DNA from: a plasmid
Direction: 5' to 3' (one strand)
DNA length: 64,000 nucleotides
Sequence record: NZ_CP148139.1
The translations under genes and the position numbers were made by a program. The notes beneath the pieces are model-generated. The model ran no database searches. It saw only the letters and a list, made by a program, of their open reading frames with translations, and had not been told where the DNA came from. Each line of letters begins with the position of its first letter. The stretch's first letter is position 1. Shown here in pieces: positions 1 through 64,000 of this stretch.

Positions 1-430
1 GCGATTACCTATGGCGCAGCAGCGCCAAGGTCGGTGCGGGGAAGTTTAGGCCATTGCGACCGCTGCCACCGGCTTAGCGTGCTTTATTTTCCGTTTTCTG
101 AGACGACCCCTAATTTCATACGAACCTCAATGCTGTATAAAAATACAGTATTGTATACATCCGAGTTAGGAAATTGCAAGCTATGTATTAGATATTAAAA
201 TGACTGGATAACGGCATTTACTGTTTAGCTGCTCACAAATCACGATATAGATAATTATTGTACTGTAAGCCTATTATTGAACTGAATGCGCGATGGGGGA
301 GAGCACATTTTCCCCCAATCATAATTGAGTCTAAGACGAAACTACGCGAGATGCCCGTTACGATATTTCAGCCAGACTACCAGCGTTTTCATGAGATGAT
401 TTCGAGAACGAAAATAGAGGCTATTTCTAA

Positions 431-1183
431 TTAACTGATCTGTTTTCTAAACCAAGCCTTGAACTGATTGCGTTTTGAGTGAGTGTACAGGTCGTAATCA
501 ATAGGATACTTTTTACGGAACTCGCTGATAGCTCGTTCGCATGTTTTTTTATCTTTTACTTGTTCTGATGAAAAACCTAGTGAAGCAATTTTTTGTGTAA
601 TTTGAGGGTCGGTGTGGTGTGGTGGTCTTTTCGGTTGAGCACCGACATCGAGTCCGAAACGAACAAGTTTATCATGAGCCAACTTTTGTACTTCAAAGAT
701 ATGATCGTTGTTCATAGTATTAACTAGCATATCTATACATTCTGTACACTTATATTTACCAAGTAAGTGAATCGCCAGTAGCCTTTTCTCAAAGGAGTAA
801 ACAACACTTATATTTCTTTTAATATCTTTCCATACTTTTTCTGATGGTTCTGACTCACTATATTTCTCTTTTGGCTCCTCAAGAGATAATAAGAAATCCT
901 TAGCGGTAATAGATTCTTTTAATAGCTTTCTTTTAAAACTATTAAAAGCAGTCTTCATGTATTGCAAAGGCTCTGCCATAGGATGTGATTTACCCGGCTT
1001 TGTTAATCTCTCATGCTCTTGGTAACGCTTATTAACTCTTTCCCAATCCTTTGGATAGATACGTTTAAACTCAGAAAAGAAGGAATCAAAATCACAATCA
1101 ACAGCAAGGAGAGACAGCACCGTTGCTATTTTGAATTCTTTTTTTGGTATAACACTGCCTTTTGATACCCGTTGTCTACTCAT
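431..1183 (-). CDS. hypothetical protein (250 aa), basic and Lys-rich
   Basis: Long ORF with no recognisable motif. Confidence 0.4.
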   Translation of the reverse strand: MSRQRVSKGSVIPKKEFKIATVLSLLAVDCDFDSFFSEFKRIYPKDWERVNKRYQEHERLTKPGKSHPMAEPLQYMKTAFNSFKRKLLKESITAKDFLLSLEEPKEKYSESEPSEKVWKDIKRNISVVYSFEKRLLAIHLLGKYKCTECIDMLVNTMNNDHIFEVQKLAHDKLVRFGLDVGAQPKRPPHHTDPQITQKIASLGFSSEQVKDKKTCERAISEFRKKYPIDYDLYTHSKRNQFKAWFRKQIS

Positions 1184-1434
1184 ATTAACCCTCTACATAC
1201 CAAAGTTGGTTACAAACCCCACTTTTATGTGAGGTTACAATTTGAATTGTATGAAATTTTTTGGGGAAGAGAAAGCTGAAAATAGGGCTTGAATTGCCGA
1301 TAAACTCTGAGGTGTATACCTTTTTATGAGGTAAGCTCAATGGGATCTAATGAGCATTTTTCGCATCCAGCATCTTGCCAACTACCTCATCTAAAGGAAT
1401 AGTAACCTTGCCTTTCATAATGATTTTTACATAA

Positions 1435-1860
1435 TTAATAGTGGAAATTTGAACGACCTGCATGTTTATTTAAACCGTTTAATTTTATTAGTAACGGTAA
1501 ATAATTCTGGTTCTTCAGATATGCTTTTGCTTTAAGCGCGAGATAGTAACTCTCAATCCCCGCAATCACCACAAACAAAGCAGTAGCAGACTCATACCCT
1601 ATCCCATATGCATAGTTTTTACAGTCGGGCAATATATCGTCACTGTGGCTATGTATTGCGGAATGAGGCTCACCGGTCAAAGTATTGATGATAATAGGCA
1701 GGGGGTTTTCGAGTAGTTCAAGCAGATCCGATGGTGACAGTTCATTAATGAATGTTTCATCACCTGCACTAATTTTATCAAATGCCGGTTTCACAGGAAC
1801 TCCTGAATGGGCTATAAATTCAGAGGCTATGTGCTGTAACAACGCTGTGTTGTTCATCAT
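1435..1860 (-). CDS. hypothetical protein (141 aa)
   Basis: ORF overlaps the upstream gene by 4 nt, which suggests operon coupling. No recognised domain. Confidence 0.35.
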   Translation of the reverse strand: MMNNTALLQHIASEFIAHSGVPVKPAFDKISAGDETFINELSPSDLLELLENPLPIIINTLTGEPHSAIHSHSDDILPDCKNYAYGIGYESATALFVVIAGIESYYLALKAKAYLKNQNYLPLLIKLNGLNKHAGRSNFHY

Positions 1861-2153
1861 TTTTTATAGGTCCTCCCATACTGTTTGAAATATTCATTGA
1901 GCTCTTTGTCTCGCTCATACGTAGCCGCATCTGCCGCTTGTCTGGCTTCATCAACCTGCTTTCTTTGTAGTTCTTCAGCCAGCTTCAGATAAGATTGAAT
2001 ATTCTCTTGGTTTGGTTCATTTGTTACGAGTTCAAACGCAGCTCTTTCACGTTCTTCCAATGAGCTGCACCCCATCAACGAAAACATGGCAACTGAAGCA
2101 CAAAAGTAAAAACGGGCGGTTGAGAATTCCCGTTGTGTTTTTTTCTTCATCAT
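1857..2153 (-). CDS. putative small lipoprotein (98 aa)
   Basis: N-terminal hydrophobic stretch ending in the lipobox-like 'LMGCSS'. Overlaps the flanking ORFs by 4 nt. Confidence 0.4.
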   Translation of the reverse strand: MMKKKTQREFSTARFYFCASVAMFSLMGCSSLEERERAAFELVTNEPNQENIQSYLKLAEELQRKQVDEARQAADAATYERDKELNEYFKQYGRTYKK

Positions 2154-2986
2154 TTTTCCAACTTAATTATCTGTTGCCCCCTAAACACGCCAAGGAGAGT
2201 CGTTTTGTGTTTGTCAGAACGCTCCTGTCTGTCTGCTTCAGCAGTAAACAATGGCAGGGGACTTACTTTAAAATCCTGATCCTGCACTATCAAAAACGGC
2301 ACAGGAGCGTTTATGCAGCGTTTTTTCCCACTGGCAAAGGTTAGGTTGCAGATCGGCTGCGGCGTAACGCTACGCTTTATTCTGAGCCTATTAGCAGGGC
2401 ACTCTTGGATTTTATCCATTAAGTCCTGTAACTCAGCGTTGCCTTTTGCTATGTCAGCTATGAGCTGATAAAGCTTAACAGGGTCTGTTTTCTGCATGAG
2501 TCCTTTTAAGCCCCACGTATATGAAGCATGAGTGATCACATCGTCAGAGTTAAATACAGGAATGTTCCGGTACAAATGCAGTGTCATTACGTTACTCAGA
2601 TGTTTACGCAAAATTCTGAAACGCTCAGATTTTGGCAGTGCGACAACCGAGCTTCTGATATTGTTTTTTACGGTATTGATTTTGATTAGATGATCAGCAA
2701 GTTCCATAGCCGCAGTTGATAACTGTACATATCCGGCTGTTCGCCTCGCAAACTTTTGTGAGTACAACGGAGAAATGTATAAGTCCTGCCAACATGAGAT
2801 AACCGATGTATAGGCATGAGGACCCCAATTCACAACCGGCTCAATGCATTTACCGATATCATCACAACCATTTTCTACCGGTGGAATGACACAGGTAAGG
2901 GCTGAAATTACCTTTGTATCTCGAAAAAGAGAGTCAAGCTGGTGGAGGTACTTCAGCAATGAACCAATATAGCTATCAAGCATCAC
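2150..2986 (-). CDS. hypothetical protein (278 aa)
   Basis: First gene of a three-gene overlapping operon (2986 to 1435). No recognised motif. Confidence 0.45.
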   Translation of the reverse strand: MMLDSYIGSLLKYLHQLDSLFRDTKVISALTCVIPPVENGCDDIGKCIEPVVNWGPHAYTSVISCWQDLYISPLYSQKFARRTAGYVQLSTAAMELADHLIKINTVKNNIRSSVVALPKSERFRILRKHLSNVMTLHLYRNIPVFNSDDVITHASYTWGLKGLMQKTDPVKLYQLIADIAKGNAELQDLMDKIQECPANRLRIKRSVTPQPICNLTFASGKKRCINAPVPFLIVQDQDFKVSPLPLFTAEADRQERSDKHKTTLLGVFRGQQIIKLEK

Positions 2987-3242
2987 ATGAAACTCCTGTT
3001 CTTAGAAAGAAAGAATCATAACCAAATATGCCAACATACAAATAGGTGTCTAACAAAAACAGGAGCGAAACTTACACATCTGCGCCCCTGACTCGCGCTT
3101 TTTTCTCTCTTTTTCTCTTTTTTTCTCCCCTTTTCTCTAGGCACGGCTGTTCAGGTTGAACGCCCATATTACTACCTCCTCTTTTGTATGTTGGCATATT
3201 TCATGGTGACTTTTACAAAATGAAATATGACCGATCATGCTA

Positions 3243-3470
3243 TTATTCTTGTTCTCTGGATTTCTTCAAAAATTTTTTAAAACTGCTATCACTGACCATC
3301 AAGCCGTAAGCCGGTAAAGCATCCATAATCGCATTCCAAGACATGCCTGATGATTTCATTTCAAATAAATCATCCTGAATATGGTTCAACATAGCATTTT
3401 TTTTATAATTCTGGTTCTGCAAACTGAACTGAGTAATTTTTTCTTGTAATCGTTTATTTTTATACATCAT
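3243..3470 (-). CDS. small putative HTH protein (75 aa) downstream of rep
   Basis: The segment 'SGMSWNAIMDALPAYGL' resembles a helix-turn-helix. The ORF starts 3 nt after the rep stop. Confidence 0.3.
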   Translation of the reverse strand: MMYKNKRLQEKITQFSLQNQNYKKNAMLNHIQDDLFEMKSSGMSWNAIMDALPAYGLMVSDSSFKKFLKKSREQE

Positions 3471-3472
3471 TA

Positions 3473-4372
3473 CTATAATAAACCTATCTGCTTTTCGAGC
3501 TCGTCCAGTTCCTTATCGGTAGGTATAGAACTACCCACTTTTTCATTGTGAATAACATAGGATATGCGTAACACAGAAGCCTTGCGTCCTTTACGTGACT
3601 CAATCGCAATTGAAACATCCTTGATATTCGTTTGTTCACCCAAACTAACCGCCAGCCGCTTTAAAAACTGACCAAAATACTTATAGCTTTGATAGAGATA
3701 TTCCTTATTGCCTTTCTTATCTATATTGAACAGCCACATTTCGTCCTTAAGTTCGTCAACTCCAATTGTGAAAGACGTTTTATATTCGGCAATAGTATTA
3801 CGTTTAGAGTAACGTTTCATAATTAGCTGATATAGATTTGCCAAACTAGCATCCGATAATCTAGCTACATAAAAAAGGTTTTGTGTCGTGAATTTTTTTG
3901 ATAATTCAAAGAAATAGGGAAATACCCTACGGTTAAAGAATATTTTGCAGTAGCCTTCGTCAAAGTAATATGTAGCACTCGTTGTAATGTTGGTTTTTGA
4001 AGCTCGTTTAAAACCTTCCTCACTTAGATCTTCATATATGTGAGAGCTCAACAGAGTATCTACGGCGAGTGGAAGGGATTTATACGCAGTTGAAAGGTCC
4101 ACGTCACAAATTTCAGCATACTCCTTAGCTTTAACCTCAAAGCATATTTCATCTTCATCAACAGATTCTCTAGGATCAGATATCTGAGCGAGAATAAGAA
4201 ACAGCACTCTTTTCGCCGGTATAGGTAAGCTGGCGAGAGAAAGATTGAAATCATCAGAATGACGAACATTAGTATAAAGTGTTAAGTTACTGATTTGCTT
4301 CTTTTTCATTACAAAAGACTCAATTCCAACATGATAGGTATATATTCTAAAGGTTGTTTTGTCTAAAAGCAA
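3473..4372 (-). CDS. repA: plasmid replication initiator, Rep_3 family (RepA/RepE/pi-like)
   Basis: 'LSLASLPIPAKRVLFLILAQISDP...EVKAKEYAEICDVDLSTAYKSL' matches the N-terminal winged-helix signature of Rep_3 initiators. A second WH-like block follows ('YSKRNTIAEYKTSF...FLKRLA'). The gene lies directly next to an iteron array. The true start is probably an internal Met near 4309. Confidence 0.75.
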   Translation of the reverse strand: MLLDKTTFRIYTYHVGIESFVMKKKQISNLTLYTNVRHSDDFNLSLASLPIPAKRVLFLILAQISDPRESVDEDEICFEVKAKEYAEICDVDLSTAYKSLPLAVDTLLSSHIYEDLSEEGFKRASKTNITTSATYYFDEGYCKIFFNRRVFPYFFELSKKFTTQNLFYVARLSDASLANLYQLIMKRYSKRNTIAEYKTSFTIGVDELKDEMWLFNIDKKGNKEYLYQSYKYFGQFLKRLAVSLGEQTNIKDVSIAIESRKGRKASVLRISYVIHNEKVGSSIPTDKELDELEKQIGLL

Positions 4373-4527
4373 AGTGACCTTTAAAGTAATACGTAGCTGG
4401 TGGAGTATTGAACACCAGACGAAAATAGCCTTAACGTTGTGATAATAAATACATAAAGTATGTTACCTCTCACATTAGCAATACTTCCATGACGACTTAT
4501 TGCCAAGTCAGTTAACGAAATTTCCAT

Positions 4528-5372
4528 ATGACAAACTGCATATGTCACGACCTTTCGTTAACATACTGATAAACAGTAAGTTAATGAAGTCCACCATACT
4601 ACTCTATACTGCATCAACGACGACCTTTTACCTTAAACAGAAAAGTAACTTTTTTTTATGATCATACTGCACCAATGACGACCTTTAGCATAGCTGATTG
4701 ATATACAAAGATTATATATACATACTTACACCATTCTATACTGCATTAGCGGCGACCTTTAGCCACCAGCAGAAAAATACCTTTTTTTTATGACCGTACT
4801 GCATCAACGGCGACCTTTAGCGTAACAATATGATATATAAGGATTTATTTTAAGCATTTACACCGTTATATACTGCACAAGTGGCGACCTTTAGCCTTTA
4901 ATAGAAAAGTACCTTTTTTTATGACTATACTGCACCAACGGCGACCTTTTGTATAACATGTTGATATATATGAATTAAATTATGATAGAAGTATATATTT
5001 ATACTGCATCAGAGGCGACCTTTAGCCACCAGCAGAAAAATACTTTTTTATTGATTAACTGCATCAACGGCGACCTTTTGCAGCAAATCAAAAATATACT
5101 TTTTCGGTAGTGGAATATTACAAAACATTTAAGAAAATCGTACTTATCCACAACAAAATTAGAAAATAAACTAATATTAATTAATAGGATATGATTTTTT
5201 TGATTAAATAACGAGCCTTGATTAATAATTAACCGCATATACTTTACAAGTGACGACCTTTCACTGCATCAACGGCGACCTTTCACTGCATCAACGGCGA
5301 CCTTTCACTGCATCAACGGCGACCTTTTACTGCATCAGCGACGACCTTTCACTGCATCAGCGACGACCTTTA
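4528..5372. repeat. iteron array (oriV-like)
   Basis: About 9 dispersed copies of the ~22-bp unit ACTGCATCAACGGCGACCTTT at alternating ~55-66-bp spacing, giving a composite period of 131-133 bp, each copy followed by an A/T tract. About 5.5 perfect head-to-tail tandem copies follow at 5246-5371. Confidence 0.8.
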
Positions 5373-5608
5373 ATATCGTAACTAAATGATTATTATGAAT
5401 ATATCCCCATATCTAAGGTTTTAATGTTTTAAGATCTAAAAAGAAAGAAAAGATCTTAATATGCTAAGATGTGCTTCACTGTGGACAATTTTCTTATGCT
5501 TTCTAACGCACTCGCTTTGCTCGTTTGTTCAACAGCGACACCGACACGAAAACAAGTTTTCATGTCTCTCGCTGTTCAGAGCTAAAAATGTAAATTCATT
5601 TATGATTG

Positions 5609-5638
5609 AAAAAAAAAGCCCAAACAAATGTTTAGGCT
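5609..5638 (-). terminator. rho-independent terminator after the 163-aa gene
   Basis: Hairpin agcccaaaca/tgtttaggct with an A-run on the plus strand, which is a T-run on the minus strand. Confidence 0.4.
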
Positions 5639-5644
5639 TCTCAG

Positions 5645-6136
5645 TTAATGAGTGTCGATCAAATACAGACTTTTTAGCGTTACAACAGTACATGCATAAC
5701 TTATTTTTAACGCTGCGGATAGCTGCTGTACGATGAACACAGCAAGTTCCAAACGTTGGTATTGATCTATACCGTGTTCTAGCGTCTGTCCTGCTTCAGA
5801 GATCAAGAAAATCATTCCTGACTTGCCATTATCAAAGACAGACAACCCTTTGTTTCTATGACCCCCATGATATCGGGCATCTAGATTATCAATATACTTC
5901 TTTGATAGAAGAACTAATGCAGTGAGTTGAGTCAATTCTTTTAAGGATAACTGAATAGTCATTTTCTGTTCCCATCTTGCAGTTCCATCCTTTTCAAGAG
6001 GTGCTATCTCGATGTTAAGGGTAGGAACGCCAGATCTGGAAACTACCTTTTGAAAGTTAAGACAGGAACGTTTCTTTTCGTGTTTCTGCCAATCGGCGAA
6101 GAACTTTAAAGTCTCACCATACACTTGTTCGGACAT
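5645..6136 (-). CDS. hypothetical protein (163 aa)
   Basis: ORF between the partition locus and the oriV. No motif recognised. Confidence 0.4.
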   Translation of the reverse strand: MSEQVYGETLKFFADWQKHEKKRSCLNFQKVVSRSGVPTLNIEIAPLEKDGTARWEQKMTIQLSLKELTQLTALVLLSKKYIDNLDARYHGGHRNKGLSVFDNGKSGMIFLISEAGQTLEHGIDQYQRLELAVFIVQQLSAALKISYACTVVTLKSLYLIDTH

Positions 6137-6146
6137 ACACCACCCA

Positions 6147-6527
6147 TCAATCTGGTAATGAACCTTTCAAATTCTGTGCTGCCTGACTTGGGGGCTCCTT
6201 CTCTATTTTTACTTTATCAGTCAGTAACGCCCGTTTTGCCTGACTCAAATTTACTTTATTGTGAGCATGAGTGCCGTCACTATCAACAGTTAGAAAGGAA
6301 TCTAACATTACTTTGAAGGTATCAGCCTTTGTCCTGTCTGATAGAATTGAAGCCAGCAAAGAAGGCAATCTATCATCAATTTCCCCTAATGCGATCCCTG
6401 CCAGTAACGCTGTACGTACTGCTTCAGTTTGAACCGGCGATTCTTCAATCTTTTTAATTGCGAATTTATCAGCCTCGCTGAGTTCGGGACGAAGATACAA
6501 AATTATCTTTTTACGCTCTTGTTTCAT
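6147..6527 (-). CDS. parR: putative ParR/StbB-like partition adaptor (126 aa)
   Basis: Small gene immediately downstream of parM (gap 4 nt), which is the expected position and size for ParR. No motif confirmed. Confidence 0.45.
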   Translation of the reverse strand: MKQERKKIILYLRPELSEADKFAIKKIEESPVQTEAVRTALLAGIALGEIDDRLPSLLASILSDRTKADTFKVMLDSFLTVDSDGTHAHNKVNLSQAKRALLTDKVKIEKEPPSQAAQNLKGSLPD

Positions 6528-6531
6528 AACG

Positions 6532-7491
6532 TTATCCTAATAATTTCAGACCCCGAACCAAAGCAAACTGAGGTTCTTCAGCCACGTAGAAACGTTCTGG
6601 TTGGATTGCTATTTTCTTTCTGATTGCATCAGCGGAAAGCGCAGCTCCACCACCAATAACCATGACATGTGTATAGCCCTTAAAGGTGCTGACCGCATCG
6701 AGCACACGGGTATTTAGTCGTTCAATACTGCTATTCATGGCATCTTTCACCATCTGAATATCATCAACGCTGTTGATGTTATCTAACAGATAGTTTTCAT
6801 CGTGCCGGTTAATAATGAGTTGATCTGCGTTATAGCTGGATGTTTCTGTTGAAGCGTTCGCCAAAGCTCTTTTGACTTCGTTAGTCACCAATGATACGCC
6901 AAGCGTAGGATCACCAAAAATGCGTGATACAGACGTCATTTGACCAGAAACCATTGAGATATCAGTTGTGGTGCCTCCAATATCAATAATCAGTACAGAA
7001 TGATTGGGTCTTAATTCATCACACAAAGATATACCCGCAGGAATTGACTCAGGACGAACGGTTACTTTTTTGATTTTGAAAGGTTCATTCCGGCTTACTT
7101 GAACTTCGCGCATTAAGTTATCTTTTTTGCGTTGGATGTTATCCATTCGATATTGCGCATCCTGATCGTAAAATTCTGCCAATGGTAGAGTGACAACGAT
7201 TTCAACCTCTTGGGGAGGTAAACCGCTAATCTGAAGTGCATGTTGCACTGCAACTGCGTTTAGAGGGCTATACTGCCAAGCTACGTTGTTAGTTGGCAAA
7301 TTGTCAGGATCAATAATATCGAATGAATACTTCTCGTTATCAACGGTATAGTTGAATGGTTTGCCAGTACCAAAAGCCGTACCCCAACCGCGTTTGAAGC
7401 TGTTAGGACTAATTTTAATTACTTCACCTTCCTGATCCTGTTCCCACAGCATTTTTATGTTAGTAGAACCATCATCTATATAAATACGCAT
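6532..7491 (-). CDS. parM: actin-like segregation ATPase ParM/StbA
   Basis: N-terminal 'MRIYIDDGSTNIKM' matches the phosphate-1 motif of ParM/StbA. 'IDIGGTTTDIS' matches phosphate-2. 'VIGGGAAL' matches the adenosine motif. Confidence 0.75.
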   Translation of the reverse strand: MRIYIDDGSTNIKMLWEQDQEGEVIKISPNSFKRGWGTAFGTGKPFNYTVDNEKYSFDIIDPDNLPTNNVAWQYSPLNAVAVQHALQISGLPPQEVEIVVTLPLAEFYDQDAQYRMDNIQRKKDNLMREVQVSRNEPFKIKKVTVRPESIPAGISLCDELRPNHSVLIIDIGGTTTDISMVSGQMTSVSRIFGDPTLGVSLVTNEVKRALANASTETSSYNADQLIINRHDENYLLDNINSVDDIQMVKDAMNSSIERLNTRVLDAVSTFKGYTHVMVIGGGAALSADAIRKKIAIQPERFYVAEEPQFALVRGLKLLG

Positions 7492-7494
7492 TTG

Positions 7495-7775
7495 AAGCCT
7501 CTAATTGTTAATGTGATGCATCTGAGATTTATTTGATGCGATATTGAGTATGTTTGTAATTTTAACAGTGGGAGTTGAGTGTCGCAAGAGGTTGATGTGA
7601 GATTAATTTGAGAAATATCAGGGTGTAAAAATCATAATGAAAATGAAAATATATCATTTAGATGTGGGTGTGATGCATAACTGAGGTTTATATGAGGCTT
7701 ATTCTATGTGGTATTACTGTGTGAGGATTAATTGAGGTATATCTGATGTGTGTAGATATACCTCGATACCTTGAC
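7495..7775. promoter_or_regulatory. parC-like centromere/promoter region
   Basis: Cluster of short direct repeats (GATGTG..., TGAGG...) upstream of parM. An 11-bp inverted repeat, gaggtatatct...agatatacctc, lies at 7731-7771. Confidence 0.4.
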
Positions 7776-7787
7776 TGTGAATGTGTA

Positions 7788-8633
7788 TCACAAAGGCGGC
7801 AATGCTGAGGGGAAAAGTTTTGCGATCAAATCATTAGTATTATTTATCAAACTTTCACTTTTAAATAATAGATGCATTGTGCCTTTTTTGTACCACTTAA
7901 CGATGAAAAATTCAGTTTCAAAATTTTTATTATTAGTTCGCACATTATCAGATATATATAGCCCTACACTATTTTGAAATTCGTGAATTGGTTTTTTTTG
8001 TAAGATGCAAAATATTCTAACTAGATCGTTAACGGTGTCAGTCTTATTAAATCTAGTTGAATACTTACGAACTGAAACAGCATTATCCATTATTATTTTT
8101 TTGCCAAGATAGCGAGGATTATTACTCTTGTAATCCCATGAGACAGATTGCAACGCATCCATCAATCCATTCTTAAATGAATCAGCTTTGTTAGCGCTTA
8201 AACTTGTAAAAGTGCTTAATGCATTCTCAAAGTTGAATATAGGCGATTTCATATCGTAAAGGTCGTAATGTAACTTTTCTATTTGTTTATTGCTCATGAT
8301 TGTTTTGATACCAGATTTATCAATAAACATTTTCCATATCTTTCTGTCTAACCAAAGTTCAAACCGTGTTCTGTTATCATCATCATTAGTATTTCTAGGG
8401 TATTGCAAATCAATTAAATCGTCCTCTATGCATTGGTGAGGAAAATGATTGTTGGTATTGGGAATTGTTTTTAATATTTCGATAGCCTCTGCTGCTTTAG
8501 AGAGTGATTCTTTATATAGGCTAATAGCATGTTCTCGGATTGCAATTACTCTGTCTATCTCAATTGATTCGATGATATTAGTATTGGTATTAAGGTTCAT
8601 TAATAAAATCCAATTTAATTTTTTATATGGCAT
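7788..8633 (-). CDS. hypothetical protein (281 aa), Asn-rich and AT-rich
   Basis: Long ORF. GC content is much lower than the backbone. No motif recognised. Confidence 0.4.
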   Translation of the reverse strand: MPYKKLNWILLMNLNTNTNIIESIEIDRVIAIREHAISLYKESLSKAAEAIEILKTIPNTNNHFPHQCIEDDLIDLQYPRNTNDDDNRTRFELWLDRKIWKMFIDKSGIKTIMSNKQIEKLHYDLYDMKSPIFNFENALSTFTSLSANKADSFKNGLMDALQSVSWDYKSNNPRYLGKKIIMDNAVSVRKYSTRFNKTDTVNDLVRIFCILQKKPIHEFQNSVGLYISDNVRTNNKNFETEFFIVKWYKKGTMHLLFKSESLINNTNDLIAKLFPSALPPL

Positions 8634-8923
8634 ACGTTAGGCGAGAAAAAATAGAAGTAGTACCATATCAAGCAAATAACAATAAAGATATATATTTGTC
8701 AAAGTGAAAACTTCATTATTTAATTAAAGATGAATAATTAAGATTTAATTTAATTCTGTTAATTTGGTAATTAATTGTATAATGAATTGTTGTGTTTATA
8801 TAAGTGGTGATATTGTATTTATCATTTTTACAAAAATATTGCTTTCAGCATTGTACGAATATATTATTAATTCTCAAATATAATTAATTACCACAGCTAA
8901 TAATAATTAAACGAGGATGAGTC

Positions 8924-9343
8924 ATGAATACCTATAATGTATCGTATAAGGTTAATCTTAATAACAATAACTATGCACTAGCTTCATTTGATGTACAAGC
9001 AAAGTCTGAAAAGGAAGCGCGTAGAATAATAAGCAAGTCGAATATAGGTGTTGAAGAATATACTGTTACTGGGAAAGACTTTTTCTCGGTAACGTGGTGT
9101 GTTGAAGATATTCATGCAAGTATTGTTTCCGGTTGGGATAGTGAAACAGAATTAGATGAATTTAATAAAACTGATCTTGATGTTTTCTATTTTAATTTAA
9201 GTGATGATGATAAAAAGAATTTTTGTTTAGATGTATTGGAGTCACTTAAAAACAACCATGATTGTAATTACGGTATTAATTGGGATGTAATTAAAATATC
9301 AGCAGATTCAAGTATGGATATATGGAAAAGATTAATTAATTAA
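8924..9343 (+). CDS. hypothetical protein (139 aa)
   Basis: ORF with the SD-like 'aggatgag' upstream. AT-rich orphan. Confidence 0.35.
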   Translation: MNTYNVSYKVNLNNNNYALASFDVQAKSEKEARRIISKSNIGVEEYTVTGKDFFSVTWCVEDIHASIVSGWDSETELDEFNKTDLDVFYFNLSDDDKKNFCLDVLESLKNNHDCNYGINWDVIKISADSSMDIWKRLIN

Positions 9344-9678
9344 GATTCAATATTAAATTACAGAAAAATAGTCAGAGCTTATTGTGTCTGGCTATCTTCA
9401 CCAAAGGGAAAGCCTCTACTTATTCGTAAAATACTGCACAAAATGGCTGAAAAAAGTGAATGGATGCAAGTAGTGGCTTTTTAATATCATATATGCTTCG
9501 TCTAAGCGATTCTGAGTCACTTTAGCCTGTGCGCCAATGCTTACCCACGATGATGTGTGTAAGACCTCTCAAAATCGCCCCTACGCTGTTTTTAAAGACA
9601 GGGAAAGGATCGCCTACGGCTCACAGTACCCCCTAAAAGATCGCCTACGGCTCACAGTAAACAAAAAAAACATAAAAA

Positions 9679-10149
9679 TCAGCGAGTAACACCGATAACC
9701 GTTTTTCTTGTGCCCTTTTTCAAATGTGTAATTCTCATTTTCAATGATTTAGTAATATTTTTGGTTTGCTTAATGTCAGCCCTGATAATTTTAAACTTAT
9801 CCTCGTATTTTTGAATAAGTTGGCGTACTTCATCTGACCGAATAGAAAAATAGCGTATGTCAAAATCGCCATTACCTGTGGTTGGAGCATTACGCATAGA
9901 GCCAACTTTTTTAGTCGCCTTGTTCATCACGACCATTCCCCATCGAATCCGTACTGAGCCCCTGTCGTTATGAATTACTGGCAGGTATGGGGAGAATAGC
10001 TGTTTGTTATTTATTTCTTGCATAAACTGTTGGATCAGATTTACCGCATTATCAGCGCATACAGTTATTGCTTCCTCACAGTCAGCAAGGATTGCTTCCA
10101 GCTTTAGCAATAACGCATCTTCATATGATACTGACATGTATTTCAGCAC
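9679..10149 (-). CDS. hypothetical protein (156 aa)
   Basis: An operator-like repeat array lies immediately upstream in its promoter region. Confidence 0.4.
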   Translation of the reverse strand: MLKYMSVSYEDALLLKLEAILADCEEAITVCADNAVNLIQQFMQEINNKQLFSPYLPVIHNDRGSVRIRWGMVVMNKATKKVGSMRNAPTTGNGDFDIRYFSIRSDEVRQLIQKYEDKFKIIRADIKQTKNITKSLKMRITHLKKGTRKTVIGVTR

Positions 10150-10204
10150 TCCAGAAAAGGTTCAGAAAAAGTCATTTTAACATAAACTAATTATACCGTA
10201 ACCA

Positions 10205-10312
10205 CCCTATTGGTGACTTAATGTCTCGATTACAATAAGTCGTAACTACTGTTTTGGTGACTTAATATGTGAGATACATTAAGTCACCAAAACCCCCTTG
10301 GTGACTTAATGT
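10205..10312. promoter_or_regulatory. array of four TTGGTGACTTAAT boxes (three direct, one inverted, forming a 12-bp palindrome)
   Basis: Read directly from the sequence: 10213-10232, then the palindrome tggtgacttaat-N13-attaagtcacca, then a further copy at ~10290. Confidence 0.45.
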
Positions 10313-10550
10313 TTTTTGAAAATGTGCCGATAACAATTTTGGTGCAGAAGAAAGAATTGTCTTTCGTAAGCCATAAAACACCTATTTTCGACTTAATGCG
10401 AATGTTATTAATTTCTTTGGATAATAAGTATCATGCTACTAATTATTTTTGTTATGTAACATGTTGAATATAAGTGAAATTTTACTCCCTCTCTGTTTAC
10501 GTATACTGTAAATAAATGTATAATAAATTGCATTAGTCGTAGATAGTGTG

Positions 10551-10579
10551 TTGACGACTAATGTATGTCTTACTATAAT
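10551..10579 (+). promoter_or_regulatory. sigma70-like promoter
   Basis: TTGACG, a 17-nt spacer, then TATAAT, about 45 bp upstream of the SLT gene ATG. Confidence 0.45.
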
Positions 10580-10623
10580 TTATACTGATATATACGTATA
10601 TGCTCAGAATAAGTGAGGGGAGG

Positions 10624-11172
10624 ATGAAACGCTTTCTTCTGTTTTTAAGCATTTTTAATGCTGCGATTTGCGAGGCTGCTGTTGTAGATTTAACTAATAC
10701 CTCGTGGGAAAAGCACGCTAAACAATGTAACCTCGATCCGCTTTTACTCTATGCTATTGCTCTTAAAGAGAGCTCCCATAGAACAGCCGATAAATCCTTT
10801 GTTGCACCCCATCGCTATGCTTTAAATAACCCAATTATGGGCTCTTATTATCCGGTGAACCGAGATGATGCTGTCCGAAAAGTGCGGGAATATGTAAGCG
10901 TTTCAGCATTGACTGATATCGGTATTACACAAATTAATTGGCGTTGGAACGGTAGTAATTATGTTTCTGACCCTGCTGAGTTATTAGATGTAGATAAGAA
11001 CATTGAGGTATCAGCGAAGGTCTTGTGTCGAGCGATTGAACTATCTCCAAATGATATAGCGCAAGCCATCGGTAATTATCACACACCAAATCCAGCGTTA
11101 AAGAACAAAGCTAAAGAATATGGTGAATCAGTTCTGCTCATATGGAAAAGATTGAAAGAAAATGAACAATAA
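10624..11172 (+). CDS. lytic transglycosylase (SLT domain), secreted
   Basis: Signal peptide 'MKRFLLFLSIFNAAICEA'. 'ALKESSHR' and 'IGITQINWRW' are consistent with the SLT catalytic Glu and the GLMQ-like region. A strong SD 'gaggggagg' precedes the ATG at 10624. Confidence 0.6.
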   Translation: MKRFLLFLSIFNAAICEAAVVDLTNTSWEKHAKQCNLDPLLLYAIALKESSHRTADKSFVAPHRYALNNPIMGSYYPVNRDDAVRKVREYVSVSALTDIGITQINWRWNGSNYVSDPAELLDVDKNIEVSAKVLCRAIELSPNDIAQAIGNYHTPNPALKNKAKEYGESVLLIWKRLKENEQ

Positions 11173-11716
11173 AATAAATTGCTACAACACTGAAATGACT
11201 GATGTACTTTTCAGTTTATTAAGTAATTCTGAAAGAGTTGATAATAATCCATTTGTGGTCGTCAATTCTGACAAAACCTGTTTTGTTGAAGATTTTTCCA
11301 TTATGAGAGATTTTTTCAGTGGATTGAAAGTGCCTGCTTATATATTAAGCTATAAAGAGGATTCTCAGTCTTTATATACTAAGAAAGACCCAAATTTTAA
11401 AAAATCTCTGTTGGATGTTTCATTTTTGCGTTTAACAATGCTAATTGAATCAGCAATTATTAATAGCATGTCTGGCACAGATACTAATCATTTCTTTTGG
11501 TTTAATGATTGTCAGTCATACAATACAATTAATAAGTTTTCTTTTAAGGAAATACTGTTTTCTTTGTATTCAAAGCAAATAAATATTTCTCCAATTTACA
11601 GACCTTCGATTATATCAACTAGATTAGTCGATAGTGATGGTTATCATAAAAAATATGATGATGTATTATTCTATCTTAAATCTAGAGCGCGCTTATGTGG
11701 AAAGGTGTTTAAATGA
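11162..11716 (+). CDS. putative SetD/AcaD-like (FlhD-family) activator subunit
   Basis: Assigned by position only: it lies immediately upstream of, and translationally coupled to, the FlhC-like gene. No sequence motif confirmed. Confidence 0.3.
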   Translation: MNNKINCYNTEMTDVLFSLLSNSERVDNNPFVVVNSDKTCFVEDFSIMRDFFSGLKVPAYILSYKEDSQSLYTKKDPNFKKSLLDVSFLRLTMLIESAIINSMSGTDTNHFFWFNDCQSYNTINKFSFKEILFSLYSKQINISPIYRPSIISTRLVDSDGYHKKYDDVLFYLKSRARLCGKVFK

Positions 11717-12273
11717 AATTAACTATTGCGCCAGAAGATTATCAATTAGCAATTGATATGATAAAACTTGGATTTAGAAAGAATGTAATATTGTCTGAGA
11801 TTCCAGCAATATCTCCACGTATGTATGGATGTTTACGAAATGATTCAGGAATTGATAATGAGGATAATGATTTTACGTTAGGACGACTAAGAAAAATTAG
11901 CACTATATTAGCTAATCAACATGATAAACGATCTGCTACTGATTTTTTACATGTATATTTAATGACTGCACAAGATCCAGAAAATAGATTGCAAATAGAA
12001 GAATTGGTTGGTGCTTATAAAGCATACCGCCATTTATTTAATGTTCATTGTGGTTTCTTTGATGATCCATTAAAGAAACACATAATTGATCCGAACTTGG
12101 CATGGCAAATTGCAACCAATTACCGAAATGGAATAATTGGTTTAACTGGCTGTTTTGAGTGTCGGCAGAAATATATCTATCTTACACACGAATCAGAGGA
12201 TTCCTGCAATATGAAATGTCCTTATTGCTCTGAATCTAAAGAAAATGAATTCATTAATAATAAGGGTGAATAA
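11713..12273 (+). CDS. FlhC-family transcriptional activator (SetC/AcaC-like)
   Basis: 'QLAIDMIKLGFR' parallels FlhC 'QLAMELITLGAR'. A C-terminal four-Cys zinc site 'CFEC...C..CPYC' is present, as in FlhC. Confidence 0.6.
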   Translation: MKLTIAPEDYQLAIDMIKLGFRKNVILSEIPAISPRMYGCLRNDSGIDNEDNDFTLGRLRKISTILANQHDKRSATDFLHVYLMTAQDPENRLQIEELVGAYKAYRHLFNVHCGFFDDPLKKHIIDPNLAWQIATNYRNGIIGLTGCFECRQKYIYLTHESEDSCNMKCPYCSESKENEFINNKGE

Positions 12274-13112
12274 TGAAAAGTTGTAAAATGATTACAGGAA
12301 TTCTATTTTCATTAGTGTTATCCGGCTGTGCTAATAATGAAAATAGTAATTGGATATATAATAATGAGGCTTCAAAACCAGTGGTTGAAAATGGAAGTGA
12401 AGCTCTCAAAATTGCTAAATCAATAGGGTTGAATAATCTAGATGATGATGCGGATAATTACACAATCTTTGCTGTGTTAGTACCAAGTCAGAAAGGAAAT
12501 TCATTAAAAAAAATTAAGGAACCTATTGTTGTAAGCGATACAAAAGGGATGGATCAGTTAAGAGAAATCATCTCACAAAGTAAGAATGCAGTAAATGTAG
12601 TGGATCTTACCCTTGCTGCAACAGTAAACCCTGTTTTTGGGCTCTTAGCTTTTGATACAAGCACACCAGAAGAACGAGCGCCTATGATGGAAGGTCGTTT
12701 ACTAGTAACCGAATGGGGATCTACACCGCTGAGTTTCAGTGACCAACTTTTGAAAACGAAGCGTATTAACTCTGTCTTTGATAAATACTTATCAAATGCA
12801 ATTAAAGCTGAAGTGGCTGGAAATGTTTTAGCATGTAACGCTGCTAAATTTGTATCTGTTACTGAAAATAGAAATATTTCCGATCAGAATCTATATGTAA
12901 ATGTGCATCAAGCACCATTCACTAATCTGAAGTATTCATATAATTATACGGATCATGAGTGTGTTCATTATTTACACGATACTGGTAGGTATGAGGAAGA
13001 ATTCAAGAAAATTAGTGTTGAGTTAGGTCCTGAAACCGTACTGTTTTTGCCGAGCAATTTGAAAAGTGAGCCAAAAATAATACGGAATGGTCAGGTATAT
13101 AAATTTAGATAA
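12273..13112 (+). CDS. putative lipoprotein (279 aa)
   Basis: Lipobox 'VLSGCANN'. Last gene of the plus-strand operon before the bidirectional terminator. Confidence 0.5.
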   Translation: MKSCKMITGILFSLVLSGCANNENSNWIYNNEASKPVVENGSEALKIAKSIGLNNLDDDADNYTIFAVLVPSQKGNSLKKIKEPIVVSDTKGMDQLREIISQSKNAVNVVDLTLAATVNPVFGLLAFDTSTPEERAPMMEGRLLVTEWGSTPLSFSDQLLKTKRINSVFDKYLSNAIKAEVAGNVLACNAAKFVSVTENRNISDQNLYVNVHQAPFTNLKYSYNYTDHECVHYLHDTGRYEEEFKKISVELGPETVLFLPSNLKSEPKIIRNGQVYKFR

Positions 13113-13146
13113 AAAAAATCCCGCTAATAAGCGGGATTTTTTTTAT
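13112..13146. terminator. bidirectional rho-independent terminator
   Basis: aaaaaaaa-tcccgc-taataa-gcggga-tttttttt, placed between convergent genes. Confidence 0.7.
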
Positions 13147-15918
13147 CTATTCATCTTTAACACTTAACCTTGTTTTCGCTCTTTGTCTAACTTCTTCTAA
13201 ATCTGTACCTTCAACCCCTCTGGTAAATCGCTCGACAGAGTTTACTCGCTTTCCATCAGCATTGAGTGTACTTCCAGAACCCGTATATTTATCGAGGTCA
13301 AATTCTTTGAAATCAGGAAGCATGTCGGCTTCTTTAAGAGTTGCGGTCCATTCAGAAAAGTCTATTTTGGTGAAGTCTACTTTATCCATATCTGCTAATG
13401 TAATTCCTTCACAATTCGGATTTTTTGTATCACCGTATCCTATTGTTCCTCTAACGTGCTCAGTGATTATTCTGGCTACCTGAGAGTTATACGCACAGTA
13501 GCTACTTTTCTTTTCGATACATGCGCCAAGGACCTTCTTAGAACACCAACTGTCTACCTTTGTCGCTAACTTAGTTTCTTTTTTGATTGCCAGTTTGAAT
13601 TCTTCATCGGTACAAGCCCATATAATATTCACCAATAGGTTTGCCATTTGGTATGCCAAGTATGCATATCCGACAACTGACATGGCTGTTGTGATCGTTG
13701 ATGAAAGTTGCACTACTGAAGCACCTGAGCTAGCCCCTCCGTTTTCTGCTAATGATTGAGTTGCAGTTTTTCCGCCTTCAGTAGCTGCGGATTGGAAAAT
13801 AGCGTTTGTAACAGCCTCACCGAAGGTGTTTGCAGTCCATTCGGCAACTTTGGTTGTTAGGTTGTTAAGCGCTGCTGTTGTCATCGAGACAACGCCTTTT
13901 TCAGCGACTCCTTGAGCTACTTCAGCACCGGCATTTCCAACAAAAGAGTTAAAAGCGGAAATAGCAGGTTTTGTAATAGCTTCCACCGCATCCATAGCTG
14001 CTGTGCTTGCCATATCAAATAAGCCTACACCACCATCAAACAACCCTGCTTCTATCGCTAAGGCATCTGCCGCTCTCATAGTCATCATTGAAAGCTGTAC
14101 GTATTCTATCCAGCTCACACCGACCGGTTGATCACAACAATCTACCCATCCTCCCATTGCCGTTCGGCATGTCAGAGCTTCACCTTTGAAAATGACACAT
14201 TGCTCTTTATTCAAAGAAGATTCACCGTTGTTTGCTTCTTCTGCATCAGCACAATTCGTATCTGCCAATGCAAAAGATGCCGCATTCAACATAGCAGCCG
14301 CTGTTGCAAAATCACCATTCTCTTGAGATGAAGGACGTAAACATGATCCATTTAGACATTGTACAGCGCCGTCACAAATTAGCTTTTCATGGACTGCGCC
14401 ATTATTAAAGGTAACATCTTTTCCACAATCCCATGTTTCACTAGATTGCCAGCAACCAGCAATATCACCTTCTTTTCCTGTTAAACATTGAGATTTTATA
14501 AACGAACAACCTTGCTTCTCGTATTTCTTGCATGTGTTGTTTACCCCATGCTCTTTACCGCAATGCGTGATCACTTCTGCTCTCTTACAGAATGGTGATA
14601 TTTTATCTAACGGAGGTGGTACGAAGTCCTCTTTACAGAGTTTGACACCATCTATGACAGCACAACCGTCTTTATCGGGGATTATTGTGTCATGACAAAC
14701 AACAGTGTAATCCTGACAAAATCCTTCTTTAATGGCTTTTACAGCCTTGTTAAATTCACTTTGCTGTGGCGAGCTCCAGACATCATTAGTAAGTGCTTTT
14801 TTCTTATCAAATTGAATGCGTAATTGTGCAAAGCCTTCACCTGCACCGGTTACTGATACTCTGTTTTTAAAAAATACCTCATCATTCGGTTGGACTTTAC
14901 TAAATTTTTCAGTCACATCAACATTTAACTGCTGATCCCAACTCGTTGAAAGTTCGCACCGACCAGGAGTTTCAGGTGGAAAAACATCTTTTCCGTGTGG
15001 TCCACCCCATACCTGTTCAAGATCAGTGCTTGTACCAGCATAGATTTGCATGTAATCATCCCATTTAGCGCGGGTTATTTTTGCGCTAATAACAGCGGTT
15101 GGGTTAATAACATTCACAGACATATAATCTTCAAATATTCGGCAGTTACCTTTCCAATAGTCATCACCTACTTTTCCTAACCAGATATCAACACATGTCT
15201 CACCACAGGTTTTAATATTTGCAGGACCTGAATTATGAGATACCAAACCTGCTAAATATGGATGATTAACTATGTAACCACCTGTCACATCGACTGTTTT
15301 TGTGCATTCCTTATAATCAGGTATGTGCTTTTTATCTACATAATCCTCAAATACCTGTTTTGTTTCGCATTTTGAAATAGCATCGGAATATTTTTTTTCA
15401 TTTGAGAGAAAATCGTTATGAACATTAAAAACATCATCATCTTTGTTAATGTCAATTGAGGAGTGACGGGATGCCCCTACTAAAGTTCGGTATGCCTCTC
15501 CTTTGGGGCTTTGTTCTGTTTTCAGTTTTTTTGATTCATGAAACCCAATTTCATTTGTTTTGCTATCATTGCCATAGACGTTTGATACATCATCTACCCC
15601 CATAGCAAAGCTGTCTTTATAATAAATATTGTTAAAATTGACAGATTCACCTTTACCAAATTGTGAAGTACCTTTCGAATCTACATTTAGGCTTGGTAAT
15701 GTTTTATAAAAATTTAAAGCCTCTTTAGCTGTGTCATGACCAGCAGTAACTCCCTCCAGATTATTTTTATCTGTCTGATATTTACCTGTGTTTTCTGGAG
15801 GTTTTGTCGAAACTTCAGCAAATGAGTTAACGGGTGTTATCATCACTGAGAGATAGGCTATTAGTGATAAATGTGTCACCACCGAAGAAAAATTTCTTCT
15901 CCTAAAATTTTGAATCAT
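13147..15918 (-). CDS. traN: mating-pair stabilisation protein TraN (cysteine-rich outer-membrane protein)
   Basis: Signal peptide present. About 30 Cys are concentrated in the central and C-terminal region, including a 'GGWVDCCDQP' block. The size (923 aa) fits SXT/R27-type TraN. The position after traG is unusual. Confidence 0.55.
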   Translation of the reverse strand: MIQNFRRRNFSSVVTHLSLIAYLSVMITPVNSFAEVSTKPPENTGKYQTDKNNLEGVTAGHDTAKEALNFYKTLPSLNVDSKGTSQFGKGESVNFNNIYYKDSFAMGVDDVSNVYGNDSKTNEIGFHESKKLKTEQSPKGEAYRTLVGASRHSSIDINKDDDVFNVHNDFLSNEKKYSDAISKCETKQVFEDYVDKKHIPDYKECTKTVDVTGGYIVNHPYLAGLVSHNSGPANIKTCGETCVDIWLGKVGDDYWKGNCRIFEDYMSVNVINPTAVISAKITRAKWDDYMQIYAGTSTDLEQVWGGPHGKDVFPPETPGRCELSTSWDQQLNVDVTEKFSKVQPNDEVFFKNRVSVTGAGEGFAQLRIQFDKKKALTNDVWSSPQQSEFNKAVKAIKEGFCQDYTVVCHDTIIPDKDGCAVIDGVKLCKEDFVPPPLDKISPFCKRAEVITHCGKEHGVNNTCKKYEKQGCSFIKSQCLTGKEGDIAGCWQSSETWDCGKDVTFNNGAVHEKLICDGAVQCLNGSCLRPSSQENGDFATAAAMLNAASFALADTNCADAEEANNGESSLNKEQCVIFKGEALTCRTAMGGWVDCCDQPVGVSWIEYVQLSMMTMRAADALAIEAGLFDGGVGLFDMASTAAMDAVEAITKPAISAFNSFVGNAGAEVAQGVAEKGVVSMTTAALNNLTTKVAEWTANTFGEAVTNAIFQSAATEGGKTATQSLAENGGASSGASVVQLSSTITTAMSVVGYAYLAYQMANLLVNIIWACTDEEFKLAIKKETKLATKVDSWCSKKVLGACIEKKSSYCAYNSQVARIITEHVRGTIGYGDTKNPNCEGITLADMDKVDFTKIDFSEWTATLKEADMLPDFKEFDLDKYTGSGSTLNADGKRVNSVERFTRGVEGTDLEEVRQRAKTRLSVKDE

Positions 15919-16076
15919 TTTCTTTCCTCATGGTTTTCAGATCATCACATGATAAACACCTTACATTTTTGTTTTTCAGGATAAATACTTAGAAAAGGGT
16001 TCTATTTAGCATGTAATTTTTTATCAAATAAGGTATGATTTGATGGTATATAAATTAATCAGTTGAGGGGGGCGAT

Positions 16077-16331
16077 ATGTCTTTTAATCACGGTTTCATA
16101 TACAGACGACCGCGTTATTATCACTTCACCCGTTCGTGTAAGTGTCATGCGGAGAGAATGCAAAAAACAGAACAACAAGCCGCAGAACAGCGTCAACATG
16201 ATATTGATTTATATGGCTCTGCTTATGTTAGGAAGCGTGAAAACGGTTCTGGTTTCGGTAGTTTTTTAGAAGATTATGGATTAGGTATTGCTATCGTCGT
16301 TTTTCTGGTGTTTTTTTTAATGCCAATTTGA
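16077..16331 (+). CDS. small protein with C-terminal TM helix (84 aa); possible entry-exclusion-like gene
   Basis: Strong SD 'gagggggg' 6 nt before the ATG. C-terminal hydrophobic 'IAIVVFLVFFLMPI'. Sits convergent at the 3' end of traG. Confidence 0.25.
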   Translation: MSFNHGFIYRRPRYYHFTRSCKCHAERMQKTEQQAAEQRQHDIDLYGSAYVRKRENGSGFGSFLEDYGLGIAIVVFLVFFLMPI

Positions 16332-16389
16332 GTAACGCTGATCATAAAGATAAGGCAAAAACACAATGTTTTTGCCTTTTTTATATCCG

Positions 16390-19300
16390 TTATCGTGGTT
16401 TAATTTGTTCTACTCTTGGCATTGGATTACCTTTTGTAATAATTGCTTTATCTTCACCAGAACCTTCTGATTTTTCTGGTTTTTCTGGTATAGAACTAGG
16501 TGAGAGATCAGTACCGGTAATTATATCTCGACGACTTCTTTGAGGAATTTGATTGCCGTTACCACCAGCTAATGTGTTGTTGGTAATGTTTAATTGAGTA
16601 TTTCCAGACCCAGTTCTTGCTTCAATTTGCACATTATTAAGTGCGCTGTAAAGTTGGTCACGGCTAGCATTACCACCATTTTCATAATATGTATTTGCGA
16701 AATTTGTTGCTGCTTCATTAATTTGATTAATAGAGGTGGAATTTTTAGCAATAGCTGCATATTTTGCCAGACCGTCAGTAATATTGTTGGACTGCTCATA
16801 CGGCATAGTTGCAGCGTTTACTGACTTCATAGAATTTAAATTTGCTGTTGTATCTGATTCTATATTGTTTTGGTCTGCACCCACGTTACTAACTGAATTG
16901 GTCAATGCATTCATGCTAGTAGCAACACTTGTACCTTCATTTGAAATTATTCGAGAACTATTTTCTGATACCGAGCTACCATGTAATTGCTCTCTAGCTC
17001 TCCTAGATTCTGAATAATGCTCAGCCATACCTAGTCCTGCATTATTTTTGGCTGACTCATCTTCTATATTAGCCTGTTGGCTGTTTAGGTACTGTTGGGC
17101 TTGAGCAGTTGTATTAACGAACTTGGTATTAACAGCCCCCTGATTATTCACAATATTTTCTTGAACTTTTGTCTCTGTATTTTGTGCAACATTCATGTTT
17201 CTACTTTCTTCGCCATTCATTGCACCGGTAGGGTTTGTTGCAGGACCGAACAATTCGCCAAAGTGATTAGCTAAACCACCAGTATCATTTGCCGCATATA
17301 TTGTCGCAGCGCTTTCTGCATCTGAAGCTCCCATAATGGAACTAAGCTGCTGTTGGTATTCTTTTTTTCTGTTTTGAAATTCATCATTACTTAGGTTTTC
17401 GTTATTGATTTTGTCTATAACATTACTGTTTTCATTTGCTAAAGTTGCCACCTGACCTGCGGTATAAGACTGTTTGGTAGATACTGAATTATTCGCAGAA
17501 ACAGTATCACTATATGATTCTTGTGCTGTTTCTGCTTGTGAAGCGGCTTGTCGGATGCTTTGAGCAAGTTGTGCTGTTTCTTGAGTACCACCATGTTTAT
17601 CAAGCTGATCCGCAATGTGTTCAGCAAATTGAATGTTATTAGATACACTAGTTGCGTCATTCGTTGCAACAGAGTCATTTGTCATTATGCCGGTTGTTTG
17701 AGCTCCGGAATTACGGTGAATATCGGAGGATTGAGCGCTAACGGCAGTGCTACCACCAATAGAAACTCCTTTACCACCAGCACCACCCGTTTCTGGAGAA
17801 CCTACACCCATACCACCTGATACGCTTGCGTCACCGGATAAAGCCGTAATTTTGGCACTCTCATCAATAGTGGAAGATGTATTACCAGTTGTGAGCATCG
17901 AACCACTATTGGATGAATTGCTAACTGTATTGCTCAAACCTGTATCACTATTGATGGTAGATCCGTAGTTATGAGATGTATTTATCCCCATAGAACTCAA
18001 AGAACTAACACCTTTATCAATAGCAGAAGTTAAAGTTTCTTGAGCTGTAATATTTCTGCTGGAAGCAGATTGTATAGCTTGTTGTCGCGTATTTGATAAG
18101 TCCAGTTTTGGAGCAGTGCTATTCCCGCCAGTTATCGTTGATACTGCATTATGTGCTGATTGTTCAGTAACTGCTGATTGCTTGTGTAAAGCAGGAGAAT
18201 CAGTAGCATCTGGAGTCATTGGTGACGTATCAGGAGCACCAGTTGTTGATAGACCTTTTGTTAATCCCGTGAAAGCATAAGAGGAACCAAACACCACAAA
18301 TGCGCCCAACATCGGTACTGATGCCATCATGTGCCCTGCTATGGCGATATTTTTCTGTGTAACAAATAACAAATGGTATAAATCGGAGAAACTAGAAGCA
18401 CCAGAAACCAGCACTGAGATATCAGACTGTGTTTTAGTTAACATAATAGCGTTCATGATCGCCAGCAACGGTTGCCATGTTTGAATCCACAAAAGCACCA
18501 GAACGTATTTAAGGCTCAAACCTACGCCCATTAATCCGAATGCTAAAGCGAAGGCAACAAATGGCACCAGACCGTATACAGCCGCCTGTATAAAAGACTG
18601 AAGATACTGAATCCAAATTAGAAATGACGAACCTTCAGACGCCCATTTGAATGATTGTTGAATTTGCGACTGTGATTTAGCAACTGCCGCATATGAGTGA
18701 TAGGCGTTTTCATTAGCGGTTTGTGGCATATTAACAACGAATGGGTACATTAATAGCTGTGCTTGAAAATCCCGTAGGTTTTTCCCAGTTGCTCCAAAAA
18801 ATGTCATTGCTTCAGTCATGGTTTTGTTTGCAAAAGGCAGTGAACACTGGTTCTTTGAGCCATATGTTTTACATTTTTCACTAAACCCATTTCTTACACT
18901 GAGCACACCTTTACCGATTGAGTCAGCTTGTCCGCCAACCATAAGCCTGATACTTTTCATTGCCTCAAGACAGGACACATCATCAACTTTACCGTTTACT
19001 TCAATGGCAATAGTTCTGTTCGGGCTTGTTGCTAGTTGATCATCAAATGGCTTATTCATGATCCCCATGAAACTTTGAGCCCCTCTTGCAATATCAAATG
19101 CAAGACATTGATTTGTGTAAACCTTTATAGCTTCCTCTAAGTGAGCACTTTTGCTATCGCCACTGGACCAAATTAACGGATCTCGCATTGCATCAAACAT
19201 TGATGCAAGGGTATACAATGGGTCAACGGGACCGTTTTCAGTCATGCTTGGCATTGAAAATGCCTGTTCCATTTTTCGTGTAAACTGATAACCAGTATTG

Positions 19301-19623
19301 CTGATAATTGATGCTGTAAAACCAACACCGAAAGGTACATTATCAACAGCCCGTACTTCGCCGGTTGTAACATCTTCAATCGTGACTCTTGTTGTAACTT
19401 GAAAGAAGCATAAAAATAGAACTACTGATACGGCAGCTTGTTGAAATGCTATGGTTTTACCACCATCAGCGGCAGATTTTATTACATATCCGATGATAGA
19501 TAACAAAAAAGCGATTTTAAATGATCCTGCCAAGACACCATCGTTACTGAGCATACTAAGCCCGTTAAACACCATTGAAAGCGCCGAAGCTCCACCAGAT
19601 GATGTGTATACGTGAAAATCCAT
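16390..19623 (-). CDS. traG: TraG (F-type, N-terminal polytopic membrane domain, long low-complexity C-terminal region)
   Basis: The N-terminal ~450 aa contain multiple TM helices typical of TraG_N. The C-terminal ~600 aa are rich in Ser, Thr, Asn and Gln. Its position after traH fits the usual order. Confidence 0.7.
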   Translation of the reverse strand: MDFHVYTSSGGASALSMVFNGLSMLSNDGVLAGSFKIAFLLSIIGYVIKSAADGGKTIAFQQAAVSVVLFLCFFQVTTRVTIEDVTTGEVRAVDNVPFGVGFTASIISNTGYQFTRKMEQAFSMPSMTENGPVDPLYTLASMFDAMRDPLIWSSGDSKSAHLEEAIKVYTNQCLAFDIARGAQSFMGIMNKPFDDQLATSPNRTIAIEVNGKVDDVSCLEAMKSIRLMVGGQADSIGKGVLSVRNGFSEKCKTYGSKNQCSLPFANKTMTEAMTFFGATGKNLRDFQAQLLMYPFVVNMPQTANENAYHSYAAVAKSQSQIQQSFKWASEGSSFLIWIQYLQSFIQAAVYGLVPFVAFALAFGLMGVGLSLKYVLVLLWIQTWQPLLAIMNAIMLTKTQSDISVLVSGASSFSDLYHLLFVTQKNIAIAGHMMASVPMLGAFVVFGSSYAFTGLTKGLSTTGAPDTSPMTPDATDSPALHKQSAVTEQSAHNAVSTITGGNSTAPKLDLSNTRQQAIQSASSRNITAQETLTSAIDKGVSSLSSMGINTSHNYGSTINSDTGLSNTVSNSSNSGSMLTTGNTSSTIDESAKITALSGDASVSGGMGVGSPETGGAGGKGVSIGGSTAVSAQSSDIHRNSGAQTTGIMTNDSVATNDATSVSNNIQFAEHIADQLDKHGGTQETAQLAQSIRQAASQAETAQESYSDTVSANNSVSTKQSYTAGQVATLANENSNVIDKINNENLSNDEFQNRKKEYQQQLSSIMGASDAESAATIYAANDTGGLANHFGELFGPATNPTGAMNGEESRNMNVAQNTETKVQENIVNNQGAVNTKFVNTTAQAQQYLNSQQANIEDESAKNNAGLGMAEHYSESRRAREQLHGSSVSENSSRIISNEGTSVATSMNALTNSVSNVGADQNNIESDTTANLNSMKSVNAATMPYEQSNNITDGLAKYAAIAKNSTSINQINEAATNFANTYYENGGNASRDQLYSALNNVQIEARTGSGNTQLNITNNTLAGGNGNQIPQRSRRDIITGTDLSPSSIPEKPEKSEGSGEDKAIITKGNPMPRVEQIKPR

Positions 19624-19642
19624 TACTGATTACTCCGATTGA

Positions 19643-21052
19643 TTATTGGGCGTTCACACCATCTGGAACGTGAATTGGTTTCGTACCGACCATGAATGTA
19701 TTAAATATTTCGTTTATTCTGACTAAACCACCATGCTTAACAATGTAACCATCATGTATTTGTCGAAGGGTTACTTTTGCATCTCGTATCATTTCACGCT
19801 GTTTTTTGATATGAGCAAAAATAGGTTCCTCATTGTTTTCTATAATTCTATCTGCACTGCTTTCTGCGACAGTTAACATATCGTTTAAATATACGAAGGC
19901 TGCTTCATAACTAATTATTTCAGATATATTTCTGTAATAGTGCATTGCTCTAGTAGTATCTTGACCTTCTATTAATTTGTAACCATTAGTGACAGCCCCA
20001 TTAACATTGAAAAACAATACTTTTTGCTTTATGTTTTCAGCAGGTTTCTCATTGCTTATATATTTTTGAAGATAGTTATATTTTTCAAATATATCTAAGA
20101 ATTGAGTCTGAAGCCCATCAACCTTAATTTTCTTCGGTGCTGGAGCTATGCAGGTGTCTTTTGATGTACCACAGCCATAGATTTGAACATTTTCTTTTTC
20201 TTTTGAGCCTTTCATCAACAGTTCATAGACTTCCTCAATAGGGATGGGGGCAATTGTTTGGTGCAATATGGGAGTGGATTTGTCATTAGATTGTGTGGCT
20301 TCTTTTACAATAACCATACCAGTCAAACTCATAACTAATTCTTTTTGTTCGTCAGTAGAATTTAAAAATCCACTATTAAATCCACCTTTACTTAATAAAC
20401 ACCACATTACATTACCGTAGTGAGTACACGGTTTTGTTAAACCGGCTTTTTGTGCTGCCATCATTGGCGGTTGTTTACCTAACACCTCGGATTTATAGCT
20501 ATTGAATGAATCCTGAATACCTTTTGACGAAAGCTGTGCAGACACTGACGTTTTCATTTCTTCGCTAATTGCACCTGCCATATCTACCATTAAACCTTTT
20601 GATAATTGACATGAGTTGGCGGTGTATTCATTCAGCTTTTGTATGATGGATTGTAGTTTTGATAATTCCCCTCCCAGTACGGCATCCATAGCGTTAATAG
20701 CCAACTGAAATGCCAGACCGACAGAATTAGCCGCGATATTTCGGAGCAATTGAATAAATTCTTCCGTGTTAATGAAACTGAATGACCCTGCAAAGAAATC
20801 AATACCGGCACACCCACCAGACGCTTTAGGTAACGTTACGTTAACGGGTGTAAGGGTTCGTAGTTGATTACGGACCACGAAGCCCCCTCCTACGTACCCC
20901 TCGCGAGTAACACTCTTATAAGAACCACCGCTGGTTGTGTTCGACATAGAGCCAAACATCTTATTTAATTGCTCGTTTACATCAGCGGATTGACTAATAG
21001 GAGTAAATCCGAAAAGAGCTGTAACAACCAAACTTAATAATGTCTTTTTCAT
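19643..21052 (-). CDS. traH: pilus assembly protein TraH
   Basis: Signal peptide, ~469 aa, and synteny with traF-traH-traG. Confidence 0.6.
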   Translation of the reverse strand: MKKTLLSLVVTALFGFTPISQSADVNEQLNKMFGSMSNTTSGGSYKSVTREGYVGGGFVVRNQLRTLTPVNVTLPKASGGCAGIDFFAGSFSFINTEEFIQLLRNIAANSVGLAFQLAINAMDAVLGGELSKLQSIIQKLNEYTANSCQLSKGLMVDMAGAISEEMKTSVSAQLSSKGIQDSFNSYKSEVLGKQPPMMAAQKAGLTKPCTHYGNVMWCLLSKGGFNSGFLNSTDEQKELVMSLTGMVIVKEATQSNDKSTPILHQTIAPIPIEEVYELLMKGSKEKENVQIYGCGTSKDTCIAPAPKKIKVDGLQTQFLDIFEKYNYLQKYISNEKPAENIKQKVLFFNVNGAVTNGYKLIEGQDTTRAMHYYRNISEIISYEAAFVYLNDMLTVAESSADRIIENNEEPIFAHIKKQREMIRDAKVTLRQIHDGYIVKHGGLVRINEIFNTFMVGTKPIHVPDGVNAQ

Positions 21053-21067
21053 TACGAAATTAGCCTT

Positions 21068-22099
21068 TTAAGGTTTTGTAACTTGAGATCGTTTTTGGAT
21101 ATATTCAACAAATAGAATTGGGTCATTTAAAATATCGTCTGGCATATCTTTGATTATGTCGCTGTCAATATATCCATTGTGATTAAGGGGAAGTGTGCTT
21201 GTGTAATCTTGTTCAGAAATTAGTTTTGCATCTTTAGCAATCAACACAGTGCGTTCCTTCAGAGAATCACTACTGATAGCGCTAAATGAAATGATTCTGA
21301 TATCTTTAGGGGGTATGGCTAATGCAATCGCTGGTACATTAGTAATTCCAAGTTTTTTGGCTTGACCGGTATCAATTTTCATATTGTTAAATTCATTTTG
21401 AGGTAGAGGGAGACCATCAACAGAAATAGGAATTACATTTATGCTAGTTTCATGACTAAATGTTTTTAAAACAAAGGCTTGCTTCTCACATAAAGGACAG
21501 TCCTTTCCTTTAAAAAAGAAAAAGATACCTGCTTTACTTGAAATGCTATTCAAAACACGTCCTCTATTTTCGTCAGCTACTCGTGTTTGCTCCATAGCCG
21601 CAAATGAGGATGTGGATCGGCGATTGTTTTCATCAATGAAAGGATCAGTAGTAGTTACCAGTCTCGCCATATCTGCATAACGGCTGGCTTTGTCCAGCAT
21701 GATCCGTTGCACGTAATAGTATCGCCTTACATTCTCTTTAGTCGGATTGTCAATTGCCTCATCTCGTAACTTCTGAATGTTTTCCCGATACCATTTAACA
21801 GTAAATTTCGGCTCTGGTGCAGGAGCTGGCGCTGGTATTAGTTTTGGTTCAACTGGCTTAGGTTTTGGTGTATCTGGTTTTGGTTTAGTTGGAATGATTG
21901 GCTTTGGTTTCGTGACTTGCTTTTCATTATAGAAAAACCACCCTTCATCTTTTTTTTCCAAGTCTTGTACACTTCCACCAATTACCTGCTCAGAATCATC
22001 GTATGCTTTCTTGGGCTCCTGATTTGCCAAAGAATAACCTGTTCCTGAAAATGAGATAGCTACAATTACAGCCATAGATAAATATTTATGTTTTCTCAT
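21068..22099 (-). CDS. traF: TraF/TrbB-like periplasmic thioredoxin-fold pilus assembly protein
   Basis: Signal peptide, a KP/AP-rich linker, and a C-terminal thioredoxin-like segment carrying 'CPLC'. Confidence 0.6.
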   Translation of the reverse strand: MRKHKYLSMAVIVAISFSGTGYSLANQEPKKAYDDSEQVIGGSVQDLEKKDEGWFFYNEKQVTKPKPIIPTKPKPDTPKPKPVEPKLIPAPAPAPEPKFTVKWYRENIQKLRDEAIDNPTKENVRRYYYVQRIMLDKASRYADMARLVTTTDPFIDENNRRSTSSFAAMEQTRVADENRGRVLNSISSKAGIFFFFKGKDCPLCEKQAFVLKTFSHETSINVIPISVDGLPLPQNEFNNMKIDTGQAKKLGITNVPAIALAIPPKDIRIISFSAISSDSLKERTVLIAKDAKLISEQDYTSTLPLNHNGYIDSDIIKDMPDDILNDPILFVEYIQKRSQVTKP

Positions 22100-22248
22100 T
22101 GAAATTCACTTATGTTTGATGACAGCGACCTAATAAAAATGTTTTGCATTAGGAAAACACTGTTTTTATTCATTTTTTACATGGAAAATATTTGTATTTT
22201 ATAATTGCAATAATTATTTTTTCTTGTATTAGGGTGATAAATTTCAAG

Positions 22249-22277
22249 CAAAAAAAAGCCCCCGACGAAGGAGGCTT
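22249..22277 (-). terminator. rho-independent terminator after the vWA gene
   Basis: On the minus strand: agcctcc-ttcgtc-gggggct followed by T8. Confidence 0.5.
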
Positions 22278-22334
22278 TATAGTTGTTGTAAGTGAAAACA
22301 AACTTTGTGTAACAACGCGAAAAGTAACCTTTTA

Positions 22335-24110
22335 CTATCGTGCTGTGACTATTAAATTTGCACACATTTGAAGTATGGATTGCTCAATTTCATTGAAATT
22401 ATTGATAAATATTGTATTTTTACCAAATATCCCCTTGAAATAGGCTTCGTTTGCACCATCTTCGTTCAATACAAAGGTACAGACTTCTATCCCTTCGATT
22501 GTTGCTGAATTGATGATTTCTTTTGTCTTTTTATCATCATTAGGTTCCCCGTCAGTGATAATAAAAATCATCTTTTTCTTTTCCCTTGATAGAGCGATTT
22601 CGCTTATTACGGGAATCAAACTTTCAGCCAATGGAGTAGAGCCTAAACATCCTTTGTGCGTAAAAACACCTTGAGAAATACTTGCGCGAAGCGGTGTGTA
22701 TCTTGGCTTCATCGTTTGTACTAGTAGTGAATTGGATTCTTCAACGTAAAACGGAAATGCATAGCAAGCGGTTGAAACACCTGAGATATTTAACCCTTCC
22801 AATACTGCAATGACGGAAGATAATGCAGCTCGAATACGAGATGTATCAAAGTGGTATTCATGCATTGAGGAACTAGTATCAAGTAAAATAGAACAAGCAC
22901 AATTTGGGCTTTGGATAACATTTTTAGTCTTAAAAATGTTAGTGTTTCCCGTTTTAACACCTGCTAATTTACTAGATTTAATTCTTGCGCCTTGCTCCCT
23001 TAACCGTGAAGTGGATGTAGTATTATCATGGACTAATTTTTCAAATGACCGGCGTAATCTACTTCCTGTTGTCAAACTTCTTTTAATATCAAGAGAAGTT
23101 ATTGTTTGAGTGGCTTGATCAAAATTCTTCTTCCACTCTGTGTTAATAATAGCAACGTTAAAAAAATCATTAACTATTCCCTTGGAACTCATATCCTTTT
23201 TAAGTTGTTCCTTATTCGAGATTGTAGATGTTATATCTTGAATAACATTGGCATTTATAGTATCGAATGAAACATCCTTAAAAATATCGCTAAAACTCTC
23301 TGGATCTGAATCTAAATCGTCAATATCAGTTTCGGTTGAAAAATTGGCGTCATTAGGTCCATTTGAAGTTTTACCCATACCAGAGCAGTCAGAGTTGCCA
23401 GAACCGTCAGAGTCATTCCCCTCAGAGTTACCGTAATTATCAGAGCTCCCATTAGAAGGAGGTAACGTATCTTGTGGTTTGAGTTGAAGGGCTGTTGCTA
23501 GAACAATGAATAATTTTTTTGCGATCAGATTATTATCGACAGTAGTTGTGGATAAAAGCACCATTTCTAATAATCTATCAACCTTGTCAGAAATTGTTTT
23601 GGTAAAGATTGAAATGAATTGAAGTTTTAGATCGTTAATGTTGTTAACAACGACTCCGTTATATTTACTTCTACCATGCAGTAAAACGTAGTTGATGAAA
23701 AACGTAATTTTTTCCTCAATTGAAATAACGGAGTTAATAGGCTTTTCGGTAAAAACATGTTGTCTTACGGCATCCAAGTAATACTTGGCACCACCATAAA
23801 CATGCTCTAACTTTGATTCAATCCAGATATCTTCGCAAATGTTTTCTAATACACTAATATATTTGTTGCCTGTTTGAGCAACAAATGAAAAATCAGTGAA
23901 TTTGGCATGTCCAATTTCATGAAGTAAAAAACCTAACAAAATATTACCGAAAGATGTATCAGTTGTGTAAGGAATCCCTATTTCATATTTACCACTTTCA
24001 GATACACCACAATACGCTTCATCAGTAGTAAACTTAATTGAAATGTCAAATTTGCCAGCCAATACATTAGCAACGATTGCTAATGAGGCTGCACTTCTTA
24101 ATTGTTTCAT
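22335..24110 (-). CDS. vWA-domain protein with N-terminal HExxH metallopeptidase-like motif (CobT-like partner of the AAA ATPase)
   Basis: The vWA MIDAS motif 'LLDTSSSM' plus 'ITDGEPND' is present. The N-terminal region carries 'LLHEIGHAKF'. A Ser/Asp/Gly-rich linker lies between the two. Confidence 0.65.
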   Translation of the reverse strand: MKQLRSAASLAIVANVLAGKFDISIKFTTDEAYCGVSESGKYEIGIPYTTDTSFGNILLGFLLHEIGHAKFTDFSFVAQTGNKYISVLENICEDIWIESKLEHVYGGAKYYLDAVRQHVFTEKPINSVISIEEKITFFINYVLLHGRSKYNGVVVNNINDLKLQFISIFTKTISDKVDRLLEMVLLSTTTVDNNLIAKKLFIVLATALQLKPQDTLPPSNGSSDNYGNSEGNDSDGSGNSDCSGMGKTSNGPNDANFSTETDIDDLDSDPESFSDIFKDVSFDTINANVIQDITSTISNKEQLKKDMSSKGIVNDFFNVAIINTEWKKNFDQATQTITSLDIKRSLTTGSRLRRSFEKLVHDNTTSTSRLREQGARIKSSKLAGVKTGNTNIFKTKNVIQSPNCACSILLDTSSSMHEYHFDTSRIRAALSSVIAVLEGLNISGVSTACYAFPFYVEESNSLLVQTMKPRYTPLRASISQGVFTHKGCLGSTPLAESLIPVISEIALSREKKKMIFIITDGEPNDDKKTKEIINSATIEGIEVCTFVLNEDGANEAYFKGIFGKNTIFINNFNEIEQSILQMCANLIVTAR

Positions 24111-24122
24111 ATATATACCTAT

Positions 24123-24160
24123 TTAAATAAAAACGCCTGAATAAATTCAGGCGTTAGTTT
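24123..24160 (-). terminator. rho-independent terminator
   Basis: aacgcctgaa-ttta-ttcaggcgtt followed by a T-rich run on the minus strand. Confidence 0.5.
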
Positions 24161-24174
24161 GGTTTCCCATATTA

Positions 24175-25362
24175 TTAGTAGAAAAATGGAACATCCTGAT
24201 TTTCATCTTCAACACTAAAGGATGAACTTGCAGGTAGATCCGAAGAAACTACTTCAGGTTCTGATTGAACATCAATTGGTGTCGGAGTTGGTGTCGTATT
24301 TTCTACAACATCTTGACTCACATTCGGCACTGTAACCGTTTGTGAGTTTTCGGCGACATTCACAATGTTTAAATCGTTTTCTGTTGGTTCAGCAAGATCA
24401 TCTTCATCGACTACAATTTCAATGAAATCACTATCAGTATTACCCGTTACAGGTACTGAAGTTGGTATGGCAATTGATACATCAATGTTGTTTGTAGTTT
24501 GTGGTAAAACAGTTAATTCCACATCTGATACATTGTTCACATTGGTGGAGTTTATTAACTGCTTCAAAGTTTTAATGTCTGATAACGTAATAAAAAGTGT
24601 TGTTACGGCAATTGATTCGTCATTAGACAATCTCCCAACGCTTGGCAACGTTGAAATAAAGTTACTCAAATAATCACTTAAACTGCCAGCATCTGGATTT
24701 AATACAGCTAATCCTTTCAGCTTACTTGCAACTTCTCGTAACGTATTGAGTGTAGTTTGAGATATGTTTGATGCATTGTATGAGCCACGTTCCCGTAACT
24801 CAGAAATTCTATCAACAACATCAAGCAGGACAGATTCTTTAAGGCTTTGTACTTTTTCTTCTGACTCGCCTTCACCAAAGGGTGAAATATTGAAAGAAGA
24901 AAAACCAAATTGTAGCTTTTCATCTAACCGCTTGACGTCAATCACTTCGGACTCAAACAGTTTTTTTACAGTTTCATCTTCTTTATCTAACCATGAAAGA
25001 AAATCAGTTGATATAGCGGATAAAAACTCATTTTTGAATATATAGAATTGGTCCTTTAAATCATTCAACTGCTGTCTTACGTGACTTGCAAGTGAAGTCG
25101 GCACTGCATACCCGTTCAAGAATGGAACACCATATTTTGAACAGATTGCATCAGCACCAGTACGAAAGGTACGCATTTTGTTGATTTTTGCAGGGTCAAT
25201 AACCTTTTTGGTTCCGAGGCTGGCTATTGTTTCGGGAGGCAGAACTATATCTCCAGTGTTAATAACCTTAATATCTTTACCTTTAAGTGTTTTTCTTCCA
25301 GTAGTTAAACGGATACCTTCCAGAGAAAAAATTACTACGTTTTCAAGAATGTTTGGGCTCAT
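24175..25362 (-). CDS. hypothetical protein (395 aa) between the AAA and vWA genes
   Basis: Conserved-looking N-terminal half, acidic and Thr-rich C-terminal tail. Position is typical of a cobS-DUF-vWA triad. Confidence 0.45.
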   Translation of the reverse strand: MSPNILENVVIFSLEGIRLTTGRKTLKGKDIKVINTGDIVLPPETIASLGTKKVIDPAKINKMRTFRTGADAICSKYGVPFLNGYAVPTSLASHVRQQLNDLKDQFYIFKNEFLSAISTDFLSWLDKEDETVKKLFESEVIDVKRLDEKLQFGFSSFNISPFGEGESEEKVQSLKESVLLDVVDRISELRERGSYNASNISQTTLNTLREVASKLKGLAVLNPDAGSLSDYLSNFISTLPSVGRLSNDESIAVTTLFITLSDIKTLKQLINSTNVNNVSDVELTVLPQTTNNIDVSIAIPTSVPVTGNTDSDFIEIVVDEDDLAEPTENDLNIVNVAENSQTVTVPNVSQDVVENTTPTPTPIDVQSEPEVVSSDLPASSSFSVEDENQDVPFFY

Positions 25363-25460
25363 AAATTCACCTACATATTTATATATTTAAAAAAGGCAAA
25401 TAGATAAATCTATTTACCTTGTCGATTTATTAATAATTAAAATTAAAAATAAGATTTGAA

Positions 25461-26468
25461 TTAAGATTTAAAATAAACATTAAACATATCGTTCAATGCT
25501 ATTTTTTCATCTTCAGGAGCTCTGTTAGAGATATGTAATTGCCATGCATCTAACAGAATATCTACCGGTGGTTGTTTAGAACGAAGCATAAAATCGAAAC
25601 GGCGAACAACATTCACAAGGCTTCTAGTTGAAATAGCGGTACTACTGAAGTTAGTGACTGTCGCAGATGTACTTTTACGTACATCGTTAGCCAGCTTTAT
25701 TAGTCCATCCGTCAGTAACTGATGTGATTCAGGATCAGACAAAAATGAAGCAAGTAGCTTACGTTCTTCTTTTTCGGGCATATAGTCAGCCTCAACAAAC
25801 ATAAACCTATCGAGGTTGGCTATATTCTGCGGTTTTACACCACTGTAATTTCCTGTCATATCACCGGTCCCATTACTGTTTGCAGTTACTGCAAATCTAA
25901 AGTTTTCATGGTGATGAATGCATTCATTTGTTTCAGGAATGACAAGAGAACCCATCTCTAAGATCCCGTTGAGGGAATTAGCTACGGAAGGTTCTAATTG
26001 GTCATACTCATCAATCAGAAAAACCAACCCATGCTTATACGCGATGGTTAGCGGTCCTTCATGAAAGACGGTTTCTTGATCACCCGTTAATTTATCGACT
26101 TTTAGCCGAAAACTACCGAGTAAGCTACTCATATCAAGATCAGGACTGGCTGTTACTTTCATCAATCCCCAATTCATACGAGCAGCAATTTGCTCAACTA
26201 TTGACGATTTTCCACAGCCAGTAGGTCCAGAAATCCAGAGTGATGTATCTAATGGGTTATCAAACCACATTAACACATGCTTTCTGAGTGAAGGTTCAAA
26301 CACATACTTCTCATTAAATTTCGGGATATACTCTGAAAATTGATGGTCATTAGAAAAACCCTTGATACTATATTTGCCCTTTAAATTCTCAGGCAGAATA
26401 ATACCTAAAGATTCCATATCGACCGGAGTGTTACGTTTAATATCAAAACTGTTATTTACAGCGTTCAT
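25461..26468 (-). CDS. AAA+ ATPase, MoxR/CobS-like
   Basis: Walker A 'GPTGCGKSS' and Walker B 'LVFLIDEYD'. About 335 aa. Confidence 0.7.
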   Translation of the reverse strand: MNAVNNSFDIKRNTPVDMESLGIILPENLKGKYSIKGFSNDHQFSEYIPKFNEKYVFEPSLRKHVLMWFDNPLDTSLWISGPTGCGKSSIVEQIAARMNWGLMKVTASPDLDMSSLLGSFRLKVDKLTGDQETVFHEGPLTIAYKHGLVFLIDEYDQLEPSVANSLNGILEMGSLVIPETNECIHHHENFRFAVTANSNGTGDMTGNYSGVKPQNIANLDRFMFVEADYMPEKEERKLLASFLSDPESHQLLTDGLIKLANDVRKSTSATVTNFSSTAISTRSLVNVVRRFDFMLRSKQPPVDILLDAWQLHISNRAPEDEKIALNDMFNVYFKS

Positions 26469-26521
26469 ATATTTACCTATTTAAATAATAAACATTCAAA
26501 TTAATTTGAGGTTTAAGTTTG

Positions 26522-26890
26522 TTAAATTGAACAATTAATAACACCGCAATGACGTTGACGTTTTAAAACCTCGCCATTCACAAATGTTGTTACTTGTTTT
26601 ACGTTGGTCATGTAAGTTTCAATGTCTAAATCTCTCATGCTTTTAGTAATAAAAGGAATGAGAAAAGATTTTCCACCAATCAAACATTTATTTGTTTTGT
26701 ACTTAACACTCAAGAATTCAGCAAATAAAGCAATGCTATTTGCTTGGTTTAATAAATCTTTTCTTTCGGTGTTTGTAACACGTAATAGCATACGAAGTTT
26801 TTCATTTTCATCTTGAGTTAAATCAATAACGCCAAAGTTTTTTTGATCCTCGGATGCAGCATAAGTTGTCATATTAATGATATTATTCAT
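26522..26890 (-). CDS. hypothetical protein (122 aa)
   Basis: ORF only. Confidence 0.35.
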   Translation of the reverse strand: MNNIINMTTYAASEDQKNFGVIDLTQDENEKLRMLLRVTNTERKDLLNQANSIALFAEFLSVKYKTNKCLIGGKSFLIPFITKSMRDLDIETYMTNVKQVTTFVNGEVLKRQRHCGVINCSI

Positions 26891-26927
26891 TGATAATCCT
26901 TAAAACCTGAATTAAAACTCAGGGTTA

Positions 26928-28034
26928 TTATAAATATTTATATATATCTATTATTGAATCACCTTTCTGATTATTATCGTTATCTTGATAATTATCAGAG
27001 GATGATATTGAATTGGAAGAATGATATTCATAACTTGTTATTGATGTTCTAATTGACGACTCACCATAACAATCAGGATGATCTTCTTCATTGATACCCA
27101 ATTTCTCTCTTAGTTTCTTCCAAGAAAATCGTGGAGCGCTTTGAGATTCTAAATATCGAATTCCAAAGCCTTCAAGCCTCAAGGGAGCATTAGGTTGTAA
27201 CTTTAATACAGATGATAAAACCTTTATTTCATTTCTTATCTGTTCATCAAATGATGCTACTTTTTCTTTAGCTTCATTCAATTGTTTTTGTGCTAATTGA
27301 AATGCAGATTGTAATTCAACTAACTTTTTGGTTCGTGATATTAAATTATCAGGATTAATATTACGTTCTTTTAGTACATCATCACTATTTAAATAAATTA
27401 TATCCTTATTTACATCAAATTCAGGAGGCGTTTTGTTATTAACGCAATTCCAGAATCTTTTGGTGATGGTAACAACCTTATTTATTATTTTGTCATTAAT
27501 TTTTAATTTAAAGACAATAGGTGTTTCTTTAGCAGACCAGAATACCAAGTACCCGTATGTGCTGCCAGTAACTACCATTTGATGATAAACCTGCCATTTG
27601 TAATAGTTGAAAACTGAAGATTTTGCTTTTTCCTCTAATAACATACGGTGATTTTTTGGGGATATATTTTTGAACTCTACAACATCATTATTATCAATAA
27701 GTCCATCAAGTGAGGCTATCATGTGCGGATATTTCCTACTACGCACGCAACATGGACTACTGATTTCCCCATACTGATTCTCAAACCAGTGTCGGGCGAA
27801 CTGTTCGGATAGCTTCCCTACTTCAACTTGCCGTATACATGACAAATCCTTTGGAGGAATAGCACCGATCCATTCTAAATATAAGCTGTAAGGAGTATTG
27901 CTGAACTCATTTTTAACCTCGGGATTTAGTGTGGGGGTACACGTAGCTGTTACACCCGTTTTTCTCCAGCTTAACCATTTATCAGAGCCTTGAATGAGAT
28001 CATATATATCGAAATTATTCATATTAATATCCAA
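26928..28034 (-). CDS. exo: YqaJ/lambda-Exo-like recombination exonuclease (PD-(D/E)XK)
   Basis: 'GSDKWLSWRKTGVTAT' and 'YSLYLEW' match the YqaJ N-terminal signature. 'ASLDGLID...VVEFK' matches the D...ExK catalytic motif. Confidence 0.7.
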   Translation of the reverse strand: MDINMNNFDIYDLIQGSDKWLSWRKTGVTATCTPTLNPEVKNEFSNTPYSLYLEWIGAIPPKDLSCIRQVEVGKLSEQFARHWFENQYGEISSPCCVRSRKYPHMIASLDGLIDNNDVVEFKNISPKNHRMLLEEKAKSSVFNYYKWQVYHQMVVTGSTYGYLVFWSAKETPIVFKLKINDKIINKVVTITKRFWNCVNNKTPPEFDVNKDIIYLNSDDVLKERNINPDNLISRTKKLVELQSAFQLAQKQLNEAKEKVASFDEQIRNEIKVLSSVLKLQPNAPLRLEGFGIRYLESQSAPRFSWKKLREKLGINEEDHPDCYGESSIRTSITSYEYHSSNSISSSDNYQDNDNNQKGDSIIDIYKYL

Positions 28035-28070
28035 AACCCGTAGATAAACTACGGGTCCGGTTGATATCTA

Positions 28071-29360
28071 TTAATTCCGCTCAATAGTAAGCAAAATATA
28101 ATCAGATAACGGTTTAAATTCGATAATAGACAACTTATTTATAAGTGGTGTCATATCGCTTTGTTTTTTGCAATCAGAGAATAACTGTCGGCAACAAGCT
28201 AAATCAGATTTAACTTGCTCAAGTGTTTTTATAAATGCCACTTGATCTGAACCTGAAACAGTTGAAATGAAATTATCAACATCTTCAAAATTATTATTCT
28301 GGATTGCATTAGTTAGTATTTTATTAAATACATTCTTTCTTTCTGCTATTAATTCCTCCTTTGCATATTCAATTTCAGCAGGATTAAACTCAAAGTTATT
28401 TGAGATTTCATCAAGCATACTTTCAAATGCATTGGTCTTGCTGCACCGTTCAACCAGCTTGTCAATCCGCCGTTTCACTCCATTACGAATGACATCAACT
28501 ACAATAGCCTCAGACACGTTTTTAGGCGAGTCTGTTACTACTGCTGAGTCTTGGTCGGTAAATGCGTGTACAGCTTCATAAGTAGTTGTTTCGAGCGAAA
28601 CAGGACGATTTTGAGTAAAACCCTCACCCCCATCTGTATTCAGATAATCAATTGTTCGCATGATTGCCTGATTAGCGTTAGGAAGTAAGTGTATACTGGA
28701 TTTGATAGCAGTTTTTCTGATCATCTGTGTAGTAAACAACGACCACGGAGATTTATCAGGACTATACAGCCAACTTGCAGATTTTAAACGGGCGCTTGCA
28801 ATATCACGTCTGGTTATGAAGTAAATCAAGTGAGTATCGTCATGCAGAAGGTAGTCAACATACACCCCCCTGAAATTACCTCTTTCACCGATTGAGCCTT
28901 TGTCGAATTGGTCTATAAGAATATTTCCAACATCAGCAAAAGGGTCATAGTGATGTGTTGGTGGTGTCCGTCTGCCATTGAACTCAAATTTATCTTTTTC
29001 AAAAACTAAATCTATAATTAAGTTTTTGCACATTTGAGCTTCAATAGCCATTTTAATTAAACCCAAATACGAGACATCAAGAATAACACGCTCATCTCTG
29101 GGTACTAAGTATGCTAATTTTTGAGCAGGGTCTAACGTTAGTGACGTTGTTGCAAGCTGTAAAAAAGCAGTTTTAAAACTAGCGGGATTATTAATAGCAA
29201 TCGCCATTAGTTTTTTGTTGTTATCAATCTGATTCTTAGCAAAAATTGCTTCATTAAAATACGATGTTTCACTAAGAGAGTTCTCAGTAAATTTCGGTTT
29301 TAAACTTGCGATTATGTTAGAAACAGCTTTGCTACCTTGAACTATATTCGATGATGACAT
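28071..29360 (-). CDS. bet: RecT/Bet-like single-strand annealing protein with C-terminal extension
   Basis: 'FLQLATTSLTLDPAQKLAYLVPR', 'YLGLIKMA', 'SPWSLFTTQMIRKTAIKSS..LLP' follow the RecT family pattern. It is paired with the exonuclease. Confidence 0.6.
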   Translation of the reverse strand: MSSSNIVQGSKAVSNIIASLKPKFTENSLSETSYFNEAIFAKNQIDNNKKLMAIAINNPASFKTAFLQLATTSLTLDPAQKLAYLVPRDERVILDVSYLGLIKMAIEAQMCKNLIIDLVFEKDKFEFNGRRTPPTHHYDPFADVGNILIDQFDKGSIGERGNFRGVYVDYLLHDDTHLIYFITRRDIASARLKSASWLYSPDKSPWSLFTTQMIRKTAIKSSIHLLPNANQAIMRTIDYLNTDGGEGFTQNRPVSLETTTYEAVHAFTDQDSAVVTDSPKNVSEAIVVDVIRNGVKRRIDKLVERCSKTNAFESMLDEISNNFEFNPAEIEYAKEELIAERKNVFNKILTNAIQNNNFEDVDNFISTVSGSDQVAFIKTLEQVKSDLACCRQLFSDCKKQSDMTPLINKLSIIEFKPLSDYILLTIERN

Positions 29361-29437
29361 ATATAAGATACCTATTTAAGAAACAAAAAAACCGCATATA
29401 GCGGCTATTGTTTGAATTGGAATTGATGAATATTAGT

Positions 29438-29935
29438 TCAAATAGATTTTTTACTATCTAATGAATTTAATAATTGGCTTTTTAACAAAAGCTGATTATT
29501 ATCATATTTATTTTCTTCCAATTTTTTATTTGATTCATCAAGCGAATTTCTGGATTTATTAAAGTTTAATATATCCGTTAACTCTCTGATGCGTTCTAAA
29601 CTTCTAACGCGCTGTTGTCTTGCTTCCTCATCTATTTCAATCTCTGATTTTGTTTGGTAAGTATTAACGCCATTGATTGATAATATAAATGGAAGAATAT
29701 AGAATCTTTCTTTAACAATATTGTTAATTACAGATTCTTTTAATTTAACTTCACCCTTTGCAAATATCGTATCATTGCTTTTAGCATTTGATAATATCTC
29801 TGCAAGTTTGAGGTCCTTACAAACTATATGAAAGTAAGCACTTTGATCTTCAAGCATGACATCATAAACTATTTTGTCTTTTACTTGAGTCGAGCGAATA
29901 ATATTTATTTTACCTGAGAATGATAATTCACACAT
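29438..29935 (-). CDS. putative SSB-like OB-fold protein (165 aa)
   Basis: Sits upstream of bet-exo, as ssb does in the SXT/IncC module. There is weak resemblance to the SSB beta-core ('YFHIVCKDLKLAEIL'). No acidic C-terminal tail. Confidence 0.3.
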   Translation of the reverse strand: MCELSFSGKINIIRSTQVKDKIVYDVMLEDQSAYFHIVCKDLKLAEILSNAKSNDTIFAKGEVKLKESVINNIVKERFYILPFILSINGVNTYQTKSEIEIDEEARQQRVRSLERIRELTDILNFNKSRNSLDESNKKLEENKYDNNQLLLKSQLLNSLDSKKSI

Positions 29936-30065
29936 ATTTTCACCTATTTATTAAATAAGAGACACATAATTAAAACTATGAGCTCAGAGTTTTTGAATAA
30001 AGTATATTCAATGATTGATTATATTTTATTAGGGCGTAGAAAAGCCTTGACTGTTAAGCGTGATG

Positions 30066-30794
30066 CTAAACAGTTGTGATTAACCAGAAAGATCTCCGTT
30101 TGGGAGCTGCCAGTTTCTCACTACCGAGTCGGTTTCCTGACTCATCAATTATACGGGCATATTCAACAACTTCTTCACGCTCTTTTTTGAGTGTGATGAA
30201 ATCACCTTTCTGCACCGTTGAGTTAGCAATTGCATCTGCCAGACCTAAACCCCAAATGATATCTTCATCAATACGAACGTAATAGGACCGTCTGTTTTGA
30301 GGTTTGAACTGGTAGTGCGCTACTCCGAAATCACGTAAAATACCGTGGTATTCTTTGTGAGAGCCCTTTCGACAGTCGTTAGAAGATGAAAGCTGTACTT
30401 CATTTCTATGCAATCTATCGCTATTTAAGGCGCAAATTTCCGGATAATTATTGCTTGAGTCGTCTTTTTGCTCACAATCGTGTGCAATCATTAACTCGTG
30501 TGAAGTTGGAACTTCAGCGTTTGGATATAGGTTCACATCATCGGCATTGCGAAAATGTGCCTTTCGTCTATTAAGCTGATCTCTATTGCGTTTATTTAGA
30601 TACATAATCATGAAGATAGTTGTACTGATAGCAATCGAAACCAGATTTTTAGTGCTAAAACTTTCTACGTTTGGTAGTGATCCATCCCACAAAAACACAA
30701 GCGCAAACATTATTGAAGCGTATGCAACCGTGAATTTATAGTTCAGGCAGGCGTGAACAAGCACACCAATCACTAGTATTGATATGATTAACAT
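30066..30794 (-). CDS. membrane-anchored hypothetical protein (242 aa)
   Basis: Two N-terminal TM helices and a ~150-aa soluble C-terminal domain. GC content is higher than the neighbours. Confidence 0.45.
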   Translation of the reverse strand: MLIISILVIGVLVHACLNYKFTVAYASIMFALVFLWDGSLPNVESFSTKNLVSIAISTTIFMIMYLNKRNRDQLNRRKAHFRNADDVNLYPNAEVPTSHELMIAHDCEQKDDSSNNYPEICALNSDRLHRNEVQLSSSNDCRKGSHKEYHGILRDFGVAHYQFKPQNRRSYYVRIDEDIIWGLGLADAIANSTVQKGDFITLKKEREEVVEYARIIDESGNRLGSEKLAAPKRRSFWLITTV

Positions 30795-31077
30795 ATAATT
30801 TACCTTCGTAAACTTGGGTATTATTGGAGAGTTTAAAACCGTTAGTAGTAAAAACTACTTCGGGGGAGAGAGGGATTATTGAGATCTCTCTGAATTGAAC
30901 TATGAGTTAACATAGCTAGATGTAGTGTCAATCAGACACTTGTAACAGAACCATTCTGTTTCAAAAATAATAAGAATGCAAGTCCCTTTTTTGATTACAA
31001 CTTTTATTGCTATCATGAAAAGTTCTTTTTTATTGGTACGTATAATGAAGGTCTTTGAAACCGGTTTTGGAGAAAAC

Positions 31078-31734
31078 ATGAGTCAGGATAAAGAAGTTTT
31101 CGATTCAGTAACTACACGAAAAACAAGACGGAAAAAAGTAACTTCTGTACCGTCGTCTGAATACCAAATGCATTTAGATACCACTATTGCGATTGATGCC
31201 TATCATCAACGGTTCTTTGTAGCAAGCCAAGCCGCCTATTTGTTGGAACAGCGCCTTGAACGCTGTCTTATGCATCGAGACAAAATTATGCGTGATCGTG
31301 CATCTGCTATCGTAAAATCACTGAGTCAGGCAGTTGACAGCAATTTTTCAGACTTAGAAAATTTTAAACTGACATTGGCACAACTCATATCTGAAGTAGA
31401 GACTGAACGCGGTACTAAATATGAGTTATTGAGCTATTCCACACCGCGCTCTATGACGATTGAAAATCGTACTTATCTGGCAACCAGAATGTGTACTGGC
31501 TTAGAGACTCTTGATCTTGTAGTTAAGTATCTCGATGTTTGCCGACATTATTCTTTAGTACCATTGGCTGAGATCCTTGAAACTCAAAACACTGCTGACA
31601 AACGTATGCGTGGGGTGTTTAGTACAATCATACGTCATGGTGCAACAATGAAGCGGTTGGAAACTGAGCACTCCACACGGAAAGTTACCTCAGATGATAA
31701 GTCAGTATCAGATATAAAAATTGAAAATGAATAA
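31078..31734 (+). CDS. hypothetical protein (~218 aa), opposite strand to the surrounding operons
   Basis: ORF with 'ggag' SD before the Met at 31078. The annotated upstream extension from 30976 looks non-coding. GC content is relatively high. Confidence 0.45.
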   Translation: MSQDKEVFDSVTTRKTRRKKVTSVPSSEYQMHLDTTIAIDAYHQRFFVASQAAYLLEQRLERCLMHRDKIMRDRASAIVKSLSQAVDSNFSDLENFKLTLAQLISEVETERGTKYELLSYSTPRSMTIENRTYLATRMCTGLETLDLVVKYLDVCRHYSLVPLAEILETQNTADKRMRGVFSTIIRHGATMKRLETEHSTRKVTSDDKSVSDIKIENE

Positions 31735-31787
31735 TTGACTTTCAGTTAAATTATAAAAGATGATCAGATTAATGATCATCTTTTATT

Positions 31788-33125
31788 TTATATAACTAAT
31801 GGTTTAGGAATAATGTTATTAATAACATAATCGATATAATCTTCTTTATAAAATTCTATTGGAGAAAAATCTCTTTTTTCATCAAAAAATAAAGAGTAAT
31901 CCCTCGTATTTAATGTGTTTAACTCGTTTGATATATCATCAATACCCAGTGGTTTTAAAAACATATCATATGCTTTTTTAGAATCAAAAATTCTATTGAA
32001 GTTAATTACTTCTGGTGTTGGACCTTCTGTTAGATTTACAGAGCCACTTAATACTTCACAAACACCATTACTTATTCCGCAATAAACTTTCGCATGAAAT
32101 TTGTTATTTTTCTTTACGGATTCTACTAAGTTTGAACCTAATCCATAGCTTACTAATTCTTTATAGCTTATTTCATTGATTTCTGAATATGCATTTTTGA
32201 AGCTATTAACCTCTTTACCCTTAGTGGATATTAAGGTCTTTAATGGGTCTGTTCTATTTATTATTTCAAGCCACGTATCAACCCTTTGGTCTTTTTTAGC
32301 AAATTGATAACTTACAAAAGGAGAAATGAGATATATCTTATCGAATAAAAAATTCCATCTTGCAATTAATTTGTAAAGCCAGTTCATTACTGTAGTTTTT
32401 GAATGAACTGCAAAAACATGTTCTGTTAACGGTTTAGAACCATATATATCTAATAATGAAAATTCATGATTATCAAAATATGGGTTTTCATGATAACTAC
32501 TTACAAATTTAGCAATATGTTGGTCACCACAAGGGCAATTTATTGGGAAGTTAATAACAATGTTTTTTGGGGAGCAACCTCCCTTACCAAGTGACCAATT
32601 AATATAATTATAATATTTTTTTGATATCGTATGCCATTTTATTTCCAAATCACTATACGCGATAGGTTCTAAATTCCTCTCGCAAGTGTTACAAATATAT
32701 AATGGGTGATTATCAAAATTATAGTTATCATTTCTATTTTTAAATATGTTGTTAGTATCTATAATTTCTTCCATTGATTTAACAAATTCATATTCATCTA
32801 TTTTTTTAGTTTCGTTGTCAACATATATGTAATTGTCTTTTTTTGTTGCACCAGAATTGAAACATGATAGGTCGGGATTAAAAACCTCTAATTTAAAGTA
32901 GTAACGACAATTATAATTGTGACATTTACCGATCATTATGCCTTTTTCATTTAATTCTGGAACTATAAAATTATTCATAACTTTGGTTTGTGATGTGAAA
33001 ACCTCTGCAATTTCGATAATGGATTTGCAAAAAGGGCATTTGCCATGATAGTGCTTTGTTTTATTGCTATCACAAAGTAGGTGTTTTATTGAGCGTAAGT
33101 ACTGGTAAGATAGTTCAAATGACAT
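31788..33125 (-). CDS. zinc-ribbon-rich protein with C-terminal PLD (HKD-variant) nuclease-like domain
   Basis: N-terminal half has multiple CxxC-type pairs ('CPFC', 'CHNYNC', 'CNTCE', 'CPCGDQH'). The C-terminal region has a PLD-like start 'IYLISPFVSY' and an 'HAKVY...GSVNLTEG' motif (HxK...GSxN, with the Asp position replaced by Ile). Confidence 0.45.
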   Translation of the reverse strand: MSFELSYQYLRSIKHLLCDSNKTKHYHGKCPFCKSIIEIAEVFTSQTKVMNNFIVPELNEKGIMIGKCHNYNCRYYFKLEVFNPDLSCFNSGATKKDNYIYVDNETKKIDEYEFVKSMEEIIDTNNIFKNRNDNYNFDNHPLYICNTCERNLEPIAYSDLEIKWHTISKKYYNYINWSLGKGGCSPKNIVINFPINCPCGDQHIAKFVSSYHENPYFDNHEFSLLDIYGSKPLTEHVFAVHSKTTVMNWLYKLIARWNFLFDKIYLISPFVSYQFAKKDQRVDTWLEIINRTDPLKTLISTKGKEVNSFKNAYSEINEISYKELVSYGLGSNLVESVKKNNKFHAKVYCGISNGVCEVLSGSVNLTEGPTPEVINFNRIFDSKKAYDMFLKPLGIDDISNELNTLNTRDYSLFFDEKRDFSPIEFYKEDYIDYVINNIIPKPLVI

Positions 33126-33246
33126 GATAACTCCGAACGAAACATCAATGGTATTGATTGTATTTTATCATCGTTTATCACACATCATACTATTAGTGTC
33201 GAGTTTGTACGCTCAAACCCCCATGTGCATGGGGGAATAACCTTAA

Positions 33247-34302
33247 TTACAATATGATACGGCAACAGTCCATCCATTGAAAAATCATATACGTACTTTC
33301 TTGCCCTGAGCCCGTAGGGTATCTGAATGAGCCCCCTTGCCATTTGTACGGAGTTTCACCTAGAACGTGAGAGCTCTTGGTTTCTGGTGTTGGATAGACC
33401 ATATTGAATTTATACTGCTGTTTGGGGATTGTTGGATAAACACGAGGTTTACATGCCACTTCTCGCCCTACGGTTAGACGTGCAAGCCCTCTGCGATGTT
33501 CCAGTGACAATGATTTTGCGGCTGTTAGGCTGGTTGTCCGTGGCGTGTCTCTCGATGATGTAGAACCGGTTAATGGATATTGCCCCCCCCATGATCCAGC
33601 GCACCACCACAGCTTATTCATAGGCTTTCCTCCACCAGTAATAGCAACGGATTCCATCGTACATGCTTGATGGGCAATTATATTTGCGACCGCAACAGAT
33701 TCAGGATGTTGGAAAAAGGCTAGTGTGGCGCTATGCCATGTTGGATCAATCTCTGAAAAGCTGATTATATCAAAGTCACTGTATGCATCTGGTTGGCATC
33801 CTTTCGGCAACCACAGATCCAATATACGTAGCAGTGGTGCAGAGTAATAGTGATAGTGATAGAAACTAATACCAGAGTTCGTATCTATCTCATGACCGGT
33901 ATCTGACACCTGAGTGCCGTAACTATATTTATTTCCTACATTGATTTTCAAACCGCCCATCGTAGAGAAGCAACCAGGAACTCGCGTAACTTCCATGATT
34001 TTACGAGGTTCCCACACACCGGTTAACAACCCAGCGTGATAAACCCCTAATCCGTCAGGACAGGCGCAGAATACGCCCTTAGCGGCATCATCTGGCATAT
34101 CACCGCTAGGTCCAATGTTAGCTCCGGATATTTTTATCGGGAAAATGCAACTCCAGCAAACATCAGTAAACATTTTACCCTTTGTTAAGAATTCATTATC
34201 TTTGCATGTAAATGAACCAGTGTTATTATTTTGTACACTTTCTGCATAGCTCAATGAAGTTAACAGGAGTGCAGACGATAATAGCAATTTTACTTTATTC
34301 AT
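33247..34302 (-). CDS. traU: TraU
   Basis: Signal peptide, about 350 aa, Cys-containing periplasmic protein. Synteny with traW upstream and traC further upstream. Confidence 0.65.
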   Translation of the reverse strand: MNKVKLLLSSALLLTSLSYAESVQNNNTGSFTCKDNEFLTKGKMFTDVCWSCIFPIKISGANIGPSGDMPDDAAKGVFCACPDGLGVYHAGLLTGVWEPRKIMEVTRVPGCFSTMGGLKINVGNKYSYGTQVSDTGHEIDTNSGISFYHYHYYSAPLLRILDLWLPKGCQPDAYSDFDIISFSEIDPTWHSATLAFFQHPESVAVANIIAHQACTMESVAITGGGKPMNKLWWCAGSWGGQYPLTGSTSSRDTPRTTSLTAAKSLSLEHRRGLARLTVGREVACKPRVYPTIPKQQYKFNMVYPTPETKSSHVLGETPYKWQGGSFRYPTGSGQESTYMIFQWMDCCRIIL

Positions 34303-35570
34303 CAGTAATTCCTTTCTGCATATTCATTAACAATAAATTGCTTACCATGACCGGTTACAATGCTTGGAACATTACGAATCCCAAAACGTTCTTTCATACC
34401 TTCCTGTATAAAATATAAAGTGGCATTATCACCATACAAATTGCTATCTGAAAATGTTTCCCAACCATCCCCATATACGTCAGTTGCAATCAATGTAGGA
34501 ATTAAATTTTCATCTTTGGCATTTTGATATTGCTGTTGTGCAAATATACGTTGCCATTCTGAAGCAGGATTGAAGAAAATTAACTTCAAGTTAAATGGGA
34601 TAACGTCCATAGGGTTTACTCGCCCTTTTTTGGCAATTATGCGTCCATCTGGAGATAATATATCCTGTGGTATCACAACGCTTGGGTCTACATAGTGGGT
34701 GCTATCTTTTAGAGCTTCAGGGAATTTGTATATATCTTTATTCTTCCAGTATCGGTTATAGGCATCCTTTTTCATTTTCTCGAAATCTAGATTTTTAATA
34801 CCTTCTTCAATTAAATCCAGCATATTACGTTCAATTACCTCAATAACTGGTCCTTGCACACCCATATTCCCTGTTTTGTTATCGAGATAATTAACATTGG
34901 AAATTCCATGTACCAGAGATACAAATTCTCCATCATTTTCATGAATGATAGTCGGAATTGTTCGCACACCATATTTAATAAAAATGTTCGGATCTATTGT
35001 GAAATTCACTTCTGACTTTGTATCGCGAATTAATTTATGCCAGTGATTTATTTCATCGACCAGTGAATCTTTATTTCTAACTCCCTGAACAACTAGGATT
35101 ACATCATTACGACCTGATACTGACCGCATAATATCAATTACTTCAGTATCTTTAAGACTTGCCGAAATCAATATGTAAAATACATTACCTTTTTGCTGTT
35201 GGTTGAAATTTCCACTTTCATTCTGACTTTTGATCATCTCCTTCAGTATCTGAGCTTCATCAGTCGTTAGCTTGTTAATAGCCTGATTTGCCATGACGTT
35301 TTTATCTGCGATAAGCTGGCGCGTTGTTTCTCTGTGAGCTTCAGCTTGTGCCACTGCCACTGCTTTCAGTTTTTCCAAATCTGCCATGTCTGCATCAGTA
35401 GCTCGTTCGACAGTAGGAATGGATTCTGTATATGGAGTAACCATATTTAATTTACTATTTGCACTGGATGTAATGGACAGTGTTAATAGAGAAATCAATA
35501 ATGTAACTTTCTTTTTTACCATATCGGATATGCTCTCCCGATCACATTTTCTATGGGGAGTACGCCCCAA
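34302..35570 (-). CDS. traW: TraW (TrbC-TraW fusion type, as in SXT/R27-like systems)
   Basis: Signal peptide, 422 aa, and position between trhF and traU. Confidence 0.5.
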   Translation of the reverse strand: MGRTPHRKCDRESISDMVKKKVTLLISLLTLSITSSANSKLNMVTPYTESIPTVERATDADMADLEKLKAVAVAQAEAHRETTRQLIADKNVMANQAINKLTTDEAQILKEMIKSQNESGNFNQQQKGNVFYILISASLKDTEVIDIMRSVSGRNDVILVVQGVRNKDSLVDEINHWHKLIRDTKSEVNFTIDPNIFIKYGVRTIPTIIHENDGEFVSLVHGISNVNYLDNKTGNMGVQGPVIEVIERNMLDLIEEGIKNLDFEKMKKDAYNRYWKNKDIYKFPEALKDSTHYVDPSVVIPQDILSPDGRIIAKKGRVNPMDVIPFNLKLIFFNPASEWQRIFAQQQYQNAKDENLIPTLIATDVYGDGWETFSDSNLYGDNATLYFIQEGMKERFGIRNVPSIVTGHGKQFIVNEYAERNY

Positions 35571-36031
35571 TACCGTGAGTCAAAACTGACCTTGGTTCGA
35601 CCCATTAGCCAGATGTGACCAGCAGGAATTATCCCTTCACGTTGTAATTCCTGCTCTGTATGACCAGATTCTCTTGCTAATAGAAGTCCTTCACCCACCA
35701 TCAGATCATTGACCGTGGTTTCTTCAGGATTGACCCTAACCTTGTCACCAGCTACACCGTCTATAAATTTGATCGCAATGCTACTGATGTATTCAGACCG
35801 AAAAGCAAATATTTTCCCTTTCTGAATATCTTTATCCATTTTATCAATTAGATAAATTCTGTGTTCAGGGAGGCAGGGGTAGTTTTGTGGATCAATCCCA
35901 ATTGAAAAGCGATTAAGTACGTAATGGCTGGCAGGTGCGACAGTGACGACAATAACCAACATATAAAGAGATTGCCGCCCCCAACCTCGTTTTTTCCTTG
36001 AAATTCTTTTATAAAAATTCTTCAGGTGCAT
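35516..36031 (-). CDS. trhF: TraF/TrhF-like conjugative signal-peptidase (S26 family)
   Basis: C-terminal 'SFDSRYWGVLPIENVIGRA' matches the S26 box-E-like motif. About 171 aa. Lies immediately after traC. Confidence 0.55.
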   Translation of the reverse strand: MHLKNFYKRISRKKRGWGRQSLYMLVIVVTVAPASHYVLNRFSIGIDPQNYPCLPEHRIYLIDKMDKDIQKGKIFAFRSEYISSIAIKFIDGVAGDKVRVNPEETTVNDLMVGEGLLLARESGHTEQELQREGIIPAGHIWLMGRTKVSFDSRYWGVLPIENVIGRAYPIW

Positions 36032-36032
36032 A

Positions 36033-36311
36033 TCAGTTATCTTTTAGCTTTCCACTGATGTATACGCCGTCAGGAGCCGTATGAAGCGCTGATTGATTGA
36101 AAATGATGAATCCCTTATCTTTCAAAATATCAGCTCTATGCTGTATTACAGCGCGTTCTTGGGGCGACTTGATACTCCCGTCCGGATTGCTCATATTTAT
36201 CACAGCAATTTGTGCCACTAGCGGTTTTGGTGGCTTTAAGTGCGAGTAAATACCCGCACCAATAAACCCGAACAAGATCGGTAATAAAACGGTTTTAATC
36301 ATCGTTTCCAT
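36033..36311 (-). CDS. small membrane or periplasmic protein (92 aa)
   Basis: N-terminal TM segment. Overlaps the traC stop. Confidence 0.35.
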   Translation of the reverse strand: METMIKTVLLPILFGFIGAGIYSHLKPPKPLVAQIAVINMSNPDGSIKSPQERAVIQHRADILKDKGFIIFNQSALHTAPDGVYISGKLKDN

Positions 36312-38781
36312 ACCCTTGTTCTATTAAATATTGATCGATTGCATCAATGACGTCTTGTCCCTGTTTCAGACGATCCTCAATCGCCTGTACTTCAGAAGCT
36401 CTTGTTGTGTAAAGCATGTAAGAAAACTTATCAACGAGGAACCGGCAAATTCCGCCACCCATAGCACTCATAAAGTAGACTTCAGAATAGATCCCCGTTT
36501 GGCTTTTAACTGTTTTCAAAAATTCGTAACCGGCTTCGTCGAGCGGCAAACGTTCTTCCCTTCGTGCTTTATTCACCGCAGATTCGGTTTGTCCAAGCAT
36601 GGCAAGAAATGCGGAATTATCAGTGATAGCAAGACCGACACGGTCCTTATACATATCATTGATAGATTGGGTAATCGTAATAGCACTGCCGTAATACTTA
36701 CGGAACCGGCGGTAGCCTTTCTCAATAAATGCACCGATGTTCCCTGTCAGTAACGCCCATGCTTCATCTATGATCACAATTTTCATTTGATCACGATCAC
36801 CAAGATACATATCTTGTTGAATCTGATAAATTAATTGCATCAAAATGATTTGTTTCAGGTGTTCGGATTTTTCAATACGACCCAACTCAAGTACAGTAAA
36901 CGGATTATCAAAAGAGATGTTGTTTTTACCAGTAAAATATTTGCCGTATTGACCTTCTTTTGTGAAAGGATATAACTGCTCACCAATATCTTTAATGCGC
37001 TGATCAGGATCGCTTTTGCAGGAGTCTGCTACCATGTCGATAGTTGTTTCTTTACCGTGTATCCTGACTAATTTGGCAACATGATTTTTCAAACGCGATG
37101 TTTCAAAATCCCCCAACCCGTCTTGTGGTGCAGCCATGACTGACAGCAAACCAATAACTAAATCTTCTTCACCGGTTCCTTCTTCAGCATCTTCATCCTC
37201 TCCAAAATAATCCTCTATAATTTCAAAGAAATTAAGACATGGTTTAGTCGATGGATGGAAATCTACATACGAACCATCAAACATCTGACACAATTTTTTA
37301 TATGAGTCGCCAGCGTCAATTACCCATACCTTCGCGCCTAGTGAGCGGTATGCAGAGATAATATAGTTAGTTAAGAATGATTTACCTGAGCCGGATGATG
37401 CAGCAATACAAACGTTGTAGTTTGTATCGCTTTGGAAAAAGTCCATTGTCTGGACCTGACCATTTCGTGATGTAAGAGTTAGAACCGGATTACCAGTACC
37501 TTGCCAATCAGAGTAAAGTGGAGAAAGAACGAGAGCTTCCTCTACCGCAAGAGTTTTAGAACGACCTAAAACTTTGTCAGCATTTGCTTCATAAAATAAT
37601 GGCAGCGTTCCTAAAAATATCGGTGCAACAAAATTGACATCGGGAATCATTTTGAAAGATAGATTGTTGAGGTAACTGGTTGCCTCTTGTACTGATTGAT
37701 TAAGTTGTTGCACAGAGTTGGCAAAAATTGAAACAGTAAAAGCAGCTTTATAAATTGGCTGTCCATCATCAATTTTCTGTGCCAACACATCAAATCCCGC
37801 ACTCGTAGTTTTCATTGATGGAACCCATCTGGAAGATGGTCCATCAGCGTTGCGCGTAGCAACTGTACGTTTTGATGTAAATGTACTTTTAGCATTCTGC
37901 TGGTCCGGATAAACCAGTGTCATTGTGATAATGCAAGGGTTTTTAATACCAGTTGCACCGTTCATCAAATCGCCTAAAAAATACTGAGCAGAACCTTCTT
38001 GAAATCTACGAGGTAACTTTTTAGCTGAAATTGTTCTTGCAAAAGTAGTGTTTGTCTCTGCCTTACTACTCTCATCTTCCGGATTGCCAAAACCGACATA
38101 ATTAGAGCGAACGAAAAACAAACTATCCAGTTCTAGTAGCTGTTCCGAAATCATTTTGTCTTCATCAACTTCAATCGGCATTCTGTCGCGCCATGTCGCA
38201 TTACTGCCTTGATTTATCATTGAAGTGATAGCGGTAAGATATATTTCTCTTGTTAGTTGCTGAGGTGCGAAACCCGTCATTCTAAGTGTGGTTTCAAAGT
38301 TACCCTGCATCTCTCTAACAGTGTTTAATTCATTCAGAGAAGGAGAAAGATCATTTTTAATAGGCACTTTAACTGTAAAGTATAATTCACAGTTACGAGC
38401 CTTTGTATTTGTGCCGTTAAACGCTTTCGATGTGTGAGCCAACAGAAAACGTGAGCGTTTTAAGCTCGTCGTTTTCATAACCTGATTCTGACAATTCATG
38501 CGTAAGAAATCAGATCTATTTGCAATGTGGCTGATATTTGGAGAGGCAAATAAAGATATCTGAATAACGGTACTATTTGGGAAATACCCAGATAAAAGTG
38601 TTTTTAATTGAGAGAGCTCTTTTCCGGTTGTACCAGACAAGGGAATACATTTAAATCCAAAACCAATATAGTTATTTTCACAAATAAAAATGTTTTCATC
38701 GTCATGAATAGCTAAAACTGGACATAAAGATGAAAAACGCTTAAAGGTTTGCATTTTTTTTAAGATAGAAGCTGTTGCCAT
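36295..38781 (-). CDS. traC: TraC (VirB4-family ATPase)
   Basis: 828 aa with Walker A 'SSGSGKSFLTN' and Walker B-like 'IVIIDEAW'. Confidence 0.85.
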   Translation of the reverse strand: MATASILKKMQTFKRFSSLCPVLAIHDDENIFICENNYIGFGFKCIPLSGTTGKELSQLKTLLSGYFPNSTVIQISLFASPNISHIANRSDFLRMNCQNQVMKTTSLKRSRFLLAHTSKAFNGTNTKARNCELYFTVKVPIKNDLSPSLNELNTVREMQGNFETTLRMTGFAPQQLTREIYLTAITSMINQGSNATWRDRMPIEVDEDKMISEQLLELDSLFFVRSNYVGFGNPEDESSKAETNTTFARTISAKKLPRRFQEGSAQYFLGDLMNGATGIKNPCIITMTLVYPDQQNAKSTFTSKRTVATRNADGPSSRWVPSMKTTSAGFDVLAQKIDDGQPIYKAAFTVSIFANSVQQLNQSVQEATSYLNNLSFKMIPDVNFVAPIFLGTLPLFYEANADKVLGRSKTLAVEEALVLSPLYSDWQGTGNPVLTLTSRNGQVQTMDFFQSDTNYNVCIAASSGSGKSFLTNYIISAYRSLGAKVWVIDAGDSYKKLCQMFDGSYVDFHPSTKPCLNFFEIIEDYFGEDEDAEEGTGEEDLVIGLLSVMAAPQDGLGDFETSRLKNHVAKLVRIHGKETTIDMVADSCKSDPDQRIKDIGEQLYPFTKEGQYGKYFTGKNNISFDNPFTVLELGRIEKSEHLKQIILMQLIYQIQQDMYLGDRDQMKIVIIDEAWALLTGNIGAFIEKGYRRFRKYYGSAITITQSINDMYKDRVGLAITDNSAFLAMLGQTESAVNKARREERLPLDEAGYEFLKTVKSQTGIYSEVYFMSAMGGGICRFLVDKFSYMLYTTRASEVQAIEDRLKQGQDVIDAIDQYLIEQGYGNDD

Positions 38782-39596
38782 TATTTACCACTCTCCAAAA
38801 ATGACTTTAACCCTTCAACTGGTTTACCAACGTTGTAAGTACCATCGTCACGAATAATGAATGGAATCATGCTCACACCAAAAACTTGTGCGGTAATTTC
38901 CCTTTTCATCAAAGCCTCACGGTCACAGTTTTCAATTTGCTCGAAACGAACACTGTTATTCCCAGTAATGATTGCCCTGTCAGCTCTGTATCTGTCTTTT
39001 GCACAATACAATTCAAAATTGCGTTGCTGGCTATTACTGTTTAAAACGCCTACGGAAAGTACATGAACAGTGTATTTCTCAGGGTCAAGATAATTTAGTT
39101 GTTGTAAAGTTTCATGGCACTGAACGCAGAACGGGTCAGTGAAAATAATGGTCTGCTTTGGACCTTTTCCCCACGTTGCAGACTGCAAATCATCCATTTT
39201 AATATTGAGGTTCTTTACAGGAATAATTGAGCCGTACTTTTGAATTTCTTCAAACGAGGTTAAATCTTTTTTCGCCCATGTATCATATAAAGTTCCCTTG
39301 ATAACAAAGCGCCCATTCGAGGTAAGAAGCTGTAAACTACCATTGTTATTTAGCGCAATTATCCCATTGCTTGGTAATAGAAATTTGGGAATATCAGGCG
39401 TTTTTGTGGGATGTGCTTTTAATGCTTCTTGATTGAAAACAGTCTGAGTATTTGTTTTTTCGATATCAGCATAGTTCGCATGAGCGTGTGCGGTTGTGAA
39501 TGCTAAAGCTAATGAGATTAAACTAAGGTGTATCTTATTTTTCATTTTGAATCCTGCACCATCTGCGTATTTATCTGTGGATTGTGATTTTTTCAC
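38781..39596 (-). CDS. dsbC: DsbC-like periplasmic thiol:disulfide interchange protein
   Basis: Signal peptide and the thioredoxin active site 'FCVQC'. Lies immediately upstream of traC, as in the SXT/IncC gene order. Confidence 0.6.
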   Translation of the reverse strand: MKKSQSTDKYADGAGFKMKNKIHLSLISLALAFTTAHAHANYADIEKTNTQTVFNQEALKAHPTKTPDIPKFLLPSNGIIALNNNGSLQLLTSNGRFVIKGTLYDTWAKKDLTSFEEIQKYGSIIPVKNLNIKMDDLQSATWGKGPKQTIIFTDPFCVQCHETLQQLNYLDPEKYTVHVLSVGVLNSNSQQRNFELYCAKDRYRADRAIITGNNSVRFEQIENCDREALMKREITAQVFGVSMIPFIIRDDGTYNVGKPVEGLKSFLESGK

Positions 39597-39620
39597 ATCT
39601 GAAAAATTTCTTTTCTTGTC

Positions 39621-39644
39621 TGGTAATAAAAAAAGGACTTAAAA
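39621..39644. terminator. perfect 10-bp-stem hairpin with A/T flanks (attenuator or terminator)
   Basis: aaaaggactt-aaa-aagtcctttt between traV and dsbC, at the position where a traA pilin gene would normally sit. Confidence 0.45.
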
Positions 39645-39675
39645 AGTCCTTTTTAAAATTGTTGCTGACCACTAG

Positions 39676-40251
39676 CTATTTTCGGTTATCTGGTGTTTGT
39701 AGTGGTTTGAGAACCGCATTGTGCTTGCGATCTGGACGAGAAACACCGACTTCCCATTTACGAGGCGATATCTCCGTGTAGACATACCCTGTGATGATAA
39801 GATCTCCATCTGTGTTTTCGTATGGGTCGATTAAAACACGCATTACCATCGACTCGCTTCTAATGGGTTGTGGGTTTGCCGCAGGTTTTGGCACAGGCAC
39901 ATATTGTCCAGACTCCGTACCAACCCATTTACTATTTTCTGATTTGAGTATGTTATCCATATCGCTTTTGCTTACTACTTCTCCGTTGAGCTGCATTTGA
40001 GAAACAGTATCAATTTTTTCTTGATAGTTTTCACCATCAGTCAATTTGTGTACGTCACGAACACTCATACACGTTACTGAATTAGGCATACCTTTACAGC
40101 CAAACTCTGTTTCACCGACCATAAGAGATGAACAGGCGGTTAATGAAAGGGTAGTTAAAACCATCAGTGGCAATAGTAAAAATTTCATAGAGTAAGTCCG
40201 TATTTTAATTAGTTTGTCTGAATTGAAGTTGAACGCCTTTTGTGACAACAA
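39676..40251 (-). CDS. traV: TraV lipoprotein
   Basis: Lipobox 'LTACSS', 191 aa, and synteny. Confidence 0.6.
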   Translation of the reverse strand: MLSQKAFNFNSDKLIKIRTYSMKFLLLPLMVLTTLSLTACSSLMVGETEFGCKGMPNSVTCMSVRDVHKLTDGENYQEKIDTVSQMQLNGEVVSKSDMDNILKSENSKWVGTESGQYVPVPKPAANPQPIRSESMVMRVLIDPYENTDGDLIITGYVYTEISPRKWEVGVSRPDRKHNAVLKPLQTPDNRK

Positions 40252-41497
40252 AATCTATTGATCTGGCAGGGTCAATTTCAATTACAGGGAACAGGTCTTG
40301 TGCCATATCCATGTAAAAGTCAGCTAACCGATTGAGTGCGCTGCCTACGCCTTTCATTGCTGCACCTTGTACCTTATTGCTGTTAATTTGTTGATAAGGT
40401 GACTGTGTTGGTCCTATTCCGTCCTGTGTTAACGTGATAGACGGAATTTGCTGAACACTGAACATTTCCGAGCCAGCTTGAAGAAATCCTGCAATAAGCG
40501 CTTTCGCAAGATATTGCCCCTGTTTTGTTACTAAGCGCCCACGAATACCGATTTTCCCATCCTCTCCGACGGCATACGAATCAAAGGTTGCTTCAATAAC
40601 TGCCCCATCTTCTCTGATGCAGGAGATCGTGTTACTGCGTAAGTAGGCACGTTCTGATGATAGCTCGCCATAGCCACTGCTAATAATTGCACAATCACGA
40701 ATATCCGCAGTGTAGTTATTAGGTAAAATGGCTTCTCTTTTCACTCGCACTAACATTGGATAAGGGTGTTCTCTTGCCGCTTTTGCTGTGGGTGCATCCA
40801 TCCCTGACAAAGCAACTGTGGAAATAATAGAGCCAGCCGGTAAGTACGTTCCTTCCAGCTCAGGGCTCACATTTGCATCCGTTTCGGATTTTGATAATGT
40901 ATTATTCGCTTTGGATTCTGAGTCGTGATTATTTGTACCATCATAGGTCGTCAGCTCAGGGTATTCTTCATCTGATCCGGACGTATTTGCTTCCTGTGTT
41001 GTGTTCGGACTGTACGGTATATCATTTTCATAAACATCATTCAGATTACGACCACCTCCCACCTGATTTGATGATCTGCCGGTATTGGAGAAACTATTCG
41101 TATAATCCGGTGTGTTCATCTTCTCTTTTACTTGCTTATCAAGCTGTTCTTTTAGCTCAGTAGCAAGATCATTTTTTTGATTCTCTAATATTTTTTGTTG
41201 AGCATACAGTTGTGTAACTTCCTTTTTATACGATTCTTGTACTGATAACAGGCTATCAATTCTGTCATCAATTCGTCGCAAATCAGCGGCGATTGATTCT
41301 TGGCTAACGCCCTGCGTGTCAGCATTAGTGAGTAAATTTGTCACTGGTTTATTATTCACAGCCGATACAGCAGTTGGATAATCAGGTTCACTGGTTAAAA
41401 AATACAAAGCAGTTACCAGTAATAATCCTCCCCCACCCCATAAGACTATTTTTTTCTTTTTGGGGCTCAGGTTTTCGTATTGGTCTTTGATAGACAT
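40205..41497 (-). CDS. traB: TraB (VirB10-like)
   Basis: N-terminal TM helix, a coiled-coil region, and a C-terminal beta domain. Synteny. Confidence 0.6.
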   Translation of the reverse strand: MSIKDQYENLSPKKKKIVLWGGGGLLLVTALYFLTSEPDYPTAVSAVNNKPVTNLLTNADTQGVSQESIAADLRRIDDRIDSLLSVQESYKKEVTQLYAQQKILENQKNDLATELKEQLDKQVKEKMNTPDYTNSFSNTGRSSNQVGGGRNLNDVYENDIPYSPNTTQEANTSGSDEEYPELTTYDGTNNHDSESKANNTLSKSETDANVSPELEGTYLPAGSIISTVALSGMDAPTAKAAREHPYPMLVRVKREAILPNNYTADIRDCAIISSGYGELSSERAYLRSNTISCIREDGAVIEATFDSYAVGEDGKIGIRGRLVTKQGQYLAKALIAGFLQAGSEMFSVQQIPSITLTQDGIGPTQSPYQQINSNKVQGAAMKGVGSALNRLADFYMDMAQDLFPVIEIDPARSIDFVVTKGVQLQFRQTN

Positions 41498-41500
41498 GCA

Positions 41501-42502
41501 TTACTCCGCTAAACGAGGGCGAGAATTTTCAGAACGTGTTTCCTCTGCCGTATTAGATTTACGAATTACAAAATAAGCCTCAGTAGATTGCTGTGGTTCT
41601 AACGTGTTATTACTCCAAAGTGCTCTTGCCGCTAATCTTGGGTGCGTACACAGTGACTCATCAACAGTGACAGTTGTGTTACCAACGTTTTTCGCTACAC
41701 CAATTATTACGCCGAAATTACTGCCGGACAGATACTGCCCTTCGCTGAAGGTGTATTTGATATTATCTTGTGGGCTATTTGTTCTGAACGCGCAATTAGG
41801 TATAGAAATGCCAGCATTATTGATCCCCATAATTTCATAGCCAGCGGGTACATCACCTAATGCAACACTCCTGAGTAATTTAGTAATGGTACGAGTGTAT
41901 GAGTCACTTTTTTCCCATTTATCCGCCACGTCCTTATTACCCGAGGCTGTGGGGGTGTAATACTTACCGCTGTTATATACAGCCATGTTTCCATCATCTT
42001 TTTCTAAAAGAAGGGTTGCTTCAACAGGTGGTCTTTTTTGTGGGTGAAGGGATAATGAGATTGCTTTACTTTCATCACCTTTATTCGTGATGTACATAGC
42101 AACAGGGTTATCTTTGAATGCAGTAAAGTAAATTACATTACCCTCCTGTCTTATTTTTATTTCATTCTTTTTTATCGTTTGAACAACCGGTTCTGAAAAC
42201 GGTGTAACAATTCTGTTAGGTTGTCCTAACGAGACTGGAATTAACGTGTTTTCACCTGAACGAATTGTGTATGTCATACGGGAATTAGTTTTAGCTTTTG
42301 ATGAAATGACAGACGATGGCACCGGTTGAATATTTAGGTCGTCTGAAGCAATCTCTTTAATCGAGCTGGATTGATTCTCAGCACCGCCTGAAGGTTGTTG
42401 ATCCTGACCATAGACAGAAATGGTTTTCGCTGAAGCGAATGAGCTCAAAGCTAGTGAAAGAAGCAAAACCTTACAATTGAACTTCGCCTGATAATTAATC
42501 AT
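41501..42502 (-). CDS. traK: TraK (VirB9-like)
   Basis: Signal peptide, 333 aa, and synteny. Confidence 0.55.
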   Translation of the reverse strand: MINYQAKFNCKVLLLSLALSSFASAKTISVYGQDQQPSGGAENQSSSIKEIASDDLNIQPVPSSVISSKAKTNSRMTYTIRSGENTLIPVSLGQPNRIVTPFSEPVVQTIKKNEIKIRQEGNVIYFTAFKDNPVAMYITNKGDESKAISLSLHPQKRPPVEATLLLEKDDGNMAVYNSGKYYTPTASGNKDVADKWEKSDSYTRTITKLLRSVALGDVPAGYEIMGINNAGISIPNCAFRTNSPQDNIKYTFSEGQYLSGSNFGVIIGVAKNVGNTTVTVDESLCTHPRLAARALWSNNTLEPQQSTEAYFVIRKSNTAEETRSENSRPRLAE

Positions 42503-43148
42503 TTATTCTACTTCCTTCGATAATTTCTTTAGACTGTGAATCATCTGGTAACACACCGCCGTTTGCTTCCTGCTCATAAGTCGGCAAATATGCATCCCCA
42601 TTCTTTAATTGAATATCTTCGATAACGGGCTTATAGCCACGAATATAAACTGTGACAATGTAATGAACTGTCTTAGTCGTAGTTCTCCCTGTCACACTTT
42701 TAACTTCTTGTGAACCCTCGACAAAGTAGACGCCCTTCGCTTTCGGGTCTGTTGAAATGCGAGTTGGTGTAAATGACAGTGATACACGGTCACGATTTAT
42801 CTGACTGATTGCATCATCAATACTTAGCATGATCCGTTGGTAGCTATTGGGAGAAAGAAACGGCGCTAATGAGGATTTAACGAAATTTACTGATGAGGGA
42901 TTAGTGTTGCCAAGTAACGTTGCGATATAACTCGCCCACGATTGCATATATGCCGTAGAACCTTCATTTTCATCAATCCAGCCAGTTGTTTGTAAGTTAG
43001 GCGGAACAATAATGATCTTTTCATTCTTTCCGTACAGAAGGAACAGTAACCCAATCGCAATGAAGCCAGTGCATAAATTAGATAGTGATAGGACTTTTGA
43101 TGTTTCCTGTAATCTGGAAACTGTTTTTGTCATTTTGAAAAATTTCAT
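42495..43148 (-). CDS. traE: TraE (VirB5/8-like bitopic protein)
   Basis: A single N-terminal TM helix, 217 aa, and synteny. Confidence 0.55.
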   Translation of the reverse strand: MKFFKMTKTVSRLQETSKVLSLSNLCTGFIAIGLLFLLYGKNEKIIIVPPNLQTTGWIDENEGSTAYMQSWASYIATLLGNTNPSSVNFVKSSLAPFLSPNSYQRIMLSIDDAISQINRDRVSLSFTPTRISTDPKAKGVYFVEGSQEVKSVTGRTTTKTVHYIVTVYIRGYKPVIEDIQLKNGDAYLPTYEQEANGGVLPDDSQSKEIIEGSRIND

Positions 43149-43453
43149 CAGTAGAATTCTCTGTCAAATGAATCAGGAATAAATGTAATTTTGTTGTCAC
43201 CGATGCCAAATCGCCAGTAGACCAAATGGGCTAAATATTTATCAGATGCTTTATCAAGAAAACGTCCATATATCTTGCTAAGAACAACGCCAACCGCGAT
43301 CATGGTTAATAATTTTCCAGTAAAAACTCCAATACCGATCATGACCATGAATGGAAATAGCTCGTCAACGGTCCAGAAAAATAGCTTAGGTGGATCATCA
43401 ACACTGTGAGATATATTTACTACCTTACTCATTTTAAATACCTTATATATCAA
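43148..43453 (-). CDS. traL: TraL
   Basis: 101 aa, hydrophobic core 'LFPFMVMIGIGVFTGKLL', and synteny. Confidence 0.55.
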   Translation of the reverse strand: MIYKVFKMSKVVNISHSVDDPPKLFFWTVDELFPFMVMIGIGVFTGKLLTMIAVGVVLSKIYGRFLDKASDKYLAHLVYWRFGIGDNKITFIPDSFDREFY

Positions 43454-44245
43454 CTAATTGACTTGTGTTAACTGTCCCATTACTGCTTTGATTTCGTTTA
43501 ATGGAACTGCGCCTTGTAACGGAACCGCTTTTTCTTGATATGAAACGATAGTGCTTGGAGTTCGGTCAAAGTTAAGACCAATGGCTTCTTGTGTATCGAA
43601 TAAAATTTTCGCGTTGCTGCTATTGCTGTTTACGCAGCTCTGAAACACTGTCTCATCGAGACTATAACTACTTGCTAATTGAGCAATAGGCGTGCTAAAT
43701 CCGCCACTTCGTTGAGAATCGAAAATGAATTTCGCAACTTCAAAAAAACCATAATTACCCTTTTGCGCATATGCACACTCTGTCAACGTTGATAGATACA
43801 GCGAGCGTTGACCATGACCAAGTGTGTGTTTGAACACAAGAGCTACGTTACCGCCGGATGAATCAACGAAATCGAGTAATTCAGGAAACTCCTGACCGCA
43901 ATACGGACACTCAAAATCAGAATAGTGAATCAATAAAAATGGTGCATTTATGTTCCCGTAAACGCGATCATTCGTTGGTGACGGTTGTTCGAGTGTACTT
44001 TTATTGCTCTCTGAGATTTGTTCAGGTGTTTTTAGAGTTGTTGGTTTATAACCAGTTGCAGCGATATACGTGCTAAAAAAGTTCGCCAAATCATCATCAT
44101 TGGCTATTTTAGGTATTTCAATACTGTCAACTGCTATCTGAATTTCATTCATATCAGCATTTAAAAAGTATGTTTTCGTACCCGTAAAAGCAGTTAATGC
44201 TGCAAGAGCAACAACACTGACGTGTGTAAAAGTTATTTTTTTCAT
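43454..44245 (-). CDS. periplasmic thioredoxin-fold protein (TrbB/DsbC-like)
   Basis: Signal peptide and a CxxC motif 'FECPYCGQEF'. Confidence 0.55.
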   Translation of the reverse strand: MKKITFTHVSVVALAALTAFTGTKTYFLNADMNEIQIAVDSIEIPKIANDDDLANFFSTYIAATGYKPTTLKTPEQISESNKSTLEQPSPTNDRVYGNINAPFLLIHYSDFECPYCGQEFPELLDFVDSSGGNVALVFKHTLGHGQRSLYLSTLTECAYAQKGNYGFFEVAKFIFDSQRSGGFSTPIAQLASSYSLDETVFQSCVNSNSSNAKILFDTQEAIGLNFDRTPSTIVSYQEKAVPLQGAVPLNEIKAVMGQLTQVN

Positions 44246-44544
44246 TTCTTCTGACCAAGTTCTATTAAATCGCTACGAGAAATCATTTTCCTTTGTGGCA
44301 TTTGATTAGTCGCTTCGAGTTCATCTTTAGTGAGCTCAAATAACTTCAATACAAGTTCGCTTTCATCTTCAAGATAGACAGAGCTCAATGTGACTTTTGA
44401 AATATCGCTATTAAATGTTCTAAGCGTGTTAGACAAATGAAAATTGACAGCCAACGTAATGATATTGAAAACAAAAATACTCGCTAAAACTGACGTAATT
44501 AAATGACTGGATTTATTAAGCATAGGACCCCCCGACAGAGGCAT
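44242..44544 (-). CDS. small membrane protein (100 aa)
   Basis: One TM helix. Overlaps the next gene by 4 nt. Confidence 0.35.
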   Translation of the reverse strand: MPLSGGPMLNKSSHLITSVLASIFVFNIITLAVNFHLSNTLRTFNSDISKVTLSSVYLEDESELVLKLFELTKDELEATNQMPQRKMISRSDLIELGQKK

Positions 44545-44605
44545 AATGTACCAATCTATCGGGGTTTTTTTTGGCAGAAGGGTATTAAAACAATGATGAT
44601 TGTTT

Positions 44606-45265
44606 TTAGATTTGCTTAGGGAGATTACTGATCATTAAAATAATGGAAGTCGGTATAACAAATAATGTCATGACTGCATTTATAACTGGTGGTACGGGCA
44701 GTGGTATCAAAATTGATACTGCAACCAAGAAAACAGTCAACCCTATGAGCTTCATACTACGTCTGTTTAAAAAGGGTGATACATATGAGAAGTCGTATTG
44801 CTTCCGCTTCCATCTGCAAACACCGGCAATGAGTGAGGGTACTAAAATGATACAAAAGAACGGCAACCAAAATGATAAAAGAGCCATACGATATACAATC
44901 ATATAGTTATGGTAATTTATCATTTTCGCTAAGTTAATGAAAAATGGATAGAAAATCCCACTTATATTGTTAAACGTTTGCTCCAGCGGATCAGCTGACA
45001 CTGGCAATGGTGCATAGTAATTTGTTAACGCAAAGTTGATACCGGTTTGAACAAAAAAGTCATTATATAACTCATTGGCAAATGGGAGAATCTGGCTATG
45101 AAAACCACTTTTACCAGTAATCAATTCGCCCATTTTTAACTCGCTAACCATGTTTGATTTATACCATTCAGCAGGGATAAACAATGACATGATAATGAGT
45201 AAAACTGTTACCGTAAGTAACAGTTTTTTAATTGAGCTACCGTTAGATTGTGTATCGGCTGACAT
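44606..45265 (-). CDS. polytopic inner-membrane protein (TraJ/TrhY-position)
   Basis: At least four hydrophobic helices. Lies between traD and traL, where SXT carries traJ. Confidence 0.4.
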   Translation of the reverse strand: MSADTQSNGSSIKKLLLTVTVLLIIMSLFIPAEWYKSNMVSELKMGELITGKSGFHSQILPFANELYNDFFVQTGINFALTNYYAPLPVSADPLEQTFNNISGIFYPFFINLAKMINYHNYMIVYRMALLSFWLPFFCIILVPSLIAGVCRWKRKQYDFSYVSPFLNRRSMKLIGLTVFLVAVSILIPLPVPPVINAVMTLFVIPTSIILMISNLPKQI

Positions 45266-45276
45266 TAATAACCTCT

Positions 45277-45627
45277 TTAGAAACTGGAAATAACGCTATT
45301 ATCTAACCTTTCAGGGAATTTATACTTGTGATATTCATCTAAAGGCGAAGTGTTATTTAACTTTGAAAGAAAAATTATGGATTTTGAAATGACTATTGCT
45401 AGATTGTCCCAATCTGAAATCTTCAAATCAGTTTTTTTTCTTTGATAATATTTCTCAATTTGTTCGTTGAAGTAGTCACAGAAAATGGTTTCAAATTCAG
45501 TGTCCTTCATAGATAGAAGCATCAATATGATCTGACGGCTACAAATATTCCACTGGAGAAGAAAACGACCAAAATATATGTCGCTTGCATTGGATCTAAA
45601 CTCATACTCTGGGACAATATTATCCAT
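45277..45627 (-). CDS. hypothetical protein (116 aa), s043-position
   Basis: ORF whose start abuts the traD stop. Confidence 0.35.
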   Translation of the reverse strand: MDNIVPEYEFRSNASDIYFGRFLLQWNICSRQIILMLLSMKDTEFETIFCDYFNEQIEKYYQRKKTDLKISDWDNLAIVISKSIIFLSKLNNTSPLDEYHKYKFPERLDNSVISSF

Positions 45628-47541
45628 TTAACGTGCCTTATTAAATTCTTTGATTAGCATCTTTAACTTTAATACTTCTTTTTCGCTGGTTGGTAATTGT
45701 ACAATTGGAATTTGACCTTTACATATATTCCCCGCTTTTAAAATAGCGCAAAACTCTAGATTTGGGAGGTTTCCTAATAGTTGTGGAGGAAATAACTCAC
45801 TCTCAACCTCCATCAATCGCTCACCAATACTTCCGGTGATTTTTTCTGGATCTTCCCCCGAACTCGTACCATGCCCTCTTTGGATGTACTTGAAATTTGT
45901 AGTTGGTATTCTTTCTATTAAATCTTTTTGACCTTGAATATTGATAGTCCGTAATGCAATGTTATGGTTCGCATTTATACTAACTTGTTCTTTTTTCGCT
46001 TCAGAGCCAAGGGTAGCAACGTAGTCAGTGGTAGACTGTGAGGCAATGAATAACTTAAACCCTGCCCCTCTCCCTTTATTTTGAAGCCGAATAACCTGAT
46101 CGTTGATAACTTCAGCAGCTTCATCAATAAGAATATTTGTATCGCGTTTCTTTTCACCGCGCGGTTTTGCATAGTTATAAATATCAGCCGCAACAGCAGT
46201 GATATCGCTTAGAAATATTGAGCCAACAGCGTTTCCTTTATCACCATCAGCAAGAGAATTAAGCCCTAAATACATCATCCCGTTTGTATTGATGATATCT
46301 TTCATATTAGTAATGACTCTTTCATCATCAATATTCTCACTGGACGGTGACAATACTTCATCTAACCCATCACTAGTTAACATGCTTAATACAGGTAGTG
46401 CCGTTAATATCATCTTTTGGAAATGTTCACGATTATGCTGAAATAGGTCAATTCCACTTTTAATGAATGTATATTCCTTAATTTTTGCAATATCATTCAG
46501 ATAGATAGTGATTCTTATTCCGGCATGGTTCTCGATAGTTCCTGTCGTTCTAGTCATTGATTGATGTTCTAGTCTACGATCAAGAAGTGAGTCGTATACA
46601 TCAGGAAATAGCTCATATCCTAATTTGTCGATTGCTTTAACAAGTAATTCAGCAAAATTACCCAAATTAGTACCAAGCTGTGCTTTTATATTTACAAGAG
46701 TAGGCTTTACGTTTGCGAAATTCATCAACTGCACAATAGTTGTCAACGTCATTGTCGCAAATGAAATAAATGGATCAGTTGTGTTATCAGCCTTCTGGAT
46801 AACGGAAATAATACGGCTGGCTACTTCAGTTGAGTTGGAATAATTTGATATTGGTGAAATCCGGTTGGATTTATCCAAGTGTGCAATGGAAAGATAATAA
46901 AAATCATCTTCTCGTTCCATTAGTTTCATGCACTTGTACATATAATCAGCAAGTTCCTCATCATTTTTAGGGTCAATTAGAATAAGAGGTTGCCGTTTTA
47001 AAGCAGCTTGCAGAATAAGTAATTTGTAAAGAGTCGTTTTACCGGAACCCGTAGTACCAGTTAATGACGTATGTAGCGTCATTAAGTCGTCAGGTACGCT
47101 GATCCACTCATTTGAATTCCCTAATTTATGAATCCAACCGTGCCCCATGCTTTCATGATCATTAGGTAAAAACCTGTCAGCAACACCACTTTTTAAAATT
47201 TCATATGCCCGTTGTCCATGCTCATGCCGCCATGTAAAGCCTTTACCTATCAATGTCGTGTCGCGATTGTTCATCATTTCTTTGACAACATCATAGGCTG
47301 AAGTAAACGTAGGAGCCGGTCTGGTTTTTAGGTTTTTATGCAAGACTGCAATTTTAATTGCATTTGGTAATGATTTCATAGCGAAAATGCTTTGTATCGC
47401 AGCAGCAGATAGCGTAGCAGTTAGAGGCATTGATAGATATGTACCAACACCGACCGTAGCTAATACACCGGTTCCCCAACCACAAACTTCATACATCTCG
47501 TAGTTAGTACGAAATGGCATTAAATGTTTCCAATCACTCAT
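45628..47541 (-). CDS. traD: type IV coupling protein TraD (VirD4 family)
   Basis: N-terminal TM helices, Walker A 'TGTTGSGKTT', and Walker B 'ILIDEAA'. Confidence 0.85.
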   Translation of the reverse strand: MSDWKHLMPFRTNYEMYEVCGWGTGVLATVGVGTYLSMPLTATLSAAAIQSIFAMKSLPNAIKIAVLHKNLKTRPAPTFTSAYDVVKEMMNNRDTTLIGKGFTWRHEHGQRAYEILKSGVADRFLPNDHESMGHGWIHKLGNSNEWISVPDDLMTLHTSLTGTTGSGKTTLYKLLILQAALKRQPLILIDPKNDEELADYMYKCMKLMEREDDFYYLSIAHLDKSNRISPISNYSNSTEVASRIISVIQKADNTTDPFISFATMTLTTIVQLMNFANVKPTLVNIKAQLGTNLGNFAELLVKAIDKLGYELFPDVYDSLLDRRLEHQSMTRTTGTIENHAGIRITIYLNDIAKIKEYTFIKSGIDLFQHNREHFQKMILTALPVLSMLTSDGLDEVLSPSSENIDDERVITNMKDIINTNGMMYLGLNSLADGDKGNAVGSIFLSDITAVAADIYNYAKPRGEKKRDTNILIDEAAEVINDQVIRLQNKGRGAGFKLFIASQSTTDYVATLGSEAKKEQVSINANHNIALRTINIQGQKDLIERIPTTNFKYIQRGHGTSSGEDPEKITGSIGERLMEVESELFPPQLLGNLPNLEFCAILKAGNICKGQIPIVQLPTSEKEVLKLKMLIKEFNKAR

Positions 47542-50048
47542 TGTTTTTCTCGCATAAATTGAAGTCCAAAATGGCTGTTGTAGCTTTCAAACCTAACAGC
47601 CATGATTTGTTTGAATGTCGTTTGAGACACCCCCAACTTAGCAGATATTTCAATAAGTTCTGTCCGACTCAACTCTATATATTGAATCGTTTTAAATTGG
47701 TTTTCTGAAATGTCGTTTTCATTGTGAATAGAAAATATGACATCTTCAATTAATGAAGTTGCTAAGTCAGGAATGACTGGATTTAACATTTGTTCAATTT
47801 CAGAAAATCCAGTGATGATAAATACATCAATGAGTAATTCTTTTTTCAAAACAAGATAGAAATTTGATCTTAAAAGCACCAGCGCTTCATCATCTTTAGA
47901 ACGCGATGCTTGAGGGCTTCTGGCTTTCCATGCCGAGGGTATTTCGAGTTTATCATCAACCAGTAAGTGATTTTGATTTATGTTACTAATTAACTGCTCT
48001 TTTGAAAGCCCTAATAGATATATTTCAAAAGCCTCTCGGATATGCAGATCGGCTGTAATATAGATATCGCTATGCATCCCCTTTTGAGTTGTAATCTCTA
48101 CGGAGTCTGTGTCATCAAGTTTCACGTCTGCAAACAATGATTTCTGCTCAGATAATTGAGTAGCTACTGGTATATCAGTCAGTGATTTCATTGGTAGTGC
48201 TACTGACGGTTTACTCATGGCAATAATCCGTTCTTTTAACCCTATGTTGTGTTTATGGGTTATCTCAGGAGCAGGATTGCCTACTGGCAGTGTACTACCA
48301 CCCTGTATCATGAGATCACATGCTGCTATAACCTGAACTTCAGGTACTTCAACGGCTTGTTCATTGCATACCGGCTCGATAATGGCTAGTTCTTCAAGTG
48401 TTTCCATTATGCTAGTTACATTATCAGATTCTGGATATGTATCATTTATTATTTTATCTACGATATCAATCGGTTGATGCTTATTATCTTTGTTTTCGAT
48501 AGTAGGTTCAGTTTTTTCGCCTGTGATTTCTACATTAGTTCCTGTTTTTGGTTCAAAACTAACCCAACTCGTTTCGTTTTTGACATAAACAGATGCATGT
48601 GTTGGTTTTATATTCTCGCCAAATAGTAATTCGTCTGAAGCTAGTTTCACGCAGTAAAAGAACGTGTCTGGATCTTTTATAAACGACGGAGATTTGAGTA
48701 ACTTTTTTGGGGCAATCTTCCAATAGAGTGAACCTCTTGGCGCTTCAATGATTACATCATGAGCTAATAGTATCTCACCTAAACTATCTGCTGATTGTGG
48801 GATAAAAATTCCAAGGTTTTTTATCTCTTTGCATAATTCTTCAGCGGCACTAGCCCAAATAATGTAGACCCCATCTGGCGTTGACCAAATCGGACTTGGA
48901 GGAACGTTTGGGGTCCAACGACCTGATGATATAAATTGGCGCATAGTATCAACCAGACGCTGAATTGTTGATACACCAGAACCGGCAGCGCGTATCGCAT
49001 CACCTGATGTCAATTTGAGGTCATTTGCAACAGAGGCTCGGTCTGCGAGTAACAGAATATTAAACAACTGATTGCCATTGATTGCTTTTTTATCCGCCTG
49101 TTCCATGTTATCGCTGTTAGAAATTGCCTCTATGACTTTGAAATATAGGTTTTTACTATTTTGTTGAAGTAGTTCTATCACTTTCGCAGGAACAATTTTA
49201 TCAATAAGCGAAGGTGCTATAATTCTATGATTATTATGTCTTTTCTTGTTCCACTGTAAAAAATACCTTTCTATGTCGTGTTCAACAGCCCAATGAAACA
49301 GGTTTTTTCCACTAGGTTTCCACTGATATACACCAGTCTGATCCCAAATTTCATAGTCAGACACTGGTTTACCAATGTCGTGCAGTAATGCAGTTACAGC
49401 CACTGCAAGACGCCATTTCAAAGCGTTAGCAGACCGTTCTTCAGGGGTTTCATTGCTATCAAAGTCCGTGGTCTTTGTGTGCTTAACTGCGATGTAACAG
49501 ACTTCTAAACTGTGACGTAAAAGCCCTCCTTGAGCTCTGTGGTGATGTGCTTCAGAAGCCGGTAGTAAGTGTATAAAATCAGCAGTATTACATAGTAGTG
49601 GCATGACCAATTCATCAAATAGCTCACCGATTTGCATTTCTCTTTTGATTTTTGTGATCATTTCCGCTTGGGTTTTAATCAGCAATTGTTTTCCGCTGAT
49701 TCTTGCAGGATATCCTTCAATTTTTGGCGGATATCCAATCGGCATTTTGAATGTTTCTATTTGAGATTTAATATCATCCGGAATTTCAATCTCACCTTTT
49801 TGAAGTATGGAATGCTGTGATTCCTGCATATCTGGCGATGTTGACACATCTACTGAGAAGGGATCTTTCCCTGATTTCAGTATGGATTTTAACCAGTTTA
49901 TAAACATTCGGTGAACCTGCTTCTCTAAATTTTTAAGATTATTTGATGCAACAATGTTACCTGTTTTTAAATTTGCAATTTCATAATTAGAACCGTTTTG
50001 CATTGTTATATCGGGAAAAACTGCACCTAAATAGTTCATACTCACCAC
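47538..50048 (-). CDS. traI: MobH-family relaxase TraI
   Basis: HD-hydrolase-type motifs 'HHHRAQGGLLRHSLEV' and 'LHDIGK'. 836 aa. Overlaps the traD start. Confidence 0.75.
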   Translation of the reverse strand: MVSMNYLGAVFPDITMQNGSNYEIANLKTGNIVASNNLKNLEKQVHRMFINWLKSILKSGKDPFSVDVSTSPDMQESQHSILQKGEIEIPDDIKSQIETFKMPIGYPPKIEGYPARISGKQLLIKTQAEMITKIKREMQIGELFDELVMPLLCNTADFIHLLPASEAHHHRAQGGLLRHSLEVCYIAVKHTKTTDFDSNETPEERSANALKWRLAVAVTALLHDIGKPVSDYEIWDQTGVYQWKPSGKNLFHWAVEHDIERYFLQWNKKRHNNHRIIAPSLIDKIVPAKVIELLQQNSKNLYFKVIEAISNSDNMEQADKKAINGNQLFNILLLADRASVANDLKLTSGDAIRAAGSGVSTIQRLVDTMRQFISSGRWTPNVPPSPIWSTPDGVYIIWASAAEELCKEIKNLGIFIPQSADSLGEILLAHDVIIEAPRGSLYWKIAPKKLLKSPSFIKDPDTFFYCVKLASDELLFGENIKPTHASVYVKNETSWVSFEPKTGTNVEITGEKTEPTIENKDNKHQPIDIVDKIINDTYPESDNVTSIMETLEELAIIEPVCNEQAVEVPEVQVIAACDLMIQGGSTLPVGNPAPEITHKHNIGLKERIIAMSKPSVALPMKSLTDIPVATQLSEQKSLFADVKLDDTDSVEITTQKGMHSDIYITADLHIREAFEIYLLGLSKEQLISNINQNHLLVDDKLEIPSAWKARSPQASRSKDDEALVLLRSNFYLVLKKELLIDVFIITGFSEIEQMLNPVIPDLATSLIEDVIFSIHNENDISENQFKTIQYIELSRTELIEISAKLGVSQTTFKQIMAVRFESYNSHFGLQFMREKQ

Positions 50049-50069
50049 GATCTTCAGTGAGGAACTTAG

Positions 50070-50711
50070 ATGAAAAAGTCATTTATATTTTGTTGTCTGC
50101 TTGCAACATCCTTATCAGGTTGTAGTAGCGCAGATAAGCCCATATTTGGGTGTGGAAATTATGTAAAAACATCCACGATTAGCATTGAATCGGGTTATGG
50201 CAGTACAGCGAATGACGTAATTGATAAGCAAATTGCTCGAAAAGCAGTAACGGCTACTTATCCTGCTGACTATACATATCGCGAAAATTGGAAAGATACG
50301 AATAGAGGTGGCGCATCATTGCGACAGCAAGGTTACAGGCACGTAATTGCATCACCATACGAGATCTACGACCAAGGTAAAAAACATATTCCTGTGGACC
50401 GTAGCTTTCATACAGACCTGTTAATAAGTAGTTTAGCTCGCAGTAGTTCATCGAACGTTTATACCAAACCTGAATTACCATCGTTCTGTGGTGAAAATTC
50501 ACGAAATTATTTTCTGAAGGAAACGCCTGAGAATAAAAAATCTCGGAATGAATATATTCGTATCAAAGAAAAATACTGTTCTGATCCAGAGTATAAATTA
50601 ACTAATGAAGAATTAGTTATTTTACAAAATGGAGAGCCTGACTCTCTCAAAAACTATCGAATGAAAATCTATATTGATAACCAAAACGAACCATCACCTG
50701 CAATAAAGTAG
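50070..50711 (+). CDS. putative lipoprotein (213 aa)
   Basis: Lipobox 'LSGCSS'. Divergent from traI across a 21-bp gap. Confidence 0.5.
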   Translation: MKKSFIFCCLLATSLSGCSSADKPIFGCGNYVKTSTISIESGYGSTANDVIDKQIARKAVTATYPADYTYRENWKDTNRGGASLRQQGYRHVIASPYEIYDQGKKHIPVDRSFHTDLLISSLARSSSSNVYTKPELPSFCGENSRNYFLKETPENKKSRNEYIRIKEKYCSDPEYKLTNEELVILQNGEPDSLKNYRMKIYIDNQNEPSPAIK

Positions 50712-50727
50712 AAAGGTATTTTTCATT

Positions 50728-51534
50728 ATGAATAAATTATCAACGTATCAAAAATCAGTGATTGCACTTTTAACTACAATAGTTGGCGTAGGAATAACCA
50801 GTACCTATTTAACCACAAGTGAGCTAAAGCAAACTAATATACTATTGGCTTCGTCAATTACTATTCAAAATGCTACAAAAACAGAAAGTGCTGGTGTAAA
50901 CCAGTCTTTAAGAAAAATTTTGTCACTGTCCGAAAATACTGAGCCGGTGCAACAGCCTGAAGCGCAACCTGAAGAACCAGATCTCAATCTTTCTCAGGTC
51001 CAGCTTGATTCCAACACACTAACTTATGGCAATGAAAATGCAAGATTTTCACTTGTAACATATATGGATTTCCAATGTCCATATTGCCAACGTTTCGCGT
51101 CTACTCCTAAAACATTAGTTGATAAAGCGAACGGTGGCTTAGTCAATTGGAAATGGAAAAACAGCCCTCTGCCATTCCACGAGCCGAATGCTACGGATTA
51201 TGCCGTGAAAATGCTCTGCGCTGGCGCTCAAAACACTGACAATCACTGGAAGATCATATCAATGTGGGGGAATCATGAAATTGATTTTGCTACCGCAGAT
51301 ATGGTCGGAATGTTTGAGTTAGACCCTGTTGCGTATAACACATGCCTTAAAACCGATTCTGTTAAGTTAATTTTAGATAAAGACAAGGCAGAAAGTCGTG
51401 CTCTTGGTGTTTCAGGCACTCCTACAACTGTAATAGTTGATAACAAAACTGGAGAAAAACGTGTGATCGAAGGTGCTGTGCCTATGGATATGTTTGTAAA
51501 CACCATCGAAGCCATGATGAAAAAATCACAATAA
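50728..51534 (+). CDS. DsbA-like thiol:disulfide oxidoreductase
   Basis: N-terminal TM or signal segment and the thioredoxin motif 'FQCPYCQRF'. Confidence 0.6.
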   Translation: MNKLSTYQKSVIALLTTIVGVGITSTYLTTSELKQTNILLASSITIQNATKTESAGVNQSLRKILSLSENTEPVQQPEAQPEEPDLNLSQVQLDSNTLTYGNENARFSLVTYMDFQCPYCQRFASTPKTLVDKANGGLVNWKWKNSPLPFHEPNATDYAVKMLCAGAQNTDNHWKIISMWGNHEIDFATADMVGMFELDPVAYNTCLKTDSVKLILDKDKAESRALGVSGTPTTVIVDNKTGEKRVIEGAVPMDMFVNTIEAMMKKSQ

Positions 51535-51645
51535 ACCAATTCGTTTTACCAACCTTATAAAAGATAAATATTAATTAGTAAATGTAAAATCCACGTTGAT
51601 AGTAGTTTGCTGTCAATTTAATACTGTAAATATAGAAGGGTTAGA

Positions 51646-52006
51646 TATGCAATTAGTAAAAACATGTGCCATGCCGAAAATTGATACCAAAAAAGTGCTT
51701 TTCGTGGTTTTAGCAGTGTTATGTGTAGCGGCACTGGCAGTTATGTTTGCCTATGGCAAAGGAACCGAGCAATCCGGTTTCAAAGAAGTATGGATGCAAA
51801 TCACTGCATATATGCAGGGCTCATTAGGTCGTGTGTTAGTGGGGCTGATTGTCGTTGTTGGTATTGCGGCGGCGGTTGTTCGTCAGTCGTTAATGACCTT
51901 TGCTGTGGCTGTTGGTGCGGCAATTGGTCTGTACTATGCTCCGGACATCATCAACGGTATCATGACTTCTTCAGTAGCTGTTACAACAGTTCTGCCAGTC
52001 TTATAA
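51646..52006 (+). CDS. traA: TraA-like F-type propilin
   Basis: About 120 aa. Has a leader, then two long hydrophobic segments 'VLVGLIVVVGIAAAVV' and 'FAVAVGAAIGLYYA'. The start was chosen at the internal Met; the annotated ORF begins at 51596. Confidence 0.5.
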
Positions 52007-52067
52007 TACTTTGGTTGTATTTTTTGAAAAATAAAGCCGTATTTTATACGGCTTTATTTCGTTAAGC

Positions 52068-53009
52068 CTATCCTAAACGCTGAATAATAATATCATTTAT
52101 ATGATTTTTTAATACTTCAGCCACTTCACTGATTGGTGTGGGATTGAGTTCTTCAGAAATCCCACTTGAATACAAGTCCAGTTGACACTCTCCATTTTTA
52201 AAGAGAAAGCCAGACTCATATTCTTTGTCACTGTTTAGCACTGCCGTTTGATAGCTTAAAGCACTATCAGCGATTAATAATCTATTTTTTAATACCGGAT
52301 AACATATACCGAATTCTTCCATGACTGGCTGTGATTCTTTGCTTACAAAAATTTCAACGCGCCATGCTCCATACTGATATTCTTTAGGTTTATAAATTCG
52401 TACTTGGCAGTATTTTGTTTCCGCATCGTTGTCACGAACAGGGAGAGGCTGAATCCCTTTTAACTCACGAATAGCATTTATATCTTCCATGTACTCATAA
52501 TAACGACCCTCAAGTTTAAATTTATTGAAGATCCTATTTTCTGCTTCCTTCACTTGTTCTTGGGTAGTACCAGCTAATTCACAGAAAAGAGCAAACCAAA
52601 GAGAACTGGCAGTAAGAACAGGGACGTTGCTATTGCCAAACATTGTCTGACGCGCTCTATGTAATATGTACTTTCCGTTATTAATCAGAACACTCTCTAG
52701 TTGACGGCTATCCTTTATCTTCAGTATTTCACACATGGCAATTTTTTTAGGTGTTGTCATAAAGTTGTCTATCGGAATACTCTTAACAGTTGTACCTAGT
52801 TCTCTTGCTAAAATTTCGTCATATGCAGCAACCAGAGAACTTGAGGCGGCATATTGGTCATATCTATTTTGAAATATTTCTTCTAATTTATTTCGAATAA
52901 AAGTAGATTTTGGTATACCGGCTGCGGCTGCGAGCTGAGTAATCACTTTATCTACTGCCGCAGAGTTGCCACGTATGGTATAGTCGATAGTGTCATTTGA
53001 AACTGACAT
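52068..53009 (-). CDS. hypothetical protein (313 aa), possible RHH-like N-terminus
   Basis: ORF. The N-terminal 'TIDYTIRGNSAAVDKVITQLAAAAGIPKSTFIRNKLEE' is compatible with a small DNA-binding fold. Confidence 0.4.
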   Translation of the reverse strand: MSVSNDTIDYTIRGNSAAVDKVITQLAAAAGIPKSTFIRNKLEEIFQNRYDQYAASSSLVAAYDEILARELGTTVKSIPIDNFMTTPKKIAMCEILKIKDSRQLESVLINNGKYILHRARQTMFGNSNVPVLTASSLWFALFCELAGTTQEQVKEAENRIFNKFKLEGRYYEYMEDINAIRELKGIQPLPVRDNDAETKYCQVRIYKPKEYQYGAWRVEIFVSKESQPVMEEFGICYPVLKNRLLIADSALSYQTAVLNSDKEYESGFLFKNGECQLDLYSSGISEELNPTPISEVAEVLKNHINDIIIQRLG

Positions 53010-53274
53010 AGTTGTTCCCCTTTTGTGGGTTTAAATACAGCCGGTTCATATAAACTTTGCGGTAGTTATGAACCGGCTTTCGCAAAATCATCAAAACAAT
53101 ACATAGTTGACGATTCTGTAAATCGTATACTATCACTTGGTATGATGATTCGCCAGCTTTGTTTTCTCTAATGCATGTCTAAACCGCTAACGCATTGAAT
53201 ATATGCAGTATTAATCCATTTTAATGTTTTGGTTCCCCTAGGATTTCATTGCCCTCCAAAGTGATTTAATTTCT

Positions 53275-54852
53275 ATGATATTCTCCATTCCAGCTAATAG
53301 TAATGGATTAATAGATATGCCAAAAATCACTCTTTCTCAAGAACAAGAAGCCATTTTAGCCTCTGAAGAAAAGTATATTTGCTGTCAGGCTTATGCAGGT
53401 TCAGGAAAAACGTTCATATTGACTCAACTGGCAAAGCGTAATCCGGATAAACGTATTCTGTACTTAGCCTATAACAAGGGCATACAGACTGAGGCATCAC
53501 AAAAATTCCCGTCAAATACCAAAGTGATCACCACTCATGCAATGGCATATCGGTATTTGAAAAACTTGAAGTTCAAAATGAAGTTTAATTTCAATGGGTT
53601 CGATGTTGCGAGGCTGCTTAATATTACCTCTGTTCAATTACAATTCCTCATAATTGAGACTCTAAATAATTATTATAGGTCCGCTGATTATTCGTTACAG
53701 ATACATCACGTTCCAACAGAGAATACAGGGAATGGTAAAAAACATGCTGAAAATGTTAAGAAAAGCGCACTAGAAAATGCAAAACTCATTTTTGAATTAC
53801 AAGCTGATCCTAAAAGTGACTTTCCTGCTCCCCCTGACTTTTACATAAAATATTTTCAGTTGGTCGCCCCTCCTCTACATACATGGTTCGACATCATTTT
53901 GTTTGATGAAGCTCAGGATGCCAACTTAGTAACAAAGGCATTGCTAGATAAATGTGAATGCAAACGAATCTTTGTAGGTGATACGCACCAGATGATCAAC
54001 CGCTGGCGTGGGGCAAATGATGCCCTAGATGCATCTGTACGTGATGGAGCTCAGATATTGCGTCTAACCACGTCATATCGGTTTGGACGATGTGTGGCTG
54101 CTATTGCAAATGCCATACTGATGTTAAAAGGAGAGACTGTAAGCCTTAAAACGACAGGTATTATTGATAGGCTCATAAGTAAAGCTGAAGTCAAGAGTAT
54201 CTTCCCTAGAACTGTGATTTCACGCACCAATCTATCTGTGTTGATCAATGCAATTGACGCTGGAAGATGCGGTAAAAAAGTGTTCTTCGTAGGTGGTATT
54301 GATAGGTATGCTTTAGACGATATTGCTGATTTTTACTATCTGTATATCGGCAATACTAAAATGATTAAGAGAAAAGCATTTTTATACGACTATCCAAATT
54401 GGGATCGGGTTGTAAGTGTTGCAGAGAACTCAGGCGACAATACGTTGAAAAGGACGATACACCTAATTGAAAATGAGCCTGATATTCTAGAGCTGGTAGA
54501 TAAAATTAAAGAAGCAGCAGTTAATAATTACAATGATGCTGATTTAACGCTTGTAACTGCACATTCATCGAAAGGACTTGAATGGGAATATATTGAGATT
54601 GATGATGATTATGTTTCATTAGTTGAATATATTGAGAAAACACCAAAACAAAAACAGAATCTAATATTTATTAATGATGAATTAAATTTGTTATACGTTG
54701 CAGTAACAAGAGCCACGAAAGCCTTGTCTATATCAATGGTAATCATGGAAATAATTTTGTTAATTAAAAAAAGAAAAAATAAAAACATTCCGATACCTAT
54801 AGTCACTCCAATAGAGTTATTTTTATTTATTAATCAGAGGTGTGTTATTTGA
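53275..54852 (+). CDS. compact UvrD/PcrA-like SF1 DNA helicase
   Basis: Walker A 'AYAGSGKTF', motif II 'ILFDEAQDAN', motif V 'VTAHSSKGLEW', motif VI 'LLYVAVTRA'. An odd hydrophobic C-terminal tail may reflect read-through. Confidence 0.75.
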   Translation: MIFSIPANSNGLIDMPKITLSQEQEAILASEEKYICCQAYAGSGKTFILTQLAKRNPDKRILYLAYNKGIQTEASQKFPSNTKVITTHAMAYRYLKNLKFKMKFNFNGFDVARLLNITSVQLQFLIIETLNNYYRSADYSLQIHHVPTENTGNGKKHAENVKKSALENAKLIFELQADPKSDFPAPPDFYIKYFQLVAPPLHTWFDIILFDEAQDANLVTKALLDKCECKRIFVGDTHQMINRWRGANDALDASVRDGAQILRLTTSYRFGRCVAAIANAILMLKGETVSLKTTGIIDRLISKAEVKSIFPRTVISRTNLSVLINAIDAGRCGKKVFFVGGIDRYALDDIADFYYLYIGNTKMIKRKAFLYDYPNWDRVVSVAENSGDNTLKRTIHLIENEPDILELVDKIKEAAVNNYNDADLTLVTAHSSKGLEWEYIEIDDDYVSLVEYIEKTPKQKQNLIFINDELNLLYVAVTRATKALSISMVIMEIILLIKKRKNKNIPIPIVTPIELFLFINQRCVI

Positions 54853-54947
54853 AAAAATATATAAATGCCGATAATAACCATTATTTTTTAGTCTAAAAAT
54901 AGTTGTATCGGCAAGGTTAGCTTTTCAAGTTAATGAAGGTATAGTAA

Positions 54948-56024
54948 TTATTCGGTAATTCTATTCTCACCAACTTTAAAATCCGGATTTGCTTCAAAAG
55001 AGAAACGCCACAGCCCAAGAACGCTTCCTTTATAATCTACAGGGATTTTGACTGAAAAAACGTCAGGTTCTGCTCCAGAGGTAATAGCTGTTACTTCCTG
55101 CTCATAGACGGTATGTTCATTAAATGCTTCAGTTATCATAGAACTTAGATTACCAAGTATTGAAAATCCATTTTTTTCAAAGCCCTCCATAGATTGGGGG
55201 ACAAATGAATAACGAACACTCTGTAACGTATTACTCTGAGTCATTACTGCTTCTGGTTCACCACACTCCCACTGACCGAATCTCATAAGATAGAAAGCTA
55301 TATTTTTTTCATTGTGATCAATAATTTCTTCTCCATCACAATACATTTTCACATCACCACAGACAAAATGCGCATAATTGTCATCATTGATAGAAATCTC
55401 TTGTGTATTATCTGCTACTAGTTCGATGATAAGTGGAGGCTTTGTTGCAATCATTACATCACCAAGCATTGCCATTTCACTGTTTCCTAAAGAATGCAAA
55501 GCACATGTTTCATATTTCGTTTTGCGCTCAATAAATGAAGTTACCGGTAGTAAAGTCCACATTCTTAGACAACGGTAGTATATTGCAAAAAAGAGAGGTA
55601 TCTGGTTTATTTCACTGTATCGCTGAAGTTTTTCAACATAATTCTTTGTAAGAAAATATGATGCTTTCGGGTTAGAATGATTACAATTTTTCACTTCAAC
55701 AAATACTTGTCTCCCATCTTTCAAAATGAGTCTGTAATCTGGTAACTTAATTTCGTCATCATCATAAATTACGTCACCTATATCTTCAGTTTTAATCAAA
55801 CGACAACCATGCAGACCAGCGACTACTTGACCAAAACAAGATTCCATACGCTTGCCGTGAAGCAAAATTGTATTTTCCTGAGATACTTTGAGAGTATCAC
55901 GAAAAACTTGCAGGAATTTTTCGGTATCTTCTTGTGATCTAAGTTTATAACCATGTTCACGGCTGAATGCTGTAAATACCTCTAGTGCTTCAAATTTTTC
56001 AGGGTTTCGTTCTAGGCGTTTCAT
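54948..56024 (-). CDS. PD-(D/E)XK nuclease-fold protein (358 aa)
   Basis: 'LPDYRLILKDGRQVFVEVKN' gives PD...EVK at canonical spacing. An acidic residue lies in the preceding helix ('EALEVF'). Confidence 0.5.
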   Translation of the reverse strand: MKRLERNPEKFEALEVFTAFSREHGYKLRSQEDTEKFLQVFRDTLKVSQENTILLHGKRMESCFGQVVAGLHGCRLIKTEDIGDVIYDDDEIKLPDYRLILKDGRQVFVEVKNCNHSNPKASYFLTKNYVEKLQRYSEINQIPLFFAIYYRCLRMWTLLPVTSFIERKTKYETCALHSLGNSEMAMLGDVMIATKPPLIIELVADNTQEISINDDNYAHFVCGDVKMYCDGEEIIDHNEKNIAFYLMRFGQWECGEPEAVMTQSNTLQSVRYSFVPQSMEGFEKNGFSILGNLSSMITEAFNEHTVYEQEVTAITSGAEPDVFSVKIPVDYKGSVLGLWRFSFEANPDFKVGENRITE

Positions 56025-56077
56025 AGTTTCTCACTGATGGTAAAACAGACAAAATACGATAAACATTAATTATCAGT

Positions 56078-56632
56078 TTATGTAGCTAAAAGCATTTCTA
56101 AATGATGTTTCACCAGAAATTTGAACATGACTCTATCATAACCGAGATATTGCTCGACTGATAAATTAGCAATGAATGCAGCTTCAGTCATTGTTATACC
56201 ATTTGGATTCTGATCTAAACCTAAAATTCGCCTCATAGCCTCTGATTCTGCACCTCTCATGAGTGTAAACACTTCATCAGAGCAACGATGTTCTGGAAGT
56301 AATTCCTTTGTAATTTTCAAGGGATTTACGCCAGCATGATAATTTGCTGTTTTGTCTCTCTCGATTAGGTTAATTCCTTGGTTTCCCTCGCGAAAATCAA
56401 TTAAAGGGTCTATGACGGTATGAGCCTTTGTCTCGATCCATGAGTATTGCAAAATGCTGTTTGTGTAAGCTAAATCTGTCTCCGGAGTTTGGACCAGTTC
56501 TTGCTTATAGATACCAATCACAGCCTCGCCCTCAATGTATCCCTTTTTTAATAATTGTCGGCATAATAGATATGAATATGGGTACATCTGAATATCGTCA
56601 GCTATTGTTCTCAGACTCGTGTATTTTTCCAT
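56078..56632 (-). CDS. hypothetical protein (184 aa), upstream partner of the nuclease
   Basis: ORF. Lies 54 bp upstream of the nuclease-fold gene. Confidence 0.4.
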   Translation of the reverse strand: MEKYTSLRTIADDIQMYPYSYLLCRQLLKKGYIEGEAVIGIYKQELVQTPETDLAYTNSILQYSWIETKAHTVIDPLIDFREGNQGINLIERDKTANYHAGVNPLKITKELLPEHRCSDEVFTLMRGAESEAMRRILGLDQNPNGITMTEAAFIANLSVEQYLGYDRVMFKFLVKHHLEMLLAT

Positions 56633-56690
56633 TTTGAATCCAAAAAAGCCCCAAAAAGGGGCTGTAAGGTAGTTTTGGGAGAGTTAACGA

Positions 56691-57665
56691 TCACTTACTG
56701 GTTGTGTTTGCGCTTACTTTTTCATAATGAATAGAATCAGTTCTTTCATCAGGGCTTTTCGCACTAAGTAATATAAATGTATAATTTTGTTTACCATGAG
56801 TGATGAATAAGTCTGTGCCGCCCCACACTTCAGAACTTGGCTTTTTAGATAAGAGCAAAATGTTATTTGGTAATAATTTGATATCGAAATGATCGTCATG
56901 GTCTGAGCCATTGATGAAGTAATTGAGCTCTTTAACGGCTTCAGATTGTGCAGGTAGGAAAATTTTCACTGCAAAATTACGGTAGAGATAGACTTTAGTT
57001 TGTGAATTTGGCGCGTATGGGATCGTTAATTGCCTCCCAACGTAGTCAAGATTTTGGTCATTTTCAGTGCGTTTATTTCTTTCTTCCAATGCTGCATCAA
57101 ATACGTTTTTAAAGTCTTGTTGCTGTGTTGGAGCCTGATTGCTGTAATACCCATCACTGAGCTCCTGAGCTGCCGGTGCAGGTGGTTGACCAGTAAAGTT
57201 GGTACTTAATGCCTGAGTGTGTTCCACTACTGAAGTAGCTGCTTCGCTAACATGCTCAAGCATGTCATTAATGCTTTGTTCGCTATCAGATGGATTCTGT
57301 TTTTCTGTATCGCCAGAATGTTCCTCTACTGCTTCTGAAAGCGTTTTAGCTACGTCACCTGTAACAGTGTCGGATTTAGCTTCAGATGTCGGAGAATCGG
57401 TTTTAGCTACGTTCTCGGCACTGTTCGATTCTGGTTCTGCCTCTTTTGGATTGTTAAAAACAGGAATAGAGGTTTCAACGTCACTATAATAATTAACATC
57501 AATTTCTGTCGCGTCTGTTGCTGGTTTTAGTAAAACAAATGCTGCTATTGCACCCGCTGAAACTGCAACTGCAATCATGGATTTTTTATTCAGAAGAAAA
57601 CCAAGTCCTTTTTTACTTTCATTTTTTTTAGTATTGGAAGAAACATCCATCATTTTGAGCCTCAA
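56691..57665 (-). CDS. membrane-anchored protein with acidic/Ser-rich linker and C-terminal beta-rich domain (324 aa)
   Basis: N-terminal TM 'MIAVAVSAGAIAAFVLL', a disordered acidic linker, and a conserved-looking C-terminal ~110 aa. Confidence 0.4.
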   Translation of the reverse strand: MRLKMMDVSSNTKKNESKKGLGFLLNKKSMIAVAVSAGAIAAFVLLKPATDATEIDVNYYSDVETSIPVFNNPKEAEPESNSAENVAKTDSPTSEAKSDTVTGDVAKTLSEAVEEHSGDTEKQNPSDSEQSINDMLEHVSEAATSVVEHTQALSTNFTGQPPAPAAQELSDGYYSNQAPTQQQDFKNVFDAALEERNKRTENDQNLDYVGRQLTIPYAPNSQTKVYLYRNFAVKIFLPAQSEAVKELNYFINGSDHDDHFDIKLLPNNILLLSKKPSSEVWGGTDLFITHGKQNYTFILLSAKSPDERTDSIHYEKVSANTTSK

Positions 57666-57742
57666 TAATCTGTGTTACGTGTATCTGCTATATGTTATAG
57701 AATTACACCCTACGAATAGGGCGCAATGGTTCTAAAAGCGGA

Positions 57743-58678
57743 TTACTTTCTTAACAGCAATAATTTATCGGCTATCATTTTTCCATCCATGAGTGTCAGA
57801 CGGTCGGATGTTCTGTGACTGTATAGAACTGCATCGTTAGAAAACTTACCTGATGTGACTAGAAATACATGCTTAAATTCGGGTTCTGCTTCTAGTACAC
57901 CAACCATTTCACGGGCGATAGCAACACCTACATTGTCAGATTTCCAGTGTTTGCATTGAGCGAAAACTTTAATTCCATCACGTTCCATAATGATATCTTT
58001 CCCACCATCTGGACCATAATTAGTGACAGTAGCTCTGTACCCAAGGCTGTTGAATAACTCTCTTATAAATTCCTCAAATTCTCGCCATGATAATTCTCGG
58101 ATAAATTGCAATGCATCTTCATGATAGGTGGCATTAAAAAGTACCTTTTTAAACATAGTTTGTTGTTTATAACGAAAATACACACTTGCTGAATAAGCCA
58201 CGAGCAGGAATGCAACGCAAGAGCGTAATATATGGAATGTATAATATGTACAAACTGGGATATTCCTCAGAGAGAATAATTTATTCGCACTGCTTTGCCC
58301 GAAAACATCTGCATATGCTGTTTTTATATCTCCCCATATCAGTTGTATGATTTTCGTTGTTATCACATGGTCATAACGAAGAAAAAATACAGTTATTGTG
58401 GTAACAGCAATTATCACTAATGCAACTTGAGGGTTTAATAGAGGGGCATTTCTTTTGATTCCCACTGAAGCCCATTCAGGTTTCTTTTTCTTGTGTAACC
58501 GCAATATTTTGCTGCTAGGTGACAATATATAAACAGCAAATAAAGGTATTACTAAAGTTAAAACTCTCGCAATAGAATCAAATCTAAGAAATACCAGAGT
58601 GGTCATATAGAATATAAAAGCAATATTCATATTAGTTACATAGGGATTTCGTTTCTTAAATCTACGCTTTCTTCTCAT
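57743..58678 (-). CDS. 4-TM membrane protein with C-terminal Mrr-type restriction-endonuclease catalytic domain
   Basis: Four hydrophobic helices in the N-terminal 170 aa. The C-terminal region has 'GPDGGKDII...VFAQCKHW', the Mrr_cat PD-(D/E)XK signature. Confidence 0.55.
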   Translation of the reverse strand: MRRKRRFKKRNPYVTNMNIAFIFYMTTLVFLRFDSIARVLTLVIPLFAVYILSPSSKILRLHKKKKPEWASVGIKRNAPLLNPQVALVIIAVTTITVFFLRYDHVITTKIIQLIWGDIKTAYADVFGQSSANKLFSLRNIPVCTYYTFHILRSCVAFLLVAYSASVYFRYKQQTMFKKVLFNATYHEDALQFIRELSWREFEEFIRELFNSLGYRATVTNYGPDGGKDIIMERDGIKVFAQCKHWKSDNVGVAIAREMVGVLEAEPEFKHVFLVTSGKFSNDAVLYSHRTSDRLTLMDGKMIADKLLLLRK

Positions 58679-58695
58679 TACAACATTCCAATTTA

Positions 58696-59265
58696 CTAAA
58701 ATAGTAGCTGTGTCACAGTAAGTAAGGCTCCGTTCGGAGTGATATGTATTCCATCCTTTGTGCGAACTGTTGTCCCATCTATGACATCCTTGTATGTTTC
58801 ACCAAGAACCGTTCGTGTATCTACGGTGGTGATCCCCTCTATCTGCGAAGCCGTCTTTATGGCTTGCCGAGTGTTATCTAATAGTCTGTTTTTGGCGGGG
58901 TCTTTAAGGGTTGGAGGAAGTAACCAGATCACATTTTGGTTTCTGGCTTTTATGGTTTGGATAAAATGCCGAACTTTAGAGGTGTACTTTTCTTTTTCTG
59001 ATATTTGAACATGGTCGTTAGTACCGAGAATCACATAAACGGTATCGTATTTTTCAAAACTGAATTGCTCTGCGTATCTCTGCCAATCAAGGATCTTCTT
59101 TGTGGATAATCCGCTACCTACTTTGTATCGAGCATCAACAGCTTGGATTGTGCTGTACCCTTTAGCTATCTCATAGGTAAGTGAATCTCCTATAAAAACA
59201 GGTTTGCTGTATGACATAGAAGAAAATAAAAGGGAGCTGATTACTGAGATTTTATAAATATTCAT
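58696..59265 (-). CDS. secreted SGNH/GDSL-family hydrolase
   Basis: Signal peptide. Block I 'FIGDSLT', block III 'GTND', and block V 'DGIH'. Confidence 0.7.
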   Translation of the reverse strand: MNIYKISVISSLLFSSMSYSKPVFIGDSLTYEIAKGYSTIQAVDARYKVGSGLSTKKILDWQRYAEQFSFEKYDTVYVILGTNDHVQISEKEKYTSKVRHFIQTIKARNQNVIWLLPPTLKDPAKNRLLDNTRQAIKTASQIEGITTVDTRTVLGETYKDVIDGTTVRTKDGIHITPNGALLTVTQLLF

Positions 59266-59605
59266 TGCAACCCATATCAGTTATAAGCCAAATCTCACTA
59301 CTTTGACTTGTGTTCTTTTTAAGCAATATCGAGCATGGTATAGATGCCATATCAATTTTTATTAATGTGTTGCCACTCCCCTTCACCTCATAGAGTTGCT
59401 TTATTTCGTTGGATTCAAGACCAGTAATCTCTCTTGCCAGTACATAGGTATCAGCTACTCTGTCGAAGCCACCAGAACTGACATGCTTATCTTGTGCGGC
59501 TTGCGTCACAAGATGCTCGTGTGTAGTGATCGCCCCTGTGGTAGAACCACAAGAGGATAAGAAAAAGCAAACTAATGCGATACAGCTTCTATTTATCCCC
59601 ATCAT
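59252..59605 (-). CDS. small putative lipoprotein (117 aa)
   Basis: 'LSSCGS' lipobox. Overlaps both flanking genes. Confidence 0.4.
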   Translation of the reverse strand: MMGINRSCIALVCFFLSSCGSTTGAITTHEHLVTQAAQDKHVSSGGFDRVADTYVLAREITGLESNEIKQLYEVKGSGNTLIKIDMASIPCSILLKKNTSQSSEIWLITDMGCNEYL

Positions 59606-60338
59606 TCCCCTCTGCCGTTTGAGCTTCAGAAATTACTTTTAAGCTATTCTCCCCTATATCAAAATCGCTTTTCATAAACTCAAGTGTAAAAGCCGTGGCT
59701 AAATACCGGCTTATCAAAAGTTCCTTTTTAACAAGCCCTCGCAAATGCCGTGGAGTTCCAACCGCATTTTCAAAAAAACGTGAATCCCATGAGTGATCCC
59801 TGTTATCGCCAAGAACAAAAACATATCCATCAGGGATTACCCATTGTGTATAAATTGGCTTAACGAATGGTTTACGGTTATCAATGACGTACTCATATTG
59901 TTGCGCATTACGTTCCTGAAGCGCCTGATAGGTACTCGTATGGTCATTATGAAGGTTTAGCTGCCCGATCATCCTTCCGTTGATCTGGACCGACTTATCA
60001 TCGGTATAAGTGACAGTATCGCCAGCCAATCCGATAATGCGTTTTACATAAATGAATGAAGGGAATGCAGGAGCTCGGAAAATCACGATATCCCCACGCA
60101 TCAATTGCTCTTTTTGCGCATCAACCGGCTTTGCAAAAATGAGATCACCAGCTTTCAATGTCGGTGCCATAGAGGATGTAGGGATAATGTAATAGTCCAA
60201 TAGGTAGGATTTAACGGACCATACAATAAGTGAAATTATTACCAAACTGACAGTATAAAAACTAGGCTTACGTTTACGATATACGAGGTAAAGAATTCGT
60301 AGGATAAGTGCAATAATAAGGGTACTTATGAAGTTCAT
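59589..60338 (-). CDS. lepB: signal peptidase I (LepB, S26A)
   Basis: N-terminal TM, the catalytic-Ser box 'IPTSSMAPTL', and 'GDNRDHSWDSRFF'. Confidence 0.8.
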   Translation of the reverse strand: MNFISTLIIALILRILYLVYRKRKPSFYTVSLVIISLIVWSVKSYLLDYYIIPTSSMAPTLKAGDLIFAKPVDAQKEQLMRGDIVIFRAPAFPSFIYVKRIIGLAGDTVTYTDDKSVQINGRMIGQLNLHNDHTSTYQALQERNAQQYEYVIDNRKPFVKPIYTQWVIPDGYVFVLGDNRDHSWDSRFFENAVGTPRHLRGLVKKELLISRYLATAFTLEFMKSDFDIGENSLKVISEAQTAEGNDGDK

Positions 60339-60418
60339 GACCTTCAGCCTTCAGAAATCAAAAAGGCAATGTACCCGTTATGTAGTATCTTTTTTCTTAG
60401 TAAACAGTCATAAAAGTA

Positions 60419-60841
60419 TCACTTTCTATTTTGATGGTGCATGGTTATGGCTTTCAAATATCCATAAAACCATAACATATTAAAGTGGCTACTTATTTTT
60501 AAAGGCAAGAAATAACATATAGTTTCACTGGAAAAAATAAGATATCCCATCTTATTATCTATTGCTTTAAAACTAATTGAATCAATATTGCTTTTAGAGT
60601 GCTTAAAATAGATGTGATAGCAATTCACATAAATTGCAATAAGAAAGAATGATGCTAACACCTTAGATAATTCAATTAATGCTATGCACTCTATAAAATC
60701 TCCAATTACTGAAATTAATACAATAAATATTAATATGGAAATATCAATTATGTTTTTTCTGCGTATTAATAAATACGCTGGATATACACAAGCAACGGTA
60801 AAAAAAATAATCTGAATGAAAGAGATGTATTTATTCTTCAT
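60419..60841 (-). CDS. small polytopic membrane protein (140 aa), very AT-rich
   Basis: Three or four hydrophobic helices. Confidence 0.4.
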   Translation of the reverse strand: MKNKYISFIQIIFFTVACVYPAYLLIRRKNIIDISILIFIVLISVIGDFIECIALIELSKVLASFFLIAIYVNCYHIYFKHSKSNIDSISFKAIDNKMGYLIFSSETICYFLPLKISSHFNMLWFYGYLKAITMHHQNRK

Positions 60842-61841
60842 TAGACCACCATTCAGGAGCTGCTAATGAATCATCTGAAACTTTCCAACCAAAGTTAATC
60901 AACATTTTCTTTATATTATAAGGTTTATCCATAAAATAGCTCATGTGGGTTTTATTGTTCTTTGTGACCTGCCCTGCTGCCCTAACTGAAGTAATACCAA
61001 TGTAGGTCGTTAAATCTGCAAGTGTATAACCTAAATACGTTACATCTGACAATTCTTCGATACGCTTATTTTCATGAATAGTGTTTAGTATGCCCTCTAA
61101 TTCTGATTTAACAAACATATACAATTGTCTGCTATCACTACCGGTTATTTCTTTCCTTTCATCGTAGTGGCTATTATGAACATTCTCATTATCCTTGTTA
61201 TTTTCAAGCCACCAATTAGGTGCAGATAAATTATTGTTGGTAACAACCCATCCATGATTAATAAGAACAAGCGCATTATTAAATGTATACTTTGAAAGTT
61301 TCAATTCATTAACTTCAGACAAAAAGATTGCTTGTTTATCAATGCATTCTAAAATACCAAGATCTATTAACATTGCGGTAATAGATGATTGATTTCTATG
61401 TATTTTATCTGCGATTGAGCTTAGGTTCATCTTGTTTTGTATCATGGAGATAACTATATGAATTTCCTCATTAACCCATACTGTTTCATTACGATTCAAT
61501 TCGATAGTGTTGCTCATAGGGAACTGATCATTACTCACCCACCACTTGGGGGATTTAAGAGATTCCTCCCTATTTGATAACTCATATATCCATCCAAGTT
61601 CTAGTAATTTAGGAATAAATGATGAATGAGGAATGAGGTAGTTTAAATTAGTACTCCTAGCCGTACATATCTTATTATCCTTGTGATTTATTTCACACAA
61701 TCCCATATTCAATAATTTAGAGAGGACATCATTTACACTACGACCGGTATATTTGCATGTTTTTTCAATGAAGAATGGCTCGTCAATCGCCCCAATCAAC
61801 TTTGTTATTTCGGAACAAGTCCATGTGGTTAGGTTTCGCAT
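60831..61841 (-). CDS. protein with three internal ~110-aa repeats (HTH-like segment followed by a GW...AP.WW motif)
   Basis: Each repeat ends 'LELGWIYELSN..KSPKWWVSND', 'LINHGWVVTNNNLSAPNWWLENN' or 'LINFGWKVSDDSLAAPEWWSNEE'. Confidence 0.45.
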   Translation of the reverse strand: MRNLTTWTCSEITKLIGAIDEPFFIEKTCKYTGRSVNDVLSKLLNMGLCEINHKDNKICTARSTNLNYLIPHSSFIPKLLELGWIYELSNREESLKSPKWWVSNDQFPMSNTIELNRNETVWVNEEIHIVISMIQNKMNLSSIADKIHRNQSSITAMLIDLGILECIDKQAIFLSEVNELKLSKYTFNNALVLINHGWVVTNNNLSAPNWWLENNKDNENVHNSHYDERKEITGSDSRQLYMFVKSELEGILNTIHENKRIEELSDVTYLGYTLADLTTYIGITSVRAAGQVTKNNKTHMSYFMDKPYNIKKMLINFGWKVSDDSLAAPEWWSNEE

Positions 61842-61861
61842 AACTATTTAACTCAAATCAT

Positions 61862-62680
61862 TTAAAATGGTATAATATTGGCATGGTCATAAGCTATTTC
61901 ATTGAATGTGTCTTTGGATATAATTTCAGTTTTAATACGTTCTAACATTGCCAGTTGATCCCATATTACTGTAAAATCATCTGAGCTAACATGATTATTA
62001 GTATATATATTATGAAATGCGTCTTTAAGGTTAAATATATTAATGTTGCTTCCATGCGAGTGTGTATTTATACCAAGGTAGTTAATCAACCACTGAATTT
62101 TGATAAGTCTAACGCAAAGATCTACACAGTATCGACTAACTTCATATTCTCCAGAAGCGAAAGATTCTGCATGTAATACAAGTTCCTCATATAACTTTAA
62201 AAACTCAAGGCTTTCTATCTTTGCTCTATGTTCTGTCAAAATGTTATAAATTTTAACTGTATTGCTATCTAAGTCATTTTCTTCAGGAAAATATAGCGTT
62301 ACCTTTTCTTGTTCACGCCAGTTTGGTTTTTTATTGTTTAATTCTAATTCCACGTATTTTTGAAGCCAAATATACTTAATTGATTTACTTGTTATAGATG
62401 TGTAGAAAACAAAAAATGGTACATTAAATAACAATGCATATTCTATAGTTTTGACGGGGAAATCTGGCATTTTAACACTACCATTAAAAATTTTTTCAGT
62501 GCCTTTGGCTTGTACAAAAAAACAGTCTCCTGTCGCTTTTTCGTTCTTAAATACTTGAATCATTAAATCGATCCCATAGTCACGTTCACCTATGGTATGG
62601 ACAACCCAATCTTTAGCTGGAACCTTCACATTGATAAGTGCATTTGCTTGAGAGTCGGTTACATGCGATTTACTTCTCAT
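61862..62680 (-). CDS. DUF4365/DREN-like PD-(D/E)XK nuclease-fold protein (272 aa)
   Basis: N-terminal 'ERDYGIDLMIQ...FFVQAKGT' resembles the DYGID...QxK signature recalled for DUF4365. Confidence 0.35.
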   Translation of the reverse strand: MRSKSHVTDSQANALINVKVPAKDWVVHTIGERDYGIDLMIQVFKNEKATGDCFFVQAKGTEKIFNGSVKMPDFPVKTIEYALLFNVPFFVFYTSITSKSIKYIWLQKYVELELNNKKPNWREQEKVTLYFPEENDLDSNTVKIYNILTEHRAKIESLEFLKLYEELVLHAESFASGEYEVSRYCVDLCVRLIKIQWLINYLGINTHSHGSNINIFNLKDAFHNIYTNNHVSSDDFTVIWDQLAMLERIKTEIISKDTFNEIAYDHANIIPF

Positions 62681-62693
62681 AATTCATCCTTTG

Positions 62694-63647
62694 TTAGTAT
62701 TGAAGGTTACGTGCAGCAGCCTCTAAGCGCGTTACACCTCGTTTATCATATCGCTGTGTAGTAGCGACACTACTGTGTCCCATCGCTTCTCTGACAGTAA
62801 GTAGGTCCTCACCGAGTTCTAACAGCTTAGTAGCATAGGTTCGGCGGCAATCATGGGGTGTGAATGACTCTAATTCTGAATCTTTCACCAATTTATCAAT
62901 AATATACCGTAAACCATCGGTTGTTATTCTATCGCAAGTCACATCATCATTTTTACGAATACGGGTGAAAACTGCACCGGAATGATCTCCCCTAACAGTT
63001 TCAATCCATAAGCGAGTGCGGCGGAGGGTATCACTTGGCATAAAATTAGTTCTTTCTTTGTTACCCTTCCCCATTATTTTTACGGCGTAGTTATCAAAAT
63101 TGATATCTTCCATATCTAACAAAGTGACTTCAGCACGGCGCAAACCGCATCCGAGCATCAGTGAAACAATCGCTGCATCACGTATAGAGACTGCGGTGTT
63201 TAGGCTATCAAGATGCTGATAAATTTGCGTTATTTCACTACTACTCAGTGAACGCCCTCTACCAATACGGTTCCCACGAATGCGACGTATGCTTCTAATA
63301 TCCTGATATGTATCGCTATCTATGGCTCGTGATGCTCTGGCTTCTTCAGCAACCCCTTTAATCGCGCTCAGGACTAGGTTGATACTATTTGGGGTCTTTT
63401 TCTCCAGTATTAACTTCTGAAGTACCAATTGGACCGAATCCCGATCCATAATGGACCAGTCAAACGTGAATGGGTCCTTAGAACGAAACAGCCTGACCAC
63501 CGACACGAGGCAGGATCGCATTGTCTTTTGACTTTGTTTGGAACGCAGCCGTAGCAAATAGCTGGTTGCTGGATTGTTGGTGTTTTTCGTCATGTTATTT
63601 ACATCAACAATACTTGTTACAGTGTCACGTAATATTAACTCTCCCAT
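62694..63647 (-). CDS. tyrosine recombinase (XerC/XerD-like)
   Basis: 'GLRRAEV' (Arg I), 'HDCRRTYAT' (His-x-x-Arg), and 'GHSSVATTQRY' (catalytic Tyr). 317 aa. Confidence 0.75.
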   Translation of the reverse strand: MGELILRDTVTSIVDVNNMTKNTNNPATSYLLRLRSKQSQKTMRSCLVSVVRLFRSKDPFTFDWSIMDRDSVQLVLQKLILEKKTPNSINLVLSAIKGVAEEARASRAIDSDTYQDIRSIRRIRGNRIGRGRSLSSSEITQIYQHLDSLNTAVSIRDAAIVSLMLGCGLRRAEVTLLDMEDINFDNYAVKIMGKGNKERTNFMPSDTLRRTRLWIETVRGDHSGAVFTRIRKNDDVTCDRITTDGLRYIIDKLVKDSELESFTPHDCRRTYATKLLELGEDLLTVREAMGHSSVATTQRYDKRGVTRLEAAARNLQY

Positions 63648-64000
63648 TACCGCCCTCTTTGGTGTAGAAAATTAGTGTAAAAATTATCGTTGATTCTGGT
63701 GCGTCAAACAGCAATACCTATCGAAAACCTAAAAAGATTTTACGCTACTACATTAAACGTATATTTAACCGAGTAAAGGGTAGCACAGGTATTTATCATC
63801 GAATAGCTAAAATATCGGTATTAGTACGCATTAAAAGGCTTGCAATCTTTAAATTGTTGTATAATGAAATTACGTTGTAAGTTCATAAAACTAATAATGA
63901 TTTTTACATTACTAATTACCTAACTGTTTCGGAGAGGGATAATGTCAGCGGTAAATGACTTGGGCTTTGGTTTGGTTATTACATTTTGGATCTGTCTAGC

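What the first reader, a model, noticed from the sequence alone, without database searches (positions are those of the whole stretch)
57743..60338. Four-gene operon: signal peptidase I, lipoprotein, secreted SGNH hydrolase and a 4-TM Mrr-catalytic-domain membrane nuclease
Four minus-strand genes overlap or abut one another, with 17-nt and 14-nt overlaps and a 17-nt gap. This implies a single transcript. They encode a full-length LepB with an intact catalytic Ser box, a small lipoprotein, a GDSL/SGNH esterase with a signal peptide, and a membrane protein whose soluble domain carries the Mrr_cat restriction-endonuclease signature (GPDGG.D...QCK). A membrane-tethered Mrr-type nuclease domain coupled to secretion-processing and envelope-modifying enzymes is an unusual combination. 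It is not a recognised conjugation module. LepB alone could serve TraA propilin processing, like TrhP in R27-type systems. It could instead be an envelope-associated defence or exclusion system, for example nuclease attack on incoming DNA at the membrane.
Basis: partly seen in the sequence, partly recalled or inferred. Interest (0 to 1): 0.6.

Follow-up and report, generated by a model that had tools for sequence, protein, structure and literature searches.

The report
Conjugation accessory operon with membrane nuclease
The four genes are real, but they belong to a larger gene block that helps a Proteus/Providencia resistance plasmid build its DNA-transfer machine; tests of the corresponding genes in the related plasmid Rts1 show the signal peptidase is needed for mating, while the membrane-bound nuclease is a conserved passenger whose role is still unknown.

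Summary
Four minus-strand genes overlap or abut exactly as described. They encode a LepB-type signal peptidase, a lipoprotein, a secreted SGNH enzyme and a 4-TM protein with an intact Mrr-type nuclease domain.

The window is a pPrY2001-type MOBH/MPF_F conjugative plasmid. The genes are not a stand-alone unit. They lie inside a block (140-aa membrane protein, lepB, lipoprotein, SGNH, TM-Mrr, 324-aa protein, terminator, 184-aa protein) that matches Rts1 orf184-orf192.

Published Rts1 deletions (PMC10838148) show:
- lepB (orf185) and orf191 act in mating-pair formation.
- orf192 aids transfer.
- The lipoprotein (orf187) and TM-Mrr (orf189) counterparts are dispensable for E. coli-to-E. coli mating.

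The order lepB-lipoprotein-TM-Mrr-orf191-orf192 is kept in at least eight diverged plasmid lineages. The nuclease domain faces the cytoplasm, and its E-D-QxK residues are always kept.

The SGNH gene belongs to the PatB/DUF459 family. It is a lineage-specific insert that occurs independently on many plasmids of Morganellaceae. The 324-aa protein carries a VirB9 N-terminal-domain fold.

A separate TrhF/TrhP-type peptidase sits in the tra operon. The defence or exclusion idea for the nuclease is untested, not refuted.

The parts
60419..60841 (-). 140-aa multi-TM protein gene directly upstream of lepB; positional counterpart of Rts1 orf184; not annotated in RefSeq NZ_CP072987.1
   Evidence: ORF. 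It is 39% identical over 99 aa (6e-21) to the gene preceding lepB in a Photorhabdus plasmid contig. Small TM genes occupy the same position in Arsenophonus, Rts1, pKOX, Xenorhabdus, Cronobacter and Citrobacter plasmids. The Rts1 orf184 deletion gave 0.45 of wild-type transfer.
59589..60338 (-). LepB-type signal peptidase I (S26A), 249 aa, two N-terminal TM segments; orthologue of Rts1 Orf185
   Evidence: Peptidase_S26 1.5e-36. TIGR02227 scores 119.7 bits against a cut-off of 47. S56, K99 and the GDNRD box are invariant. It is 39% identical to Rts1 Orf185. The Rts1 orf185 deletion reduces conjugation to 0.00097 and mobilisation to 0.0002 of wild type.
59252..59605 (-). 117-aa lipoprotein, Rts1 Orf187 family; lipobox LSSC; conserved C-terminal PC...W...GC motif
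   Evidence: Alignment of 8 orthologues has Cys19 and Cys91 invariant. A GAGGGG Shine-Dalgarno sequence precedes the 59605 start. No match in Pfam, NCBIfam or the PDB. The Rts1 orf187 deletion gave 0.35 of wild type.
58696..59265 (-). Secreted SGNH enzyme of the PatB/DUF459 family (minimal catalytic domain, 189 aa); a lineage-specific insert in the block
   Evidence: DUF459 scores 82.9 bits against a cut-off of 27.2. Best solved relatives are PatB 8tlb (3.9e-6) and a DUF459 protein 8gr2. DUF459 is the PatB family (PMC9487903). The gene is present at this position only in the window, L009 and Photorhabdus lineages. Homologues occur on 176 plasmid records, 153 of them from Morganellaceae, in unrelated backbones.
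57743..58678 (-). 4-TM inner-membrane protein with a C-terminal cytoplasmic Mrr-type PD-(D/E)xK nuclease domain; orthologue of Rts1 Orf189
   Evidence: Mrr_cat 5.4e-23. E202, D224, D228, Q241 and K243 are conserved. The AlphaFold model has mean pLDDT 77, with helices at 12-30, 35-52, 83-102 and 137-185 followed by an Mrr fold. Best structural matches are MspJI, AF1548, AspBHI and FokI. Positive-inside analysis puts both termini in the cytoplasm. It is 26% identical to Rts1 Orf189 over 300 aa.
57702..57727 (-). 11-bp stem-loop just after the Mrr stop codon, with no U-tract; possibly an attenuator or an mRNA-stability element, not a canonical terminator
   Evidence: RNA fold gives -19.5 kcal/mol, z = -2.2. 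The terminator scan does not call it.
56691..57665 (-). 324-aa bitopic membrane protein: basic N-terminus, one TM segment, an acidic low-complexity linker and a conserved C-terminal VirB9-N-terminal-domain-like beta-sandwich (residues about 195-324); orthologue of Rts1 Orf191
   Evidence: It is 34% identical to the Rts1 Orf191 C-terminus. Alignment of 7 lineages is. AlphaFold gives pLDDT 80. The top Foldseek hit is the R388 TrwF/VirB9 N-terminal domain (7o3t_B, 9.9e-7, TM-scores 0.62 and 0.69), followed by Xanthomonas VirB9, CagX and DotH. Orthologues give weak CagX Pfam hits. The Rts1 orf191 deletion gave 0.056 and was assigned to Mpf.
56647..56663 (-). Canonical intrinsic terminator (GC stem plus U6) 28 nt after the stop of the 324-aa gene; likely end of the transcription unit
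56078..56632 (-). 184-aa protein, orthologue of Rts1 Orf192 (needed for efficient transfer, not for mating-pair formation)
   Evidence: It is 33% identical to Rts1 Orf192 and 45% to the Arsenophonus counterpart. The Rts1 orf192 deletion gave 0.018 with mobilisation at 1.2.
35516..36031 (-). Context: the plasmid's other S26 peptidase (171 aa), TrhF/TrhP-type, between traC and trbC/traW
   Evidence: Peptidase_S26 2e-18. TraF_Ti 2.3e-12. Position shown. Rts1 trhF (orf215) is essential.

Best explanation
This is the pPrY2001-lineage copy of an accessory transfer-gene block. The block is shared by a clade of MOBH/MPF_F plasmids of Enterobacterales and was defined functionally in Rts1 as orf184-orf192.

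Shown by orthology to tested Rts1 genes:
- The LepB-type peptidase is a second, plasmid-dedicated type I signal peptidase needed for mating-pair formation.
- The downstream 324-aa protein also acts in mating-pair formation.
- The 184-aa protein aids transfer.

Shown here:
- The 324-aa protein is a membrane-anchored protein with a periplasmic domain like the VirB9 N-terminal domain. This ties the operon physically to the type IV secretion core.
- The SGNH gene is a minimal PatB-family enzyme that was inserted into the block in one sub-clade only.

Inferred:
- LepB cleaves the leader peptides of plasmid-encoded exported transfer proteins, such as the TraA prepilin (predicted cleavage AYG/KG).
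- The lipoprotein and the VirB9-like protein join the periplasmic scaffold.
- The PatB-like enzyme edits peptidoglycan O-acetylation in Morganellaceae hosts, which have O-acetylated walls. It is not functionally tied to LepB or to the nuclease.

The 4-TM Mrr protein sits in the inner membrane with an apparently active nuclease domain in the cytoplasm. It is co-inherited with the block but is not needed for donor function. My best guess, which is inference only, is that it is a guard nuclease. It would be expressed together with the mating apparatus and would act on DNA arriving at the membrane, whether from competing plasmids, retrotransfer or pilus-dependent phages.
For: Plasmid identity:
- The operon is 100% identical to NZ_CP072987.1 (MOBH, MPF_F) and is present in 66 plasmid records.

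Orthology to Rts1 by BLASTP:
- LepB 39%.
- Mrr 26% over 300 aa.
- Orf191 C-terminus 34%.
- Orf192 33%.
- Lipoprotein C-terminal motif.

Conserved gene order:
- The same order is found in Arsenophonus, Rts1, pKOX, Xenorhabdus, Cronobacter, Logan contig L009, Photorhabdus and Citrobacter pBM527-1 plasmids.

Rts1 deletion phenotypes, relative to wild type (PMC10838148):
- orf185: 0.00097.
- orf186: below 0.0001.
- orf187: 0.35.
- orf188-190: 0.38.
- orf191: 0.056.
- orf192: 0.018.

Protein features:
- VirB9-NTD fold of the 324-aa protein.
- Topology and catalytic residues of the Mrr protein. Rts1-type orthologues add a C-terminal four-Cys topoisomerase zinc ribbon, which suggests DNA binding and a cytoplasmic location.
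- The TM-Mrr family is tiny and always sits in this block.
- PatB-family assignment and independent spread of the SGNH gene. The host genera appear in the review's table, in its section on PG O-acetylation.
- The operon ends at a canonical terminator after the 324-aa gene.
Against: - All functional evidence comes from Rts1 orthologues that are only 26-39% identical and were tested only in E. coli-to-E. coli matings. Nothing was tested in this plasmid.
- This lineage lacks orf186, which is essential in Rts1. It is nonetheless conjugative, so requirements differ between lineages.
- No substrate of the LepB homologue is known.
- Co-transcription and control by the FlhDC-like activator were not demonstrated. 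My motif searches were inconclusive.
- The guard-nuclease role has no direct support. There is no partner methyltransferase and no DNA-recognition domain in this lineage. A Photorhabdus copy is truncated.
Confidence: 0.7

Rival explanations
1. The four genes form one dedicated envelope-associated defence or exclusion system that is independent of conjugation. In this view the peptidase, lipoprotein and esterase serve a membrane nuclease that attacks incoming DNA.
For: - The genes overlap or abut tightly.
- The Mrr domain matches the PADLOC candidate PDC-S02 (1.5e-12) and type IV restriction models.
- The nuclease is dispensable in donors.
Against: - The LepB and Orf191 counterparts are mating-pair-formation genes.
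- The SGNH gene is missing from the block in five of eight lineages and travels alone on unrelated plasmids.
- The PADLOC matches cover only the Mrr domain.
- The block keeps a fixed place next to traA and mobH across deep divergence, unlike typical defence islands.
Confidence: 0.07
2. The TM-Mrr protein is a donor-side transfer factor that matters only in native hosts or conditions. For example, it could process or anchor plasmid DNA at the secretion channel in Proteus or Providencia. Its dispensability in E. coli laboratory matings would then be misleading.
For: - It is strictly co-inherited with mating-pair genes in eight lineages.
- Rts1-type copies carry a topoisomerase-type zinc ribbon.
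- A ParB-like gene lies next to it in Rts1-type plasmids.
- The Rts1 assays used E. coli only.
- The orf188-190 deletion gave a 2.6-fold drop.
Against: - The 2.6-fold change was not counted as significant by the authors.
- No known conjugation system needs a PD-(D/E)xK membrane nuclease.
- The Photorhabdus copy is truncated.
Confidence: 0.2
3. There is no functional link. The lipoprotein, SGNH and Mrr genes are hitch-hiking cargo that happens to lie between real transfer genes.
For: - The SGNH gene clearly moves independently.
- Deletions of orf187 and orf188-190 have no clear phenotype.
- Lineage-specific insertions occur nearby: DUF4365, a ParE toxin-antitoxin pair and a ParB-like gene.
Against: - The lipoprotein and TM-Mrr genes keep their order and their key residues at 16-45% identity across eight lineages. 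Neutral cargo would not.
- The TM part has only three matches among 1.84 billion cluster representatives, and none of those looked up lies outside this block.
Confidence: 0.12
4. The Mrr domain is catalytically silent and serves as a membrane-tethered DNA-binding module.
For: - There is a weak match to the 'inactive restriction endonuclease' family NA-iREase1 (8.7e-5, below the cut-off). Rts1 Orf189 matches more strongly (4e-11).
- There is no immunity or methylase partner.
Against: E202, D224, D228, Q241 and K243 are kept in all lineages. Mrr_cat scores much higher than NA-iREase1.
Confidence: 0.1

Closest known systems
Rts1 (IncT) orf184-orf192 region (Murata, Gotoh and Hayashi 2024, DNA Res 31:dsae002)
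   Same: - The order is the same: small TM gene, lepB, lipoprotein, TM-Mrr, Orf191-type, Orf192-type.
- The neighbourhood is the same: a UvrD-like helicase gene, traA and mobH.
- Orthologues are 26-39% identical.
   Different: - The window lacks orf186 (essential in Rts1), orf188 and the ParB-like orf190.
- It has a PatB-like SGNH gene inserted.
- Its Mrr protein lacks the C-terminal zinc ribbon.
TrhP of R27, TrhF of SXT and Rts1, and TraF of RP4 (pilin-maturation S26 peptidases)
   Same: Same S26 fold, and a role in pilus or mating-pair formation.
   Different: - The TrhF/TrhP-type gene of this plasmid is a different one (35516-36031).
- The LepB here is a two-TM, LepB-like S26A enzyme with a Ser/Lys dyad.
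- It scores below the TraF model cut-off (28.9 against 100).
Mrr, MspJI and AspBHI type IV restriction endonucleases
   Same: The catalytic domain has the same fold and the same E-D-QxK motif.
   Different: - There is no Mrr_N or SRA DNA-recognition domain.
- The N-terminus is instead a 4-TM membrane anchor found only in this plasmid clade.
- Activity and specificity are unknown.
PatB, the peptidoglycan O-acetyltransferase B of Gram-negative bacteria (DUF459)
   Same: The Pfam family is matched above its cut-off. The SGNH blocks, the signal peptide and the periplasmic location are the same.
   Different: - Only the minimal catalytic domain is present (189 aa).
- It scores far below the PatB equivalog cut-off (24.7 against 580).
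- No PatA (MBOAT) partner is on the plasmid.
- Whether it acts as a transferase or an esterase is unknown.
VirB9/TrwF N-terminal domain of type IV secretion core complexes
   Same: The C-terminal domain of the 324-aa protein has this fold (TM-scores 0.62-0.69, E = 1e-6).
   Different: - The domain hangs on an inner-membrane anchor through a long acidic linker.
- There is no VirB9 C-terminal domain.
- The plasmid already has TraK as its VirB9 equivalent.
Exclusion factors of related elements (Sfx lipoprotein of IncC, PMC11493245; Eex inner-membrane proteins of SXT/R391, the latter from memory)
   Same: These are conserved envelope proteins that are dispensable in donors and are encoded in or near transfer operons. 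This is an analogy only.
   Different: No sequence relationship was shown. Sfx is a 286-aa lipoprotein. No exclusion factor with a nuclease domain is known to me.

Membership tests
Type I signal peptidase (S26A, LepB-like) | Ser/Lys catalytic dyad and conserved boxes B-E | tested here: met
   S56, K99 and GDNRDxSxDSR are invariant in 7 orthologues. The Rts1 paper names the equivalent residues Ser56 and Lys101.
Type I signal peptidase (S26A, LepB-like) | Family model scores above the curated cut-off | tested here: met
   TIGR02227 scores 119.7 against 47. Pfam S26 scores 126.3 against 22.9. E. coli SPase I structures match at 1e-14.
Housekeeping E. coli-type LepB (NF008114 equivalog) | Full-length match above the equivalog cut-off | tested here: not met
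   74.1 bits against a cut-off of 277. It is a plasmid paralogue, not the housekeeping enzyme.
Conjugative TraF/TrhP pilin-processing peptidase | TraF model above cut-off, and position within the tra operon between traC and traW | tested here: not met
   TraF_Ti scores 28.9 against 100. The gene at that position is the other S26 gene, 35516-36031.
Rts1 orf184-192 accessory transfer block | Orthologues of orf185, orf187, orf189, orf191 and orf192 in the same order, next to traA and mobH | tested here: met
   BLASTP results; contexts.
Rts1 orf184-192 accessory transfer block | Presence of orf186 (essential for mating-pair formation in Rts1) | tested here: not met
   No tblastn hit in the window. 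No hit in pPrY2001-type plasmids. Nothing similar in the rest of the plasmid.
Rts1 orf184-192 accessory transfer block | Requirement for conjugation and mating-pair formation | not testable with these tools
   Known only for Rts1.
Mrr_cat / PD-(D/E)xK nuclease | Pfam model above cut-off and the conserved E...D...(Q/E)xK motif | tested here: met
   81.7 bits against 21. E202, D224, D228, Q241 and K243 are conserved.
Mrr_cat / PD-(D/E)xK nuclease | Restriction-endonuclease-like fold | tested here: met
   Top Foldseek hits are MspJI, AF1548, AspBHI and FokI.
Type IV restriction enzyme (Mrr/MspJI type) | A DNA-recognition domain (Mrr_N, SRA) and modification-dependent cleavage | tested here: not met
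   No such domain is found. The N-terminus is four TM helices. Cleavage is not testable here.
PADLOC candidate defence gene PDC-S02 | Full-length match to the model and a defence phenotype | tested here: inconclusive
   The match (1.5e-12) covers only residues 192-303, which is the Mrr domain. No phenotype data were found.
PatB / DUF459 SGNH family | Pfam DUF459 above cut-off, with the SGNH catalytic blocks | tested here: met
   82.9 bits against 27.2. GDS, G, GTND and DGIH are read from the sequence. PatB structures are the best PDB matches.
Bona fide PatB (peptidoglycan O-acetyltransferase B) | Equivalog score, and a partner PatA (MBOAT) gene | tested here: not met
   24.7 bits against 580. 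No MBOAT gene is annotated on the plasmid.
Bacterial lipoprotein | Signal peptide ending in a lipobox with an invariant Cys | tested here: met
   LSSC, LTGC, IGGC and ISGC variants; Cys19 is invariant in 8 orthologues.
VirB9 N-terminal domain (for the 324-aa protein) | Fold match to VirB9-NTD in solved T4SS core complexes | tested here: met
   7o3t_B at E = 9.9e-7 with TM-scores 0.62 and 0.69; also 6gyb, 6x6j and 7mue. The Pfam CagX match is weak and below the cut-off.

The most novel reading that the evidence does not exclude
The 4-TM Mrr protein, perhaps together with the small lipoprotein, could be a recipient-side guard built into a transfer operon. It would be a membrane-tethered nuclease that destroys DNA entering at or near the mating channel. 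The incoming DNA could come from related or competing plasmids, from retrotransfer or from pilus-dependent phages. That would make it a nuclease-based form of entry exclusion or defence, co-expressed with the pilus that creates the vulnerability.
Probability: 0.18. Interest if true: 0.7.

Novelty: new member of a known kind. Interest (0 to 1): 0.38.

Why it matters
pPrY2001-type plasmids spread NDM-1 and other resistance genes in Proteus and Providencia, so knowing their full transfer gene set matters for understanding that spread.

This analysis does four things:
- It transfers the experimentally defined Rts1 accessory genes to this plasmid family. It also shows that one Rts1-essential gene (orf186) has been lost here without loss of conjugation.
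- It gives a fold to a previously homology-less mating-pair gene: Orf191 has a VirB9-NTD-like domain.
- It isolates a tiny, strictly block-bound family of membrane-tethered Mrr nucleases whose role is open.
- It flags a plasmid-borne PatB-like enzyme that is almost confined to bacteria with O-acetylated peptidoglycan.

None of this overturns current views. The nuclease and the PatB-like gene are testable leads.

Tried and rejected
1. De novo search for a box bound by the plasmid's FlhDC-like activator.
- I ran my own expectation-maximisation script on 22 promoter regions. The first run timed out.
- The second run gave only AT-rich, low-information motifs. This is inconclusive.

2. Phylogenetic footprinting upstream of orf184 in Rts1-type plasmids.
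- It found a conserved TTTTGACCNCAAAA box.
- The box is absent from the window.
- In Rts1 it is not enriched (9 hits against 6 expected) and is not upstream of traL, traV or traA. It cannot be called the activator's box.

3. PDB sequence search with the Mrr protein gave only spurious staphopain hits. Fold search was needed instead.

4. The genome-contig scan with the SGNH protein returned only two near-identical Proteus contigs. It gave no information on distant chromosomal relatives.

5. Literature searches for membrane-anchored Mrr nucleases on plasmids and for PDC-S02 gave nothing relevant. The 'Mrr' hits in PMC8125031 stand for 'multiple resistance region'.

6. I considered whether Rts1's classic restriction of T-even phages could be due to orf189. 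I rejected this from memory, because that phenotype is attributed to PvuRts1I, a different gene. This was not checked here.

7. I looked for an Eex-like gene downstream of traG. No convincing candidate was found, so the plasmid's exclusion genes remain unknown.

8. I considered whether the 324-aa protein is a LepB substrate. Its N-terminal hydrophobic segment has no conserved AxA-type site across lineages, so I make no claim.

Full report
**Observation**

The overlaps are 17 nt and 14 nt and the gap is 17 nt. All but the small one have strong family matches: Peptidase_S26 at 1.5e-36, DUF459 at 2.6e-23 with Lipase_GDSL_2 at 7.5e-11, and Mrr_cat at 5.4e-23.

The small ORF has a lipobox (LSSC) and a GAGGGG ribosome-binding site. 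It has orthologues with an invariant lipobox Cys and a conserved C-terminal PC...W...GC motif. RefSeq annotates it from an internal start (59252-59509), which removes the signal peptide.

**What the window is**

The operon is 100% identical to the plasmid of E. coli T159A (NZ_CP072987.1; MOBH relaxase, MPF_F). It occurs in 66 plasmid records, mostly from Providencia and Proteus, and 56 of these are typed conjugative. These are the pPrY2001-like plasmids of the resistance literature. pHFK418-NDM, one of the records 100% identical across the operon (NZ_MH491967.1, 145,619 bp), transfers to E. coli J53.

The window carries the full F-type transfer set, an FlhC/FlhD-like activator pair and an SLT gene. 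It also carries a second S26 peptidase (35516-36031) between traC and trbC/traW, which is the TrhF/TrhP position.

**The operon is larger than four genes**

- Upstream, 80 nt away, lies a 140-aa multi-TM gene (60419-60841). RefSeq does not annotate it, but it is 39% identical to the gene before lepB in a Photorhabdus plasmid contig.
- It overlaps a 336-aa gene. That gene follows a DUF4365 gene and a tyrosine recombinase gene with gaps of only 13-20 nt.
- Downstream, 77 nt after the Mrr stop codon, lies a 324-aa gene. The first canonical intrinsic terminator on this strand (GC stem plus U6, 56647-56663) comes right after it.
- A stem-loop without a U-tract follows the Mrr stop codon. The Mrr gene has no terminator of its own by the scan.
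- Promoter-like matches are no more frequent than in shuffled sequence. Transcript boundaries therefore remain inferred.

**Conservation as a unit**

tblastn and protein searches with the Mrr protein find full-length relatives only on related plasmids of Enterobacterales. In every case examined the neighbourhood is the same:
- Arsenophonus pArsFIN8 (Mrr 44-45% identical).
- A Logan contig, L009, whose orf186-like gene is identical to that of a Xenorhabdus sp. TH1 plasmid (Mrr 47%).
- Photorhabdus (Mrr truncated to its TM part).
- Rts1 (26%).
- pKOX (27%).
- Xenorhabdus KJ12.1.
- Cronobacter.
- Citrobacter pBM527-1-type plasmids.

The shared order is: small TM gene, lepB, (orf186-type), lipoprotein, (small TM gene or SGNH), TM-Mrr, (ParB-like), Orf191-type, Orf192-type. 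A UvrD-like helicase gene, traA and mobH follow. BLASTP confirms orthology for LepB, the lipoprotein, Mrr, the 324-aa protein and the 184-aa protein.

The N-terminal 190 residues of the Mrr protein have only three matches among 1.84 billion cluster representatives. The 4-TM anchor is therefore specific to this block. I found no copy of the gene outside the block.

**Published function**

Murata, Gotoh and Hayashi (2024) deleted every Rts1 gene except repA and tested E. coli-to-E. coli transfer and mobilisation of a CloDF13 derivative. I mapped their ORFs to the Rts1 locus by length and coordinates.

| Rts1 gene(s) | Counterpart | Conjugation relative to wild type | Assignment |
|---|---|---|---|
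| orf184 | small TM gene | 0.45 | none |
| orf185 | LepB | 0.00097 (mobilisation 0.0002) | mating-pair formation |
| orf186 | absent from window | below 0.0001 | mating-pair formation |
| orf187 | lipoprotein | 0.35 | none |
| orf188-190 | includes TM-Mrr (orf189) | 0.38 | none |
| orf191 | 324-aa protein | 0.056 | mating-pair formation |
| orf192 | 184-aa protein | 0.018 (mobilisation 1.2) | not mating-pair formation |
| orf191-192 together | both | 0.00065 | not given |

The authors note that Rts1 needs two peptidases (Orf185 and TrhF). They state that the substrate of the LepB homologue is unknown. The block is thus a recognised part of the conjugation region of this plasmid clade. Within it, the nuclease and the lipoprotein are the conserved members that donors can do without.

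**The LepB homologue**

- It has two N-terminal hydrophobic segments separated by RKRKP.
- S56 and K99 are invariant, as is the GDNRDxSWDSR box.
- It passes the bacterial signal peptidase I model but not the E. coli LepB equivalog or the TraF models.
- TraA of this plasmid has an ordinary-looking leader ending in AYG/KG. Pilin is a plausible but unproven substrate.

**The Mrr protein**

- Hydropathy and the positive-inside rule give four TM helices with both ends in the cytoplasm. There are 9 Lys/Arg before TM1, 8 in the TM2-TM3 loop, and RYKQQTMFKK after TM4.
- The AlphaFold model (mean pLDDT 77) has helices at 12-30, 35-52, 83-102 and 137-185, followed by an alpha/beta domain.
- The best solved neighbours of that domain are MspJI, AF1548, AspBHI and the FokI cleavage domain.
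- W198..F201-E202, G222-x-D224-x-x-x-D228 and Q241-x-K243 are kept in all eight lineages.
- Rts1-type and Citrobacter-type copies add a four-Cys topoisomerase-type zinc ribbon at the C-terminus. This suggests DNA binding and a cytoplasmic location.
- PADLOC models match only the Mrr domain (PDC-S02, ZorD nuclease, type IV REase).
- No methyltransferase or recognition domain accompanies the gene.

The catalytic residues align and the domain has access to DNA. The gene also does not occur independently of the block. What is missing is any phenotype.

**The SGNH protein**

DUF459 is the PatB family, the periplasmic peptidoglycan O-acetyltransferases of Gram-negative bacteria. The best solved relatives are PatB structures. 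However, the protein is a bare 189-aa catalytic domain. It scores far below the PatB equivalog cut-off, and the plasmid has no PatA partner.

It occupies this position only in the window, L009 and Photorhabdus lineages. Homologues occur on 176 plasmid records, 153 of them from Providencia, Proteus, Morganella or Moellerella. The backbones are unrelated:
- After a MobF relaxase on a 49-kb plasmid.
- On a 27-kb MOBC plasmid.
- On a 206-kb MOBH plasmid.
- Elsewhere on IncT plasmids.

These host genera appear in the table of a review's section on peptidoglycan O-acetylation. O-acetylation controls the activity of lytic transglycosylases (abstract of PMC6627197). I infer a host-wall-related accessory role, perhaps helping the plasmid's SLT enzyme. 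I also infer no functional tie to LepB or to the nuclease.

**The 324-aa protein**

Across seven lineages it has a basic N-terminus, one TM segment, a variable acidic or Ala/Pro-rich linker and a conserved C-terminal domain of about 110 residues. The AlphaFold model of residues 195-324 (pLDDT 80) matches the VirB9 N-terminal domain of the R388 core complex (E = 9.9e-7, TM-scores 0.62 and 0.69). It also matches Xanthomonas VirB9, CagX and DotH. The Rts1 paper reported no homology for Orf191. This fold assignment links the operon to the secretion core.

**Differences from Rts1**

The orf186-type gene is essential in Rts1 and is present in Arsenophonus, L009, pKOX, Xenorhabdus, Cronobacter and Citrobacter plasmids. 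It is absent from the window and from the Photorhabdus contig. The plasmid family still conjugates. L009 has both orf186 and the SGNH gene, so the window's arrangement arose by loss of orf186.

**Verdict**

The thing is a new member of a known kind: the accessory transfer block of Rts1-type MOBH/MPF_F plasmids. It has a lineage-specific PatB-like insert and has lost orf186.

The membrane-tethered Mrr nuclease is a conserved, uncharacterised component. A guard, exclusion or defence role is the most interesting reading still open, and it rests on inference only.

Noticed in passing
window 63735-63778 (upstream of the recombinase gene 62694-63647): A block of about 45 nt (CTTTACTCGGTTAAATA...TTTAATGTAGTA...AAAATCT) is almost invariant upstream of the tyrosine recombinase gene in the window, Arsenophonus, L009 and Photorhabdus plasmids. 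The flanking DNA has diverged. It contains a TTAAA-N6-TTTAA inverted repeat. It may be the recombinase's own target (a multimer-resolution site) or an operator.
   Followed up: partly
window 59252-59605: RefSeq (NZ_CP072987.1) starts the lipoprotein gene at an internal Met (59509), which loses the signal peptide and lipobox. Orthologues and a GAGGGG Shine-Dalgarno sequence support the 59605 start.
   Followed up: yes
window 60419-60841: A 140-aa multi-TM gene is not annotated in RefSeq. It is conserved (39% identity) in a Photorhabdus plasmid contig at the same position before lepB.
   Followed up: yes
window 60831-61841: A 336-aa protein of unknown function is built of three tandem repeats of about 110 aa. 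Each repeat ends in a xPxWW motif (SPKWW, APNWW, APEWW). It is conserved in L009 (39%) and Photorhabdus (51%), and offset self-alignments confirm the repeats. It has no family match.
   Followed up: partly
window 61862-62680 and 54948-56024: Two lineage-specific genes flank the conserved block, and both look like PD-(D/E)xK nucleases. One is a DUF4365 protein (7e-14), also present in Photorhabdus but absent from L009. The other is a 358-aa protein with a D...EVK motif and no family match. They may be inserted defence-type cargo.
   Followed up: no
L009 3543-4133; absent from window: The orf186-type gene is essential for mating-pair formation in Rts1. It has been lost from the pPrY2001 and Photorhabdus lineages, although these plasmids still conjugate.
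   Followed up: yes
window 58696-59265; L011-L014: Minimal PatB-like SGNH genes are carried by 176 plasmid records, almost all from Morganellaceae. The backbones are unrelated and include small mobilisable plasmids. This is a host-restricted plasmid accessory gene that has apparently not been studied.
   Followed up: partly
L004 4160-4200 (Rts1), L005, L006, L008: A conserved palindromic box (TTTTGACCNCAAAA) lies upstream of orf184 in Rts1-type plasmids. A second, inverted copy lies between orf187 and orf188. Related sequences lie upstream of the UvrD-like gene and of orf218 in Rts1. The statistics are weak and its role is unknown.
   Followed up: partly
window 22335-26468: A MoxR ATPase, DUF3150 and VWA gene triad sits between the traFHG genes and the bet/exo genes. 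MoxR and DUF3150 genes occupy a similar place in Rts1.
   Followed up: no
window 2150-2986: A Tus-like 'DNA replication terminus site-binding protein' gene lies next to the plasmid's replication initiator gene.
   Followed up: no
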